NCBI GenBank assembly: GCA_965279515.1 | Contig: CBDIID010000003.1 | Coordinates: forward strand, 256,001-320,000 | DNA length: 64,000 nt | Source: Turneriella sp. | Lineage (GTDB): Bacteria; Spirochaetota; Leptospiria; Turneriellales; Turneriellaceae | Direction: 5' to 3' | In this document: positions 1 to 64,000 of the stretch, piece after piece | Numbering within the stretch: position 1 is the stretch's first letter | Layout of the letters: every line of letters starts with the position of its first letter | The notes under the pieces: model-generated | Seen by the model: only the letters and a program-made list of their open reading frames with translations | What the model was told of the DNA's origin: nothing | Database searches by the model: none | Translations under genes and position numbers: made by a program

Positions 1-1314
1 TTTAAATACACTTGGGTTAAACTGGGGCTGACTCCCGACGATTTTATCCGCACGACCGAGCCGCGGCATAAAGAGGTCGTGCAAAAAATTCTGCAAAAGA
101 TCTATGATGCGGGCGATATCTATGCCGGTGAATACTCGGGTAAGTACTGTTTCGGTTGCGAGCGCTATCTCACCGATAAAGAGCTGAACGATAAGGGGGA
201 GTGCGAGATCCACCTCACGGTCCCGCAGTTAATTTCAGAGAAGAATTACTTTTTCCGCATGCAGAAGTATCTGCCAATCTGGAAGGACCAACTTCTGAAA
301 AACCGCTCTTTGGTTGAACCGCAAGGCTATTGTAATGAAGTCATAGGCACTATAGATGAACTTATCAAGAACGGTGAGGATTTATCCATCTCACGGCCGA
401 AGACGCGTCTGGAGTGGGGCATCGAGATTCCATTCGACAAAGATTATGTCACCTATGTCTGGTTCGATGCGCTCATTAACTACGTCACTGCCATTAATTA
501 TGGTAATCCCACCTTTGATGACTGGTGGGCAGTGTCGCACCATATGATCGCAAAGGATATCTTGAAGCCGCACGGCGTCTACTGGCCAACGATGCTGATC
601 GCGATGGGCCTGCCGGTTTATAAGCGCCTCTCGGTGCACGGTTACTGGCTGGGTTTTGCGGACCAGAAGATGTCAAAGAGTTTGGGTAATGCCAAAGACC
701 CGGTCGAGCTCGCGGGCAAAATCGGCAACGATGCGCTGCGCTTTTTCCTCATGCGCGAGATGAATTTCGGCTCAGACGCGCGCTTCTCGGAAGAGATTAT
801 GGTGAACCGCCTCAACGCCAATCTGGCGAACGACCTGGGCAACCTCGTGCAGCGGACGCTGTCGATGCTCAAAAAGTATGACTGCGGCCCGAACCCCGAA
901 TCGTCCGCGCATGCGAGTGCGGCGGGCATCGACGCTTCGCTCAAGACCATGTCTGCAGATTATGTGAAATATTTCGAAAATTTCGAATTCCACAACGCCA
1001 TCGAAGCGGTATTTCTCGTCATCCGCAGCCTCAACAAGGTGGTTGACGATTATAAGCCGTGGTCACTGGCGAAAGAGAATATGGCGGATTGCTCCACGTT
1101 GCTGAATACGCTGTTCCGGGCAATTGCGGCTGTACTGATTTATCTGAAGCCGGTTTTGCCTGAAAAGACGGCGGAGCTGTTGCCTATTATTGGGGTGACG
1201 TCAAAAAAAGCATTCCCCGACACATTGTCTGACATCGAATTTAAAACCCAGAAACTGGATACCTGGCCGATGCTTTTCCAGCGTATGGACCTCACCCCCA
1301 ACCCCTCTCCATGA
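1..1314 (+). CDS. metG: Methionyl-tRNA ligase, 5'-truncated by the window edge
   Basis: Frame is open from base 1 (DFIRTT). Contains the Zn-knuckle CFGCE, LSISR, YVWFDALINY, KDILKPHG, KMSKS and the anticodon-domain NDLGNL. Confidence 0.97.
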   Translation, partial: FKYTWVKLGLTPDDFIRTTEPRHKEVVQKILQKIYDAGDIYAGEYSGKYCFGCERYLTDKELNDKGECEIHLTVPQLISEKNYFFRMQKYLPIWKDQLLKNRSLVEPQGYCNEVIGTIDELIKNGEDLSISRPKTRLEWGIEIPFDKDYVTYVWFDALINYVTAINYGNPTFDDWWAVSHHMIAKDILKPHGVYWPTMLIAMGLPVYKRLSVHGYWLGFADQKMSKSLGNAKDPVELAGKIGNDALRFFLMREMNFGSDARFSEEIMVNRLNANLANDLGNLVQRTLSMLKKYDCGPNPESSAHASAAGIDASLKTMSADYVKYFENFEFHNAIEAVFLVIRSLNKVVDDYKPWSLAKENMADCSTLLNTLFRAIAAVLIYLKPVLPEKTAELLPIIGVTSKKAFPDTLSDIEFKTQKLDTWPMLFQRMDLTPNPSP

Positions 1315-1409
1315 TATGGAGAGGGGAGCAAAGTCGATTCATCCGAAAGCCAATTGAATACTCTTTCTCCCCCTCTCCACAAGGTGGAGAGGGGGCCGGG
1401 GGGTGAGGT
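1289..1409. repeat. REP/MITE-like nested inverted-repeat element
   Basis: Terminal inverted repeats ACCTCACCCC...GGGGTGAGGT with two internal CCCCTCTCC-N-GGAGAGGGG hairpins, lying between convergent metG and bfr. Confidence 0.8.
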
Positions 1410-1885
1410 TACCCCGCTGCAGGGGACTGCAGTTGCACATAATTCTGTAGCCCCATCTTCTCAATCAGCCCCAACTGCGTTTCGAGGAAGTCGATGTGCT
1501 CTTCTTCAGACGCCAGAATCTCGGCAAATAGAGTGCGCGTCACATAGTCGTTCACGGTTTCGCAGTACGAGACTGAGGATTTCAGCGTCGGCAAGACGTC
1601 GAGTTCGAGCGCCAGATCCGCCTTGATGATCTCTTCGACATTTTCACCGATTCTGAGTTTACCCAGGTCCTGGAGGTTCGGTAAACCTTCGAGAAACAGG
1701 ATACGCTCGATGACGCGGTCTGCGTGCTTCATCTCATCGATCGACTCTTTGTGTTCATGCGAAGCCAGTTTGTCCATGCCCCAGTTTTTGAGGATTTTTG
1801 CGTGCAGGAAATACTGGTTAATCGCTGTGAGTTCATTCTTCAGGTGGTTGTTGAGAAGTTCTATGACTTTTTTGTCGCCTTTCAT
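1409..1885 (-). CDS. bfr: Bacterioferritin
   Basis: MKGD start, [17 protein letters not shown] and EEEHIDFLE ferroxidase motifs; 158 aa. Confidence 0.97.
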
Positions 1886-2026
1886 GGTTGCAATGTAGTA
1901 ACGACGGGCAGGGTGGCGAGAAAAAAGCGGTGAAACGGCAGGCCTTGAAAATGAGAATGGCCTTCATTTGATCCTGTGGACAAAATTTCTTGACTCGTCC
2001 TCTGTCATTTTGTCACGCTGCCCCCT

Positions 2027-4096
2027 ATGTCTAAAGATAGCAAAGAATCGGCGCTCGAAGGCGGCACGTACGCGCCGTGGCAACGTGAGTTCTTCAAGAA
2101 CATCGACATCTTCATGAAGGCGGGCCTGAAAGAAGAAAAGGCCAAAGAACTGCTGATTAACTATCTGAAACTTTCGTCTGAGACGCCGATCCCGCGTGTT
2201 ATGGAAACATTCAAGGACGAAACCAAGCTTGAAGAAGTGGGCGTCTTCACAAAGCGCGACGACAAACTGCGCGATTTTATGATCGAATTTCTGACGCCCA
2301 TGCTGAAGAAATTCCACATCGAAGGCGAAGAAAACCTCAATGAAATACTGCCGCTCCTGGGTAAATATCCCGTGACGCTGATCTCAAACCATCTCAGCCA
2401 CTTTGATACTGCCGCAATTTACGGCCTTCTTTACAATCATAGCAAAGAAGCGCGCAAACTCGCCGATTCGATGGTTTTCATCGCCGGCCGCCTGGTGTTT
2501 TTGGCAGACTTTACCCGCCTGGGTCTCTATACCATTGAGAGCCTCTTGGTCTGCTCGAAGCGCGATATGACGGATAACCCCGGCATGGCCGACATGATGA
2601 CGCGCATCAACATGCGCTCTTTCCGCCAGGCCGCCGATCTGCAGAAGCAGGGCAAAGTCATCTGTATTTTTCCCGAGGGCACACGCTCGCGTACAGGCCG
2701 CCTCATTACGTTTGTCGATACGGTCTACCACTATGTCATGAATAAGGTCATTGTTCCGATCTCTTTAGTCGGTACTGACAAGATTTTACCTGCCGAAAGC
2801 TTCCTCTTCCAACAGGCGACGGGAAAACTCGTCATTGGCAAGCCCATACTCGTGGGCAAGTTGCACGGTGAAGCCGGCAAAACCTTCCCCGAATCTGTCC
2901 AGCGTCTCGAAATCCCCGAGGTGGAAAATAAAAAGCAGTTTGTCATCGATTCGCTTGCGCTGCTCATCGGTCAAAATCTCGACCGGCACATGCACGGCAC
3001 TTACCGCAACCTCTATCTCGACGACGGTAAAACCAAGAAGAAGAACATCCTCATCCGTGCGGCCTCGACCACGCAGGCTGAAATCGGCATCATTGGCCAT
3101 AGCCCGGGTGCTACAGCAATGGCTGCGGTACTTGCCAATAAACAGGTCAATATCCGCATCTATATCCCGAGCGCAGATAAGGCCAAGGCATTTAACGAGG
3201 TCAATACTGATCTCGGGAATTTTCCCCTCTTTAAGTTGCCTCCCAATATTGCATTTACTTCAGACCCGAAAGATCTCTCCAAATGCAGTGTCTACATCCA
3301 GGGAGTGCGACCGTGGGAACTCGAGCAGTACTATGAGAAGATTACGCCAATTCTGAACGAGAGTTATGCGACAATCATCGGGATTGTGAAGGGGTTTACG
3401 GGCTCGAAATACGGTATCATTTTCGACGATCTCGAAAAGATCTTTAAGATTAACCCGGCGCGCTTTGCCGTCATGTCCGGGGCCAATTACCCCGAGCAGA
3501 TTTTGGAGCGCAAACCCGGCGGTTTTGAACTCGCGGCGGTGAATACCTCGCTCATCAACGATCTCATCGACTTCTTTACTACGGGCTATATCTTTACGCG
3601 CCCGGCAGTGAATCCCTACGATGTGCGTGGTCTACAGCTGGGCGGCGCCCTGAAGAACATCTATGCTTTGGGCGTGGGCCTTGTCGACGGTTACTATGAG
3701 AAGAACCTGGGTGGCAATAACGACTCGACGCTATTCCATTTGGCACACCGGATTTCCGCTGAAATGGCGAATATGGTCGTCGAGATGGGCGGGCGTAAAT
3801 CGACGCTGGCGGGGGTTGCCGGTATCACGGACCTGATGCTCAGCTGCTTTGGCCAGGACAGCCATGACCGCCAGTACGGGCATGACTTTGTGTTCGAGAC
3901 GCACGATAAGACGAAGATGCTCTCCGGTGTCTATGGCGTGAAGGCGCTGCCGAAGCTCGTCAAGCTGCGCGATGAAAAGTTCCCGATAGCCAAGGCCATC
4001 CACGATGTTATAGAAGAAGGCAAGAATCTCGACGACGCCATCGAGCGTATTGCCGAGACCTTTGCCATGTCGCGTTCGGTACAGTTCCGGGATTGA
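2027..4096 (+). CDS. Fusion of a PlsC-type acyltransferase and an NAD(P)-dependent glycerol-3-phosphate dehydrogenase (GpsA-like)
   Basis: NHLSHFD (HX4D) and FPEGTRS acyltransferase motifs; the C-terminal half has SGANY, GGALKNIYA and GITDLMLSC GpsA-like motifs. Confidence 0.88.
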   Translation: MSKDSKESALEGGTYAPWQREFFKNIDIFMKAGLKEEKAKELLINYLKLSSETPIPRVMETFKDETKLEEVGVFTKRDDKLRDFMIEFLTPMLKKFHIEGEENLNEILPLLGKYPVTLISNHLSHFDTAAIYGLLYNHSKEARKLADSMVFIAGRLVFLADFTRLGLYTIESLLVCSKRDMTDNPGMADMMTRINMRSFRQAADLQKQGKVICIFPEGTRSRTGRLITFVDTVYHYVMNKVIVPISLVGTDKILPAESFLFQQATGKLVIGKPILVGKLHGEAGKTFPESVQRLEIPEVENKKQFVIDSLALLIGQNLDRHMHGTYRNLYLDDGKTKKKNILIRAASTTQAEIGIIGHSPGATAMAAVLANKQVNIRIYIPSADKAKAFNEVNTDLGNFPLFKLPPNIAFTSDPKDLSKCSVYIQGVRPWELEQYYEKITPILNESYATIIGIVKGFTGSKYGIIFDDLEKIFKINPARFAVMSGANYPEQILERKPGGFELAAVNTSLINDLIDFFTTGYIFTRPAVNPYDVRGLQLGGALKNIYALGVGLVDGYYEKNLGGNNDSTLFHLAHRISAEMANMVVEMGGRKSTLAGVAGITDLMLSCFGQDSHDRQYGHDFVFETHDKTKMLSGVYGVKALPKLVKLRDEKFPIAKAIHDVIEEGKNLDDAIERIAETFAMSRSVQFRD

Positions 4097-4252
4097 TTTT
4101 GTGCGCACCCGGCTTTGCGGGCTGGTCCGCGTGCCTGGCGCAAAATCAAGCCCCGCGAGAAGAGCAGGCTTTGGCTCGCTTCCTGCGCAATTAATTTAAC
4201 AAAGCGGATTTAATTGCTTAAACAAACGACATAACTCCACGATAATATATCC

Positions 4253-4936
4253 GTGGAGTATGTAGCGTTCTTATTCCTGGGTTTAGGGGTACTGCTTGTG
4301 CTTGCCGGAGTTTTGCTCCAGGTAAGGGAAAAACAGGCCGGTGCGGCCAATACTTTTGAAGATTATTTAACCAAAACCGGCTCCAGTGCGATCAAAGTCG
4401 AGCCGTTCAAGAGCATTGCGGCTGCTCCGGTATCCATGCCGCAATTGGCGACAACACCTGTGGCCGCACCTGTAGAACATTCTACTCCGGCAGCGATGGG
4501 CCACGCCGTACCAGGGCCATTCCAGTTTGTACAGGACGAACCGCCGCCGCCACCACCGCCGCCGGTTCAACCTGCGGTAGCCGTAAAGGTACAACAGAGC
4601 AATCCGCGGCTCTTCGAGAAATTCGCCTACCTCTACCTGGATTCCAGCCAGCGCAATGTCTATGACGGTGCCGGCTCGGCCGTGGCTTTTGACCTGTCTG
4701 AAGTCAGTGGCATACGGCGCTTCGGTCGTGGTGTCTTCGCCTATGACGGTTTTAGTTTTTATTTCGACCATACCAGCGGGCAGGAGCGTTTTCCGCTCAA
4801 CAATTTGAAGACCGTCGGGTTTTACCCGAACTGCGTTGCATTGACTTTCCGTACCAGCCAGCCAGTTGCTTTACTGTTCATGGAAGAAACAGAGAGCATC
4901 CGCAAAGTGCTGGAAACATTCCGCACCCCAGGCTGA
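4253..4936 (+). CDS. Hypothetical membrane-anchored protein with a Pro-rich linker
   Basis: N-terminal TM helix, poly-Pro tract, globular C-terminus; GTG start. Confidence 0.7.
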   Translation: MEYVAFLFLGLGVLLVLAGVLLQVREKQAGAANTFEDYLTKTGSSAIKVEPFKSIAAAPVSMPQLATTPVAAPVEHSTPAAMGHAVPGPFQFVQDEPPPPPPPPVQPAVAVKVQQSNPRLFEKFAYLYLDSSQRNVYDGAGSAVAFDLSEVSGIRRFGRGVFAYDGFSFYFDHTSGQERFPLNNLKTVGFYPNCVALTFRTSQPVALLFMEETESIRKVLETFRTPG

Positions 4937-4945
4937 TGCGCACGA

Positions 4946-6001
4946 ATGCGAGCATATGATTTTGGCACTCACAACAAAACCGTAAAGCGCGATAAAAGCC
5001 GTTACTTCAGCTATACCTTTATCTTTCTGCTGGTCGTCGCTTTCGCGGCGTTTATTTATTATGTGGTTCTGAATTCGCCGCGTATCCTGTTTTATTTCCG
5101 CGAAAATAAGTATTCCGAGATTGAGAAGCAGCATGCCAGGGCGCTGAATGCCATACAGAACCTGCCATCCTCACAGGATGCAAACCCGCTAAACGGGCAG
5201 GCCAGTGCGCTACAGTTACCCGAGGTTTCAGAGTTTTTCGATCTCGCGCATGCCCTACAAAAAGACCACCGCGAAGATGCGATATTGCATTTCCATGAGG
5301 CCACAGTTCTGGCCGAAGCCGTGCGTAAACAGGCCGGCGAGCGGCAGCAGGCACTGATCTTTCTCATGTTCAGGGATTTTATCGGCCGGCCGGTTTTTCC
5401 GGTTGAGTTCGATCATGAGCTCTGGCAGCGGGCTATCCTGACCGGGCGGCGCGCGCGCGCCTTGGGATTACCCGATGTGCTGGCGCAAAAACTTTCTGAG
5501 GCAGAGATCGATGCCTACCTGATCGGTGGCCGGCCGTGGTGGGAGAGCGCCTATGATATGGTGCCTACGGGTTCAGCTGCGAAAAAGCTGCCGGCCTGGC
5601 ACCTGATGCAGGCAGGGCTCACGCGTGAGACGCCCGATTTTGAACTCATTAAAACAGCCTATGGCCCGACACTCGCCGGTTTTGCAAAGGGGATCTATTA
5701 TACGCGCTCGGGTAATTCTCCACTGGGGATTTCCAACTTCCGTGACCTGGCAAAGAACCAGGCGGATGCCTATGCGCGCGACCATGCGCTCTATATCCTG
5801 GGCTATCTCAGCGGCAAAGACAAGCGCACTAAAGACCAGCTTTCGTACTATAAACAAATCCGCTTTCCGGAATTCGCGCCGCAGAATCCGTATTTTGTCG
5901 GCGAATACCATTACCTGCTGCGCTTTTTAGGCCAGAAGTCAGAAGCCGACCAGCTGATGCGCGCCTGGGAAGAAATGAAAGGCGAAAAGCCGGATAAATA
6001 A
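4946..6001 (+). CDS. Hypothetical membrane-anchored helical (TPR-like) protein
   Basis: Long ORF in operon context, N-terminal TM segment, alpha-helical repeat character. Confidence 0.7.
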   Translation: MRAYDFGTHNKTVKRDKSRYFSYTFIFLLVVAFAAFIYYVVLNSPRILFYFRENKYSEIEKQHARALNAIQNLPSSQDANPLNGQASALQLPEVSEFFDLAHALQKDHREDAILHFHEATVLAEAVRKQAGERQQALIFLMFRDFIGRPVFPVEFDHELWQRAILTGRRARALGLPDVLAQKLSEAEIDAYLIGGRPWWESAYDMVPTGSAAKKLPAWHLMQAGLTRETPDFELIKTAYGPTLAGFAKGIYYTRSGNSPLGISNFRDLAKNQADAYARDHALYILGYLSGKDKRTKDQLSYYKQIRFPEFAPQNPYFVGEYHYLLRFLGQKSEADQLMRAWEEMKGEKPDK

Positions 6002-6203
6002 AGGCAGCGCGGCAGGTCGCAAAACAGAAATTTCTGCCTAAAGTTGCGCATTTTCCTGCGAAAAATGCTCCATGAACAGGCCTACCGGCCACCTTTCGCC
6101 AGAAATTTCTGTTTTGCCCACGAGAGACTCCACCCATCAGCGACCTGCCGCGCCGCCCTGTTAGAATGAGTTGACCCGTGCCGGGCCTCATTTCAACTAA
6201 CAC

Positions 6204-6938
6204 ATGGATATTCTCGCGAATCCTTACCTCAATGTGATTTTTAACGCGCTCATCAGTGGCGGCGCTTTTTTAAGTTTTGTGCTGGCGATCAGCACATTGG
6301 CCTTAAAATATCCGCGCCGCTCGGCATCGTACCTGACGCTGCTATGTTTTGTGATCGGAGTTACCCAGCTCTATGCCTGGCTTAACCTCAATACGATCTT
6401 CTTTTCGCCGCAGTGGGTGAATTATGTGTTTGTCGGCATTAATTTTTTCATCGGGCCGGGTGTGTATTATTTCTACAAGGCGACTGGGGATGAAAATTTT
6501 AATCCGACGCGTAAGGTGCAGTGGACTTTTGCGCCCGGTATCGCGGCAACGCTGCTGATTCCGCTGATTAACCTCATCGCGCCGCAGGCCATGCCGACGG
6601 ATCCCCGCCAGTTCTTTTATACCGGCAAACCCAGCTTCATCGATATCATCTTTACAATAGCTATGCTGCACAATGCGGGCTATTATGTGAAACTGTTCCT
6701 GGTCACGCGGCCTGTCATCAAGGCCAACCCTGAAATGCAGAAGAACGGCGGATTGACCGCGTTTCTGTTATTCTTCGGCATTATCACGTTCATTAACCTC
6801 TACGGTATTTTTGCCTATGTTTCGCGGGATATCCGCCATTTCTATGCCGATTCCTGCATCATCAGCCTTCTGATTGTCTCATTCCTGATTTTTGCATTGC
6901 GCTACCCGAATTATTTTCTGAAGATCAGGCCCGAATAG
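6204..6938 (+). CDS. Multi-pass membrane protein resembling the sensor domain of membrane-bound AraC regulators
   Basis: About 7 hydrophobic segments; the FFIGPGVYYF and HNAGYY patterns parallel YLLGPLVFLL and VNMIYF in ORF 49656-50744. Confidence 0.7.
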   Translation: MDILANPYLNVIFNALISGGAFLSFVLAISTLALKYPRRSASYLTLLCFVIGVTQLYAWLNLNTIFFSPQWVNYVFVGINFFIGPGVYYFYKATGDENFNPTRKVQWTFAPGIAATLLIPLINLIAPQAMPTDPRQFFYTGKPSFIDIIFTIAMLHNAGYYVKLFLVTRPVIKANPEMQKNGGLTAFLLFFGIITFINLYGIFAYVSRDIRHFYADSCIISLLIVSFLIFALRYPNYFLKIRPE

Positions 6939-7595
6939 GTGCGGCCGGCGCTTGTCATCTTCGACTGCGACGGCGTGCTCGTCGATACCGAAGAGATCTA
7001 TTTTAACATGAACCGCGCCTTTATTCGAGAGCGCGGTGGCGATTTCGACCTGAAGTATTATGAACGTTTTATCGGCTTATCTTCGGATCTCATGTGGAGT
7101 GAGCTAAAAGAAAAATTCACTCTTCCTGAATCCGTGGAAGGCCTCATTGCCCTGGAAAAAGAGCACAAATCCCGCGCCCTGGCAGACGCTGCGCTGACTC
7201 CGATTGCCGGTGTACTCGCATTTATCGACGCTTTAGACCTTGCCGGAATTTCCTTCAACGTCGCTTCATCGGGCCGCCGTGACAATGTACATACGATCCT
7301 GGAAAAGATCGGGCTCAAGTCACGGTTTAATGCAATCGTCACGGGAGAAGATATTGTCAGGGGAAAACCCGCGCCTGATATCTTTCTGAAAGCGGCGGCG
7401 CTCTCTGGTGTGGATGCCGAAGAGGCGATCGTGATCGAAGACAGCAAAAACGGCACGTTAGGCGCGAAAGCCGCGGGCATGCGCTGCGTCGGTTATATCA
7501 ATCCGCAGTCAGGCGAGCAGGATCTCTCGCGTGCGGATATCCGCATTTCATCGTTCAAAGACACCGCCCTGCGCGAGTTTTGCGGGCTCAAATGA
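6939..7595 (+). CDS. HAD-family phosphatase (beta-PGM-like)
   Basis: FDCDGVLVDT, ASS, GKPAPDIF and IEDSKNG motifs. Confidence 0.93.
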   Translation: MRPALVIFDCDGVLVDTEEIYFNMNRAFIRERGGDFDLKYYERFIGLSSDLMWSELKEKFTLPESVEGLIALEKEHKSRALADAALTPIAGVLAFIDALDLAGISFNVASSGRRDNVHTILEKIGLKSRFNAIVTGEDIVRGKPAPDIFLKAAALSGVDAEEAIVIEDSKNGTLGAKAAGMRCVGYINPQSGEQDLSRADIRISSFKDTALREFCGLK

Positions 7596-8803
7596 CGGAG
7601 AAGCGCAGCCTCTTCGAAAGATACCGGAGCATCGGCGTTCGCGCTGATATGCCGGAGTATGAGAAGCGTTCGTATTACATATTTAATACACTGCTATTGG
7701 TCGTGCTGGCGATAACGCTGATCTACGCGTTTGTGCCGTATTTTCTGCTGCATATACAACATGTTTTGCAGAATCATATCATCAACTCAGCGCTTTTTGT
7801 CGGATACCTGTTTTGTATATTTCTTGCTAAATGGGACAAACCCCTTGCAGCCCGCCTGTTTTTTACGACACTTGTGCAGGGGCACATTTTCATTTTTACT
7901 CTGCTCATCGGCTGGGATATTGGGAACTACCTCTTCTATCTCGCTCTGCCTGCGATCCCCTTTGTGCTTTTCCATAACAGCCGGTTTGGGGTTGCCTATG
8001 CCTTCATCACGGGCCTTATCGGTTTTTCTGCGAGCTATTATATCAAAAAGACCGGTTTTCACCTGATTCGTGTTGCTCCCGAACTCTATGACGGTCTTTT
8101 TTTGATCGCATTTGTTTCGACTTTTACAGTTATTTTTATGGTGGTGAAGCTATTCTTCAAACTCTCGCGGCATTCTGAAGAACGCCTGAACCTGGAGAAA
8201 CGCCGCTCGGAGCGCCTGCTGCTCAATATCTTGCCTCAGGATATCGCCGCCCGACTGCAAAAGGGCGAAAGTACAATCGCCGATCACTACGATCCGGTGA
8301 TTGTATTGTTCGCCGACATTGTCGGTTTCACAGAAATTTCAGCGCGCACCCCGCCCGGTGAAGTCGTTCGCAAGCTCAACGAGGTTTTTTCACTGATTGA
8401 TATTCTCGTTGAAAAATATGATCTCGAAAAGATCAAAACCATCGGCGATGCCTACATGGTTGTTGCGGGAATCCCCAAGGCGCGGCCCGACGATGTGGAC
8501 CGTATCGTGCATTTCGCCAAACAGATTCTCGAAATGGTGCACACTTCGAATGCGCTGCAGCTGAGAATCGGCATTGATATCGGCGAGGTCACCGCGGGCG
8601 TCATCGGCACCAAAAAATTTATTTTCGATCTTTGGGGCGATACCGTCAACACAGCCAGCCGCATGGAAAGCCACGGTGAACCGGGCAAAATTCATGTCAC
8701 GGAACGCGTCGCTGCAAAACTCGGCCCGGATTTCAAAAAGATCGAACGCGGCAAAATGCTCGTCAAAGGTAAGGGCGAGATGAGTACATATTTCGTCGAA
8801 TAA
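7592..8803 (+). CDS. Membrane-bound class III adenylate/guanylate cyclase
   Basis: About 6 TM helices, LLLNILP, LFADIVGFT, KIKTIGDAYM, FDLWGDTVNTASRMES. Confidence 0.95.
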   Translation: MTEKRSLFERYRSIGVRADMPEYEKRSYYIFNTLLLVVLAITLIYAFVPYFLLHIQHVLQNHIINSALFVGYLFCIFLAKWDKPLAARLFFTTLVQGHIFIFTLLIGWDIGNYLFYLALPAIPFVLFHNSRFGVAYAFITGLIGFSASYYIKKTGFHLIRVAPELYDGLFLIAFVSTFTVIFMVVKLFFKLSRHSEERLNLEKRRSERLLLNILPQDIAARLQKGESTIADHYDPVIVLFADIVGFTEISARTPPGEVVRKLNEVFSLIDILVEKYDLEKIKTIGDAYMVVAGIPKARPDDVDRIVHFAKQILEMVHTSNALQLRIGIDIGEVTAGVIGTKKFIFDLWGDTVNTASRMESHGEPGKIHVTERVAAKLGPDFKKIERGKMLVKGKGEMSTYFVE

Positions 8804-8864
8804 AGTCCCTTTGGAATTTCATCGAACAGTCAGTTTTTTCCCGCGGATACAGTGCGGGCCGCAT

Positions 8865-11270
8865 TCAAAAATTCATCCCTAGACCCAGCCGCATCGTGCG
8901 CTGGATGCCCTGCTCAACAGGGTCGCGGTATGCCGTACCGACCATGACGTACTCCGCCAACTCGGTGCGGGAATTTAGCAGGTTATAGATGTCCAGAAAT
9001 GCCCAGGCAGTATTGCCGAACAGAACCGCGTCATAACGCAGCCTTAAATCCCATGCGAGAGAGTAGGTGTGGCGCCCGACGCCACTGAGGCCGCCGCCGC
9101 GCTCTTCGGTCGGCACGAGGATTGGCCCCTGCGCGAGGCCGGTCACAACCTGATAGCCCGCCATTGCCTGGCCGTCGCGGTAGCGCAAAACATTACTTAC
9201 TGTAAAGACTTTGGCAAAACGGCGGCCAAAGATAATTTTACCCAGATAACCGCGGTCGTTGTCGAGCCGGCCAAAACGGGTTTCACGGAAGTTGGGGTCG
9301 GCCGTACCTTCGTTGTAGGCCCCGGTGTCGTTATAGAAAGCATTGAGACCCTGCGGCGAATAACCCGCGCCGTAATAGCCGCCGATCGAACCCCTGAAAA
9401 TCCAGTCACCCGAAGAAGGTGCTTTCGCAATGGTGATTTCGATATGGGCGTAGTAGGCGTCCTTGTCGGAGTTCCTGAGTTCATAGAGCTCACTGCCCGT
9501 ACCGGTCTTATTATAGACTGCGACCGAACCTCCTGCAGTGCTTGAGGTAAAGGCCGGCGAGGAGCCGTCGGCATAACGCACTTCGAAGAGCTTGCGGTAG
9601 ATGCGGCCGTTAAAATTCAACTGCAGCAGCCAATGCTGCCATCCCGTATAACCGAAATTCAGATTGAGTTCTTCTTTTTGCGGCGCCTGCAGATTGCCGC
9701 CGATGCGGTGGTATTTGCCGCCCGTCTGTGTGCCCTGCGAAAGCTCGCCGGTGTCGACGACACCGTTGCCGTTCGCATCTGCCCAATTATAACGTTTGCC
9801 GCTCAGCGAATCGGAGTTCAGGTAAGAGACCTCCTGGAGCGTAAAACCCAGGGTGTCGTGGAGTACGCCGCCGCCTAGGAAAAAATTCGAGCCGCCGAGG
9901 TAGGTTTGCCCCCTGAGGTTGCCGGCAGGATGCACAAAACCGAGCTTGGTGCCGGCATCGGTAAAACCCCAGTCGATATGGCCGTTCACACCTGCCGAAA
10001 ATTCCGAGCGGGCCGATTTTTTGACGGCGCGCAAAAAGGGCTGCCAGCGCATCAGGTAATTTGCCTCAGAAGAGGCTCCGTCATAAAGCGTGGCAGCCAG
10101 TGCTGAATTGTTCAGGGTTTCTGTCAGCTGATCGGCTGGTGGCCTCTGCCTGCGGTGCTCAAATTCAACGCGCGAATTGATGCCATATTCGATCGGGATG
10201 AGATCCCAGGGGATCTTCTTAAACCCCGAACCATCGATGAACATCGTATGCACGTTATCAGGCAGGAAGGCTGGCGCCTGGTATGGCGTGTCCGTGACCG
10301 AGCGCGTGAGGGCATTGGAGTTGAGGTCGGTTTGCCGGTAGGCATAACCCCAGGCTAGCGCACCTTCCGCTTTCGGTGAAGAAAAGTTATACTGCGCGAG
10401 CAAAGAGTATTGCCCGCTTTTCAAGGTCTGCGATTCTTTAAAGAAATATTCAGCGCCCAGGTTCGTGCGCGAGCGCGCCTGCAAGGCAAAATGCAGGGAA
10501 TCATTGGGTAGCCAGCTGGGATTTAGACCAGCGAGGACTGTACCTTCACCCGCAGTTTCCGGCGTACCGAGGTTATTGAAGTTACGGCGCGCGAGGTAGC
10601 CGTCAGCGAACAGAAAGCCTGTCCGCTGGTCTTTGCCGCCCAAACTGATGAGCGCATTGCCTTCAAAGGAGCCGGCCGCAAAGCCACGCGCGGTCGTGGG
10701 CGCTCCCCAGTCGCTGGCCGGTTCACGGTCAGCCGCAGCGCGGGGAATGAAGGATGGTCCACCCAGGGGAATCGGCATAGAGAACTGCACCGAGTTTGTT
10801 GCCTCGGAAACCTTTAACGGGTTCAAATGGATGCCGTTTTTCTCTGTGTTCGCGGAAAGGTACTTTTCGGCCATCAAGCTATCTAGTATACCGATCGGTA
10901 GGTATAAGAGCGGTTCCCCTGGCTTGCCCGGGTTAGAAATGTTCGCGCCGCCGAAATACCAACGCTGCCATTTATAGGATTCACCCAGCATGGAGATCTG
11001 CACGTTTTCGGCGCGGGCAAACCCCCCGGTATCGGTATTTGCCAGCACCGCGGGCTGGAACATGAATTCCAAAAGCGAAGCCGCATGGTTGCCGTTGGGT
11101 AAATCCTTCACCTCTGCTTTAGTTAATGACCAGCTTTTTGGCAGTGCAGACCCTTCTGTAGGTGTTACAGGGGCCGATTTGTCAGGGACACCTGCCTGCG
11201 CCCGCATTGCAGTTGAGGCTGCAAACAGGCATACCAGAATTTTTGCCGAGGTAAATCCGCCTTTAGCCAT
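8865..11270 (-). CDS. Outer-membrane beta-barrel protein, TonB-dependent-receptor-like
   Basis: Signal peptide, about 800 aa of amphipathic strands, C-terminal DIYNLLN...RLGLGMNF. Confidence 0.7.
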   Translation of the reverse strand: MAKGGFTSAKILVCLFAASTAMRAQAGVPDKSAPVTPTEGSALPKSWSLTKAEVKDLPNGNHAASLLEFMFQPAVLANTDTGGFARAENVQISMLGESYKWQRWYFGGANISNPGKPGEPLLYLPIGILDSLMAEKYLSANTEKNGIHLNPLKVSEATNSVQFSMPIPLGGPSFIPRAAADREPASDWGAPTTARGFAAGSFEGNALISLGGKDQRTGFLFADGYLARRNFNNLGTPETAGEGTVLAGLNPSWLPNDSLHFALQARSRTNLGAEYFFKESQTLKSGQYSLLAQYNFSSPKAEGALAWGYAYRQTDLNSNALTRSVTDTPYQAPAFLPDNVHTMFIDGSGFKKIPWDLIPIEYGINSRVEFEHRRQRPPADQLTETLNNSALAATLYDGASSEANYLMRWQPFLRAVKKSARSEFSAGVNGHIDWGFTDAGTKLGFVHPAGNLRGQTYLGGSNFFLGGGVLHDTLGFTLQEVSYLNSDSLSGKRYNWADANGNGVVDTGELSQGTQTGGKYHRIGGNLQAPQKEELNLNFGYTGWQHWLLQLNFNGRIYRKLFEVRYADGSSPAFTSSTAGGSVAVYNKTGTGSELYELRNSDKDAYYAHIEITIAKAPSSGDWIFRGSIGGYYGAGYSPQGLNAFYNDTGAYNEGTADPNFRETRFGRLDNDRGYLGKIIFGRRFAKVFTVSNVLRYRDGQAMAGYQVVTGLAQGPILVPTEERGGGLSGVGRHTYSLAWDLRLRYDAVLFGNTAWAFLDIYNLLNSRTELAEYVMVGTAYRDPVEQGIQRTMRLGLGMNF

Positions 11271-12240
11271 GCCCAGCCCCCTGCGCGAGATTATTTTGAT
11301 GGAAAGTCTGCCAAATGGTATTATCGATCGAAATCATTTCAGAGCGGAAGTGTTCGAATTTCTCAAAATTCTGCATCTGCTGCGCGTGGATGATGAGCAT
11401 CGCCAGCAGCTGCAACAGGCGCGGTTCAAAAGCCTTTTTATGGATGCGGGCCCCCGCGTATTCCTGCCGCAGGCGCTGGTATTCGCCCTCGAGTTGGCGG
11501 GCCTCATCGACCTTGAGCTTGCGGCGGTGGCGGTAGACGCCATTGACTTCGAGCAGCAACGCATAGATACGCTCGCGGATGCCGCCGCCGTCGCCATAAC
11601 CTTCTTCATGCACTAGTTTCATCATTTCCTGAAAAATGCCGCCCGGCATAAATTCGGGATACTCAGAGACCACTTCGGGCCTCAGGTACAGTGCCTCGCG
11701 GTAGTGCTCGAAAAAGCCCTGCTCGTTACCCGTCATATTCGCCGCATGCGCCGCCATGTAATGTGCACCCGCATGCGAGGGATGGTTGGTTAGGATAAAA
11801 TTCAGGACTTCGCGGGCTGAGGTGAAATTGGCGATGATGAGGAGGGAATAAGCGAGCTGCATGAGGTCCTTGAGTTGCAGCTGGTAGCTTTTCTGCCCCG
11901 CGAGATCGCGGGCAAAGTTGTCAGCGATCTGCGCATGGCAGAGCATCACGGCCGCGCGCCGTATCGGTGAGACATAACTTGCATTAATTAAATCGGCGAG
12001 CGCCGCTTCAAAGGCCCGGCCGCGGTCCATACCCGGTGCGAGGTTTGCGAGCCGCTCGCTGCGGTGCAGAAAATAACGGGCGATTTCATGCGCTTCTTCG
12101 GCTTCGGCTTTCTCGGGCGTGGTGTCAAGGCTCGTACCTGCGGGTAGCTGCTGCAACCAGGCCTCGGCGAGCGATGCCGCGCGCGAAAAATTTCCGGTCA
12201 GGATTTCATCTGCAATCGCCTGTGCGTGTGATACGTCCAC
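11263..12240 (-). CDS. TPR-containing hypothetical protein
   Basis: Helical repeats (AHYMAA...YREALYLRPE); overlaps the start of the barrel gene. Confidence 0.7.
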   Translation of the reverse strand: MDVSHAQAIADEILTGNFSRAASLAEAWLQQLPAGTSLDTTPEKAEAEEAHEIARYFLHRSERLANLAPGMDRGRAFEAALADLINASYVSPIRRAAVMLCHAQIADNFARDLAGQKSYQLQLKDLMQLAYSLLIIANFTSAREVLNFILTNHPSHAGAHYMAAHAANMTGNEQGFFEHYREALYLRPEVVSEYPEFMPGGIFQEMMKLVHEEGYGDGGGIRERIYALLLEVNGVYRHRRKLKVDEARQLEGEYQRLRQEYAGARIHKKAFEPRLLQLLAMLIIHAQQMQNFEKFEHFRSEMISIDNTIWQTFHQNNLAQGAGHG

Positions 12241-12288
12241 AGGCGGGCAGGGTACATATTAAAGAGGGGACGTAAAGGGATACCGCGG

Positions 12289-12843
12289 TTAAGCCACAGC
12301 GCTTAACGGGGGTGGCCAGGGGTTTATTTGGGTTTTTTCGGAATAATTCAGCATCTGGTCGTCGTTTCTGAATGTCACTGCCTCATAGCTAATAATGAAA
12401 TCGGAGCGATGCTTCCTGCTTTCATATTTTTTTCGCCAAACCTGCGTCTTGCCCTTGTCATCGTCAGCATAGGAAAACCTGAGCCAATACTCCACTACTC
12501 GCTGCAGGTAGCACGTGATTGCGAAATCCATAAGCCGCGATAATGACATGCCCGAATAATGGCAGCGTGCCTGAGCCACGGAACGGAGTGCCTCAGTCGT
12601 ATACAAAGGAACAATTACATAGATACCGCGGCGCCCGTTGTATTTTCTGTTGCGACCAGCCATATTTCCATGGCCACGCCAGAGTTTCAGAGCGATCCGC
12701 AAGCATTCCCTCATCAGGCGTTGTTCCGAAAAATTGATGCCACAATCGCTGAGGCTTTTAATACCCCTTGCAAGTTCTTGCCGTGTGGAACTACGCAGCG
12801 TTACGGAGGTGGACCGTGCGGCTGATATATCGATATGCCTCAT
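12289..12843 (-). CDS. Hypothetical basic protein, possibly DNA-binding (ribbon-helix-helix-like)
   Basis: Basic; the SGMSLSRLMDFAI segment resembles RHH helices. Confidence 0.55.
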   Translation of the reverse strand: MRHIDISAARSTSVTLRSSTRQELARGIKSLSDCGINFSEQRLMRECLRIALKLWRGHGNMAGRNRKYNGRRGIYVIVPLYTTEALRSVAQARCHYSGMSLSRLMDFAITCYLQRVVEYWLRFSYADDDKGKTQVWRKKYESRKHRSDFIISYEAVTFRNDDQMLNYSEKTQINPWPPPLSAVA

Positions 12844-12890
12844 ATAAAGGAAATACCGGAAAACTGCTCTATTTTCTCACAATTTCAGCA

Positions 12891-14147
12891 CTAAATGTAA
12901 ACCAACCGGCATTTGCGCATGAGCAGCGGGAGAAACTCGGATCTCCCGGCACCGCGTTCCCTTTCCCAGCCGACGAACCCCAGGAACTTGCGCGCGCGCG
13001 TCAGCGCCACATACAAAATCCGCACCTCTTCGTCCGAGTCGTTATCACGGTGCGGAAGAATATGCTCGGAAACTCCAAACACGATCACGTTATCGAATTC
13101 CAGGCCTTTGCTTTTGTGGATCGTCAGGATTTCAAAATTTTCGGGCAAATCTTTCTCCAGCAGGATGCGGATTGCATTCGTGCGTACCAGCACGGTAACT
13201 TTCGGGTGAATCGCCGAAAATCTTCTTTGCCAGAGTTTCAAAAACCGGGACCAGACAGTGCCAACCGCATCATTGTGAGTTCCGAAAAACAAGACGGGCT
13301 TATGGTATGCCGGGTGCGTTGCGCGCAGCTCTTTTTTAACAAAACTACCCGATTCCTGGATAACGCGGTTTCCCAGCTTCACAATGGGCTTGCCACTACG
13401 GTAATTACGGATCAGGTAGGTTCGGGCGGAATCCTTAAAATGCGAAAGGAAGTTTTGTGTAATGCTCACGTCAGCGCCGCGGAACCGGTAGATACTCTGC
13501 CAGTCATCGCCGACGACAAAAAGTTTCTTCGGCTTTAACGAACGAATGAAATCGACCTGGTCGGGTGAAGTATCCTGGAACTCGTCGACGAACACCACAT
13601 CGAATTTACCCTCGGCAAGTCTGCCTGCCGTGGCGCTTAAAATCATACCATCAAAATCAATTTGCTTTGTTTCGTCCAAATGTTCTGCGTATTTATTGTG
13701 CAGGAGATTTGCCTGAGAAGAATCCAGAAAGCCGCCCGAGAGTAGAATCTTCTCCGGGATATGCCCGAACTCCGGGAACAGTGCTCGCGCAATGCCACCG
13801 CGTTTGGCGGTTGCCTGCAGAAGCAATTTGGGCGGATTTCCCCGTTCACGAATGGCCTTCCACGCCAGGGCATGCATGGTTCCGCAATAGCCTGGTGTCA
13901 CATGGTGTTTCTCAAAGCGCTCCCGCAGCTCATGCGCCGCGCGGCGGGAAAAGGTGATGACGGCAATGCGGTTAGCGGCATAGCCGCTTTCAATTGCCGC
14001 GAAGACTGCAGCGACCAGCGTTGTCGTCTTACCACTGCCGGCTCCGGCGATGACCTGAAGTGCTGCAGTCTCGCTTTGCCAAAGGCGCGATGCGGCTGAT
14101 GCCTGTTCCTTATTGAGTGAGGAAAAAATTTCGTCGGGAGTAGCCAC
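12891..14147 (-). CDS. Short UvrD/Rep-family SF1 helicase
   Basis: AGAGSGKT, TFSRRAA, DEFQD, VGDDWQSIYRFRGA, NYRS, TIHKSKGLEFD, YVALTRA. Confidence 0.93.
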   Translation of the reverse strand: MATPDEIFSSLNKEQASAASRLWQSETAALQVIAGAGSGKTTTLVAAVFAAIESGYAANRIAVITFSRRAAHELRERFEKHHVTPGYCGTMHALAWKAIRERGNPPKLLLQATAKRGGIARALFPEFGHIPEKILLSGGFLDSSQANLLHNKYAEHLDETKQIDFDGMILSATAGRLAEGKFDVVFVDEFQDTSPDQVDFIRSLKPKKLFVVGDDWQSIYRFRGADVSITQNFLSHFKDSARTYLIRNYRSGKPIVKLGNRVIQESGSFVKKELRATHPAYHKPVLFFGTHNDAVGTVWSRFLKLWQRRFSAIHPKVTVLVRTNAIRILLEKDLPENFEILTIHKSKGLEFDNVIVFGVSEHILPHRDNDSDEEVRILYVALTRARKFLGFVGWERERGAGRSEFLPLLMRKCRLVYI

Positions 14148-14150
14148 GGG

Positions 14151-15059
14151 TCAACGCGGGATCTCCTCGAGATGGTGGATGACCCTTTCGGCGATATTGA
14201 CCCCGCTCGCGCCTTCGATGCCTTCGAGACCGGGGGAGGCATTGACCTCGAGCACCATCGGGCCGCGCTTGGATTCGATGAGGTCGACCCCCGCAAAGGT
14301 TAATCCCAAGATGCGCGCCGCGAGTTTTACCGTACGCGTCGCTTCAATGGAGAGTTCGACCTTTTCAGAAAGTGCGCCGCGGTGGATGTTTGAGCGGAAA
14401 TCATAACCCGTCGCCTGGCGGCGCATCGCGGCAATGAGATTGCCGTTGAGTATAATGGCGCGGTAGTCGGCGCCGCGTGCCTCGGCGATGAATTCCTGCA
14501 CGATCATCTGCACACCCTGATCGAGCAGGGCTTCGATAAAGCTGCGCGCGGCAGTTTTTGAATCGGCAATCATGACACCTGTGCCCTGCGAGCCCGTAGG
14601 TATTTTCAGAATGTAGGGAGGATCACCAATTTTTTCGAAGGCGGTATCGATATGGAGTGGGTCGTCGATGAGTACACTGCGCGGCACGGCGATTTTGTTT
14701 TGCGCGAGAATCTGCATGGTAACAAATTTGTCGCGGCAGCGCGTCATGGGATGGCTCGCATTCAGCGATTTGACATGCATCATTTCATAATGGCGGATGA
14801 TCGCCAGCGTATGTTCGGGTTTTTTCTGCCCTAAACGTGGTATGATGCAGTGCGGGGTCTCAATCTTTTGATCGGTATAATAGAGTTCGAGGGCATTGCG
14901 TTCAAGATAGGCCGACATCTGTATCGGCGGGTAGACGCGCATTTTATGACCGCGCTTGAATCCTTCTTCAAAGAAGCGCCGCGTCGAATAGAGCGTGCGG
15001 GCATTCGATAAAATATGAATCGTCAGCGGGTTCGCGTTGGGTCGCGATTCAAGCGTCAC
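14151..15059 (-). CDS. rimK: RimK-family ATP-grasp alpha-L-glutamate ligase
   Basis: YSTRR, RDK, GSQGTGV, QEFIAEA, FRSNIHRG, GVDLI and EVNASPGLEGIE. Confidence 0.92.
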   Translation of the reverse strand: MTLESRPNANPLTIHILSNARTLYSTRRFFEEGFKRGHKMRVYPPIQMSAYLERNALELYYTDQKIETPHCIIPRLGQKKPEHTLAIIRHYEMMHVKSLNASHPMTRCRDKFVTMQILAQNKIAVPRSVLIDDPLHIDTAFEKIGDPPYILKIPTGSQGTGVMIADSKTAARSFIEALLDQGVQMIVQEFIAEARGADYRAIILNGNLIAAMRRQATGYDFRSNIHRGALSEKVELSIEATRTVKLAARILGLTFAGVDLIESKRGPMVLEVNASPGLEGIEGASGVNIAERVIHHLEEIPR

Positions 15060-15150
15060 GCGATAGAGAAAAATATTTATTCAGTGTGCAAAGTTATAAT
15101 CGGAAATCCCCGAACTGTCGACGCGGTGTTTCGGTTTAAAAATAGGCGTT

Positions 15151-15828
15151 ATGGCAAAAAAAGCAGAATTTCCCGCCCCGTGGCGGCTGACCGGCAGCGG
15201 CGTCATTATTTTTTTCCCTGCACATAAGAAGAACGTGTTGGCATCGCCGGCACTGGGTGCTGATAATGCCGAAAGTTTCCGGGGTGGGGCGGGGGCTGTC
15301 ATGCTGGTGCGTTATCTCGACGCCGATTGCGGTCCCTATGACGAATTGCTCTACATACCGGGCTTTTTCGAACACAAGAACAAGACTTACCTGCGTATTA
15401 CGAAAATTTTTGTTTCCAGCAAAGAATCCGTGGAATGGGGCCGGCGCAACTGGGCGATACCCAAAGAACTCGCGGATTTTGACTGGCGCCAGGGCGAAAA
15501 GGAATGGCATATCGATGTGCGTGAGCCCAAGACCGGGAAAAGTATCTACTCGATTTCACTCTCCCCGCGTTTCTTTGCGTTTCCCCTGACCACATCGATT
15601 CTGCCATGGTCGCTTTTGCAGAAGCAGGAAGAAAAATATTCCGGTGGTGAGGAATTTTACCTGGAGACGAAACTTCAGGGTAAGGGCAGCGCAAAGATCT
15701 GCTTCATCGACCGTGTCGAAGGCTCGCGCGAATTTCCCGACTACCATGAAATGTCTCATGGGCCACGCATCGCTTTTGCCGTGAACCCTTTCGAAATGAC
15801 ATTTCCCGTCGCCCAGAAAATCCGCTAA
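15151..15828 (+). CDS. Acetoacetate decarboxylase-family protein
   Basis: PAPWRL, GPYDEL and GRRNWAIPKELADF motifs. Confidence 0.82.
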   Translation: MAKKAEFPAPWRLTGSGVIIFFPAHKKNVLASPALGADNAESFRGGAGAVMLVRYLDADCGPYDELLYIPGFFEHKNKTYLRITKIFVSSKESVEWGRRNWAIPKELADFDWRQGEKEWHIDVREPKTGKSIYSISLSPRFFAFPLTTSILPWSLLQKQEEKYSGGEEFYLETKLQGKGSAKICFIDRVEGSREFPDYHEMSHGPRIAFAVNPFEMTFPVAQKIR

Positions 15829-15836
15829 CACGTTTG

Positions 15837-16742
15837 ATGCAAACCCGCGGCAGAATCCTGGGGATCGATATCGGTGCCACGACGGTGAAGTACGCGGCCC
15901 TGGATGCAGAGGGCAAATTAGGCCCGCGATCGGTACTGCCGATCGCGGCAGCGAGCAACGCGGATTTTGTCGCCCAGCTCGCCGGCATTATCGCGGAAGC
16001 ATCATTTGTCGATTGCGGCCGTATCGGTATCGGCTCTCCCGGCCCCCTCGATACCGAAGCGGGAACGATTATCGCCTCGGCGAATATGCCCAACGTCAAG
16101 GACTGTAAAGTAGTGCCGGAACTAAAAAAGCTTTTTCCGCAAAAGGAAATCCGCCTCGATAATGATGCCAATGCGGCGACACTCGGCGAGAAATTTTTCG
16201 GCGCAGGCAAGAACATTGCGAACTTTGCGGTGTTCACTCTCGGCACCGGTGTAGGTGGGGGGTGTGTCTATGAACATCAACTCTACCAGGGTTATAACGG
16301 AAATTTTTTTGAAGTCGGTCATATTCCTGTGGCGGGGCTCATGGGGCAGGCGCGGCTTTGCGGCTGCGGTAACCGCGGCTGCCTCGAAACGTATGCCTCT
16401 GCCACCGGGGTTGCGACGAGTTATAAAGAAGCAAAGGGGGAGCTACTCAGTGCGGAAGAGATTGCTCGCCGTGCGCATGCGGGCGATGCCGCCGCGCTCC
16501 ATGCCTATACGCTGGCGGCAAAGGCGCTGGGCATTGCGGCTGCCACGATTACACAGCTCATGAATATTACCGACTTTATTTTTACCGGCGGCATGGCTGC
16601 AGCAGAAGCTTTGCTTAAGCCGGAGATCAAAAAGACCTATCTTGCTCATACTTTTCCGCTGTTTCATCCGCTGATGAAATTCACGTTTACACAGGGCGAC
16701 GAAAATGCGGGTATCTGCGGGGCAGCCGCGCTGTTCCTCTAA
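15837..16742 (+). CDS. ROK-family sugar kinase (glucokinase-like)
   Basis: GIDIGAT, NDANAA, TLGTGVGGG, EVGH and CGCGNRGCLE. Confidence 0.93.
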   Translation: MQTRGRILGIDIGATTVKYAALDAEGKLGPRSVLPIAAASNADFVAQLAGIIAEASFVDCGRIGIGSPGPLDTEAGTIIASANMPNVKDCKVVPELKKLFPQKEIRLDNDANAATLGEKFFGAGKNIANFAVFTLGTGVGGGCVYEHQLYQGYNGNFFEVGHIPVAGLMGQARLCGCGNRGCLETYASATGVATSYKEAKGELLSAEEIARRAHAGDAAALHAYTLAAKALGIAAATITQLMNITDFIFTGGMAAAEALLKPEIKKTYLAHTFPLFHPLMKFTFTQGDENAGICGAAALFL

Positions 16743-16746
16743 CATT

Positions 16747-17199
16747 ATGGAATACATCTTAAATTACTGGATCTGGCTCGGCCTCGGTGTCGTGCTCGTC
16801 ATGCTCGAGTTTTTTATCCCGGGTCTGTTCGTGATATTTCTGGGGCTGGGGGCAGCGATTACCGCGGGCATGCTCTACACACGTTACCTGACCGACGCCT
16901 ATCTCACGGTGATTTTTTTTTCGGTGACTTCGGTCTTCATGCTCATGACGCTGCGCCGCATCGTGCTTCGTTTTTTTCCCTCGCTCAGCGAAAAGTCTGA
17001 AACCGACGAAGATGTGCTGATTGCCGGAAAAAGCGCCGAAACCATCAGTGAAGTTTATCCCGACCATTTTGGCGGCCGCGTCAAATATTCGGGGACGACA
17101 TGGCCGGCAAAAAGTATCGACGAGGTTATTCCCGCCGGTACAAAAGTCGAGATTATCGGCCGCGAAAATATCAACCTGGTTGTGCGTAAAGTTTCATGA
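16747..17199 (+). CDS. NfeD-family membrane protein
   Basis: TM helices plus an OB-fold C-terminus (GRVKYSGTTWPA); upstream of the SPFH genes. Confidence 0.88.
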   Translation: MEYILNYWIWLGLGVVLVMLEFFIPGLFVIFLGLGAAITAGMLYTRYLTDAYLTVIFFSVTSVFMLMTLRRIVLRFFPSLSEKSETDEDVLIAGKSAETISEVYPDHFGGRVKYSGTTWPAKSIDEVIPAGTKVEIIGRENINLVVRKVS

Positions 17200-17705
17200 T
17201 CCGCGCCGCCGTCTTTGCGAAAATCCGCGGCGCAATATTTGTCGCAGTATTTCTTATTATTCCCCTGGGGAAATCTCCCTATGCCCTCAAGGCGCTCAGT
17301 GAAAACCTGCGCTGCGATGTGCATTTTTTCGAGGCGCACTTTAACTACCCGCCCGGTTACGACAAAAAAAGGGACCAGTGGCTGATGAGCGAAGACATGC
17401 ACAAGGTTTTCACCAAGGCCCCCCTGTCTTCATACGCCTACTTTAAGAAACTCGAAACCGCGCGCTGGCAGCTGACGCTGCTGAAACCCATGCGGCAACA
17501 GCTGCCGTTTCTTGCGCGCTATGAACTGACTTATCTTGAGGCGCGGCTGACGAGTTCAGGCCAGGCGCTCTACCGGTTTGAGCACAAGGTCGGTCACCGC
17601 AAGAGCGTCGAGTTTTCGCTCGATGCTCTCGAGCCTACGGGTATCTTCATTCAACATGCAATTACGCATGACCAGTTTTTGCATTTGACGTGCTCGCCCG
17701 AATAG
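17196..17705 (+). CDS. Hypothetical exported protein
   Basis: ATGA-coupled to nfeD; hydrophobic N-terminus. Confidence 0.6.
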   Translation: MIRAAVFAKIRGAIFVAVFLIIPLGKSPYALKALSENLRCDVHFFEAHFNYPPGYDKKRDQWLMSEDMHKVFTKAPLSSYAYFKKLETARWQLTLLKPMRQQLPFLARYELTYLEARLTSSGQALYRFEHKVGHRKSVEFSLDALEPTGIFIQHAITHDQFLHLTCSPE

Positions 17706-17718
17706 CCAAGGGAGCGTT

Positions 17719-18648
17719 ATGGAAAATTTTATCACGCCGGGCATTTTTGTCCTGTTCATTCTTTTCCTGAGGATGTTCCGCGTGATACCCATGCGCTCGC
17801 TCGCGACCAAGGAACGGCTGGGCGCGTTTAAGGGAGTGCTGAAACCCGGCTTCCATTTTATCGTTCCGTTTATCGACCGCATCTCTTATGTGCACGACGC
17901 GCGCGAACAGGTCATTGATATTCCCAAACAGCGCTGCATCACGCGCGACAACGTCGAGATCGACGTCGATGGCATTGTCTACCTCAAGGTCACCGATGCG
18001 CAGAAGGCCAGCTACGGTATTGGTAATTACCACGCCGCGGTAATTTCCCTCGCACAGACCACGATGCGCTCCGAAATCGGCAAATTGGCGCTCGACGATA
18101 CTTTCCGTGAGCGCGACAAAGTAAATGAGAAGATCGTGCACGAAATCGACAAGGCCTCTGAGCCGTGGGGGATCAAATTCATCCGCTATGAAATACGCTC
18201 GCTCGACCCGTCGGCGAATATGCTGAATACCATGGAAAAACAGATGGAAGCGGAGCGCACCAAGCGCGCCGATATCACGCTGGCGCAGGGTGAAAAACAG
18301 GCGCGCATCAACGTTTCGGAGGGTGAAAAACAAGCTGCCATCAATCTTTCAGAAGGTGAAAAACAGAAGCGCATCAATGAAGCTGAAGGCAAGAGCCGTG
18401 AAATAACGCTCGTCGCCGATGCGTCGGCGATGGGGCTTAAACGTATCGCCGAGGCAATACAGAAGCCCGGGGGCGAGAGCGCCGTGAAGATGCGCATTGT
18501 CGAACAGTTTCTGGAAGAATTCGGCAAAGTCGTTTCGCATGCTAAAATCTCCGTGGTGCCGGGTAAAATCGCGGAGTTGCAGGCCTATTTTCAGGGCCTG
18601 ACGACATTAACTCATGCGGGCGATGCTCCTAAAAGGGTAGAGAAATGA
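17719..18648 (+). CDS. SPFH/stomatin-like (QmcA/paraslipin) protein
   Basis: ERLG, ITRDNV, LAQTTMRSEIG, QMEAERTKRA and AEG repeats. Confidence 0.93.
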   Translation: MENFITPGIFVLFILFLRMFRVIPMRSLATKERLGAFKGVLKPGFHFIVPFIDRISYVHDAREQVIDIPKQRCITRDNVEIDVDGIVYLKVTDAQKASYGIGNYHAAVISLAQTTMRSEIGKLALDDTFRERDKVNEKIVHEIDKASEPWGIKFIRYEIRSLDPSANMLNTMEKQMEAERTKRADITLAQGEKQARINVSEGEKQAAINLSEGEKQKRINEAEGKSREITLVADASAMGLKRIAEAIQKPGGESAVKMRIVEQFLEEFGKVVSHAKISVVPGKIAELQAYFQGLTTLTHAGDAPKRVEK

Positions 18649-19556
18649 ACTATATCAATATTGCCGTCTGGGGCATTCTCTTACTTTATTTTCTCATAAA
18701 ACTCGTCGCTTCGGTGCGCATCATTCCCCCCCGCGTCGCGGCGGTTGTAGAACGGCTGGGTAAGTATCACAAAACCCTGCTCAGCGGTTTTCACGTGCTT
18801 CTTCCCTTCATCGATAAGGTCACGTTCATTCAGGATCTCAAAGAAGAAGCAATTCCGGTGCCGCCGCAGGATTGTTTTACCCACGACAACGTCAAAGTCG
18901 AGGTCGATGGCGTGATCTATATGATGGTGACAGACCCGGTGCTCGCCAGCTACGGAGTCACAGACTTCAGGCTTGCATCGATTCAGCTGGCACAAACGAC
19001 GATCCGCTCGGTGATGGGTACGCTCGAACTCGACCGCACATTTGAGGAGCGCGAAGTCATCAACCAGAAGATCGTCAGCGTCCTTTCAGAAGTGGGACAA
19101 ACCTGGGGCATACGTGTCTTGCGTTACGAGATCAAGAATATTGTGCCGCCGGTTTCGGTCAAAAATGCCATGGAGCGGCAAATGACTGCCGAGCGCGAAC
19201 GCCGCGCTGTGATCGCACGCAGCGAAGGCGACATGCAATCAAAGATCAACAGCTCCGAAGGTCTCAAGGCCGAGCTTGTCAACAGGTCTGAAGGTGAAAA
19301 ACAACGCCGCATCAACGAAGCCGAAGGGCGCGCAAAAGAGATCGAGGCGCTCGCCACGGCGACTGCGCAGGCGATTGAAACCGTGGCAGCCGCCGTCAAA
19401 ACACCGGGTGGCGATCAGGCGATGTCGCTGCGCCTAACGGAATCGTATCTGAGTAAACTTTCGGGCCTGGCCCGTAAAGACGCGACGGTGATTCTGCCTT
19501 CGGATCTCACGCGCCTTGATGAACAGCTGGCGGCATTGGGTCTGAAAAAACCATGA
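18645..19556 (+). CDS. SPFH/stomatin-like protein, second paralogue
   Basis: Same motif set (VERLGKY, THDNV, LAQTTIRSVMG, QMTAERERRA). Confidence 0.93.
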   Translation: MNYINIAVWGILLLYFLIKLVASVRIIPPRVAAVVERLGKYHKTLLSGFHVLLPFIDKVTFIQDLKEEAIPVPPQDCFTHDNVKVEVDGVIYMMVTDPVLASYGVTDFRLASIQLAQTTIRSVMGTLELDRTFEEREVINQKIVSVLSEVGQTWGIRVLRYEIKNIVPPVSVKNAMERQMTAERERRAVIARSEGDMQSKINSSEGLKAELVNRSEGEKQRRINEAEGRAKEIEALATATAQAIETVAAAVKTPGGDQAMSLRLTESYLSKLSGLARKDATVILPSDLTRLDEQLAALGLKKP

Positions 19557-20065
19557 AAGAAAAAACCGTTGCGCAGCAGGTAACGCAGGATTTATTGCAG
19601 TGGTCGGTGCCACGCCTGATTGGCGCGGGTTATGGCCTGTTTTCAAAAAAGGCAGCGAACCCGCGTTGGCCTGAGTTTATTATCACGGCGATTGTCCTCA
19701 AAAAATACCGCGAAAAGGGTTCGTTCTGGTTTATGATTCGCCACGCCACGAAGGGCATGCGCAAGCATGAAATAGTTGCGGGAGAAACCAAGGCGATTCT
19801 CGCAAAGCTGATCGGTTCAAAGCCCGCCGACCTGCACCGCCTTTCAGGCATCTACCGCGGCGTGATGGCCGAGAAGGGGCCGGCGGTGGCGACCGCAGTC
19901 ATCGTAGAAATTATCCGCATCAGCAACATCAAGCGCACGCAGAACAAAAGCTGGCTGCGGCGCGAAGTAACGCCGGCTCCCTTAGTTAAGCCAGCGCATA
20001 AGAAGGCGGAGAAACGTCCCCATCACAAACGCAAGGTCCATAAAAAAACTCAATCCCACCATTAG
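19553..20065 (+). CDS. Hypothetical basic protein
   Basis: ATGA-coupled to the upstream gene; Lys/His-rich tail. Confidence 0.6.
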   Translation: MKEKTVAQQVTQDLLQWSVPRLIGAGYGLFSKKAANPRWPEFIITAIVLKKYREKGSFWFMIRHATKGMRKHEIVAGETKAILAKLIGSKPADLHRLSGIYRGVMAEKGPAVATAVIVEIIRISNIKRTQNKSWLRREVTPAPLVKPAHKKAEKRPHHKRKVHKKTQSHH

Positions 20066-20073
20066 GAGAAAAC

Positions 20074-21099
20074 ATGAAAGCAATACCGATTCGCCGCGCA
20101 ACCGATGCCGATTCACTGAAGATCGAAGAATGGCCGACGCCTAAGCCAGCACCCTATGAAATCTTGATTCAGGTAAAGGCCTTTGGTCTCAACTTCGCCG
20201 ATATTGTCGCGCGTAAGGGGCAATACAATGACGCGCCGAAATTTCCGTTCGTGCCGGGTTATGAAGTCGCGGGGATTGTCACCGAGGTCGGCGCGCAGGT
20301 GAAGAGTTTCAAGGCCGGCGACGAGGTACTTGCGCTGACGAATTTTTTCGGTTATGCAGAATTCGCGGTGGCCGATGAGCGGGCGGCTGTCAAGAAACCG
20401 AAAGCCCTGGCTTTTGCCGATGCGGCATCGATTCCTGTGAACTTTCTCACAGCCTATCACTCGCTCTTTGAAACGGGTACGCTGATGAAAAACGCCAAGG
20501 TGTTGATCCACGCGGGCGCGGGCGGTGTCGGTCTGGCGGCGATTCAGATGGCGAAGAACCATGGCTGCACGGTTTTTGCCACAGCCGGTTCTGAGAAGAA
20601 ACTCGAACTTTTGCGCCAGTACGGCGTGGATCATCCGATCAACTACCAAAAGACAGACTTTGAGCGCGAAGTGCTGCGCCTCAATGGCGGCCAGAAGATC
20701 GACGTGGTTCTCGACTCTGTGGGCGGCTCGTATTTTAAGAAGGATCTCAACATCATCAGGCCCCATGGCCGCGTTGTGGGCTTTGGCGCCGCGGCACTCT
20801 CTGACCGCAATATCTTTTCGCTGCCCACGCTGATTCCGCAGGTGATCAGCATGGTGACGCTGTCGATGATCGACCTGATGCTCAACAGCAAGGGGTTTTA
20901 CGGTGTGAACATGCTGCGCGTCGCCAAGGAGAATCCCGAACTGTTAAATCACGAGCTCGAAAAAGTTATGGAAATGTTTGCCGATAAAAAACTCAAAACC
21001 GTGATTTCACGGCAGCTGTCCTGGCACCAGATCGGCGAAGCGCACCACCTGCTCGAGAGCCGGGCGTCGACGGGCAAAATCGTACTGATGGTAGATTAG
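20074..21099 (+). CDS. MDR-family NADPH:quinone oxidoreductase (VAT-1-like)
   Basis: GLNFAD, PFVPGYEVAG, AGAGGVG and STGKIVL; RBS AGGAG. Confidence 0.92.
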   Translation: MKAIPIRRATDADSLKIEEWPTPKPAPYEILIQVKAFGLNFADIVARKGQYNDAPKFPFVPGYEVAGIVTEVGAQVKSFKAGDEVLALTNFFGYAEFAVADERAAVKKPKALAFADAASIPVNFLTAYHSLFETGTLMKNAKVLIHAGAGGVGLAAIQMAKNHGCTVFATAGSEKKLELLRQYGVDHPINYQKTDFEREVLRLNGGQKIDVVLDSVGGSYFKKDLNIIRPHGRVVGFGAAALSDRNIFSLPTLIPQVISMVTLSMIDLMLNSKGFYGVNMLRVAKENPELLNHELEKVMEMFADKKLKTVISRQLSWHQIGEAHHLLESRASTGKIVLMVD

Positions 21100-21133
21100 G
21101 TCACAGGGGACTGGATTGATTGACGCTCTGAAT

Positions 21134-21243
21134 TGAAGGTCCCAATCGACCCACAGGGAACAGGCGACAGCGCCCGTTTTCAAAGAGGAAGTCCGGTGAA
21201 ATTCCGGCGCTGACCCGCAACCGTATAGCCGGGAACTCTTGCC
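21134..21243 (+). ncRNA. Cobalamin riboswitch
   Basis: Core GGAAGTCCGGTGAAATTCCGGCGCTGACCCGCAACCGTA (21187-21225) and B12-box-like AGCCGGGAACTCTTGCC, upstream of a TonB receptor operon. Boundaries are approximate. Confidence 0.85.
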
Positions 21244-21331
21244 GACCCACCCCGAGGATACGGGTGTCTTGGCGAAACGCCTTTGAAAAATCTTTCATTT
21301 CACAGGCCAGCGGGCTCCTTTAGGAGCACAT

Positions 21332-22159
21332 ATGCGGATATTTAAAATCCTGAGTTTTTCGATCTTGCCGTTTTTTCTTTTTTGTGCACAGATCGGCAAA
21401 GAATCCCTGGGCACGGCCAACAACACAGTCACGGCACCCAATGCCACGGCGCAGGCAGGGGTATACCTCGCAGATACCGTCACCGAAGCCCCAGGGCATA
21501 CCGGTTCCGGTTTTTATGATAAGTCAAAAGCCGTCAATGGCGTTCGCGGATCCGGAACGGCATCGGGCGGCTTAGATGTGTTTTCGCTCGATAATACAGG
21601 CGCTTCCTCACACATCGTGCTCAGCTGGTCCGGCAGAAAAATCAAGAACGATGCGGGCGCGGATTTCATCGTCTACGAAAATCCTTTTTATTCGGGGGGC
21701 AATGCCTCGCTGCGTTTCATGGATCTCATTTTTGTCGAGGTTTCCAACGACAATATCAGCTATTGCGGTTTTGCGCCGGACTTTACCGGCGTTCCGGAAA
21801 GCACATATTCGATGAACCCGGCGCTTTGGCCGCGTTTTGCCGGGCGTGTTCCTGTACGCTATAATGTCGAAACGAATAATCTTTCGGTCAGCGATCTCTT
21901 CCAGGACAACGATGCTGACGGAGAGCCCGACCTGGGCGGCGGCGACGCATTTAATCTCGATGATCTTTCCAATGACAACTACTACAATACGGGATGCACA
22001 ACGCCGCTGCGCGATGACCTGAGAAGTAATGGTTTTCGTTATTTACGCCTGGTACCTGCGGGCCGGCGGATTAACCCCGGTACGGGTTCTGTGTTTGTGG
22101 TCGACGGAGTCTCCTTCGGGCCTGACATCGATGGCGTCGCGGCGCGCTACGTAGAGTAG
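21332..22159 (+). CDS. Lipoprotein, probably cobalamin-related surface protein
   Basis: Spirochaetal-type lipobox FLFC; DFIVYENPF and GGGDAFNLDDL; first gene after the riboswitch. Confidence 0.75.
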   Translation: MRIFKILSFSILPFFLFCAQIGKESLGTANNTVTAPNATAQAGVYLADTVTEAPGHTGSGFYDKSKAVNGVRGSGTASGGLDVFSLDNTGASSHIVLSWSGRKIKNDAGADFIVYENPFYSGGNASLRFMDLIFVEVSNDNISYCGFAPDFTGVPESTYSMNPALWPRFAGRVPVRYNVETNNLSVSDLFQDNDADGEPDLGGGDAFNLDDLSNDNYYNTGCTTPLRDDLRSNGFRYLRLVPAGRRINPGTGSVFVVDGVSFGPDIDGVAARYVE

Positions 22160-22160
22160 T

Positions 22161-24146
22161 TTGCCCTGCCTCCGTATCTTTTTCCTGTTGGGCTTCGGCG
22201 CGCTGCTGCCCGCTGTTGCAGATGATGCGCCGGTGCTGAAAAAATCACGCCGGCCGATACGGCTCATCTCGCGCAGCGACATTCGCTCCGCCGGGAACTA
22301 CCGCGAAGTACCGCTTGCCGACGCCCCCGAAGCCGCACTCTCTGAACGCGCCTCGGATGTTTTGCAGAAGCAGACGGGTATACAGGTCAACCGCGCCGGA
22401 GCGCCGGGAACGCAGAGCCTTCTCGGCGTGCGCGGCTCGAGCCCCGAGCAGGTGGAATATTTCCTGGAAGGCATGCCGATTCCAAAACCCTACAATGCGC
22501 CGCTGAATCTCGAAACCTTACCGCTGCCGCTGTTTCAATCCGTCGAAATATTTCCTTCCTTCATACCTTCGCATCTGCCAGCGGTCAATATCGGCGGCGC
22601 CATGAATTTTCGCCTGCGCGAAATGCAGGAAAATGAAATTAACTATCTCACGCAAAGCACGGCCAACAGCCTGTTGGGAAATTCCATCGCCATGGCGCGC
22701 ATTACCCAAAATTCGCTGCATTTTTTGAATTTCGAACAGAGCCGTAACCGCTATAGTTACTCCAACAATAATGGCACCACCGAAAATACCAGCGATGACC
22801 GCACCGAGCTGCGTCAAAATGAGGATTTCACGCGTCTGGGTTATACCGGTTTCACAAGGTTAAAGCTCGCTGAGTGGAAACTTGCGGCACTCGTGGATCT
22901 CAATCATTCCGACCGCGGCCTGCCAGGGGTGGAGAACCAGCCACTGAATGCGGTGCGGAAAACCGATGACCGCCTTTCGGCCGCGGTTTCAGGGTGCAGA
23001 AATTTTAGCGAGAGCCAGAGTATTACACTCTTCACCTCGCTGACCCTCGACCGTTCGGAAATTTACGACCCCAACCGCGAGCTGATCTTTGCGCTGAAAG
23101 AAAAATCTCAGTCGCCACAGATGCTTGCAGGTGCATCGTACGGTTTTCGCACCGACACCTTCGACCTGGGTATTCACGCGCGCGGAAAATACCAAACGAT
23201 CATTCTCAATGATGCCCGCATCGCCGAACGCGGCGAGGGGCAGGGCGCGGTCAACGCCGCGTATGACAGAAATCTGTTTCGCCTTGCCGCGCAAAGCAGC
23301 GCCACGTTGGGGCAGGACTATGCCGGAGAAAATGCCTTCTATGCTTCGGCCGCGAAGACGTTTCAGCAGCAGGGGGCCAGCGTGTCGGGGCTCGCGGCAA
23401 TACGGCCGCTGCAGTTCTTGGGCAACGACCAGGGCAAGAGCAACCAGGACAAACTGCTCGAAATCTACGGGCAGGTTTCATCTACCTACCGCGCCCCATC
23501 GCTCTATGAGCGTTTTGGCGACAATGTTTTTGTGACGCCTTCGGAAAACCTGCGCAGCGAACAGGCGCTGACAAATGCGGGTGGCATAAAAGGTTCGTTT
23601 CCGTGTTTTTTGTCGGTCGTCTGTTCGCTGCGCTCCGAGGCATGGCTGACCGGGGCGCGTGATTATATTCTTTTCACACAAAATTCAGCGCGCTCGATGA
23701 TTGCCGTCAATGCCTCCAGCGCGCAGATCTGGGGTATTGAGAACGAGGCGCTCTTTAACTGGCCGGAGCGCTTTCTGTTATCGCTGCGTTATACATATCT
23801 GGACGCCCGCGATTTCGGCAATATCCCGTATTACCAGGGGAATTATTTACCCCTGAGGCCCCGTCACCATGCTGTGGCAACGCTGACGCTATATTACAAC
23901 GCATTTCGTTTTATCACGACTGCCGAATACCGCGGTGCGATTTTCCGGGACCGTTATAACAGCTATTCGTATTACCTGCAGTCGAAAATTCTGGTGGACG
24001 CGGGTGTGGATTACATCGTGGAGAAATCGGCGAAGCACACATTTAATTTTACCGTGAAAAACATCACAGACAACCGCGATGTAGATCTCATCGGCTACAC
24101 GGTGCCCGGGCGGTATTTCCTTCTGAAATGGACGGCGCAGTTTTAG
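22161..24146 (+). CDS. TonB-dependent receptor, probably BtuB-like
   Basis: Plug motifs (GVRGS, YFLEGMP, VEIF), YRAPSLYE, VKNITD...PGR and a terminal Phe; riboswitch context. Confidence 0.85.
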   Translation: MPCLRIFFLLGFGALLPAVADDAPVLKKSRRPIRLISRSDIRSAGNYREVPLADAPEAALSERASDVLQKQTGIQVNRAGAPGTQSLLGVRGSSPEQVEYFLEGMPIPKPYNAPLNLETLPLPLFQSVEIFPSFIPSHLPAVNIGGAMNFRLREMQENEINYLTQSTANSLLGNSIAMARITQNSLHFLNFEQSRNRYSYSNNNGTTENTSDDRTELRQNEDFTRLGYTGFTRLKLAEWKLAALVDLNHSDRGLPGVENQPLNAVRKTDDRLSAAVSGCRNFSESQSITLFTSLTLDRSEIYDPNRELIFALKEKSQSPQMLAGASYGFRTDTFDLGIHARGKYQTIILNDARIAERGEGQGAVNAAYDRNLFRLAAQSSATLGQDYAGENAFYASAAKTFQQQGASVSGLAAIRPLQFLGNDQGKSNQDKLLEIYGQVSSTYRAPSLYERFGDNVFVTPSENLRSEQALTNAGGIKGSFPCFLSVVCSLRSEAWLTGARDYILFTQNSARSMIAVNASSAQIWGIENEALFNWPERFLLSLRYTYLDARDFGNIPYYQGNYLPLRPRHHAVATLTLYYNAFRFITTAEYRGAIFRDRYNSYSYYLQSKILVDAGVDYIVEKSAKHTFNFTVKNITDNRDVDLIGYTVPGRYFLLKWTAQF

Positions 24147-24148
24147 CG

Positions 24149-25258
24149 ATGCGCATCCTTGCTGTCATATGCCTCGGCTTCCTCACCGCCTGCGCCGACT
24201 ATACAAAACCCGATAAGCCCGACGCGCCGGCGAGCGGCGTCATTCTCGTCGCGGGTTCTGATTTTGCTACAGGGTTCATGAGCGCCGTTGAGCCCGGTTC
24301 GCTGAAAGTTTACAAGGATATCCTGTCTGTCTACAATGATTCGGTTTTGCGTTACGATGCCAGCGCGGCTGCGACGTATGTAGTACAGCGGCTGGGTTCT
24401 GATTCGGTGCGCAAACTCGATAACACTTCGGGGTATCTCACGCAGTATGAAAAATCTGTCGGCACCAAAATGAATCCGCAAGACCTCGTATTTCTGCCCG
24501 GCAATCTCATGGCGCTGTCGCTCTTTAACCGCAATACAATTGCAATAATGAGCCGCAGCACCGGCGCCGAGCTCGCCGCCATCGATTTGTCGGCCTATGC
24601 CGATGCTGATGGTTACGCCGAAATTGGCGCGCTGTATTACAACGCAGGCTTTATCTATGCGCTTGTACAACGACTCAACCGCCGGGCAACGGATGCGATC
24701 TGGCCACCCGTCGGCGACAGTTATCTTCTGAAAATTGATGCGACCAGCTACCAGGTGACACAAACCTTGCTGAGCCACGCGAATCCCGTTTCCCGCATTC
24801 ACTTCCATGCGCTCAGAAACTCGCTGATATTTGCGGCTCCGGGACGCTTTGCTGCAAATTACGCGCTCGACGGTGCCTGCCTCGAATATTCGCTCGCGAC
24901 GGGTTTGCTGGTCACCTCGCCCTTAACCGAAGTGCAGGCGGGTTATGAAATTGCCGATTGCCAGATCCAGAATGATGGCAGCGGTATCTTCGTCGGCTAC
25001 GATGCCAGCCTCAATAGCATCTTTGGCAGTTTTAATACCACCACGCATGCGGTCACACGTGTGGCGGCATTTTTATCGTCATCGAATGGCGGTTATTTTT
25101 CGCAGTTTTTGCTGCATTCGAACAGCAAGGTTTACCTGGCCGACCGGAATATTAACGCGCCGGGCATCCGTGTTTTCAGCGGACCGGTGTTGACGGAAGA
25201 GACATCGAAGGCGGTCTATACGGGATTGCCGCCTTATTCGTTGGAAGAGGTACCTTAG
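24149..25258 (+). CDS. Beta-propeller lipoprotein (YncE/BtuG-like)
   Basis: Lipobox LTAC; NPQDLVF, IDLSAYADADG and repeated beta blades. Confidence 0.72.
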   Translation: MRILAVICLGFLTACADYTKPDKPDAPASGVILVAGSDFATGFMSAVEPGSLKVYKDILSVYNDSVLRYDASAAATYVVQRLGSDSVRKLDNTSGYLTQYEKSVGTKMNPQDLVFLPGNLMALSLFNRNTIAIMSRSTGAELAAIDLSAYADADGYAEIGALYYNAGFIYALVQRLNRRATDAIWPPVGDSYLLKIDATSYQVTQTLLSHANPVSRIHFHALRNSLIFAAPGRFAANYALDGACLEYSLATGLLVTSPLTEVQAGYEIADCQIQNDGSGIFVGYDASLNSIFGSFNTTTHAVTRVAAFLSSSNGGYFSQFLLHSNSKVYLADRNINAPGIRVFSGPVLTEETSKAVYTGLPPYSLEEVP

Positions 25259-25347
25259 GAGAAAGAGGAGACGCAACGTTCCCAAAACGCGCTAACAAAC
25301 CAGAAGCCCCGTCGTTTGCGGCGCAAACGACCACGCGTTTTGGGGCC

Positions 25348-25833
25348 CTAGGAGTACTTCACACCCAGTTTGCGGTAAATAAAACCCAACAACCACGCCG
25401 GCCCGATCAGTAAGAATTGCAGATCTTTAAAGAAGGAAGGTTTCTTGCCTTCAATTTTGTGGCCGATGAATTGGCCGATCCACGCGACAACGAAGATGCC
25501 GAGGCAGACGACCCAGAGTGGCGCGAGCTGCACTTTTGCGACTTCGCGCACGCCGAACAGCATCGCTATCGAAATAACCGCCATGCCCAGGAACATCCAG
25601 AAGGAGAGGCGAAGGTAGAAAATACTCGCGAGAATGATCACGACGCCAGCCCAGTTGGCAACGAACGAAAACTGCGGCGGTACCCAGTTAAAGAGGCCTG
25701 CACTGGGAATGCTCGCAAAAAGGCCGAGCACCGTGAACAGAATCGTCGGCACGCAGATCCAGTGGATTAGCTTGTTGGTCTTGTTGCGGTGGCTTTCACC
25801 GTATTCATCGAGCCATTGGTCTACTGTTCTCAT
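25348..25833 (-). CDS. DUF962/Mpo1-family membrane protein
   Basis: YGESHRN...HWICVP and WIGQFIGHKIEGKKPSFF. Confidence 0.88.
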   Translation of the reverse strand: MRTVDQWLDEYGESHRNKTNKLIHWICVPTILFTVLGLFASIPSAGLFNWVPPQFSFVANWAGVVIILASIFYLRLSFWMFLGMAVISIAMLFGVREVAKVQLAPLWVVCLGIFVVAWIGQFIGHKIEGKKPSFFKDLQFLLIGPAWLLGFIYRKLGVKYS

Positions 25834-25880
25834 GGCTATGGCTAGCCGGCCAATGGCCGCCGTCAACTGAAATCAGGACT

Positions 25881-28031
25881 TCAGGTATTTTTCACCTTGC
25901 GGATCTGCTTCTTAATTTTATCCTTCGATTGCTGAATTTCCTGGACCTGGCGGCATTCTTCGATAAAAATCTTCTGCGCATTTTTGCCATCCGACTTCTC
26001 ATTTCTCAGCCGCACATAACTGCCGTCAGCCTGCAGCTCGCGCGCCGAGTCGGTGTCGTCGAAATAGGTTTGCAAAATATTCTTGATTATCTTTTCTTTG
26101 ACGGTTTTGTTTTCAATCGGAAAAGCGATCTCGACGCGACGGATAAAATTCCGCGGCATCCAGTCGGCGCTCATCAGGTAAATCTGCGGATCGCCCTGGT
26201 TATGCGCGACGAGTATGCGGCTGTGCTCTAAAAGCCGGCCGATGATGCTGCGCACGCGGATATTCTCGGAAATACCGGGGATACCCGGCCGCAGGCAACA
26301 GATACCCCGCACGATGAGATCGATCTGCACGCCCGCCTGCGAAGCGAGATAGAGCTCGTCGATCACCTCGCGGTCGACGAGCGAATTCATCTTCGCCGTG
26401 AGGCGGGCCTTCTTGCCCGCTTTGGCATTTTCGCTCTCGCGGCGGATGAGTTTTAAGACCAGCGATTTGAGGTTGCCGGGCGAAGTCGCGAGCTTCTGCA
26501 TCGCGGGTAGTTTCGAGTAACCCGTGATCGAGTTAAAGAGATGCGTGGCGTCCTGCGCGATGTCTTTATCGACAGTAAACAGGCCGAGGTCGGTATAGAG
26601 GCGCGCGGTCGAGGAGTTATAGTTGCCCGTCGACATATGCACGTAACGCACAATCTTATTCGACTCTTTGCGTACGATCAGCGCGACCTTGCAGTGCGTC
26701 TTGTAGCCAATGAGGCCGTAGACCACGTGCACGCCTTCTTCTTCCATGCGCTTCGCCCACTGGATATTCGTCTCTTCGTCAAAACGCGCGCGTAGCTCAA
26801 CGAGAGCAGTGACCTGCTTGCCGTTGCGCGCGGCGCGTATCAGCGAATCGACAATGCGCGATTTGGGGCCGGTGCGGTAGAGCGTGATCTTGATACCTAA
26901 AACTGTCGCATCTTCACTGGCAGCTGAAATGAGGTCTTCTACTACGGCGAAGGAATTGAACGGGTGGTGCAACAAAACGTCTTCACGGCGAATCAGGCCG
27001 AAAAGCTCTTCGGGGCGTTCATACTTCAACGGTGAGACGGGCGTAAACGGTTTGAATCCCACACCCATGAGATTCGGGTCGTCCAAAAGGCCGCGTAACC
27101 CATAGAGCGGCAACTGACCGTGGATGGTATAAACATCGTCGGCTTCGAGTTCCAGTGCAGCTTTGAGGCGTGCCACAATTTCTGCGGGCATCGTGTCGCG
27201 GATCTCGATGCGCACCGCTGCGCCTTTTTCCCGCCGCCTCAGCTCAAGCTGCACAACCTTCATCAGACTCTCGCCTTCGTCTTCTTCAATTACAAGATCA
27301 GAATCGCGCGTCAGACGGAAGGCATGCGCGGCATGCACTTCGAATCCCTTAAATAACCGGTGCAAAAAAAGCCGGATGATGTCCTCGATATAGAGGTATT
27401 TGCGTTTGCCGTTGGTTTCCGATACGAGGAAAAGGCGGGGTAGCAGCGCCGGAATCTGCACCACGGCAAAATAATCCGGGCCGTCGTTTTTCCCTTTGCG
27501 TTTCAGCGTTACGGCAAGATTGATACTGCGATTGGAAAGGCGTGGAAACGGATGCCCCATGTCGATAGCCAGCGGCGTGAGAATCGGAAAAATTTCATTG
27601 TCGAAATAACGCCGCACATTTCCCAGCTCTCCGGCGCTGAGGGCCGAGGTTGAAATCATCTCAATCCCAAGCTCTTTAATGGCGGGTAAAAGAGTGTCGG
27701 TAAGCAGGCTGACGGCTTTGGCAATATAATCGACGACAGCGCCGTTGATCCTTTTCAGAACCTCGTGCACCTGCATGCCGTCGGCGTTTTCGGCGTCGAT
27801 ATCGTTATAGAGTTTCTGTTTGAGGCCCGCGACGCGCACCATGAAAAATTCGTCGAGGTTAGATTCCGTGATGAGCAGAAAGCGCAGGCGTTCGAGCAAT
27901 GGATTCGCGGCATCGTTGGCTTCTTCGAGCACGCGCTCGTTGAATTTCAGCCACGACAATTCGCGGTTGATATAGTGTTCTGGTGAAAAGGAAGTTTTTT
28001 TTGATTTTTCTGTGTTCATCGTGGTTGCCAT
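25881..28031 (-). CDS. ppk1: Polyphosphate kinase 1
   Basis: NRELSWLKFNERVL, NLDEFFMVRVAGL, LHHPF, KTHCK, TGNYN and SADWMPRN. Confidence 0.97.
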   Translation of the reverse strand: MATTMNTEKSKKTSFSPEHYINRELSWLKFNERVLEEANDAANPLLERLRFLLITESNLDEFFMVRVAGLKQKLYNDIDAENADGMQVHEVLKRINGAVVDYIAKAVSLLTDTLLPAIKELGIEMISTSALSAGELGNVRRYFDNEIFPILTPLAIDMGHPFPRLSNRSINLAVTLKRKGKNDGPDYFAVVQIPALLPRLFLVSETNGKRKYLYIEDIIRLFLHRLFKGFEVHAAHAFRLTRDSDLVIEEDEGESLMKVVQLELRRREKGAAVRIEIRDTMPAEIVARLKAALELEADDVYTIHGQLPLYGLRGLLDDPNLMGVGFKPFTPVSPLKYERPEELFGLIRREDVLLHHPFNSFAVVEDLISAASEDATVLGIKITLYRTGPKSRIVDSLIRAARNGKQVTALVELRARFDEETNIQWAKRMEEEGVHVVYGLIGYKTHCKVALIVRKESNKIVRYVHMSTGNYNSSTARLYTDLGLFTVDKDIAQDATHLFNSITGYSKLPAMQKLATSPGNLKSLVLKLIRRESENAKAGKKARLTAKMNSLVDREVIDELYLASQAGVQIDLIVRGICCLRPGIPGISENIRVRSIIGRLLEHSRILVAHNQGDPQIYLMSADWMPRNFIRRVEIAFPIENKTVKEKIIKNILQTYFDDTDSARELQADGSYVRLRNEKSDGKNAQKIFIEECRQVQEIQQSKDKIKKQIRKVKNT

Positions 28032-29503
28032 CAGGCGCGGCTCGGCCTCCAGGTACCGTGGAAGCCGTACGGAATGCGGTGCGGCACGGCGATCTCGCAT
28101 AACGGTTTTTTATCGATGCGCGCCGCATCGTAGATGGCGAGGTATGAGCTGTTCTTTTTGCTGTCGAAGATGATGTTTAAGAGATAGCCCTTTCTCTGGC
28201 CGGGTTTTCCCGTCGGGATAAAAAGCGGTTCCCCGCCATAATGCCCAGGGGGAAATTCACTTATATCTACTCTGGCCTTACCCCTGGAGATCTCGAAAAC
28301 GGCCTGGCTGTCGAAGAGCCCTCCCGGAGTCGGGTTCCTTGCGGCACCGGCAAAGACATCCGCATACTTTTCACCCGTGAGGCGGGGATCAATCACGGGA
28401 AACTCGGCAAAATATTCGGTTGAAAGCGGCGTCTCCTCGGTTTTGCCGGTGACGAGATCGAGGCGAAAGCGTGTCAGCGTCCCGTTATTTTTCCGCTCAA
28501 AGAGCTCCGCGCGGTTTGCCGCATCATCACCCATGAGCGGCAGACTGTCGTAACGCACGGCGTCGATGAGGATAGCCTTGCCGTCTTCGTAGGCGTTTGC
28601 GTAATGATAGGCATAACACGCTTTGGGTAGGTCAAATTTCCGGATCGTCTCTTTATCACCCGCTTTGGCGATTACGTAAATGTATGCACCCTTTTCGGGC
28701 TGCCATTCGGCGATGCGGCCGCGGAAGATTGATTTCAACGAAGCCACCGCGGGGAAAACCGGTAGTACCGCATAATTGCGCGTGATGACAAAATCATGCA
28801 CCATCGCGTGGTAGGGGATGTCGATTGCCGTGCGCATCATGAGCTTACCGGAGGGATTGATGACAAAATACTCGAGTTTTGGTTCGCCACTGACACGGTA
28901 GCCGAAGGCATAGAGATAACCCGTCGCCGGATCGATTTTTGGGTGCGCCGTAAACGGCGCGATAAAGCCGGTATCGAAATTCTCAAAGCCGATTGTTTCC
29001 AGTGTCGAAGGGTTGATCTTCATCGGCGGGCTCGATTCGACCAGCGCATAGAGCTCGTCGCGGAAGGCCACGACAGAGGTATTCGATTTGGCGATCAGCT
29101 TTGTATAGACGTCGGCGTTTCGGTGTTTGATGAGCCCGCCCATTAGCGAGAAAAAACTTCCGCTGATCAGGGACAGCTGCGCCATAGGGTTAATCCCACC
29201 ACCCAAAAAGAACGTCCGTTTTGCACGCCGCTCGATCTCGAGCGTCGGCGTGATTACATAACGATTGCGATAGCTGACAGCACCGCGTTTGAAATGGAAG
29301 GAGTGCACCATGCCGTCGCCGAAAAACCAGTGGTAATTCGCACCCGGCTTCTGGGCAGAGTTAGGCCCGTTGCGGAAAAAACCGCCGTTCAAATCCTTGG
29401 GAATTTTACCGCGGACCTCGAAGTCACTGTTTTCGCTGAGCGTGAATTCCTTGTCGATCGGTGCAAAATTACCCTCGAGAAAAACATTCGAAGGCTTAGA
29501 CAT
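28031..29503 (-). CDS. Carotenoid oxygenase (RPE65/LSD) family dioxygenase
   Basis: GNFAP, RNGPN, HWFFGDGMVH, TAHPKIDP, MVHDF, HYANAYE, EFP, GEPLF and PYGFHG. Confidence 0.93.
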   Translation of the reverse strand: MSKPSNVFLEGNFAPIDKEFTLSENSDFEVRGKIPKDLNGGFFRNGPNSAQKPGANYHWFFGDGMVHSFHFKRGAVSYRNRYVITPTLEIERRAKRTFFLGGGINPMAQLSLISGSFFSLMGGLIKHRNADVYTKLIAKSNTSVVAFRDELYALVESSPPMKINPSTLETIGFENFDTGFIAPFTAHPKIDPATGYLYAFGYRVSGEPKLEYFVINPSGKLMMRTAIDIPYHAMVHDFVITRNYAVLPVFPAVASLKSIFRGRIAEWQPEKGAYIYVIAKAGDKETIRKFDLPKACYAYHYANAYEDGKAILIDAVRYDSLPLMGDDAANRAELFERKNNGTLTRFRLDLVTGKTEETPLSTEYFAEFPVIDPRLTGEKYADVFAGAARNPTPGGLFDSQAVFEISRGKARVDISEFPPGHYGGEPLFIPTGKPGQRKGYLLNIIFDSKKNSSYLAIYDAARIDKKPLCEIAVPHRIPYGFHGTWRPSRA

Positions 29504-29632
29504 ACCATGCGCGTGCGGAGCATCCGTCGGCGCGTCGATTGATTTACTATCCAGAATTCCCGATTCGCTTGAAAAAAACATTTCGTTCGATGACGAAATA
29601 CCAGAGCGAGGAGGGGTGTCGAGAGGAATTGC

Positions 29633-29702
29633 GCCCCACCCCTAACCCCTCCCCAAGTCTGGGGAGGGGAATTTCTTGCTCCCTTCCCCCAGGCATGGGG
29701 CG
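29633..29702. repeat. Degenerate REP-like element related to 1289-1409
   Basis: CCCCACCCCTAACCCCTCCCC-AAGTCT-GGGGAGGGG hairpin followed by CTCCCTTCCCCC...GGGG. Confidence 0.65.
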
Positions 29703-29737
29703 AAACTAATTGAACCGCTGTTCGACTTCCCGGATGA

Positions 29738-31771
<2,034 letters not shown>

Positions 31772-31856
31772 GATCGGGTGCCGATACTGAATTGTATCCG
31801 AAGGCCGTCGAAATAGGTTGACGGCGCCGGCAAAGCAAGACTTATTGGGGAGCAGC

Positions 31857-32213
31857 ATGTCAGACAAGCTGATTTACGACGCGAAGGAACCGCTGCAGAT
31901 TGCGGGTGGAAGGCCGGTTTCCGACGCCTTTCTAAACCAATTTTATGGAACCGTCAGTCTTTCGCAGATCCAGCGGTTTGAAAAGCTCTACCGCGACCGC
32001 AAAACCGAGGTGGAAATTATCGGCATGACGCCCGCGCAGTTCATCGTCCAGATCAATAACTCCTTCACCCGGCACCAGGAGCACCGTCGCCTAGATGCCT
32101 TTTTGCCGATGGACGACAAGGGACTGAAATACGTACTAGACTTCCTCGAGGAATCCATTACCTCGGTGGCCAAAGAAGTGCAGAAAAAAGCGGCGAAGAG
32201 TCTCATCCGCTGA
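31857..32213 (+). CDS. Hypothetical protein
   Basis: RBS GGGAG before the ATG; host-like codon usage. Confidence 0.65.
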   Translation: MSDKLIYDAKEPLQIAGGRPVSDAFLNQFYGTVSLSQIQRFEKLYRDRKTEVEIIGMTPAQFIVQINNSFTRHQEHRRLDAFLPMDDKGLKYVLDFLEESITSVAKEVQKKAAKSLIR

Positions 32214-32227
32214 ATTTAAGGAGTCCT

Positions 32228-32599
32228 ATGAAATTGATCCGTTTAATTTTTTTCGCCCTGGCGGCGGTATTCGCTGCGTGCAGCAATTTACCCCCCGACG
32301 ATGCGACATCTTTTAAGGCATATCCGAATCCTTATAACCCGGCAGCGGGCAATCTGACTCTGGAGAAAACCAGCGGTGCGTTCACTGGAACCGACCACCA
32401 TGATCTCGTGGTGTTGGATTACAACCTGACAGAAGTTTATCGCACGACGGCGACCGTTACAGCCGGTAAGATTTCATGGCCCGGCATAGACAATGCGGGC
32501 ACAAAGGTCGCCCCGGGCGTGTATTATGTCAAAGTGATTTCGAACACGACGACGGGCGTTGAAGGTGCCGACTCCATGTTCAAGTTGATTGTGCAATAA
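32228..32599 (+). CDS. Lipoprotein with a FlgD-Ig / secretion C-terminal-domain-like fold
   Basis: Lipobox FAAC; AYPNPYNP, WPGIDNAG, GVYYVKV and terminal KLIVQ. Confidence 0.72.
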   Translation: MKLIRLIFFALAAVFAACSNLPPDDATSFKAYPNPYNPAAGNLTLEKTSGAFTGTDHHDLVVLDYNLTEVYRTTATVTAGKISWPGIDNAGTKVAPGVYYVKVISNTTTGVEGADSMFKLIVQ

Positions 32600-33657
32600 T
32601 GAGGCTCCATATGAAATCAGTATTAATTATCGTTCTTTCACTGCTTCTTGCTCTGCCTGCATTTGCTGTAACATCTTCCGCCGAGTTTTTGCAAAATGGT
32701 TTCGGCGCCAAGAGCGCGGGTTTGGGCAATGCGTATGGCGTCGTGGTTTCTGACCCATCGGCGGTCTACTGGAACCCGGCGGGCCTCGCGCAGATTTATA
32801 CCGAAAAGCGCATCACGCAGACGGTAGAGGCCCCGAAAGGTTCAGAGAAACCCGCGGGTGACGATGAGGAGTTCAACAAGCTGCTCGACGACCAAAACGC
32901 CTCGGGCAGCAAAGAATCCAAGATGGTTGAGATTACCGAGCGTGGCATGCAGACCCAGCTCAACGCTTCGGCCAGTTATCTTTCAAATGGTCGCCTGATG
33001 TATTTCGGCGCGGCAGGCATGACTCTGGGCAATGGCGGTATCGGTGTGGGTTATGGCGGCAGCCGTGTCGGCAGCATCTCGGGTTATGACTCTACAGGCG
33101 CATCGACAGGTACACAATCAGCCCTGTCGCATGTGGCATACGTCGGTTATGGCTGGGGCACAGGGCCATTGCGGCTAGGCATCAGCGGTTTCGGTGTGCG
33201 TGAAGATTTGGGCGGTGGCGCTGTGAACGGTGGCGGCATCAATGTCGGCGCGCAACTGGTAGTACTCCCTCCGCTTTTGTCTGTCGCAGCCGATATCAAG
33301 AATCTTGCCGCGATACAGAACCGCACTGGTGGCGGCTTCAAAGACATGGGTAAGCTCGATACGATGTTCAGCTTTTCGATGCAGATTCAGGCACCGCCGC
33401 CGAACTCGAATTTCAAACTGATCATCGGTTTTACTGCCAACCTCGACCGGCCGTCGGGCGACGGCGTAAAACTCAACATGGGCATGGCCTACGGTTTCAA
33501 TAAATACATGTATGCGATGTTGGGGCTCAATGGTTCCAAGCCGGCAATTGGCCTCGGCGTGAACGTCGGCAAAACCTTCCACATGGCTGTTTCAGCCAAC
33601 CGCGATGTGTTAGGCCGCGAGTTCCAGTACTTTGGCGAGTTAAACTTCGCCTTTTGA
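32599..33657 (+). CDS. PorV/UPF0164 (FadL-like) outer-membrane barrel
   Basis: GAKSAGLGNAY...DPSAVYWNPAGL hatch motif; terminal Phe. Confidence 0.75.
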   Translation: MRLHMKSVLIIVLSLLLALPAFAVTSSAEFLQNGFGAKSAGLGNAYGVVVSDPSAVYWNPAGLAQIYTEKRITQTVEAPKGSEKPAGDDEEFNKLLDDQNASGSKESKMVEITERGMQTQLNASASYLSNGRLMYFGAAGMTLGNGGIGVGYGGSRVGSISGYDSTGASTGTQSALSHVAYVGYGWGTGPLRLGISGFGVREDLGGGAVNGGGINVGAQLVVLPPLLSVAADIKNLAAIQNRTGGGFKDMGKLDTMFSFSMQIQAPPPNSNFKLIIGFTANLDRPSGDGVKLNMGMAYGFNKYMYAMLGLNGSKPAIGLGVNVGKTFHMAVSANRDVLGREFQYFGELNFAF

Positions 33658-34470
33658 TTGTTTAAGATTCCCGATCTCTGGGGAGTGATCAATCTCACTC
33701 CCGATTCCTTTTTCAGCGGCTCACGTGCCAGCGTGTCTGAAGCGGTGGCGCGTGCGGCAGCGATGCTCGAAGAGGGCGCACAGGTCATTGACGTGGGTGC
33801 CGAAAGCACCAGGCCCGGCGCAGAAACGGTTTCGGCCGAAACCCAGATCGCAGCGCTGAAACCCTTTCTGCAAAGCTGTATATCCGCCCTGGGGCCTGAA
33901 ATCACCGGCAGGATTTCTATCGATACGCGGGATCTCGCCGTGATGCAGCTTTGTATCGATAGCGGTGTTGGTTTTATCAATGATGTCAGCGGTGGCAATC
34001 CCGAAGTTTTTGAGCTGGTGGCGGCGACAGGTGTAGGTTATGTTCTTATGCATACAAAGGGTGTGCCCGCAAATATGCAGGCCGCGCCCACATACCAGGA
34101 TGTCGTCGCTGAGGTGGAGGGCTTTCTTTTGGAGCGCACGGAGCAGCTCATGGCAGCAGGCGTCAGAGCCGGCCAGATCATCTGGGACACTGGCATCGGT
34201 TTCGGAAAGACCGTGGCGCACAACCTGCAATTGATTGCGGCTCACCCGCGCTTCAGGGCGCATGGCCACCGCATTTTGGCAGGGGTATCACGAAAGTCCT
34301 TTATCGGTAAAATATTGCAGCAGGATCGCCCCGAAGACCGGCTTATCGGCACGCTCGCGGCGCAGGCGTATTTAACTTTACGTGGTTGCGACATTTTGCG
34401 CGTTCACGACGTGAAAGAAATGGCCGAATCTCTGAAGGTCATCAGCGCGATTACAGAACATGAACTTTAG
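33658..34470 (+). CDS. folP: Dihydropteroate synthase
   Basis: NLTPDSF, GAESTRPG, SIDT, INDVSG, GIGFGK, GVSRKSF and LRVHDV. Confidence 0.96.
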   Translation: MFKIPDLWGVINLTPDSFFSGSRASVSEAVARAAAMLEEGAQVIDVGAESTRPGAETVSAETQIAALKPFLQSCISALGPEITGRISIDTRDLAVMQLCIDSGVGFINDVSGGNPEVFELVAATGVGYVLMHTKGVPANMQAAPTYQDVVAEVEGFLLERTEQLMAAGVRAGQIIWDTGIGFGKTVAHNLQLIAAHPRFRAHGHRILAGVSRKSFIGKILQQDRPEDRLIGTLAAQAYLTLRGCDILRVHDVKEMAESLKVISAITEHEL

Positions 34471-35221
34471 CCCGCGTGATATTTTAGATATTGTTCTCGT
34501 GACGCTGGTCGTCTATTACGGCTACCGCCTCGTGCGGCAATCGCGCGCCGTACCCATTTTAGGCGGCGTAGCACTGTTTGTTGCGCTGACATTTCTCAGC
34601 CACCGCGGCCAGCTCGAAACGCTGAGCTGGCTGTTCGATTCGATCTCCGCGTACTTTGTCATTGCGATCCTGGTTGTTTTGCAGCCCGAACTGCGCCGCC
34701 TGTTTTACCAGATCGGGCAGGCGCGCTGGTACCGCACACTGATTCAGGTACAGCAGGTGCCGGTGGATGAAATCGCCACTGCAGTCAAACAGATGAGCGA
34801 TGCAAAATGCGGCGCCATCATGGCGATCGTCAATAAGGTCGGCCTCAAACAATACAGCGAATCAGGCGTACAGATTTCAGGCCGCATCTCGCGTGAATTT
34901 CTCGTTTCGATATTTTTCGGTAAGAACCCGCTGCACGACGGCGCCGTCGTGATCGAAGGACAGAATATCGTCGCGGCGGCATGTTATTTGCCCATGAGTA
35001 CATCCGCAGAAGTGAAACGCTCGTACGGTGCGCGACACCGCGCTGCGCTCGGTATTTCAGAAGATTCCGATGCCTTCGTGATTGTGGTTTCAGAAACCAA
35101 TGGTAAGGTTTCGCTCTCGTTTCTCGGCGAAATGAAAGAAAATATCGACCAGGCGCGCCTCCGGAAATTTCTCATTGCCTTTAACCAGAACAATCTCGTC
35201 GAAGAGTGGAGAGCTGCATGA
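34460..35221 (+). CDS. cdaA: Diadenylate cyclase CdaA
   Basis: TM helices, QPELRR, PLHDGA, GARHRAALG and VVSE. Confidence 0.94.
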   Translation: MNFSPRDILDIVLVTLVVYYGYRLVRQSRAVPILGGVALFVALTFLSHRGQLETLSWLFDSISAYFVIAILVVLQPELRRLFYQIGQARWYRTLIQVQQVPVDEIATAVKQMSDAKCGAIMAIVNKVGLKQYSESGVQISGRISREFLVSIFFGKNPLHDGAVVIEGQNIVAAACYLPMSTSAEVKRSYGARHRAALGISEDSDAFVIVVSETNGKVSLSFLGEMKENIDQARLRKFLIAFNQNNLVEEWRAA

Positions 35222-36243
35222 TTCTCCGTATCATCCGTTATATTTTTATCGACGACTATCTCGCGAAACTGATTTGCCTCGCGATCGGCACGGGGCTCTG
35301 GTTCTATGTCGAATTTGCCCGCGTTTCGCAGACCACGCTCAACATCGGCGTCGAATATATCAAGAAGCCGGCGAACCTGTTTTTCAAACAAGGCCAGCCG
35401 CGGTTTGTAAAAATCATGGTGCGCGGCCGGGATGAATTTTTGAAGTTTTCCACGACAGGCATTAAGGCCGAAGTCAATCTTGCGGCCGCGCAGAGCGGCG
35501 AGGCAAAATACCCGCTGATTTTCGACGCCCGGCAGTTGCCCGAGCGTGTCGAGATCGCGCAAAAACCGGATGTGATTACCGTCGCGCTCGAAAAAGGCGC
35601 GGCGAAGCGTGTGCCGATCCGCGTTGTCACCAATGGCAATCCCGATGCCGCATGGAAGGTACAGAAGGGCACAGCGACGCCGCGTGAAGTGGAGATCGAT
35701 GGCCCCGAAGCGATGATTGCCAGCCTCACAAGTATCGATACAGAACCCGTCGACGTCGAAGGTGCGGCGCGTGGCTTTACCCGCAAGGCCAACCTGCGCA
35801 TTCCCGACCAGATTTCGACCGATAAGATAAAAAATGTCAACGTGCGGATCGACCTCGTGCCCAAGACATTCAGCGAAGAGCAGCAATTTGAGCAGATTCC
35901 TCTCAAGATCCAGAACCTCGACGCCGCTTTAGATGCCGCGCTTTCTGACGCGACGGTGCAGGTACTGGTGCAGGGTGAGGCCGGGGCCGTTAAAAAACTG
36001 AAAAACTCAGAGATCTATGTCTATGTCAACGCCGAAGACACGCGCTATAATTCGCGCACCGGCAATATCCTGCCTTATGCCAATGAATCCGGAGTTCCCG
36101 TGAAAGCGCGGTTGCTCTCGGGCAACAAGAAAGTGCAGATCATGTCCGTGACTCCCGACAAAGTGAATATCCGCTTTACCGTCAAACCAGACTATGTGAA
36201 AAAAAGTGCGCCTGCACCCGCACCGACACCTGAAGGAAACTGA
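35218..36243 (+). CDS. cdaR: CdaR/YbbR-domain protein
   Basis: KLICL...LWFYV anchor and YbbR-like repeats; coupled to cdaA. Confidence 0.85.
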   Translation: MILRIIRYIFIDDYLAKLICLAIGTGLWFYVEFARVSQTTLNIGVEYIKKPANLFFKQGQPRFVKIMVRGRDEFLKFSTTGIKAEVNLAAAQSGEAKYPLIFDARQLPERVEIAQKPDVITVALEKGAAKRVPIRVVTNGNPDAAWKVQKGTATPREVEIDGPEAMIASLTSIDTEPVDVEGAARGFTRKANLRIPDQISTDKIKNVNVRIDLVPKTFSEEQQFEQIPLKIQNLDAALDAALSDATVQVLVQGEAGAVKKLKNSEIYVYVNAEDTRYNSRTGNILPYANESGVPVKARLLSGNKKVQIMSVTPDKVNIRFTVKPDYVKKSAPAPAPTPEGN

Positions 36244-36968
36244 TGCCAAATAAGCTGAATCTGGGAATTAATATCGACCATGTAGCGACACTCAGGAATG
36301 CGCGCGGTGAGAATGATCCGGCACTGATTGAACTGGCGCTTGTCGCGCAAAACGCCGGCGCTGACCTCATCACGATACACCTGCGTGAAGACCGCCGCCA
36401 TATCCGCGACGCCGATGTCTTTGACCTCAGGAAGAATCTCAAGATTCCCATCAATTTTGAAATGGCGCTTTCTGAAGAAATTCTGAAAATCGCTCTCGAA
36501 CTCAAACCCGCCACAGCCTGCATCGTGCCTGAACGCCGTGAAGAAATTACCACGGAGGGTGGTCTCGACGTCGCGCATAACAAGGCTGCCGTGGCATCGT
36601 TTGTAGAACGGCTACAGGCGGCCGCTATTGAGGTTTTTCTTTTTATCGAGCCCGACACGACGATGGTCAAGCTGGCGCAAGAAGTCAAAGCCCGCGGCAT
36701 CGAGTTTCACACCGGCGCGTATGCGCGCGCCTTCACCAACCTGCCGGCAAGGAAAGCTGAGATAACCCGGCTCATGAAAGCGGCGGCGCTGGCCGAAAGC
36801 CTGGGACTCGAAGTGCACGCAGGCCATGGCCTGAACTACTTCAATGTCGCTCCTGTCTGCGGGATTCCCCAGGTGCGCGAACTCAATATCGGCCACGCGA
36901 TCATCGCGCGCAGTCTTGTCACAGGACTTGCCGCCGCCATCCGCGACATGAGAACGGCGATGTCCTGA
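36243..36968 (+). CDS. pdxJ: Pyridoxine 5'-phosphate synthase
   Basis: NIDHVATLRNARG, HLREDRRHI, TTEGGLD, HAGHGL and ELNIGH. Confidence 0.97.
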   Translation: MPNKLNLGINIDHVATLRNARGENDPALIELALVAQNAGADLITIHLREDRRHIRDADVFDLRKNLKIPINFEMALSEEILKIALELKPATACIVPERREEITTEGGLDVAHNKAAVASFVERLQAAAIEVFLFIEPDTTMVKLAQEVKARGIEFHTGAYARAFTNLPARKAEITRLMKAAALAESLGLEVHAGHGLNYFNVAPVCGIPQVRELNIGHAIIARSLVTGLAAAIRDMRTAMS

Positions 36969-36969
36969 C

Positions 36970-38796
36970 ATGGGTTATTCCACTCTTGCCGAAGCAGTCC
37001 TCGATCTCCAAAAAGCCGGCAAGCTCGTCTGTATCACCGAAGAAATCAGCAGCAATCTCGAAATGGCTGCGGTGCACCGCCGCGTGCACGCGCAGGGCGG
37101 GCCTGCGCTGCTCTTTGAGAATGTCAAAGGCGCAGCATTTCCCGCGGTTTCAAATCTCTTCGGCACGGCTGACCGTACGCAGTATTTATTCCGCGATGTA
37201 CTGGCGCAAATCAAAGATGTATTCAGGCTCAAAATTAATCCGGCGCTGGCACTGAAGCCGCGCATTGCCCTGAACGCCGTAAGAGTAGGGGTGCACGCCC
37301 TGCCGCGGAAGACATTCCTCACCCCCCGATTTACACCAGCTGACCTCGAGGAAATTCCCGTGGTAAAATCATGGGCAAAGGACGGCGGCAATTTTATTAC
37401 GCTGCCGCTGGTCTATACCGAACACCCCGATCATCCAGGCATCATGCGCTCAAACCTCGGCATGTACCGCGTGCAGACCGACGGCAATGAGTATCAGCCG
37501 GGCAAGACCATGGGCATGCACTACCAGCTGCACCGCGGCATCGGTATTCACCACACAGCGGCAATGCAGCGCGGTGAGCCGCTCAAGGTCAGCGTGCTTG
37601 TCGGTGGTCCACCGGCGCTGATGCTGGCGGCCGTGATGCCGCTGCCTGAGAACATCAGTGAACTGCTCTTTGCTTCGATGCTCAACAAAAAATCCTTCCG
37701 TTACAAAAATAATTTTGGTTTCCTGTATTCGCCTCAGGTGGATTTCCTCGTTCACGGCGAGGTGCACGGGAATGAAACCTTGCCCGAGGGACCGTTCGGC
37801 GACCATCTCGGTTATTACAGCCTGACACATAATTTTCCCGTGCTGCGCGTGAAACGTATTCTGGCGCGGCGGCGGCGCGCAATCTGGCCCTTTACTGTCG
37901 TCGGCCGGCCGCCGCAGGAAGATTCCGAGTTCGGCCGGTTGATCCATGACCTGACGGATGACCTCGTGCCGAAGGAGATCCCCGGTGTTCTGGCCGTGAA
38001 TGCCGTCGATGCTGCCGGCGTGCACCCGCTGCTCCTGGCATTGGGTTCAGAGCGTTATTTGCCCTATGCGGAAAAGAAGCCGCGTGAAATTCTCACCCAG
38101 GCCAATGCGATTCTGGGGTTTAACCAGATGTCGCTGGCAAAATATCTTTTTATTACGGCAGAAGAAAAGCGTAAGGATCTCTCGGTGCACCGCGTGCCCG
38201 AATTTTTGCGCTACATTCTCGAGCGCGTCGATTTCACCCGCGACCTGCATTTCCAGACGCGCACGACGATGGATACGCTCGATTATTCGGGCACGGGCAT
38301 CAACGAGGGGTCAAAACTCGTCGTCGCAGCTTACGGCGAGAAGCGCCGTGACCTGGCGGCCGAACTTCCTGGGAAGGGGATATCCCGCTATAATTTCCGC
38401 GACGCGCGCATGGCGATGCCCGGCGTGCTGGTCGTGCGCACCAGTGCGTTCAGGGATTACAAAAGCGCCGAGTTTGAAATGCGTTCGGTGGCTTCGGCAG
38501 CGCGGCCGCTCGCCGATATGGGCATTGCGCTGATTGTCGTCGCTGACGACGCCGAATTCGCGGCTAAAAATACGGATAACTTTCTTTGGGTGACTTTCAC
38601 ACGTTCTGATCCCGCGCGCGACATCTATGGTGTGGAGAGTTTCACGGAACACAAACACTGGGGTTGCAAGGGCAGTCTCATCATCGATGCGAGAACCAAA
38701 CACCACCATGCGGGAGTTCTCACCGAAGACCCGCAGGTCTCGGAACGTATCAACCGCTTTTTCCGCCGCGGTGCATCGCTCGAAAAGTTATCCTGA
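36970..38796 (+). CDS. UbiD-family decarboxylase
   Basis: GPALLFE, NLGMYR, EGPFGDHLGYY, VVGRPPQED and DTLDYS. Confidence 0.92.
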   Translation: MGYSTLAEAVLDLQKAGKLVCITEEISSNLEMAAVHRRVHAQGGPALLFENVKGAAFPAVSNLFGTADRTQYLFRDVLAQIKDVFRLKINPALALKPRIALNAVRVGVHALPRKTFLTPRFTPADLEEIPVVKSWAKDGGNFITLPLVYTEHPDHPGIMRSNLGMYRVQTDGNEYQPGKTMGMHYQLHRGIGIHHTAAMQRGEPLKVSVLVGGPPALMLAAVMPLPENISELLFASMLNKKSFRYKNNFGFLYSPQVDFLVHGEVHGNETLPEGPFGDHLGYYSLTHNFPVLRVKRILARRRRAIWPFTVVGRPPQEDSEFGRLIHDLTDDLVPKEIPGVLAVNAVDAAGVHPLLLALGSERYLPYAEKKPREILTQANAILGFNQMSLAKYLFITAEEKRKDLSVHRVPEFLRYILERVDFTRDLHFQTRTTMDTLDYSGTGINEGSKLVVAAYGEKRRDLAAELPGKGISRYNFRDARMAMPGVLVVRTSAFRDYKSAEFEMRSVASAARPLADMGIALIVVADDAEFAAKNTDNFLWVTFTRSDPARDIYGVESFTEHKHWGCKGSLIIDARTKHHHAGVLTEDPQVSERINRFFRRGASLEKLS

Positions 38797-38856
38797 TGCG
38801 ACATAACACTGGCCGGAATCTTCAATTTCAGCTCTGTCAAAACCCGATACTCGTAT

Positions 38857-39018
38857 GTGGCGCAGATAGAGGAAAAGAAACAGACCGATACAAAACTCCT
38901 TGATCTGGAGAAGTACCGTCTCAAGCTGAAGCTCAAAGATGCGGGTGTCGAGTGGCATGAAGACCAGCAGGGCAAATTCAAAATCTGGGTACGCCTTGCC
39001 ACAGCCACTGCCCGCTGA
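38857..39018 (+). CDS. Small hypothetical protein (53 aa, MAQIEEKK...ATAR), below the ORF-track cutoff
   Basis: GTG-start ORF with host-like codons that fills the gap between the UbiD and NUDIX genes. Confidence 0.55.
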   Translation: MAQIEEKKQTDTKLLDLEKYRLKLKLKDAGVEWHEDQQGKFKIWVRLATATAR

Positions 39019-39030
39019 TTTCAGTCCTTG

Positions 39031-39471
39031 ATGTTCGGGTTTAAGCCGAAAAAACAACATAAAAATCCCGTCCCGACAGTCGATATTATCATCGAAGTCA
39101 AAGGCGGCATCGTGCTCATCGAACGCAAAAATCCGCCGTATGGCTGGGCTATCCCCGGCGGTTTTGTCGATTACGGCGAAAGTTTAGAAGACGCGGCACG
39201 GCGCGAGGCTGAAGAAGAGACGAGCCTCAAGGTAAAACTCAAAGAGCTGCTCTATGTCTATTCGAACCCCGCGCGCGATCCACGGCGCCATACGGTATCC
39301 GCGGTTTTTACCGCGACCGCAACGGGAACTCCCACCGCGGCCGACGATGCAAAGAATCTGAAAATCTTTAAACCCGGGGCTTTCCCGCGCGAGATGGCAT
39401 TTGACCATGCGCAGATTCTCGCAGACTATCTCAAATTCAAAAAGACGGGCAAAATACCGAAGCCGGGCTAA
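39031..39471 (+). CDS. NUDIX hydrolase
   Basis: [22 protein letters not shown]udix box; RDPR and AFDH. Confidence 0.93.
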
Positions 39472-39473
39472 CC

Positions 39474-40073
39474 ATGATTTCAGGGAAAAACATTTTTCCG
39501 GACGGGAATCGCCTGTTCGCGGAATACCTGGGGAAATTCAATGACGTCAAAATCCTTCCCGAGACCACGGCCGAGATTGCTTTCATTGGGCGCTCCAATA
39601 GCGGTAAATCATCGCTGCTGAAAGCCATTCTAAACTCGCCTAAAATGCCGCAGGTGTCATCGAAGCCCGGTAGTACGCGCCTCATCCATCTCTACCAGAT
39701 GGCAGGCGGCGCCACGCTCGCGGATTTTCCCGGTTACGGTTATGCGAAGAGCTCGCAGGTTTTCCGTGCGCGTTTCACGGCGATGCTCGTACATTACCTG
39801 AATTCGAACCGCGCGATCAAGGCGCTCTGCCTGATGATGGATTCGCGCCGCCGGCCTGAAGAAGAGGAAGAACAGATCAGTCGTATAGCCCAGGAGCGCC
39901 GCGTGCCGCTGATTCTCTGCCTGAATAAAGCCGACCAACTCAACCAGTCCGAGACAGCAAAACTCATCGCCTCGTACAAAAACGAAAAACAGTTTTTTGA
40001 GATTGTTTTACTCTCTGCCCAAAAACGCCAGAATCTCGATTATCTGCGAAATTATATTGCGTCGCTGGCGTAG
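39474..40073 (+). CDS. engB: Ribosome biogenesis GTPase YihA/EngB
   Basis: GRSNSGKSS, DFPGYGYA, NKAD and LSA. Confidence 0.92.
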   Translation: MISGKNIFPDGNRLFAEYLGKFNDVKILPETTAEIAFIGRSNSGKSSLLKAILNSPKMPQVSSKPGSTRLIHLYQMAGGATLADFPGYGYAKSSQVFRARFTAMLVHYLNSNRAIKALCLMMDSRRRPEEEEEQISRIAQERRVPLILCLNKADQLNQSETAKLIASYKNEKQFFEIVLLSAQKRQNLDYLRNYIASLA

Positions 40074-40083
40074 ACCAAAATAG

Positions 40084-40166
40084 ACCGCAGAGTACGCGGA
40101 GTGGCGCAAAGTTAAGATTTATTTTTTCTAACTTAGTCTCTGCGAAACTTCGCGTCCTTTGCGTTT
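40084..40166. repeat. Intergenic imperfect inverted repeat of the (CGCAGAG)n...(CTCTGCG)n type
   Basis: ACCGCAGAGTACGCGGAGTGGCGCAAAG...CTCTGCGAAACTTCGCGTCCTTTGCG. Confidence 0.6.
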
Positions 40167-40217
40167 AAGGTTCAGCTGCTCTTATTTACATCCTGTACGC
40201 AAATAAGATTCTCCCCT

Positions 40218-41123
40218 ATGAAGATTGAGACGGCGATTACCCGTATGCTGGGCATCGATCTGCCGATCATCGGCGCGCCGATGTTCCTGGTGTCTTATCC
40301 CGACCTGGTCTGTGCCGTCTCGAATGCCGGTGGCATTGGCAGCATGCCGGCTCTCAACTATCGCACCACCGACGAGCTCAAAGCAGGTCTCACAGAGATT
40401 CGCAGCCGCACGACGAAGCCGATCGGTATCAATCTCATACTCCATAAAGAGCATAACCCGAACTGGATGAAGCAGTTCGAGATCTGCCTCGAGTTCAAAG
40501 TAGAACTCCTCATCACTTCACTGGGCAGCCCACGCACTATTATTAAGGAGGCAAAATCTGTCGGGTCAAAAGTGTTCTGCGACATCACAACGCTGAAACA
40601 TGCTAACATCGTAGCCAAGTCGGGCGCCGACGCGCTCATTGCAGTGGCGCAAGGGGCAGGGGGCCATGCCGGGGCAATCAGCCCTTTCGCCCTGATTCCG
40701 TATCTGAAAACCGAGATCCCTGAAGTGCCTGTCGTGGCCGCCGGCGCCATTTCAACGGGCAAACAGATGGCAGCCGCCCTTGCCCTGGGCGCCGACGCCG
40801 TCTATGTCGGCACCCGGCTCATCGCCACCCCCGAGGCCCAGGCCTATGCGGAGTACAAACAGATGCTGATCGATTCAGCACCTGAAGAAATCATCTATTC
40901 GCCGAAGATCTCGGGAATTCCCGCGAACTGGCTGAAACGCTCGCTCGACAAACTCGATCCCGACTTCAAACCGGATACCGGGCTTTCGGTCGAAGCCAAG
41001 TCATGGAAAGAAGTCTGGTCTGCGGGCCACGGTGTTGCGCAGATTACGAGCGTTGAACCTGCTGAAGAAGTGATCCGTTCTATGGCGATCCAGTATTTAG
41101 ATACGAAGAAGAATTTACCCTAA
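40218..41123 (+). CDS. Nitronate monooxygenase-family flavoprotein
   Basis: PIIGAPMFLVS, GAGGHAG, AAGAI, YVGTRLIAT and WSAGHGV. Confidence 0.9.
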   Translation: MKIETAITRMLGIDLPIIGAPMFLVSYPDLVCAVSNAGGIGSMPALNYRTTDELKAGLTEIRSRTTKPIGINLILHKEHNPNWMKQFEICLEFKVELLITSLGSPRTIIKEAKSVGSKVFCDITTLKHANIVAKSGADALIAVAQGAGGHAGAISPFALIPYLKTEIPEVPVVAAGAISTGKQMAAALALGADAVYVGTRLIATPEAQAYAEYKQMLIDSAPEEIIYSPKISGIPANWLKRSLDKLDPDFKPDTGLSVEAKSWKEVWSAGHGVAQITSVEPAEEVIRSMAIQYLDTKKNLP

Positions 41124-41968
41124 TGCCACTCGACCAGGAATTCGAAGATAAATCGGCCAAGGCTGCGAATGCCGGCATAAAACAGCTGCGCGAGGACCAG
41201 GGCTATATGCCCATGAGTGCCCACCTCGGCGAACTCAGAAAGCGCCTGATGCGTGCGGCGTTATGGATAGTGGCGTTTTCAACGGCAAGTTACTTCTTTT
41301 ATAATTTGGTTTGGACCTTCATCATGGGGCCAGTCGCTGAACTCATCCGCAAATCAAGGCTGCCCGATATGCCCTCGGTCAAAATCATGACCACGCGCCT
41401 CGGCGACAACTTTGCCATTGAGTTCAAGATACTGCTGCTGGCAGGGTTCATCCTCGCATTTCCATTTATCATCTTCGAGATCTGGCGTTTTATCACGCCG
41501 GCGCTGTCAGCAGGCATCCGCCGCTGGGGCAGTATTATTCTTTTGTCGTCGGTAGCCTTGTTCTGGTGCGGGGTGCTTTTCGCGCGGCTCGTGACCTGGG
41601 GTACCGTGGCGGATTTCCTCGTGTTCCAATGGCTACCGCCGCCGATTGTACTGTCGGCCACCGAGAGCGTCAGGCCCGAGATTAACCTGACGATTGCGGA
41701 TTACCTTTCTTTCTTTACGGGTTTTCACCTCGCGTTCGGCCTGAGCTTTCAGCTGCCGATCGTTTCGGTACTGTTGGGGTCGATTGGTGTGATCTCGAGC
41801 GGCCTGTTTTTGCGATTCTGGCGCCATGCCATTGTTGCGCTCTGCCTGTTTTCTATCGTTGTGATGCCGCCCGATGTCTTTGCCATGCTTACGCTGATGG
41901 TGCCGATGATGGGGTTATATTTTCTCTCAGCGTTTCTGGTCTGGCTCATTGAGCGGCGTAAAGAATAG
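41123..41968 (+). CDS. tatC: Twin-arginine translocase subunit TatC
   Basis: HLGELRKRL, WRFITPAL, FGLSFQLP and MPPDVF. Confidence 0.92.
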   Translation: MPLDQEFEDKSAKAANAGIKQLREDQGYMPMSAHLGELRKRLMRAALWIVAFSTASYFFYNLVWTFIMGPVAELIRKSRLPDMPSVKIMTTRLGDNFAIEFKILLLAGFILAFPFIIFEIWRFITPALSAGIRRWGSIILLSSVALFWCGVLFARLVTWGTVADFLVFQWLPPPIVLSATESVRPEINLTIADYLSFFTGFHLAFGLSFQLPIVSVLLGSIGVISSGLFLRFWRHAIVALCLFSIVVMPPDVFAMLTLMVPMMGLYFLSAFLVWLIERRKE

Positions 41969-42006
41969 CCCGTGCTGTTCATTGGGCTTTCCGGGCATAT
42001 TTCATG

Positions 42007-42034
42007 ATGTGACATAAGATACCCTATATGTTGT
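42007..42034. other. attL: dif-like junction (one canonical arm, one degenerate arm)
   Basis: ATGTGACATAA-GATACC-CTATATGTTGT; shares GACATAAGATACC (42011-42023) with 48407-48419. Confidence 0.8.
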
Positions 42035-42038
42035 AGTT

Positions 42039-42362
42039 ATGTCGCCAAGGCATGTAGAGCGCGCACCGTATTTCCGGGATCGTACAAACCGGCAATATTA
42101 TCGTCGGCCGGGGGAATCCGGGAACGGTTTTTTCTCCCGATTTATGCGGGATACGTTGCGCCTAGACAGTTTTGAGGCACGTCGTCAAGGTCGGCGGCCG
42201 TATGGTGGGAAAAGTGTTCAGTACGTAGGGTGGCTTGACTGGTGCCGCCTTACTAGGTCGGTACATCCGAACGACTGGCGCCGAGTAAAGCAATATGGCT
42301 TCCGTGCCCCTGATGGCAATATCTACAAACTACGAAATCGCTATGGCGTGGTACGGCGTTGA
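42039..42362 (+). CDS. Prophage Arg-rich hypothetical protein (start uncertain)
   Basis: First ORF inside the element; very basic. Confidence 0.45.
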   Translation: MSPRHVERAPYFRDRTNRQYYRRPGESGNGFFSRFMRDTLRLDSFEARRQGRRPYGGKSVQYVGWLDWCRLTRSVHPNDWRRVKQYGFRAPDGNIYKLRNRYGVVRR

Positions 42363-42363
42363 A

Positions 42364-42513
42364 ATGCAACGTTGGGGCGGGGGTAGCTGGATTACGATCA
42401 GCGTGCTCGCCGAGAATGCGGGGCACGCCTGTATGAAGGCTGAGCGCCGAAGGCCGGGCTACATAGCGATGTCAGTAGAGCGTGGAAATACTTATAAAAG
42501 GCGGTTTCGATGA
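42364..42513 (+). CDS. Prophage small hypothetical protein (49 aa)
   Basis: ATG 1 nt after the previous stop; ATGA overlap with the next ORF. Confidence 0.5.
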   Translation: MQRWGGGSWITISVLAENAGHACMKAERRRPGYIAMSVERGNTYKRRFR

Positions 42514-42755
42514 AAATAATGGAAGATGAGACAGGTACTGGTGTGACCATTATCATGGATCAAAGTAAAAAGTCTGATACTCTTTTTTATGCGATGGGAA
42601 TATCCCTCGTGATAAAAGGTGCGCTGGCTGATGGATTTACGCAGGTTTTTGTGAATACAAAACCTGACCGGGAAGGTAACGACCGTGTGTTGTTGTCATT
42701 CCGGAAACCTTCGCCGCGTCCCGAAGGGGAACAGCGGGGGGAACAGCATGGCTAA
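42510..42755 (+). CDS. Prophage hypothetical protein (81 aa)
   Basis: Translationally coupled at both ends. Confidence 0.65.
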   Translation: MKIMEDETGTGVTIIMDQSKKSDTLFYAMGISLVIKGALADGFTQVFVNTKPDREGNDRVLLSFRKPSPRPEGEQRGEQHG

Positions 42756-42966
42756 TTTTTGTATTTATGTCAGTACGTCCGAGGGCAAACGAATTGTTCG
42801 CGGTACTGCGCTGACTGTGCCTGAATTTATGGAAAAAGTTCAGGCCCGATTTACACCTGAGAAGATTCGCAGCGAAGGTGTTTATGAAGAAATGGATCTT
42901 GATGAGACCCCGGCGATTCATGCCGGTGTGACAACACGCAAGATTCGTGCGAAGAAAGTGGATTAG
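42748..42966 (+). CDS. Prophage hypothetical protein (72 aa, MANFCIY...)
   Basis: G-rich RBS before ATG 42748; overlaps the previous stop. Confidence 0.65.
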   Translation: MANFCIYVSTSEGKRIVRGTALTVPEFMEKVQARFTPEKIRSEGVYEEMDLDETPAIHAGVTTRKIRAKKVD

Positions 42967-42989
42967 GCGGAAGGAAAAGGGAAAATGAA

Positions 42990-43217
42990 ATGGCTTGGTA
43001 CGGGAAAAGATATGGTGGTTATCGACCGCGCAAGAGGTTTGTCGTGAGACGCTTTTTTGGCGGTCGTCGGCGTCGGGGTGGTGGGTCACCCATGGCGAAG
43101 CGTCGCGCGTTTTTTTGGGGTGGCATCCTGATGATTTTCATCATGATGTGTGCCCCAAATGTTCGCGCATGGATCGTTGCGAAGTTCTCGCAGTGGTTCC
43201 CCAGCTGGAGGGCATGA
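42990..43217 (+). CDS. Prophage Arg/Gly-rich protein with a TM helix (candidate genome-binding membrane protein)
   Basis: KRYGGYRPRKRFVVRRFFGGRRRRGGG followed by hydrophobic FFWGGILMIFIMMCA. Confidence 0.7.
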   Translation: MAWYGKRYGGYRPRKRFVVRRFFGGRRRRGGGSPMAKRRAFFWGGILMIFIMMCAPNVRAWIVAKFSQWFPSWRA

Positions 43218-43218
43218 G

Positions 43219-43920
43219 ATGTATCAGTATAATCGGGAACTGAATGCGGTTGCGATGGCCGCTGGTCAATATCAGTTTGATGTTGAAAAGCAGCTTGTTT
43301 CTAAAATTGCCATTGGTCTGCGTTCCACTGGATCACCTCCGGTAACGCCGACTGTGGCTCAGCTGAAGGCAACTTTTTTCGTTGCTCGCCATATTGCTCC
43401 CGGGGTCGACCGCGAGCTGTATAATATTAGCCTTTATGATCTGGCTATGCTTACAGACGAAAAAGGTGGTTATTCACGTGATTGGACGGATACGGATTTA
43501 TCGGACACGAATATTGTGGCACCGTTTGGACTTGATCTTCGTCAGGAAGGAAAAATCCAGTGCTATATCAGTGTTCCGGCCACGATCGCTAACTGCGCTA
43601 TATCTGCCTACCCTGTGTACGATGGCCAAATGCCTACAACGCTTGCGTACCGTACGCAGACGACGTCTGGAAGCTGTTCTATCAGTAATTGCTTCCGGTT
43701 GTACTCGCGGGACGAGTCGGGTACTGAGCTTGACCTCAAGGTGGGGGATTTCTCTAAGAAAGCCATTGACTTTCTTATGGGAAAGATCCTTTTCAGTGAG
43801 CAGGCCAAGATCGAGAACGAAACGCCGTTCGCGCTGCTTTATTCGAGTCCATCACCGTATTTGGTGAAGCTCGACCGTATGGCGGGCAGTTGCACGTTTG
43901 TTTCTGTGGAGCTTCCATAA
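43219..43920 (+). CDS. Candidate major capsid protein (double-jelly-roll-like, 233 aa)
   Basis: RBS GGAGG; beta-rich, no TM segment; strand-strand-helix pattern (ELYNISLYDLAML) reminiscent of PM2-type MCPs. The fold assignment is inference. Confidence 0.55.
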   Translation: MYQYNRELNAVAMAAGQYQFDVEKQLVSKIAIGLRSTGSPPVTPTVAQLKATFFVARHIAPGVDRELYNISLYDLAMLTDEKGGYSRDWTDTDLSDTNIVAPFGLDLRQEGKIQCYISVPATIANCAISAYPVYDGQMPTTLAYRTQTTSGSCSISNCFRLYSRDESGTELDLKVGDFSKKAIDFLMGKILFSEQAKIENETPFALLYSSPSPYLVKLDRMAGSCTFVSVELP

Positions 43921-44579
43921 TGTTGATGCCGGGCGGTAGTGAGGGGCCGAATTCTGATGTTATTATTCGTGATTTTTACGAAGATCAGAAAACGGCGTTA
44001 AGAGCTACCGCTCGGAATCGTGCGGACGCTGACCGGAAGGTTCGGGAATATGAAGAATTCATAGAGGCTAGGCGTTCCACGCTGGAGTCCGCCCAGGTCG
44101 CGCAGTGGGAGAGGGAAAAGCAAGAAAGAGAAGCAAAGAATAAAGCCGCGTCTGGGGAATCTTTCATATCCAACGCGGGTGGCCTTCTTGGAAAACTCTG
44201 GGATGGCATTGTGGGTAATTATACCGGTGGTGCCCTTTCTTCAGATAGCCTGAAGAAATACGGCAAGAATGCGGTTGGGGTGTCGGATTTCGATGCTCCG
44301 AAGGTTGATATCCCGAATTTCGATTTTGAAGGTTTCAAAGCGAAATCGGCGGCCGCATCCAAAGCAGCTGCTAACGCGGAACTCAGGGCTGCGGGCGGTG
44401 GTACGGCCAATTATGGGTCAGGGGCTATTGCCATGACGAAAGAGGTTAAGGAATTTTCAGATTCGTTTACGAACGGTATCGACAAGAGTCGTATCGGATA
44501 TACGTTGCCGAATTTGAGCCTTCCTGATTTTGATTTTATGGGTGGAGCTCAGCAAGTGAGGGATTTTTATGAACTTTAG
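43920..44579 (+). CDS. Prophage coiled-coil and Ala/Gly-rich protein (DNA-pilot/tape-like candidate)
   Basis: TAATG coupling; charged coiled coil, then amphipathic GGLLGKLWDGIVG. Confidence 0.65.
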   Translation: MLMPGGSEGPNSDVIIRDFYEDQKTALRATARNRADADRKVREYEEFIEARRSTLESAQVAQWEREKQEREAKNKAASGESFISNAGGLLGKLWDGIVGNYTGGALSSDSLKKYGKNAVGVSDFDAPKVDIPNFDFEGFKAKSAAASKAAANAELRAAGGGTANYGSGAIAMTKEVKEFSDSFTNGIDKSRIGYTLPNLSLPDFDFMGGAQQVRDFYEL

Positions 44580-44826
44580 TATGGGCAGTTTGAATTCGCT
44601 TCTTTCGGGAGCGAGCGAGATATCAGGATCGTTCGGTGGGCCGACGATACCTGGGGCTACGCCGCCGCCTCCGCCGCCACCAGCGGTGCAGGCTGTTACG
44701 CCGCGTGATTCGGGCGCCGACTTTGGCGCGGGTACTTATGCCGCTGGTGCGGGCGTATCATTGGTTGCGTTGTATCTTGGATACAAGGCTCTGCGGTATT
44801 TCGGTGTTATTCCGAAGGTAATATGA
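44569..44826 (+). CDS. Prophage small membrane protein with a poly-Pro linker
   Basis: Run of 7 Pro, C-terminal TM AGAGVSLVALYLGY and a basic tail. Confidence 0.7.
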   Translation: MNFSMGSLNSLLSGASEISGSFGGPTIPGATPPPPPPPAVQAVTPRDSGADFGAGTYAAGAGVSLVALYLGYKALRYFGVIPKVI

Positions 44827-44957
44827 TCCGCAAAATACTTGCTGGGATTTTGAGGTTCATTCACAATGAAGCGTTGTTGCTTAAGCTGGCTGATTATTTG
44901 GAACAGCCTTCTTTGGATGAATCCGTGGGGCAGCCTGATGGCCAAGAAGCTTCTTAA
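44823..44957 (+). CDS. Prophage small protein (44 aa, MIRKILAGILRF...)
   Basis: ATGA-coupled ORF that fills the gap before the peptidase; amphipathic N-terminus. Confidence 0.55.
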   Translation: MIRKILAGILRFIHNEALLLKLADYLEQPSLDESVGQPDGQEAS

Positions 44958-45579
44958 GAACGTTGAGGCCCCGGCTGGCCTTCGGGATATTATTCTGGAG
45001 GAGTATGAAGCTTACAAAGCTTATCGGGGCGCCGGTGCGCCTGATCAATTATTTAGTACTTTTGCCGCTTCGTCTGGAACTGGCGTTCCCTCTCATGATG
45101 CTGGTAAAGCTATTGATATTGTTACTGACGGTTACGATAGCCGCCCTTATCTTTTTGAATTTGGGATTTGGCTATTTGTTAAAAGACCGGACCTGAGCGT
45201 TTACTTCTATTCGATGCAGTATGAACCGCATGTTCATATTGGGCAGGTTTCTGGGTTTGGAAAGGGATCTTACCTAGCCGTGAACAAAGGTGCAAAGGGT
45301 AAGTTCGATATTTATCCGCGTGCCCAGGTCGCCGGCAAAGCTTCGGATATAATCGGAAAGCTGAAAGCGGCGCGGGAAACTTATCCTGCGGGTGTAAATG
45401 TGGATTGGCCTACCTATCAGGCCATGCTTGAGGGGAAGGTCCCTGTAGGGACGAGTAATTGGAAACAGTATTTGAAAAAATACTGGTGGGTTGGATTATT
45501 GAGCTTTTTGGCTCTTGGAATCGGTTTTTTTATTTGGAGATCTAGGAATCAGGAGGAAACTGAAGATGGAATTGCATGA
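44938..45579 (+). CDS. Membrane-anchored M15/LAS-type zinc peptidase (candidate peptidoglycan hydrolase)
   Basis: SHDAGKAID (HX6D) and PHVHIG (HXH) motifs; C-terminal TM WWVGLLSFLALGIGFFIW. Confidence 0.75.
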   Translation: MAKKLLKNVEAPAGLRDIILEEYEAYKAYRGAGAPDQLFSTFAASSGTGVPSHDAGKAIDIVTDGYDSRPYLFEFGIWLFVKRPDLSVYFYSMQYEPHVHIGQVSGFGKGSYLAVNKGAKGKFDIYPRAQVAGKASDIIGKLKAARETYPAGVNVDWPTYQAMLEGKVPVGTSNWKQYLKKYWWVGLLSFLALGIGFFIWRSRNQEETEDGIA

Positions 45580-45664
45580 TGTAGGTTTAAACGAGTTGCT
45601 TCTCGTAGTGTTTAACCTGATCACCACAGTGATCGCGTATTTTCGTGGTAAAAAATCTAACTGA
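45566..45664 (+). CDS. Prophage 32-aa single-TM protein (MELHDVGLNELLLVVFNLITTVIAYFRGKKSN)
   Basis: Strong RBS AGGAGG at 45551-45556; TGATG coupling to the next gene. Confidence 0.65.
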   Translation: MELHDVGLNELLLVVFNLITTVIAYFRGKKSN

Positions 45665-46140
45665 TGAAGTGGGTTTGGACCGCGTTGATTGGCCTTGTTG
45701 GCTGGTTAATTTATGATTGGCTCCGGGATAAACCCGGGGCTGTTTCCAACTCGGTGCAGGATTCTGCAGACATGATGGGGGCCGTGGCAGACGGTATCAT
45801 TGAAAAGCAGAATGCAAAGAAGCCGAAGAAATGGATTTGGCTTTTGCTTGGCTCTGTCCCTGTTATCGGGACGGGTCTTTTTTTCCTATTCAGAAAAAAG
45901 AAGCCTATGAGTAATCTGTTTAATTTGGGTTATTTGGGTCAGAAGGCTCCGGCAGGATCGGAATTTGATTCTCGATACTTAGCAGGATGCGCGAAGGCAC
46001 GGCGGGAGAGTTTGAAGATGGATTTCGCTAAGACTCAGGGCGCAACGGTCGCCGGCTTACCGATAGAGAGTGTGATGGCCACTTTTGGCAAGAAGAAGGT
46101 GTACGATGAAGGTAATTTCAGAAAAGCTCAGCGGTACTAG
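45664..46140 (+). CDS. Prophage membrane protein with two TM segments
   Basis: WVWTALIGLVGWLIY and WIWLLLGSVPVIGTGLFFLF, each flanked by basic residues. Confidence 0.7.
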   Translation: MKWVWTALIGLVGWLIYDWLRDKPGAVSNSVQDSADMMGAVADGIIEKQNAKKPKKWIWLLLGSVPVIGTGLFFLFRKKKPMSNLFNLGYLGQKAPAGSEFDSRYLAGCAKARRESLKMDFAKTQGATVAGLPIESVMATFGKKKVYDEGNFRKAQRY

Positions 46141-46573
46141 AAGCTTCCGTGGCTTGGGCTTTGTTGAGATAAATGGGATTCAGTATCCCGTTTGTGGTTC
46201 TCGACAGTTTGAATGTGGTAGAAAGGCGACGGTGCGGTACGTCGATGAGCAGATAGAAATGTTGGAAGTGTTGGAACCGACAATGCTCGCAGTTTTTCCC
46301 GGGAGCTTAGAGGGGTTCCCTATTGCAACGAACGGTAGAGTTTTTGTCACGGTGGACAAGAAATATTCTCTTTATAGGGGACTGCTCGAAGGCATATGTT
46401 TGGGCGGTATTTCGGACGGTGCATCGACGATATCTGTCGTACCGCCGCTTTTTTTGAACTCACGTTATATATATGGCGCCGGAAGGATCGATCAGTGGAA
46501 CCCGGATTTCCCTGTATGGGATTCAAGCTTTGATTTGGCCTGGGATTTTGACGCTGTATCGATGCGTCAATGA
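46106..46573 (+). CDS. Prophage beta-rich protein (candidate penton/minor capsid)
   Basis: Start MKVIS; no TM segment; ATGA-coupled to the next gene. Confidence 0.6.
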   Translation: MKVISEKLSGTRSFRGLGFVEINGIQYPVCGSRQFECGRKATVRYVDEQIEMLEVLEPTMLAVFPGSLEGFPIATNGRVFVTVDKKYSLYRGLLEGICLGGISDGASTISVVPPLFLNSRYIYGAGRIDQWNPDFPVWDSSFDLAWDFDAVSMRQ

Positions 46574-47265
46574 TCGTTGGCAATCGATCATTGATACTGC
46601 CGGTTTCGGAGGCCGGTTGGGATAGGCTTTGGTCCCCGCCTGTTCGCAATTTCTCTTATCCGGATTCACGTGCTGGATTAATTCAAGGTTGCGTTGGGGA
46701 CGTGCCGGCGAAATCCGATATTACGCCGTATCTTGCGGGGAATGTATGGAATTCTGTCCAGATTTTAAGGTATAATCCGCCCACGAGTGTAGCGCTGACG
46801 CATGAGTATGGCAATACGTTCACGGGATCGGCGTGGACGCACGACGGTGATTTTCGTGACATGGCAGGCGCTGCGATATTTCCGGCTCCGCTGAATAATT
46901 ATCAGCGGGCGTTTGGCACGTTTGCAAATATTGGTATAGATCCGGATGAATCCGGAAAACCAGCCGCGAATTCGTTTAGTTATTTAATAAAATACAATCT
47001 TCAACGCGGTGGGTTCGTGCAAGTGTACGAGTTTGAAGAAGGGGCAGACGGCATCGTCTCCGTATCTATTCAAGGTGGTGTTGCTTCAGCCGTTAAGGCA
47101 CTTCGGATTTCCGATGGTTCATGGCAGGTTATCTCAGAAGGTGGAATGCTGCTGCCGGCGGGTGGTGGCCAGTTTTGGTTAAACGCCTCGTGGACGTCCG
47201 GTGTCGCGGCTACGCAAATGATTGCGCGACTGCGGTTTAGCGTAGAGGTTCCGTATGGCTTATGA
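46570..47265 (+). CDS. Prophage beta-rich protein (candidate spike/receptor-binding)
   Basis: 231 aa, rich in Gly/Ser and aromatics; overlaps the rep start. Confidence 0.65.
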   Translation: MIVGNRSLILPVSEAGWDRLWSPPVRNFSYPDSRAGLIQGCVGDVPAKSDITPYLAGNVWNSVQILRYNPPTSVALTHEYGNTFTGSAWTHDGDFRDMAGAAIFPAPLNNYQRAFGTFANIGIDPDESGKPAANSFSYLIKYNLQRGGFVQVYEFEEGADGIVSVSIQGGVASAVKALRISDGSWQVISEGGMLLPAGGGQFWLNASWTSGVAATQMIARLRFSVEVPYGL

Positions 47266-48010
47266 TTTGGCCGACGAGGCCGAGTCCTATTATTTCGATC
47301 AGTCTTTGAGCCCGGTGGTTTTGGATTATCCAAACGGCCGGGAAGTCTATTTTGAGGCAGCTCGAAAAAAAGAAGTCTTTGGTGGGGGGAAACGTGGAAA
47401 AGTCTTTTCAATGTCCGCTGCGGCGGTCAGAAGGTTCCGGCAGGCGCTTCGGCGAAGTGGTGCGAAATTTTCGCATTTCGTTACAGTCACTTTTCCGCCT
47501 GAGGTTCTTGGGATCGATGAGGATTGGCCCAGGTATGTCCGTAAGTTTTGGCAAAAACTTGCCGCCGAATGTCGCAAGAGGGATATTACGTATTTGTGGG
47601 TACGCGAGCCGCACAAAAGCGGACAACCACATTATCACATTATATGTACGAAAGGGCCGTTATTTCGGTTACTTGCGAATCGCATCATATCGGAGGGGAC
47701 AACCCGGGAGCGTGGACGACTTAACCTCCGGGTGGGTGTTCTGTGCAAAGCAATCTATCACGAAGGCGGTGCTGCGCGCTATATGTCAAAACTCGCCGGC
47801 TATTGCAGCAAGGAATCGCAGGTATTGCACGAGGAATCGTATCGTCATTGGGGCCGAAACTACGATGACGAGCTCCCAGACATCTACGAAGCAACTGCCG
47901 CTGTTTGCGACTGGGTAAGAAGCCAATATGATCGGCTGTATGCTTTTAAATTTCCGCGATTACTGCAGGTGCCGCGGGGTCTCCCCGTGGGGCCGGCGCT
48001 TTACTTTTAG
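47255..48010 (+). CDS. rep: HUH-superfamily rolling-circle replication initiator
   Basis: Motif I FVTVTF, YLWVRE...PHYHII (motif II HUH), motif III YMSKLAGYCSK. Confidence 0.88.
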   Translation: MAYDLADEAESYYFDQSLSPVVLDYPNGREVYFEAARKKEVFGGGKRGKVFSMSAAAVRRFRQALRRSGAKFSHFVTVTFPPEVLGIDEDWPRYVRKFWQKLAAECRKRDITYLWVREPHKSGQPHYHIICTKGPLFRLLANRIISEGTTRERGRLNLRVGVLCKAIYHEGGAARYMSKLAGYCSKESQVLHEESYRHWGRNYDDELPDIYEATAAVCDWVRSQYDRLYAFKFPRLLQVPRGLPVGPALYF

Positions 48011-48402
48011 CGCGCCGCACAATAATCCCCCTGGCTGAACAAGCAGGCCGGAGGCCGCACGTTTACGCGGCGAAAAGTGCCGTCTGCAGACGGATGTCTG
48101 CTTGCACGTCAAAAATCGTCGATCTCGATTTTGTTACAGGGCTATGCGTAGCCCTTTTTGCGTTTTGCTGCAGCAAAACGCGGGGGGTCCGGGGGGGCGA
48201 TAGCCCCGCCCGGGGGCGAAGCCCTTGGTTATAGACACATATTGAAGTTGACCTACTGAAAACATTGGGTTTTCTTGTCTTATGGGAATAGCAGAAGCAA
48301 TATTCATAATTGGTATCTGGGTTGGATCGAACGGAATCGTGTTTTGCGTCGCTGCGGAACTCTCCGGCAACTCGTTTTGTGTGTTTTAACAAAAAAAAGT
48401 TG
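48011..48402. other. Prophage non-coding region, candidate origins and terminator
   Basis: Hairpins at 48086-48101, 48138-48155 (plus T-run), a 22-bp palindrome at 48160-48181, 48194-48207 and 48214-48224. Confidence 0.6.
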
Positions 48403-48430
48403 ACGAGACATAAGATACCTTATGGGAAGT
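48403..48430. other. attR: intact-looking dif-like XerCD site
   Basis: ACGAGACATAA-GATACC-TTATGGGAAGT has the 11-6-11 architecture with the CATAA/TTATG inverted core. Confidence 0.82.
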
Positions 48431-48453
48431 TATGCATTCCCGAGGCAAATGGC

Positions 48454-49590
48454 TCAGGGCGCTTGATTAACCGGTATCGCTTTAATCTGATAAGCGAAAT
48501 AAATGAAAAATAATATGTTTATCGGTACCTGTACATACGCCTTACACCAGTCTTGATTATAGATTAGCGTGACCAGAGAAAACAGTACTAGCACTGCTAA
48601 GTTCGGCCAACTGCTCTTTTGAAATTTCAAACGGCTGAGCATAAAGAAAAATACCGGAATCAGAAGAAATGCCCAATAAGGCCAGACTATTGGCGTGAGA
48701 ATACCCGAAATTCCCAGGCCATACGCATATCCTTCAAGCTTCTGCGTTCTTTTTATGCTCAGAAATAAAAGCCCTGCGGCGGCGGCGGTCATGAACCAAA
48801 AGATAAAGGCCAGACGTTGACTGAAGCCAAGATGCAGCAACCAACCGATCAGCGATTCGTTGTCCCGATGTCCCAACAGCCCTTCAGAAGATTTAGTCAG
48901 GCTCTTTAACCATGCGCCATTTTCAACGGTTGAGAATTCCCAGCCGGAATAAAGCGCGGTAACGCCGTAACTAATGATAATTAGCCAGACCGGAATCAGC
49001 AACAACCCTAGCCAGCGCCTTTGGATCAGAAATATCGGTGCGATAAAAAGAAAATGCAATTTGAATAAGATTGCCAACGCAAGGCAAAGCGCGGCGAGAA
49101 CCTGGGAAAATCGGGTTTCCGCGTTCAATAGTACATATGTCCCAAGGGAAAGAATAAGCGGCAGACCATTAATTTGCCCTAGCCTAAGTTCATCCCGAAT
49201 ACTTACAATAAAGACCAATGAAGTTATGATTTTTCCCTGGAATTCTGAAATTGTGCCATCAAATGAAAAATATTTCGGCAAAGCAAAAAATATCAGCCAA
49301 ATCCAGGCGGCCGTAAAAAGAAAATAGAAAATCCAAGGCCGCGCTTCCTTAGGGCAAGGAGTAATAATCGCACCAAAAAACAGCGCCACGGAAGGCGAAT
49401 ATTTGAATTGATAGTGATTTTCCACATCGAAAACCGTTTTGTGATTTATTGCTTTGGCCCCGGCCTCTTCGTATACCCTAAAATCGTCGAAAACCGGCTT
49501 GGAATTTAAAAACATGGTAAATACATACACCAAAACGAGGCCAGAAAGAATAAGAAATCTCCGTTGCTTGCTAAGAACCATATTGCCCAT
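48454..49590 (-). CDS. GT87/DUF2029-like membrane glycosyltransferase
   Basis: DFRVY, FKYSP, GQIN, ILFKL and NESL; multi-TM. Confidence 0.82.
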   Translation of the reverse strand: MGNMVLSKQRRFLILSGLVLVYVFTMFLNSKPVFDDFRVYEEAGAKAINHKTVFDVENHYQFKYSPSVALFFGAIITPCPKEARPWIFYFLFTAAWIWLIFFALPKYFSFDGTISEFQGKIITSLVFIVSIRDELRLGQINGLPLILSLGTYVLLNAETRFSQVLAALCLALAILFKLHFLFIAPIFLIQRRWLGLLLIPVWLIIISYGVTALYSGWEFSTVENGAWLKSLTKSSEGLLGHRDNESLIGWLLHLGFSQRLAFIFWFMTAAAAGLLFLSIKRTQKLEGYAYGLGISGILTPIVWPYWAFLLIPVFFFMLSRLKFQKSSWPNLAVLVLFSLVTLIYNQDWCKAYVQVPINILFFIYFAYQIKAIPVNQAP

Positions 49591-49655
49591 TCATTTTATC
49601 CCTTTCAAGAACATTTGCCGTCGAAGTTAGAAGGTAAAGTATATTTCGGGGGATT

Positions 49656-63345: not shown

Positions 63346-64000
63346 ATGGCAAAAGAAAAAATTATCGGAATCGATCTCGGAACCACCAATTCATGCGTAG
63401 CCGTGATGGAAGGCGGCGAGGCGGTTGTAATCCCCAATAGCGAGGGCGCAAGAACAACACCCTCGATCGTCGCTTTGACAGACAAGGGCGAAACGCTCGT
63501 GGGTCAGGTGGCTAAAAACCAGATGGTCACGAATCCGGAAAACACGCTGCGTTCGGTGAAACGTTTCATCGGTCGCCGCATGGCAGAAGTTGCGGATGAA
63601 ATCCGCAAAGTCGCGTACAAGGTTAAAGAAGGTTCAGGCAAAGAAGTCGTAATCGAGACGCGCGAAAAAGACTACCGCCCCGAAGAAATTTCGGCGCGCG
63701 TTCTGACAAAAATGAAGCAGACGGCTGAAGAGTATCTCGGCACGACAGTCAACAAAGCAGTGGTTACGGTACCCGCTTACTTCAATGACGAACAGCGCCA
63801 GGCAACTAAAGACGCAGGCCGTATCGCCGGTCTTGAGATTATGCGGATTATCAACGAGCCAACGGCAGCGGCGCTGTCTTATGGCCTCGACCGCGACAAG
63901 AGCGGCGAAGTGATTGCGGTCTATGACTTAGGCGGCGGTACATTCGATATCTCGATCCTCGAACTCGCAGACAATGTCTTCGAAGTGAAGGCGACGAACG
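63346..64000 (+). CDS. dnaK: Chaperone DnaK, 3'-truncated by the window edge
   Basis: [40 protein letters not shown] and DLGGGTFD. Confidence 0.97.

Follow-up and report, generated by a model that had tools for sequence, protein, structure and literature searches.

The window analysed here, the whole 64,000-nt stretch of a Turneriella sp. genome, contains a compact block of small co-oriented genes that an earlier note had read as a tailless ssDNA phage, and the locus raises the question of what such an element is, how it came to lie in the chromosome and what kind of genome its particles would carry. We consider it likely that this is an intact-looking, temperate, tailless double-jelly-roll phage that works like phiCjT23, and its biased strand composition and its five or six membrane ORFs are indirect signs of an ssDNA genome and an inner membrane.

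Integration at the host dif site

The element is a 6.4-kb prophage (unit 6,396 nt) at the dif (chromosome-resolution) site of its spirochaete host. Both copies of the 13-bp direct repeat GACATAAGATACC that the earlier note had placed at its ends were found (42011-42023 and 48407-48419); a third copy is absent from the window at up to two mismatches and, as an exact match, from the rest of the 4.9-Mb genome. What that account overlooked is that the repeat, one dif arm plus the 6-bp core, belongs to a dif site of 28 bp, present at 42007-42034 and at 48403-48430; a generic target duplication was rejected as its nature on this ground, and XerC/D–dif recombination had no place in the earlier interpretation. 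The dif pattern was present in 13 of 14 genomes of the genus with no control matches, the cumulative GC-skew maximum lies within 7 kb, placing dif at the GC-skew terminus, and the empty site, once rebuilt, is identical to the site of relatives. attL (42007..42034, + strand) consists of the host left (XerC-type) arm, the core and a degenerate phage right arm (11/11, 6/6 and 6/11 matches to the genus dif, respectively), and attR (48403..48430, + strand) joins a phage left arm (9/11) to the core and the host right (XerD-type) arm, restoring a near-canonical dif; the arm names are our assumption by analogy with E. coli dif.

The host encodes a XerD above the cut-off and an additional full-length XerC-like gene. 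Judged from sequence, the element was most likely integrated by host XerC/D through a predicted recombination, which would explain why it has no integrase of its own. The features of an integrative mobile element exploiting Xer (IMEX) were all found, namely the lack of an integrase, hybrid att ends at a chromosomal dif and XerC/D in the host. The IMEX CTXphi, VGJphi and TLCphi are filamentous phages or their satellites, and they share with this element the missing integrase, a dif mimic and the regeneration of a working dif at one end. Unlike the CTXphi type, a folded attP is unsupported here: an inverted 7-bp stretch of the left arm (42037..42043, − strand) might fold back onto attP, yet this hairpin was not significant (z −1.3, + strand) and the hairpin analysis gave no support for a CTX-type fold. 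PF12375 (DUF3653), which we take to be the XafT domain, was absent from the whole genome, and no repressor, excisionase or XafT-like activator was found with Pfam, PHROGs and NCBIfam on the ORFs and PF12375 on the genome. We count the missing repressor and activator against the phage reading preferred above. Excision from the chromosome presumably also occurs; no circle junction appeared in four shallow sequencing runs.

A more speculative feature of this site is a possible −35 box TTGACG behind an A-tract (48400..48405, + strand) that points across attP and is aligned with a possible −10 box TATGTT (42027..42032, + strand) only in the excised circle. The promoter score is 9/12 at 17-nt spacing in the rebuilt attP versus 7/12 in attR, and only 8/12 in the related phage of genome G010. 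In its boldest form, the idea is that no repressor is needed because integration at dif splits the −35 of the main promoter from its −10, which we regard as rather unlikely.

The major capsid protein

The capsid fold whose presence the earlier note had proposed checking was found in ORF5 (43219..43920, + strand), which on its predicted structure we confidently assign as a major capsid protein of 233 aa with a minimal, Varidnaviria-type double jelly roll. The four best Foldseek matches of the AF2 model (pLDDT 91.6, pTM 0.89) were STIV, PM2, FLiP and phiCjT23 (E 5e-12 to 2e-10), and Z-scores placed phiCjT23 first (16.2), yet tied with STIV (16.1), followed by FLiP and PRD1 (both 14.4) and PM2 (13.4). 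The ESM Atlas gave a low-recognition lead, at 0.96, to a cluster in which 17-18% of members carry PM2 P2_N/P2_C, and three queries of 50,697 phage records returned no true match. Capsids of the group span 230-241 aa, shorter than all those in the structural comparison of PMC13552765.

If the element were instead an integrated rolling-circle plasmid, its beta-rich ORF would be a cellular double-jelly-roll enzyme, and such proteins do reach a Z of about 11 against the capsid model. However, five viral capsids outrank them (Z 13.4-16.2), and the neighbours of the gene, among them small membrane proteins, a spike-like ORF and a probable wall hydrolase, follow a phiCjT23-like order, leaving the plasmid explanation very improbable.

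Gene content

All 15 annotated ORFs lie on the + strand with every frame open and 11 of 14 junctions overlapping, in agreement with the roughly 15 co-oriented, mostly overlapping ORFs first reported. Rep, at 251 aa, and the capsid ORF, which gives 233 aa from its ATG or 256 aa from an upstream GTG, are the longest, so the reported ceiling of about 250 aa holds at 251-256 aa. The claimed lack of a Walker A or integrase signature was borne out, as a six-frame search gave no [GA]x4GK[ST] and no integrase or ATPase family was matched (ORF1-14 in Pfam and PHROGs, ORF1-15 in NCBIfam). A hydrophobic segment exceeds the threshold in ORF4, 9, 10, 11 and 15, matching the five TM proteins counted earlier, and ORF7 is borderline. 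Inoviridae were rejected for want of a pI/Zot morphogenesis ATPase (Pfam, PHROGs and six-frame Walker A searches), and Microviridae, whose single-jelly-roll capsid F exceeds 400 aa, were rejected given a longest ORF of 251-256 aa and a double rather than single jelly roll; the original placement outside both groups therefore stands.

Upstream of the capsid gene, ORF1 (72 aa, 42295..42513) is a doubtful gene (T3 0.21, without a clear ribosome-binding site) and has no family in Pfam, PHROGs or NCBIfam. The same three collections gave no significant family for ORF2 (81 aa, 42510..42755), a candidate regulator or replication accessory; ORF3 (72 aa, 42748..42966), scanned in them as well, is soluble. 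ORF4 (75 aa, 42990..43217), immediately 5' of the capsid gene, combines an Arg-rich N-terminus (24% K+R) with a transmembrane helix and may be a genome-condensing membrane protein; its G010 counterpart has equal architecture and slot (95 aa, 26% K+R), and genome G450 likewise has an Arg-rich ORF 5' of the capsid gene.

Downstream, ORF6 (219 aa, 43920..44579) is helical, Ala/Gly-rich and in the slot of phiCjT23 gp6, and with a weak PHROG tape-measure match (E 0.002) it is a candidate internal or DNA-delivery protein. ORF7 (85 aa, 44569..44826), a candidate minor membrane protein, has a Pro-rich linker and a hydrophobic C-terminus, and its G010 counterpart carries a TM segment. The amphipathic ORF8 (44 aa, 44823..44957) is 70% identical to its G010 counterpart over 27 aa, ORF10 (32 aa, 45566..45664) is a single transmembrane helix matching phiCjT23 gp11 in size and slot, and ORF11 (45664..46140) is a 158-aa membrane protein whose G010 counterpart has two TM segments. 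ORF12 (about 155 aa, 46106..46573), 50% identical to its G010 counterpart over the first 54 aa, may form part of a vertex or penton. The beta-rich ORF13 (231 aa, 46570..47265) occupies the slot of the phiCjT23 spike gp13 and is a candidate spike or receptor-binding protein; its model is of low confidence (pLDDT 46), with a C-terminal beta-sandwich reaching Z 7.4, and the Atlas gave a lead at 0.75 to microvirus spike G. ORF15 (35 aa, 48282..48389) is hydrophobic and fills a variable slot beside att, where two relatives carry a small lipoprotein-like gene (L004 versus L033, 33% over 49 aa, E 1e-5), a possible superinfection-exclusion position. All of these ORFs are on the + strand.

ORF9 (213 aa, 44938..45579, + strand) carries H-x6-D ... 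H-x-H, which we take to be the M15/LAS zinc peptidase motif, and a C-terminal membrane anchor. H53, D60, H98 and H100 are invariant in all three members compared (19-35% identity), and on this sequence pattern it is a probable zinc peptidase and a candidate cell-wall-cutting enzyme. For the peptidase noted earlier there is this conserved motif, whereas Pfam, PF08291 and PDB profile searches found no match. We count the negative profile searches, along with the poor ORF13 model, against our preferred reading.

Replication and strand composition

The HUH Rep announced in the earlier note is encoded at 47255..48010 (+ strand, 251 aa), with HYH at 126-128 and tyrosines Y176 and Y183 seven apart, and matches PF23343 REP_ORF2-G2P (E 1.4e-11) and a PHROG rolling-circle Rep (E 8e-7). 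Its motifs are invariant in all five aligned proteins and present also in G010 and L033. On the + strand 3' of rep, a consensus scan placed a terminator-like hairpin (48138..48155), one of several G+C-rich hairpins, followed by a conserved 24-nt motif (48222..48245) shared by the window, L004 and L033. The next best copy of this motif in the host genome is four mismatches off, and it was not found in the G450 prophage. It resembles, on our assumption, the phiX174 and pC194 nick sites, and may be the Rep nick site (double-strand origin).

Third-position T reaches 0.331, versus 0.218 +/- 0.044 in 2,394 long host frames (1.8% attain 0.331), confirming the reported excess of T-ending codons over the host, and the element's GC skew of +0.184 is equalled by none of 4,835 chromosome windows of the same size.

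Relatives and distribution

Two dif-integrated relatives were found: a prophage in G010, of the same genus, which supplies the syntenic element that had been sought (capsid 35%, Rep 33% and peptidase 34% identical; both att ends located), and one of 6,412 nt in G450, outside the class, at its own dif. The three prophages have core gene types and a size of about 6.4 kb in common, and Walker A is absent from the six frames of all three. One-strand genes and a strong G+T and T3 bias characterise the window phage and G010; in G450, strand skew is absent (−0.013) and T3 is near the host's, which we count against our preferred reading.

Capsid and Rep homologues occur on many 6-7 kb contigs; the longest contig is 5.9-6.9 kb for 12 of the 38 capsid homologues listed, and five contig sizes are shared by a capsid cluster and a Rep cluster. 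The host genome has a single match each to capsid and Rep. Element DNA was matched in none of 19 other genomes of the family and a capsid homologue in one of 19, so the region is not conserved core; conservation as core in related strains was what had been named beforehand as speaking against a phage. A capsid protein with 92% identity is on record for a Turneriella sp. genome, and relatives occur within the genus and the phylum of the host. The lineage appears to be rare, spirochaete-associated, built on genomes of about 6.4 kb and distinct from that of the Flavobacterium phages.

A satellite or defective element in need of a helper (for an ATPase, an XafT-like factor or a lysis function), or a prophage unable to excise, would fit the degenerate arm at attL and the failure to find repressor, excisionase and XafT. 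Such an origin is quite unlikely, however, given that every frame is open, that three prophages keep common core gene types at about 6.4 kb, that contigs of unit length bearing homologues of capsid and Rep turn up repeatedly, and that capsid and Rep each have only one genome match.

Comparison with known systems

The closest design is that of phiCjT23 (PMC9719478; ON067806), a Flavobacterium phage with ssDNA, an inner membrane and no annotated ATPase, whose prophage relatives in Flavobacterium, collected by sequence homology to capsid P5, are dif-flanked and 6.0-8.4 kb long (PMC9719478). Like that group, the element is a dif-flanked 6.4-kb prophage with a rolling-circle Rep and neither an integrase nor an annotated ATPase. 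Its capsid agrees with the minimal size of that group, about 240 aa (239 aa in phiCjT23; rmsd 3.3 over 211 residues), and 3' of the capsid the slots run alike, from a helical protein, small amphipathic or TM ORFs and a C-terminally anchored wall hydrolase (gp10 of phiCjT23 is a membrane-anchored endolysin) to a 32-35-aa TM ORF, a 160-170-aa membrane protein and the spike. No sequence link to P5 emerged (hhalign probability 0.2%, E 0.36; profile E 0.46), and BLAST of all ORFs against phiCjT23 gave one chance-level match. In contrast to phiCjT23, the Rep is HUH (PF23343) rather than Rep_trans (gp3 versus PF02486, E 2.9e-5, under the cut-off), rep lies 3' of the spike gene, the wall enzyme is a probable zinc peptidase rather than a PHROG 873-type (glycosidase-type) endolysin, and the host is a spirochaete rather than the Flavobacterium of phiCjT23 and Finnlakeviridae.

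FLiP (PMC7654751), named with phiCjT23 in the earlier note, also proves an apt comparison, sharing the double-jelly-roll capsid, co-oriented genes, a rolling-circle Rep, a lytic enzyme and the lack of an ATPase, but FLiP is a virulent phage specific to Flavobacterium, its genome measures 9.2 kb, its lytic enzyme is a transglycosylase and its capsid chain, at about 310 aa, shows 11% identity. Cellulophaga phi18:4 of Candidatus Obscuriviridae (PMC11946311) is similar in size and gene orientation, with 13 co-oriented genes on 6.5 kb of ssDNA, and its chloroform-sensitive virion carries a wall hydrolase; hosts of that group are Bacteroidota, unlike the spirochaete here, and its initiators are BLAST matches of the phiCjT23 Rep (PMC9719478).

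Vibrio dif-type PM2-like prophages (PMC12715192) and Corticoviridae share the capsid architecture, the use of host XerC/D to enter dif and one-armed attP designs. They are dsDNA phages with an FtsK-HerA packaging ATPase and terminal P15/XafT and P16/RstR, and neither the ATPase nor these terminal genes were found here. The Odin group (PMC5894146), compared by description, has small genomes, an STIV/PM2-like double-jelly-roll capsid, no ATPase and a conserved small protein 5' of the capsid gene, the counterpart here being the Arg-rich, TM-bearing ORF4. It comprises marine-sediment contigs discussed as small dsDNA viruses; its map legend names nucleases, PolB and ParB without an HUH Rep, and spirochaete terms are absent from the text and supplements.

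A virion of this kind, in which capsid and membrane assemble around a supercoiled dsDNA circle with no motor, as in an Odin-like or PM2-like virus, would accommodate the capsid tie of STIV with phiCjT23, the unbiased G450 member, the missing ATPase of the Odin group and the HUH Rep of some PM2-group dsDNA phages (PMC5894146); this Rep, the ATPase-less Odin group and the capsid tie are also counted against our preferred reading. We nevertheless judge a dsDNA virion unlikely, as FLiP and phiCjT23, the two double-jelly-roll phages with a solved structure and no reported ATPase, both have ssDNA (PMC7654751, PMC9719478), and the window phage and G010 combine one-strand genes with strong G+T and T3 bias.

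Proposed life cycle and significance

Under the preferred reading of a phiCjT23-like temperate phage, a dsDNA circle bearing a dif mimic (a good left arm, identical core and degenerate right arm) would be recombined into dif by the host XerC/D, leaving a working dif at attR. Once the element has excised, Rep would nick the coding strand at the motif conserved 3' of rep, and rolling-circle replication would free this G+T-rich strand as a circle of 6.4 kb. With no motor, the Arg-rich ORF4 and other small membrane proteins may collect this genome and host lipid, around which capsid trimers would build an icosahedral shell that encloses an inner membrane and probably ssDNA. ORF12 and ORF13 would supply vertex spikes, and the membrane-anchored ORF9 may cut peptidoglycan during entry, exit or both.

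The claim of an undescribed group survives in part: the lineage looks new, but the architecture, including dif integration, is already published for phiCjT23 and dif-flanked Flavobacterium prophages (PMC9719478), so the novelty looks to reside in the lineage. It is quite possible, if a little short of an even chance, that these are family-level ssDNA membrane phages of about 6.4 kb across spirochaetes that reached the phiCjT23/FLiP lifestyle independently, with a 230-241-aa double-jelly-roll capsid and an HUH Rep, not Rep_trans. If so, such a family would form a bridge between PM2-like rolling-circle dsDNA phages and motor-less ssDNA viruses.

An intact-looking prophage in the chromosome

The 13-bp direct repeat that an earlier note had reported is present at 42011–42023 and 48407–48419 of the window, with no further copy at up to two mismatches in the window and no further exact copy in the 4.9-Mb genome. 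The 6,396-nt unit so delimited carries 15 plus-strand ORFs (ORF1–ORF15) that overlap at 11 of 14 junctions, much as the note had described, and the excess of T-ending codons that it claimed was borne out by third-position T (0.331 versus 0.218 ± 0.044 in 2,394 long host frames). The GC skew of the unit, +0.184, was equalled by none of 4,835 windows of equal size. The HUH replication protein (Rep; 47255–48010) that the note had proposed matched PF23343 (E = 1.4e-11), and the two absences claimed also stood: the Walker A pattern [GA]x4GK[ST] occurs in no frame of the prophage, and no integrase family was recognised in Pfam, PHROGs or NCBIfam, where the prophage ORFs likewise returned no ATPase and no repressor. 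Nor is the region conserved core DNA, which the note had raised against its own reading: among 20 genomes of the family, it matches only its own, with no match in the other 19 at E 0.01 and hence no CRISPR spacer seen. The element is a real, intact-looking prophage.

The capsid protein has a double-jelly-roll fold

The capsid gene (ORF5, 43219–43920, 233 aa) was not recognised by Pfam, PHROGs, NCBIfam or PDB sequence searches, and ESM Atlas offered a lead only, tying it to a cluster with PM2 P2 domains in 17–18% of members. Seven of 147 candidates were homologues and a profile search gave 13, of which P0015 (2,397 aa, 20 stretches) and P0013 (an 84-aa piece) were excluded from alignment A2. 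A model from a 17-sequence alignment (pLDDT 91.6, pTM 0.89) was searched with Foldseek, the check that the note had advised, and the best four PDB matches were the capsid proteins of STIV, PM2, FLiP and phiCjT23 (E = 5e-12 to 2e-10). Structural alignment against 48,161 chains placed phiCjT23 at Z 16.2 (rmsd 3.3, 211 aligned), followed by STIV (16.1), FLiP and PRD1 (both 14.4) and PM2 (13.4), with cellular double-jelly-roll proteins next at Z ~11. The nearest predicted viral model was A0A345N5C7 (246 aa, TM 0.75). That the element is a plasmid is very improbable, given a predicted structure of this kind. No sequence link to the phiCjT23 capsid protein P5 was detected by profile-type or BLAST-type comparisons, and the single match in a phage collection (MT838694, E = 1) was rejected as a bacterial fragment. 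The capsid tree has long, unsure branches and includes no known virus, and is therefore silent on origin.

Integration at the host dif site

The repeat consists of seven left-arm bases and the 6-bp core of a 28-bp dif site. Of the 14 genus genomes, 13 contain the dif pattern (0 matches for a reversed control), and the joined host halves give a site sequence that is intact in several relatives. Cumulative GC skew with the prophage removed is maximal at 304.8 kb, <7 kb from the dif site at 298.0 kb, an agreement that is approximate, given a plateau in the curve between ~210 and 310 kb and the proximity of an rRNA operon. The octamer GGGCAGGG, a KOPS motif, is polarised 220:51. The right end, attR, departs little from a canonical dif (9/11, 6/6 and 11/11 versus the genus dif), while the right arm of attL is degenerate (6/11); arms are labelled left and right, XerC and XerD type, by analogy with E. 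coli. The host encodes a XerD that passes the NCBIfam cut-off, and another full-length recombinase has its better score as XerC, although below the cut-off; use of host XerC/D would account for the missing integrase. Since DUF3653/XafT was not found in the host genome and a CTXphi-type folded single-stranded attP was unsupported (hairpin z of −1.3 for this prophage and 0.05 for that of G010, a second genome of the genus), recombination of a double-stranded circle is the simpler reading.

The dif site is inverted relative to tatC in the window (41123–42034), where tatC ends beside the left arm; in nine relatives with tatC nearby (loci L005, L006, L010–L013, L015, L016 and L036) it ends beside the right, XerD-type arm. 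Both the window prophage and that of G010 read away from tatC despite this inversion. Contig C1 of the same assembly (38 kb) holds two identical dif-like sites (4774–4801 and 28249–28276) 23,475 nt apart, with arms as in the chromosomal dif and a different core; comparing C1 with itself at this interval gives 54% identity, too little for a clean tandem repeat. Second dif-like sites also occur in genomes G007, G013, G014 and G019 (L018–L021), several beside C1-matching genes, and are probably plasmid dif sites. A motif like GTAAACTATGTG, possibly a site for an accessory protein, is conserved ~45 nt before the left arm of several chromosomal and plasmid dif sites (L007, L010, L011, L012, L018–L021) and was not found before dif in the window. 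Single perfect 11-nt left arms, each joined to an unrelated core and a poor right arm, lie at G000:C3:3164833, in the same genome as the prophage, and at L025:2839; these may be Xer or regulator binding sites.

To the right of attR, GC falls to 0.44–0.51 (48454–55139) in a stretch encoding a GT87 glycosyltransferase with AraC-like and outer-membrane-like ORFs; the AraC-like gene adjoins dif in G009. The rRNA operon, read from sequence and frames, follows at ~55200–61100 on the minus strand, ~7 kb from dif, such an operon being unusual at the terminus, and hrcA- and grpE-like genes come after it. A second phage as the source of the skew at 56–62 kb was rejected on inspection, as the rRNA operon lies there.

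Replication and accessory genes

The Rep carries an HYH motif and a pair of tyrosines spaced seven positions apart, both features being invariant in 5/5 aligned sequences and retained in G010 and in the phage relative L033, while the Rep of G450, a spirochaete outside the class, has Y-x3-Y spacing instead. A 24-nt motif ~210 nt behind rep, common to the window, L004 (another relative) and L033 amid otherwise unalignable DNA, resembles rolling-circle nick sites and is a candidate origin. It was not found in G450 and had no match in viral contigs; its one match in genome contigs, L038, shares its length and match position with L004 and was not counted as independent.

Residues H53, D60, H98 and H100 of ORF9 are retained across members at 19–35% identity, the pattern of M15/LAS zinc peptidases, though no profile search confirmed such a peptidase. 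Both the window prophage and that of G010 have an ORF4 that is rich in Arg and contains a membrane helix. The model of ORF13, a spike candidate with ORF12, shows a generic C-terminal beta-sandwich and was too poor for fold assignment. The slot beside attR is taken by a 35-aa hydrophobic ORF in the window; in L004 and L033 it is filled by lipoprotein-like genes that are related to each other.

In the circle alone, TTGACG (48400) and TATGTT (42027) come to lie 17 nt apart as a promoter-like pair. The frequency of such sites in the host is 0.08 per kb and strand, and the strict rule gave no other on the phage plus strand. Because the equivalent position in G010 reaches only 8/12 and a looser scan finds further 9/12 sites within genes, a split promoter joined on excision is a doubtful lead to lysogeny control.

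Distribution of related prophages

G010, alone among the genomes of the genus in having no intact dif, harbours a prophage of identical gene order (35%, 33% and 34% identity for capsid, Rep and ORF9). Its attR and attL lie on separate contigs, attL adjoining tatC as in the window. Its orientation with respect to dif is reversed: the degenerate arm is the left-type one, and the right-type arm is good. The capsid is present in 2 of 190 genomes of the class and in 2 of 401 of a phylum sample, namely its own genome and the closed genome G450. The G450 prophage (6,412 nt) lies between 22-bp repeats at that genome's single exact dif match and encodes an HUH Rep, an ORF9 homologue and an Arg-rich ORF ahead of a 238-aa capsid gene; no Walker A was found. 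Its gene order is shuffled (locus L050): the capsid module is the final one ahead of attR, and the spike-region candidate ORFs are different ones (reverse strand, 8088–9004). A virion containing double-stranded DNA is unlikely: the window prophage has both strand skew and a T excess, whereas that of G450 lacks the skew and has host-like third-position T, which, with the capsid score tied between STIV and phiCjT23, speaks for dsDNA.

A 92% identical capsid protein is on record from a Turneriella sp. genome, which makes Turneriella the probable host. Among the capsid homologues listed, the longest contig was 5.9–6.9 kb for 12 of 38 and >10 kb for four, and contig sizes of 6,378, 6,394, 6,396, 6,476 and 9,754 are common to the capsid cluster and that of a 61%-identical Rep. 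These recurring sizes suggest that free, unit-length genomes of this type exist. No excised-circle or empty-site joint occurred in any of four runs (contigs, depth 4–9, one study, possibly the source DNA itself), which counts neither way. A helper-dependent or trapped element is distinctly improbable. Homologues on longer contigs, P0030 (145 kb), P0041 (12.5 kb), and P0055 and P0063 (9,075 nt), are likely further prophages, whose hosts might widen the range.

The search for syntenic elements that the note had proposed returned no related locus with capsid queries in the viral, genome or metagenome contigs scanned, and none with Rep in the viral contigs. The Rep scan of metagenomes gave three loci out of 112 stretches, of which only L033 is full length (L034 and L035 are the others). 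Seven other dif regions (G009, G011–G014, G017 and G019) held no phage-ORF homologues, and G172 has a Rep-like match (E = 6e-4) with five stops.

Comparison with known phages and a proposed life cycle

In the Flavobacterium phage phiCjT23, the slots behind the capsid gene are of parallel types: a helical protein, short amphipathic ORFs, an anchored wall hydrolase (gp10; PHROG endolysin, E = 4e-39), a 32–35-aa membrane peptide, a 160–170-aa membrane protein and a spike. The window prophage probably works like phiCjT23 but falls outside its group by capsid sequence, Rep type and host. The undescribed ssDNA phage group announced by the earlier note needs qualifying: the lineage, in a spirochaete, is apparently undescribed, but its kind is already known from phiCjT23 and FLiP.

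FLiP has no packaging ATPase (PMC7654751). The Odin group also lacks one (PMC5894146), phi18:4 is a chloroform-sensitive 6.5-kb ssDNA phage (PMC11946311), phiCjT23 still has the shortest capsid protein in a 2026 structural comparison (PMC13552765) and Vibrio carries PM2-like prophages of the dif type whose attP sites are one-armed (PMC12715192). Sulfurimonas double-jelly-roll phages were set apart because an ATPase is present (PMC11531552), and Charybdis elements as a different thing by description (10.1101/2025.08.03.668216). No report of double-jelly-roll phages of spirochaetes, Leptospira or Turneriella was found in the mainly open-access literature covered, and the two supplementary files of PMC5894146 hold no spirochaete term; an unnamed listing elsewhere is possible.

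The life cycle as a whole is probably as follows. Host XerC/D would integrate and excise the prophage, and Rep would nick the coding strand, releasing a single-stranded circle. Capsid trimers may then assemble, with no motor, round a genome wrapped in lipid, a scheme put forward for phiCjT23 (PMC9719478); ORF12 and ORF13 would supply spikes and ORF9 would cut the cell wall.

Throughout the literature covered, ssDNA double-jelly-roll phages have Bacteroidota hosts (FLiP and phiCjT23, with lipid-containing Cellulophaga phages related in kind), and they figure in arguments on the origin of the capsid lineage and on the switch between ssDNA and dsDNA. That the present lineage represents an independent origin of such phages is somewhat short of an even chance. 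Because its capsid gene is invisible to Pfam, PHROGs and NCBIfam, prophages of this type are probably undercounted. With its spirochaete hosts, another Rep superfamily, and a capsid protein and genome that are smaller still, a second lineage would allow a test of whether ssDNA packaging without a motor has a single origin or several, and the prophage offers a minimal capsid for structural work. For the spirochaetes, in which genetic tools are few (stated for Leptospira in PMC8705779), it points to a Xer-dependent route of integration.

Follow-up and report, generated by a model that had tools for sequence, protein, structure and literature searches.

The closest described counterparts of the element analyzed here are the PhiCjT23-like prophages of Flavobacterium, reported as 6.0-8.4 kb long and flanked by dif motifs, with integration by XerCD inferred (PMC9719478), and the "dif-type" double jelly-roll (DJR) prophages of Vibrio, which are classed as IMEX and described with full, left-armed or right-armed attP sites (PMC12715192). 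Dif-like sites are also reported for NO16 and PM2 (PMC9966536), and DJR groups that lack a packaging ATPase are known (PMC5894146). Among other users of the Xer machinery, Enterogokushovirus prophages are reported to integrate passively by XerCD, as shown with xer mutants, and to need both arms (PMC7062461); TLC phi is described as following a XerD-first route with XafT (PMC6744903); the overlap regions of CTX and VGJ are described as blocking the second strand exchange (bioRxiv 10.64898/2026.06.12.731946; PMC5357621); and a poor arm is reported to limit excision of the gonococcal island (PMC5357621).

We analyzed a 64,000-nt stretch (the window) of Turneriella sp. contig CBDIID010000003.1, from a genome labelled G000 with chromosome C3. 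It holds a 6.4-kb virus-like element, encoding a rolling-circle Rep and a predicted DJR protein of a presumably tailless capsid, that is very probably inserted in the predicted dif by the host's own XerC and XerD (Table 1). Xer hijacking by a small phage is a known viral trick, here in a new host lineage, and the element extends the small phages that use it to a free-living spirochaete lineage. According to the earlier note, no description of such integration was known for a spirochaete or for this gene set. The first half stands, with no report of Xer/dif phage integration in a spirochaete found in the open-licence literature, whereas the second does not: the gene set is, as modeled, that of a compact DJR phage, and dif integration by such phages has been published (PMC9719478, PMC9966536, PMC12715192).

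Table 1. Features of the integrated element and its flanks (window coordinates).
Feature	Position	Strand	Remarks
tatC, host left flank	41123..41968	+	Pfam PF00902, E 1e-50
attL	42007..42034	-	XerD arm from host (11/11), 6-bp core at 42018-42023, XerC-side arm from phage degenerate (6/11)
Integrated element, one unit of 6,396 bp	42011..48406	+	all called genes on +
-10-like hexamer, hypothetical	42027..42032	+	circular form alone brings it together with the -35-like hexamer at 48400; consensus match only
XerD-arm-like 11-mer, second copy, inverted, just inside attL	42037..42047	+	from sequence only
Three small ORFs (72, 81, 72 aa)	42295..42966	+	no family; candidates for regulator or Xer activator
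75-aa Arg-rich protein with hydrophobic segment	42990..43217	+	predicted DNA-binding membrane protein
233-aa predicted double jelly-roll major capsid protein	43219..43920	+	
Seven ORFs, predicted membrane and vertex proteins	43926..47265	+	three with hydrophobic segments above cut-off
251-aa HUH rolling-circle initiator (Rep)	47255..48010	+	PF23343, E 1.4e-11, above cut-off; phrog_3419; HYH and YxxK motifs
14-bp motif among hairpins, candidate rolling-circle origin	48221..48234	+	common to G012 element
-35-like hexamer after A-tract, hypothetical	48400..48405	+	
attR	48403..48430	-	XerC arm from host (11/11), core at 48414-48419, XerD arm from phage (9/11); predicted to be the working dif
GT87 gene, host right flank	48454..49590	-	PF09594; not conserved beside dif in relatives

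The junctions carry a 13-bp direct repeat (42011-42023 and 48407-48419, 6,396 bp apart), each copy of which sits within an 11-6-11 site, attL or attR. Taken alone, this repeat is modest evidence for integration (3 of 300 equal-sized random region pairs share a repeat of at least 13 bp), and the left arm alone is weak evidence for dif, as its 11-mer occurs 29 times on the chromosome. The decisive evidence is the comparison with relatives, for which tatC was searched in 41 genomes and the site pattern in 34 genomes of the order. The earlier note had proposed that the two junctions together reconstitute a 28-bp dif and had named the empty site of relatives as a check. Its reconstruction is correct and the check came out in its favor: six of the 13 same-genus genomes (G001, G002, G003, G006, G008, G011) have the 28-mer unbroken and without any difference, whereas it differs by one or two bases in another six (G004, G005, G007, G009, G010, G013) and is split by a related element in the remaining one, G012. 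A relaxed dif pattern matches 29 of the 34 order genomes, mostly once, and its reversed control gives two matches. The arms are named after the layout in other bacteria, and their assignment to XerC or XerD binding rests on analogy. Similarly to the Turneriella site, the predicted dif of Leptospira interrogans chromosome I, as given in a supplement (PMC3025954), has arms that agree with it at 10/11 and 9/11 positions. These comparisons define the sequence of dif in Turneriella and in the order to which it belongs.

The position of the site agrees with that of a terminus. Arm matches of at least 17/22 occur at only five places in the genome, namely two copies on contig C1 with another core (21), attR (20), C3 at 3.16 Mb (18) and attL (17). 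In line with the earlier note, the chromosome holds no better dif, attR being its best arm match and the site lying at the switch of replichore polarity. For forty skewed octamers, picked outside 260-340 kb, the polarity reverses within the interval from 297,188 to 302,207, which includes dif (298,010), and the most skewed of them, GGGCAGGG, fits the KOPS consensus as given in PMC13342612. The cumulative GC skew reaches its maximum at 311,186, which is 6.8 kb from the site after removal of the element. The right junction was also correctly foreseen to remain dif-like: attR retains 26 of 28 dif bases (20/22 in the arms), and this near-intact site is likely still to resolve chromosome dimers. 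Compared with the host dif, the phage attP has an identical core (6/6); its XerD arm is good (9/11), whereas the arm on the XerC side is poor (6/11) and has one of its changed bases next to the core. The element has a GC content of 50.1% against 53.1% for the chromosome and has no 20-mer in common with the rest of the genome.

The element that splits dif in G012 is syntenic with the window element, with capsid and Rep proteins 35% and 33% identical. It ends at dif with its right junction (L033:6549), while the left one is found on a different contig, downstream of tatC; the two were linked by inference, as they are the only two matches of the pattern and their arms are complementary. Its attP combines a good XerC arm (9/11) and the host's own core with a poorer XerD arm (7/11). 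Because the G012 attP is good in the XerC arm and the window attP in the XerD arm, the two elements are oppositely oriented with respect to dif, each imitating the arm that the other does not. Identity between phage and host ends exactly at one border of the 6-bp core in each element, the side differing between them, as cleavage by a tyrosine recombinase would predict, and the Rep end carries the better junction in both of the two elements compared. A single crossover, illegitimate or mediated by Rep, that used a 13-bp homology arisen by chance and struck dif by accident would accord with the frequency of such repeats among random pairs and with a family of 69 chromosomal copies of the XerD-arm motif; we give it hardly any credence, as only one of those copies is a full dif, located at the terminus, and both known insertions fall there, their identity to the host stopping at a core border. 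Since one sister phage is XerD-armed and the other XerC-armed, this natural pair of attP sites makes it testable how a half-mimic with a poor XerC arm is recombined and whether a new Xer activator exists. The G012 element also has, between its origin-like motif and attR (L033:6315-6527), an ORF of 70 aa that contains cysteines and begins with a hydrophobic stretch; the window element has no counterpart of it.

The statement that the element has no integrase was confirmed, since none of the four PF00589 matches in the genome lies inside it and Pfam and PHROGs scans of 12 ORFs (all but a 31-aa ORF at 45569) found no integrase of its own. One of the four is the host XerD (C3 4,832,285-4,833,217), which passes the TIGR02225 cut-off, and the second is a XerC candidate (C3 1,401,106-1,402,014), for which XerC is the best-scoring model, although its 296.8 bits fall short of the 335 required by TIGR02224; an FtsK gene is present as well. 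Insertion in the predicted chromosomal dif of a host that encodes XerD and a XerC-like enzyme (the latter below its cut-off), with a dif-like attP and one junction that regenerates dif, makes the element a probable IMEX (integrative mobile element exploiting Xer), a class whose integration depends on catalysis by XerC and XerD. The remaining two PF00589 proteins are encoded at 2.78 and 2.93 Mb of C3, and either of them, or an enzyme supplied by a helper element, might be thought to insert the phage at dif, the more so given its poor XerC-side arm; that two diverged elements each copied a different dif arm together with the host core fits a XerC/XerD pair and not a third enzyme, which makes this source of the recombinase very improbable. 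Integration by XerC and XerD remains the best explanation, tempered by the score of the XerC candidate, the 6/11 match of the XerC-side arm, the two other host recombinases, the indirect link between the G012 junctions and a sample of two elements with junctions, all of which count against it.

How XerC and XerD would act depends on the form of attP. The route that we favor, and consider fairly probable, is that a double-stranded circle presents a half-mimic attP with a good XerD arm, a core identical to that of the host and a poor XerC arm, and that exchange most likely begins with XerD under activation by FtsK or a phage factor. FtsK or another factor is named because DUF3653 (XafT) had no Pfam match in the scanned ORFs of either element, although divergent activators may escape Pfam. 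With an identical core, neither of the two strand exchanges would be blocked, unlike in CTX and VGJ, and the poor XerC arm, which ends up in attL, would limit re-excision. The TLC phi/GGI class of IMEX is similar, being described with a double-stranded attP, a host-identical central region and one poor arm (PMC6744903, PMC5357621); the G012 element matches the TLC-type pattern in its poor XerD arm, whereas the window element reverses it. The VGJ type has a central region mismatched on the XerD side, whereas the core is identical at both junctions of both elements. Enterogokushovirus, a small ssDNA phage as this one probably is, is described with a Microviridae capsid and a phage dif in which most of the variation falls in the spacer and the XerD arm.

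In the CTX-type route, by comparison, XerCD would act on a folded single-stranded attP. The phage genome is likely single-stranded, and the inverted XerD-arm-like copy just inside attL can pair with the phage XerD arm, but the predicted hairpins are no more stable than those of shuffled sequences (best z -1.5 over 12 folds of both elements), the 19-nt loop is too short to hold a double-stranded XerC arm, and CTX is described as using two sites 90 nt apart (PMC5357621). No significant stem covers both arms, as two inverted dif-like sites folding together would give, and this route is very improbable. A XerC-arm-like stretch (48281-48290) and an inverted core copy (48311-48317) also lie 100-140 bp upstream of attR; neither pairs with attP in the predicted fold.

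The gene content of the element points to the PhiCjT23/FLiP-like phages, which have a Rep, 6-9 kb of DNA and no packaging ATPase: it has a rolling-circle Rep, 6.4 kb, no Walker A motif in any of the six frames and a capsid protein predicted to adopt the compact DJR fold. The similarity seen is one of fold, as neither capsid nor Rep gave an HMM match to PDB sequences or PHROGs that ties them by sequence, and tblastn of the capsid against a phage collection gave no match. In structural comparisons the capsid model reaches its best VIA Z score with the PhiCjT23 capsid protein, tied with STIV, and the closest predicted structure is BFVD A0A345N5C7, a 246-aa viral protein (TM 0.74/0.70, 14% identity); the 90% cluster of the protein includes a Turneriella sp. 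member. The analysis thus names a capsid family missed by Pfam, PHROGs and PDB sequence searches. Based on gene content and the hydrophobic ORFs, and by analogy with PhiCjT23, the virion is quite likely a lipid-containing ssDNA particle. Two of the seven ORFs after the capsid gene have homologues at the same place in G012, where an ORF similar to the 75-aa Arg-rich protein also precedes the capsid gene. The 14-bp motif after Rep, a length reached by 0 of 300 shuffles, matches three of the 34 order genomes, with the third match between host genes.

Compared with the PhiCjT23-like prophages as described, the element shares the size range, the rolling-circle Rep, the dif-like sites at both ends and the length of the compact capsid protein (233 aa, against 239 aa in PhiCjT23). 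It differs in its host, Turneriella, which belongs to the class Leptospiria of the phylum Spirochaetota, in a capsid identity of only 8-12%, in the family of its Rep (PF23343, whereas the PhiCjT23-like Rep is reported to match a Geobacillus replication initiation factor by HHpred) and in the position of that gene, which is last here and first in those prophages. With the Vibrio DJR prophages, PM2 and NO16, according to their descriptions, it shares the lack of an integrase, insertion of a DJR phage at dif and one junction regenerating dif; the presumptive PM2 site likewise combines a retained XerD arm with a XerC arm that is poor. The Vibrio prophages are reported to average 12.9 kb and to carry a repressor module beside attP, whereas this element has 6.4 kb, no recognised repressor and no Walker A motif, which also sets it apart from the PM2-like Corticoviridae with their packaging ATPase and 10-13 kb.

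The circular form of the element contains a sigma-70-like hexamer pair (9/12, 17-bp spacer) that spans the crossover. The 680-nt intergenic region has no other sense-strand match, and attL, attR and attB all lack the pair; a 10-mer that includes the A-tract is found again ahead of the right junction in G012. If the pair were the promoter of the one-way operon, Xer integration would part the -35 from the -10 hexamer and so silence the phage. However, 6 of 40 other dif sites give a spanning match on either strand, and the match in G012 differs and is present in attR as well as in attP; a promoter spanning the attP crossover is doubtful. Just as speculative is the wider picture of an undescribed family of 6.2-6.6 kb ATPase-less DJR phages of Turneriella, in which attP would act as a repressor-free lysogeny switch and sisters would have flipped attP and swapped the mimicked arm, with the working dif always at the Rep/origin end. 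The 28-bp attP could serve as a site-specific integration tool for the group.

The empty site had been expected between tatC and the GT87 gene, and the relatives bear this out on the tatC side only: an intact dif lies at most 1.5 kb downstream of tatC in eight of the 13 same-genus genomes, but no GT87 homologue was found beside dif at any of the 41 loci scanned, and in G001 an AraC gene directly abuts dif. The XerC arm faces tatC in these eight relatives and in G012, whereas the XerD arm faces it here, and the block that ends with tatC (window 15100-41970) is correspondingly on the XerD side here and on the XerC side in relatives. Because homologues of the genes at window 9-15 kb are reached from the XerD side of dif in G003 (L213), it is apparently the tatC block that has moved, with dif keeping its orientation to the chromosome arm that carries those genes. 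The XerC-side flank (window 48454-55000), which holds the GT87 gene and an AraC gene, has a reduced GC content, 48% across 10 kb, and contains four AT-rich palindromic repeats (50809, 51102, 52349, 54348) that are probably regulator binding sites. Farther along, two 41-nt copies that are 95% alike and 89 bp apart (window 59129-59258) look like tandem tRNA genes.

The XerD-arm-like 11-mers form a widely dispersed family, with 69 chromosomal copies against about 4.7 expected, 30-121 copies in the 13 same-genus genomes (reversed control, 1-8) and 383 in one genome of the taxonomic family. Stand-alone XerD sites are known from Bacillus, and the dispersed copies may be sites of this kind or those of a regulator. 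Unloading of SMC by XerD is mentioned in PMC13342612. Contig C1 has two copies (4774 and 28249, 23,475 bp apart) of a complete dif-like site that shares the XerC arm but not the core, and contig C2 has a motif repeated about 6.6 kb apart; both look like concatenated small replicons. C1 resembles the T. parva plasmid, with one stretch 69% identical, and several relatives likewise have a second dif-like site.
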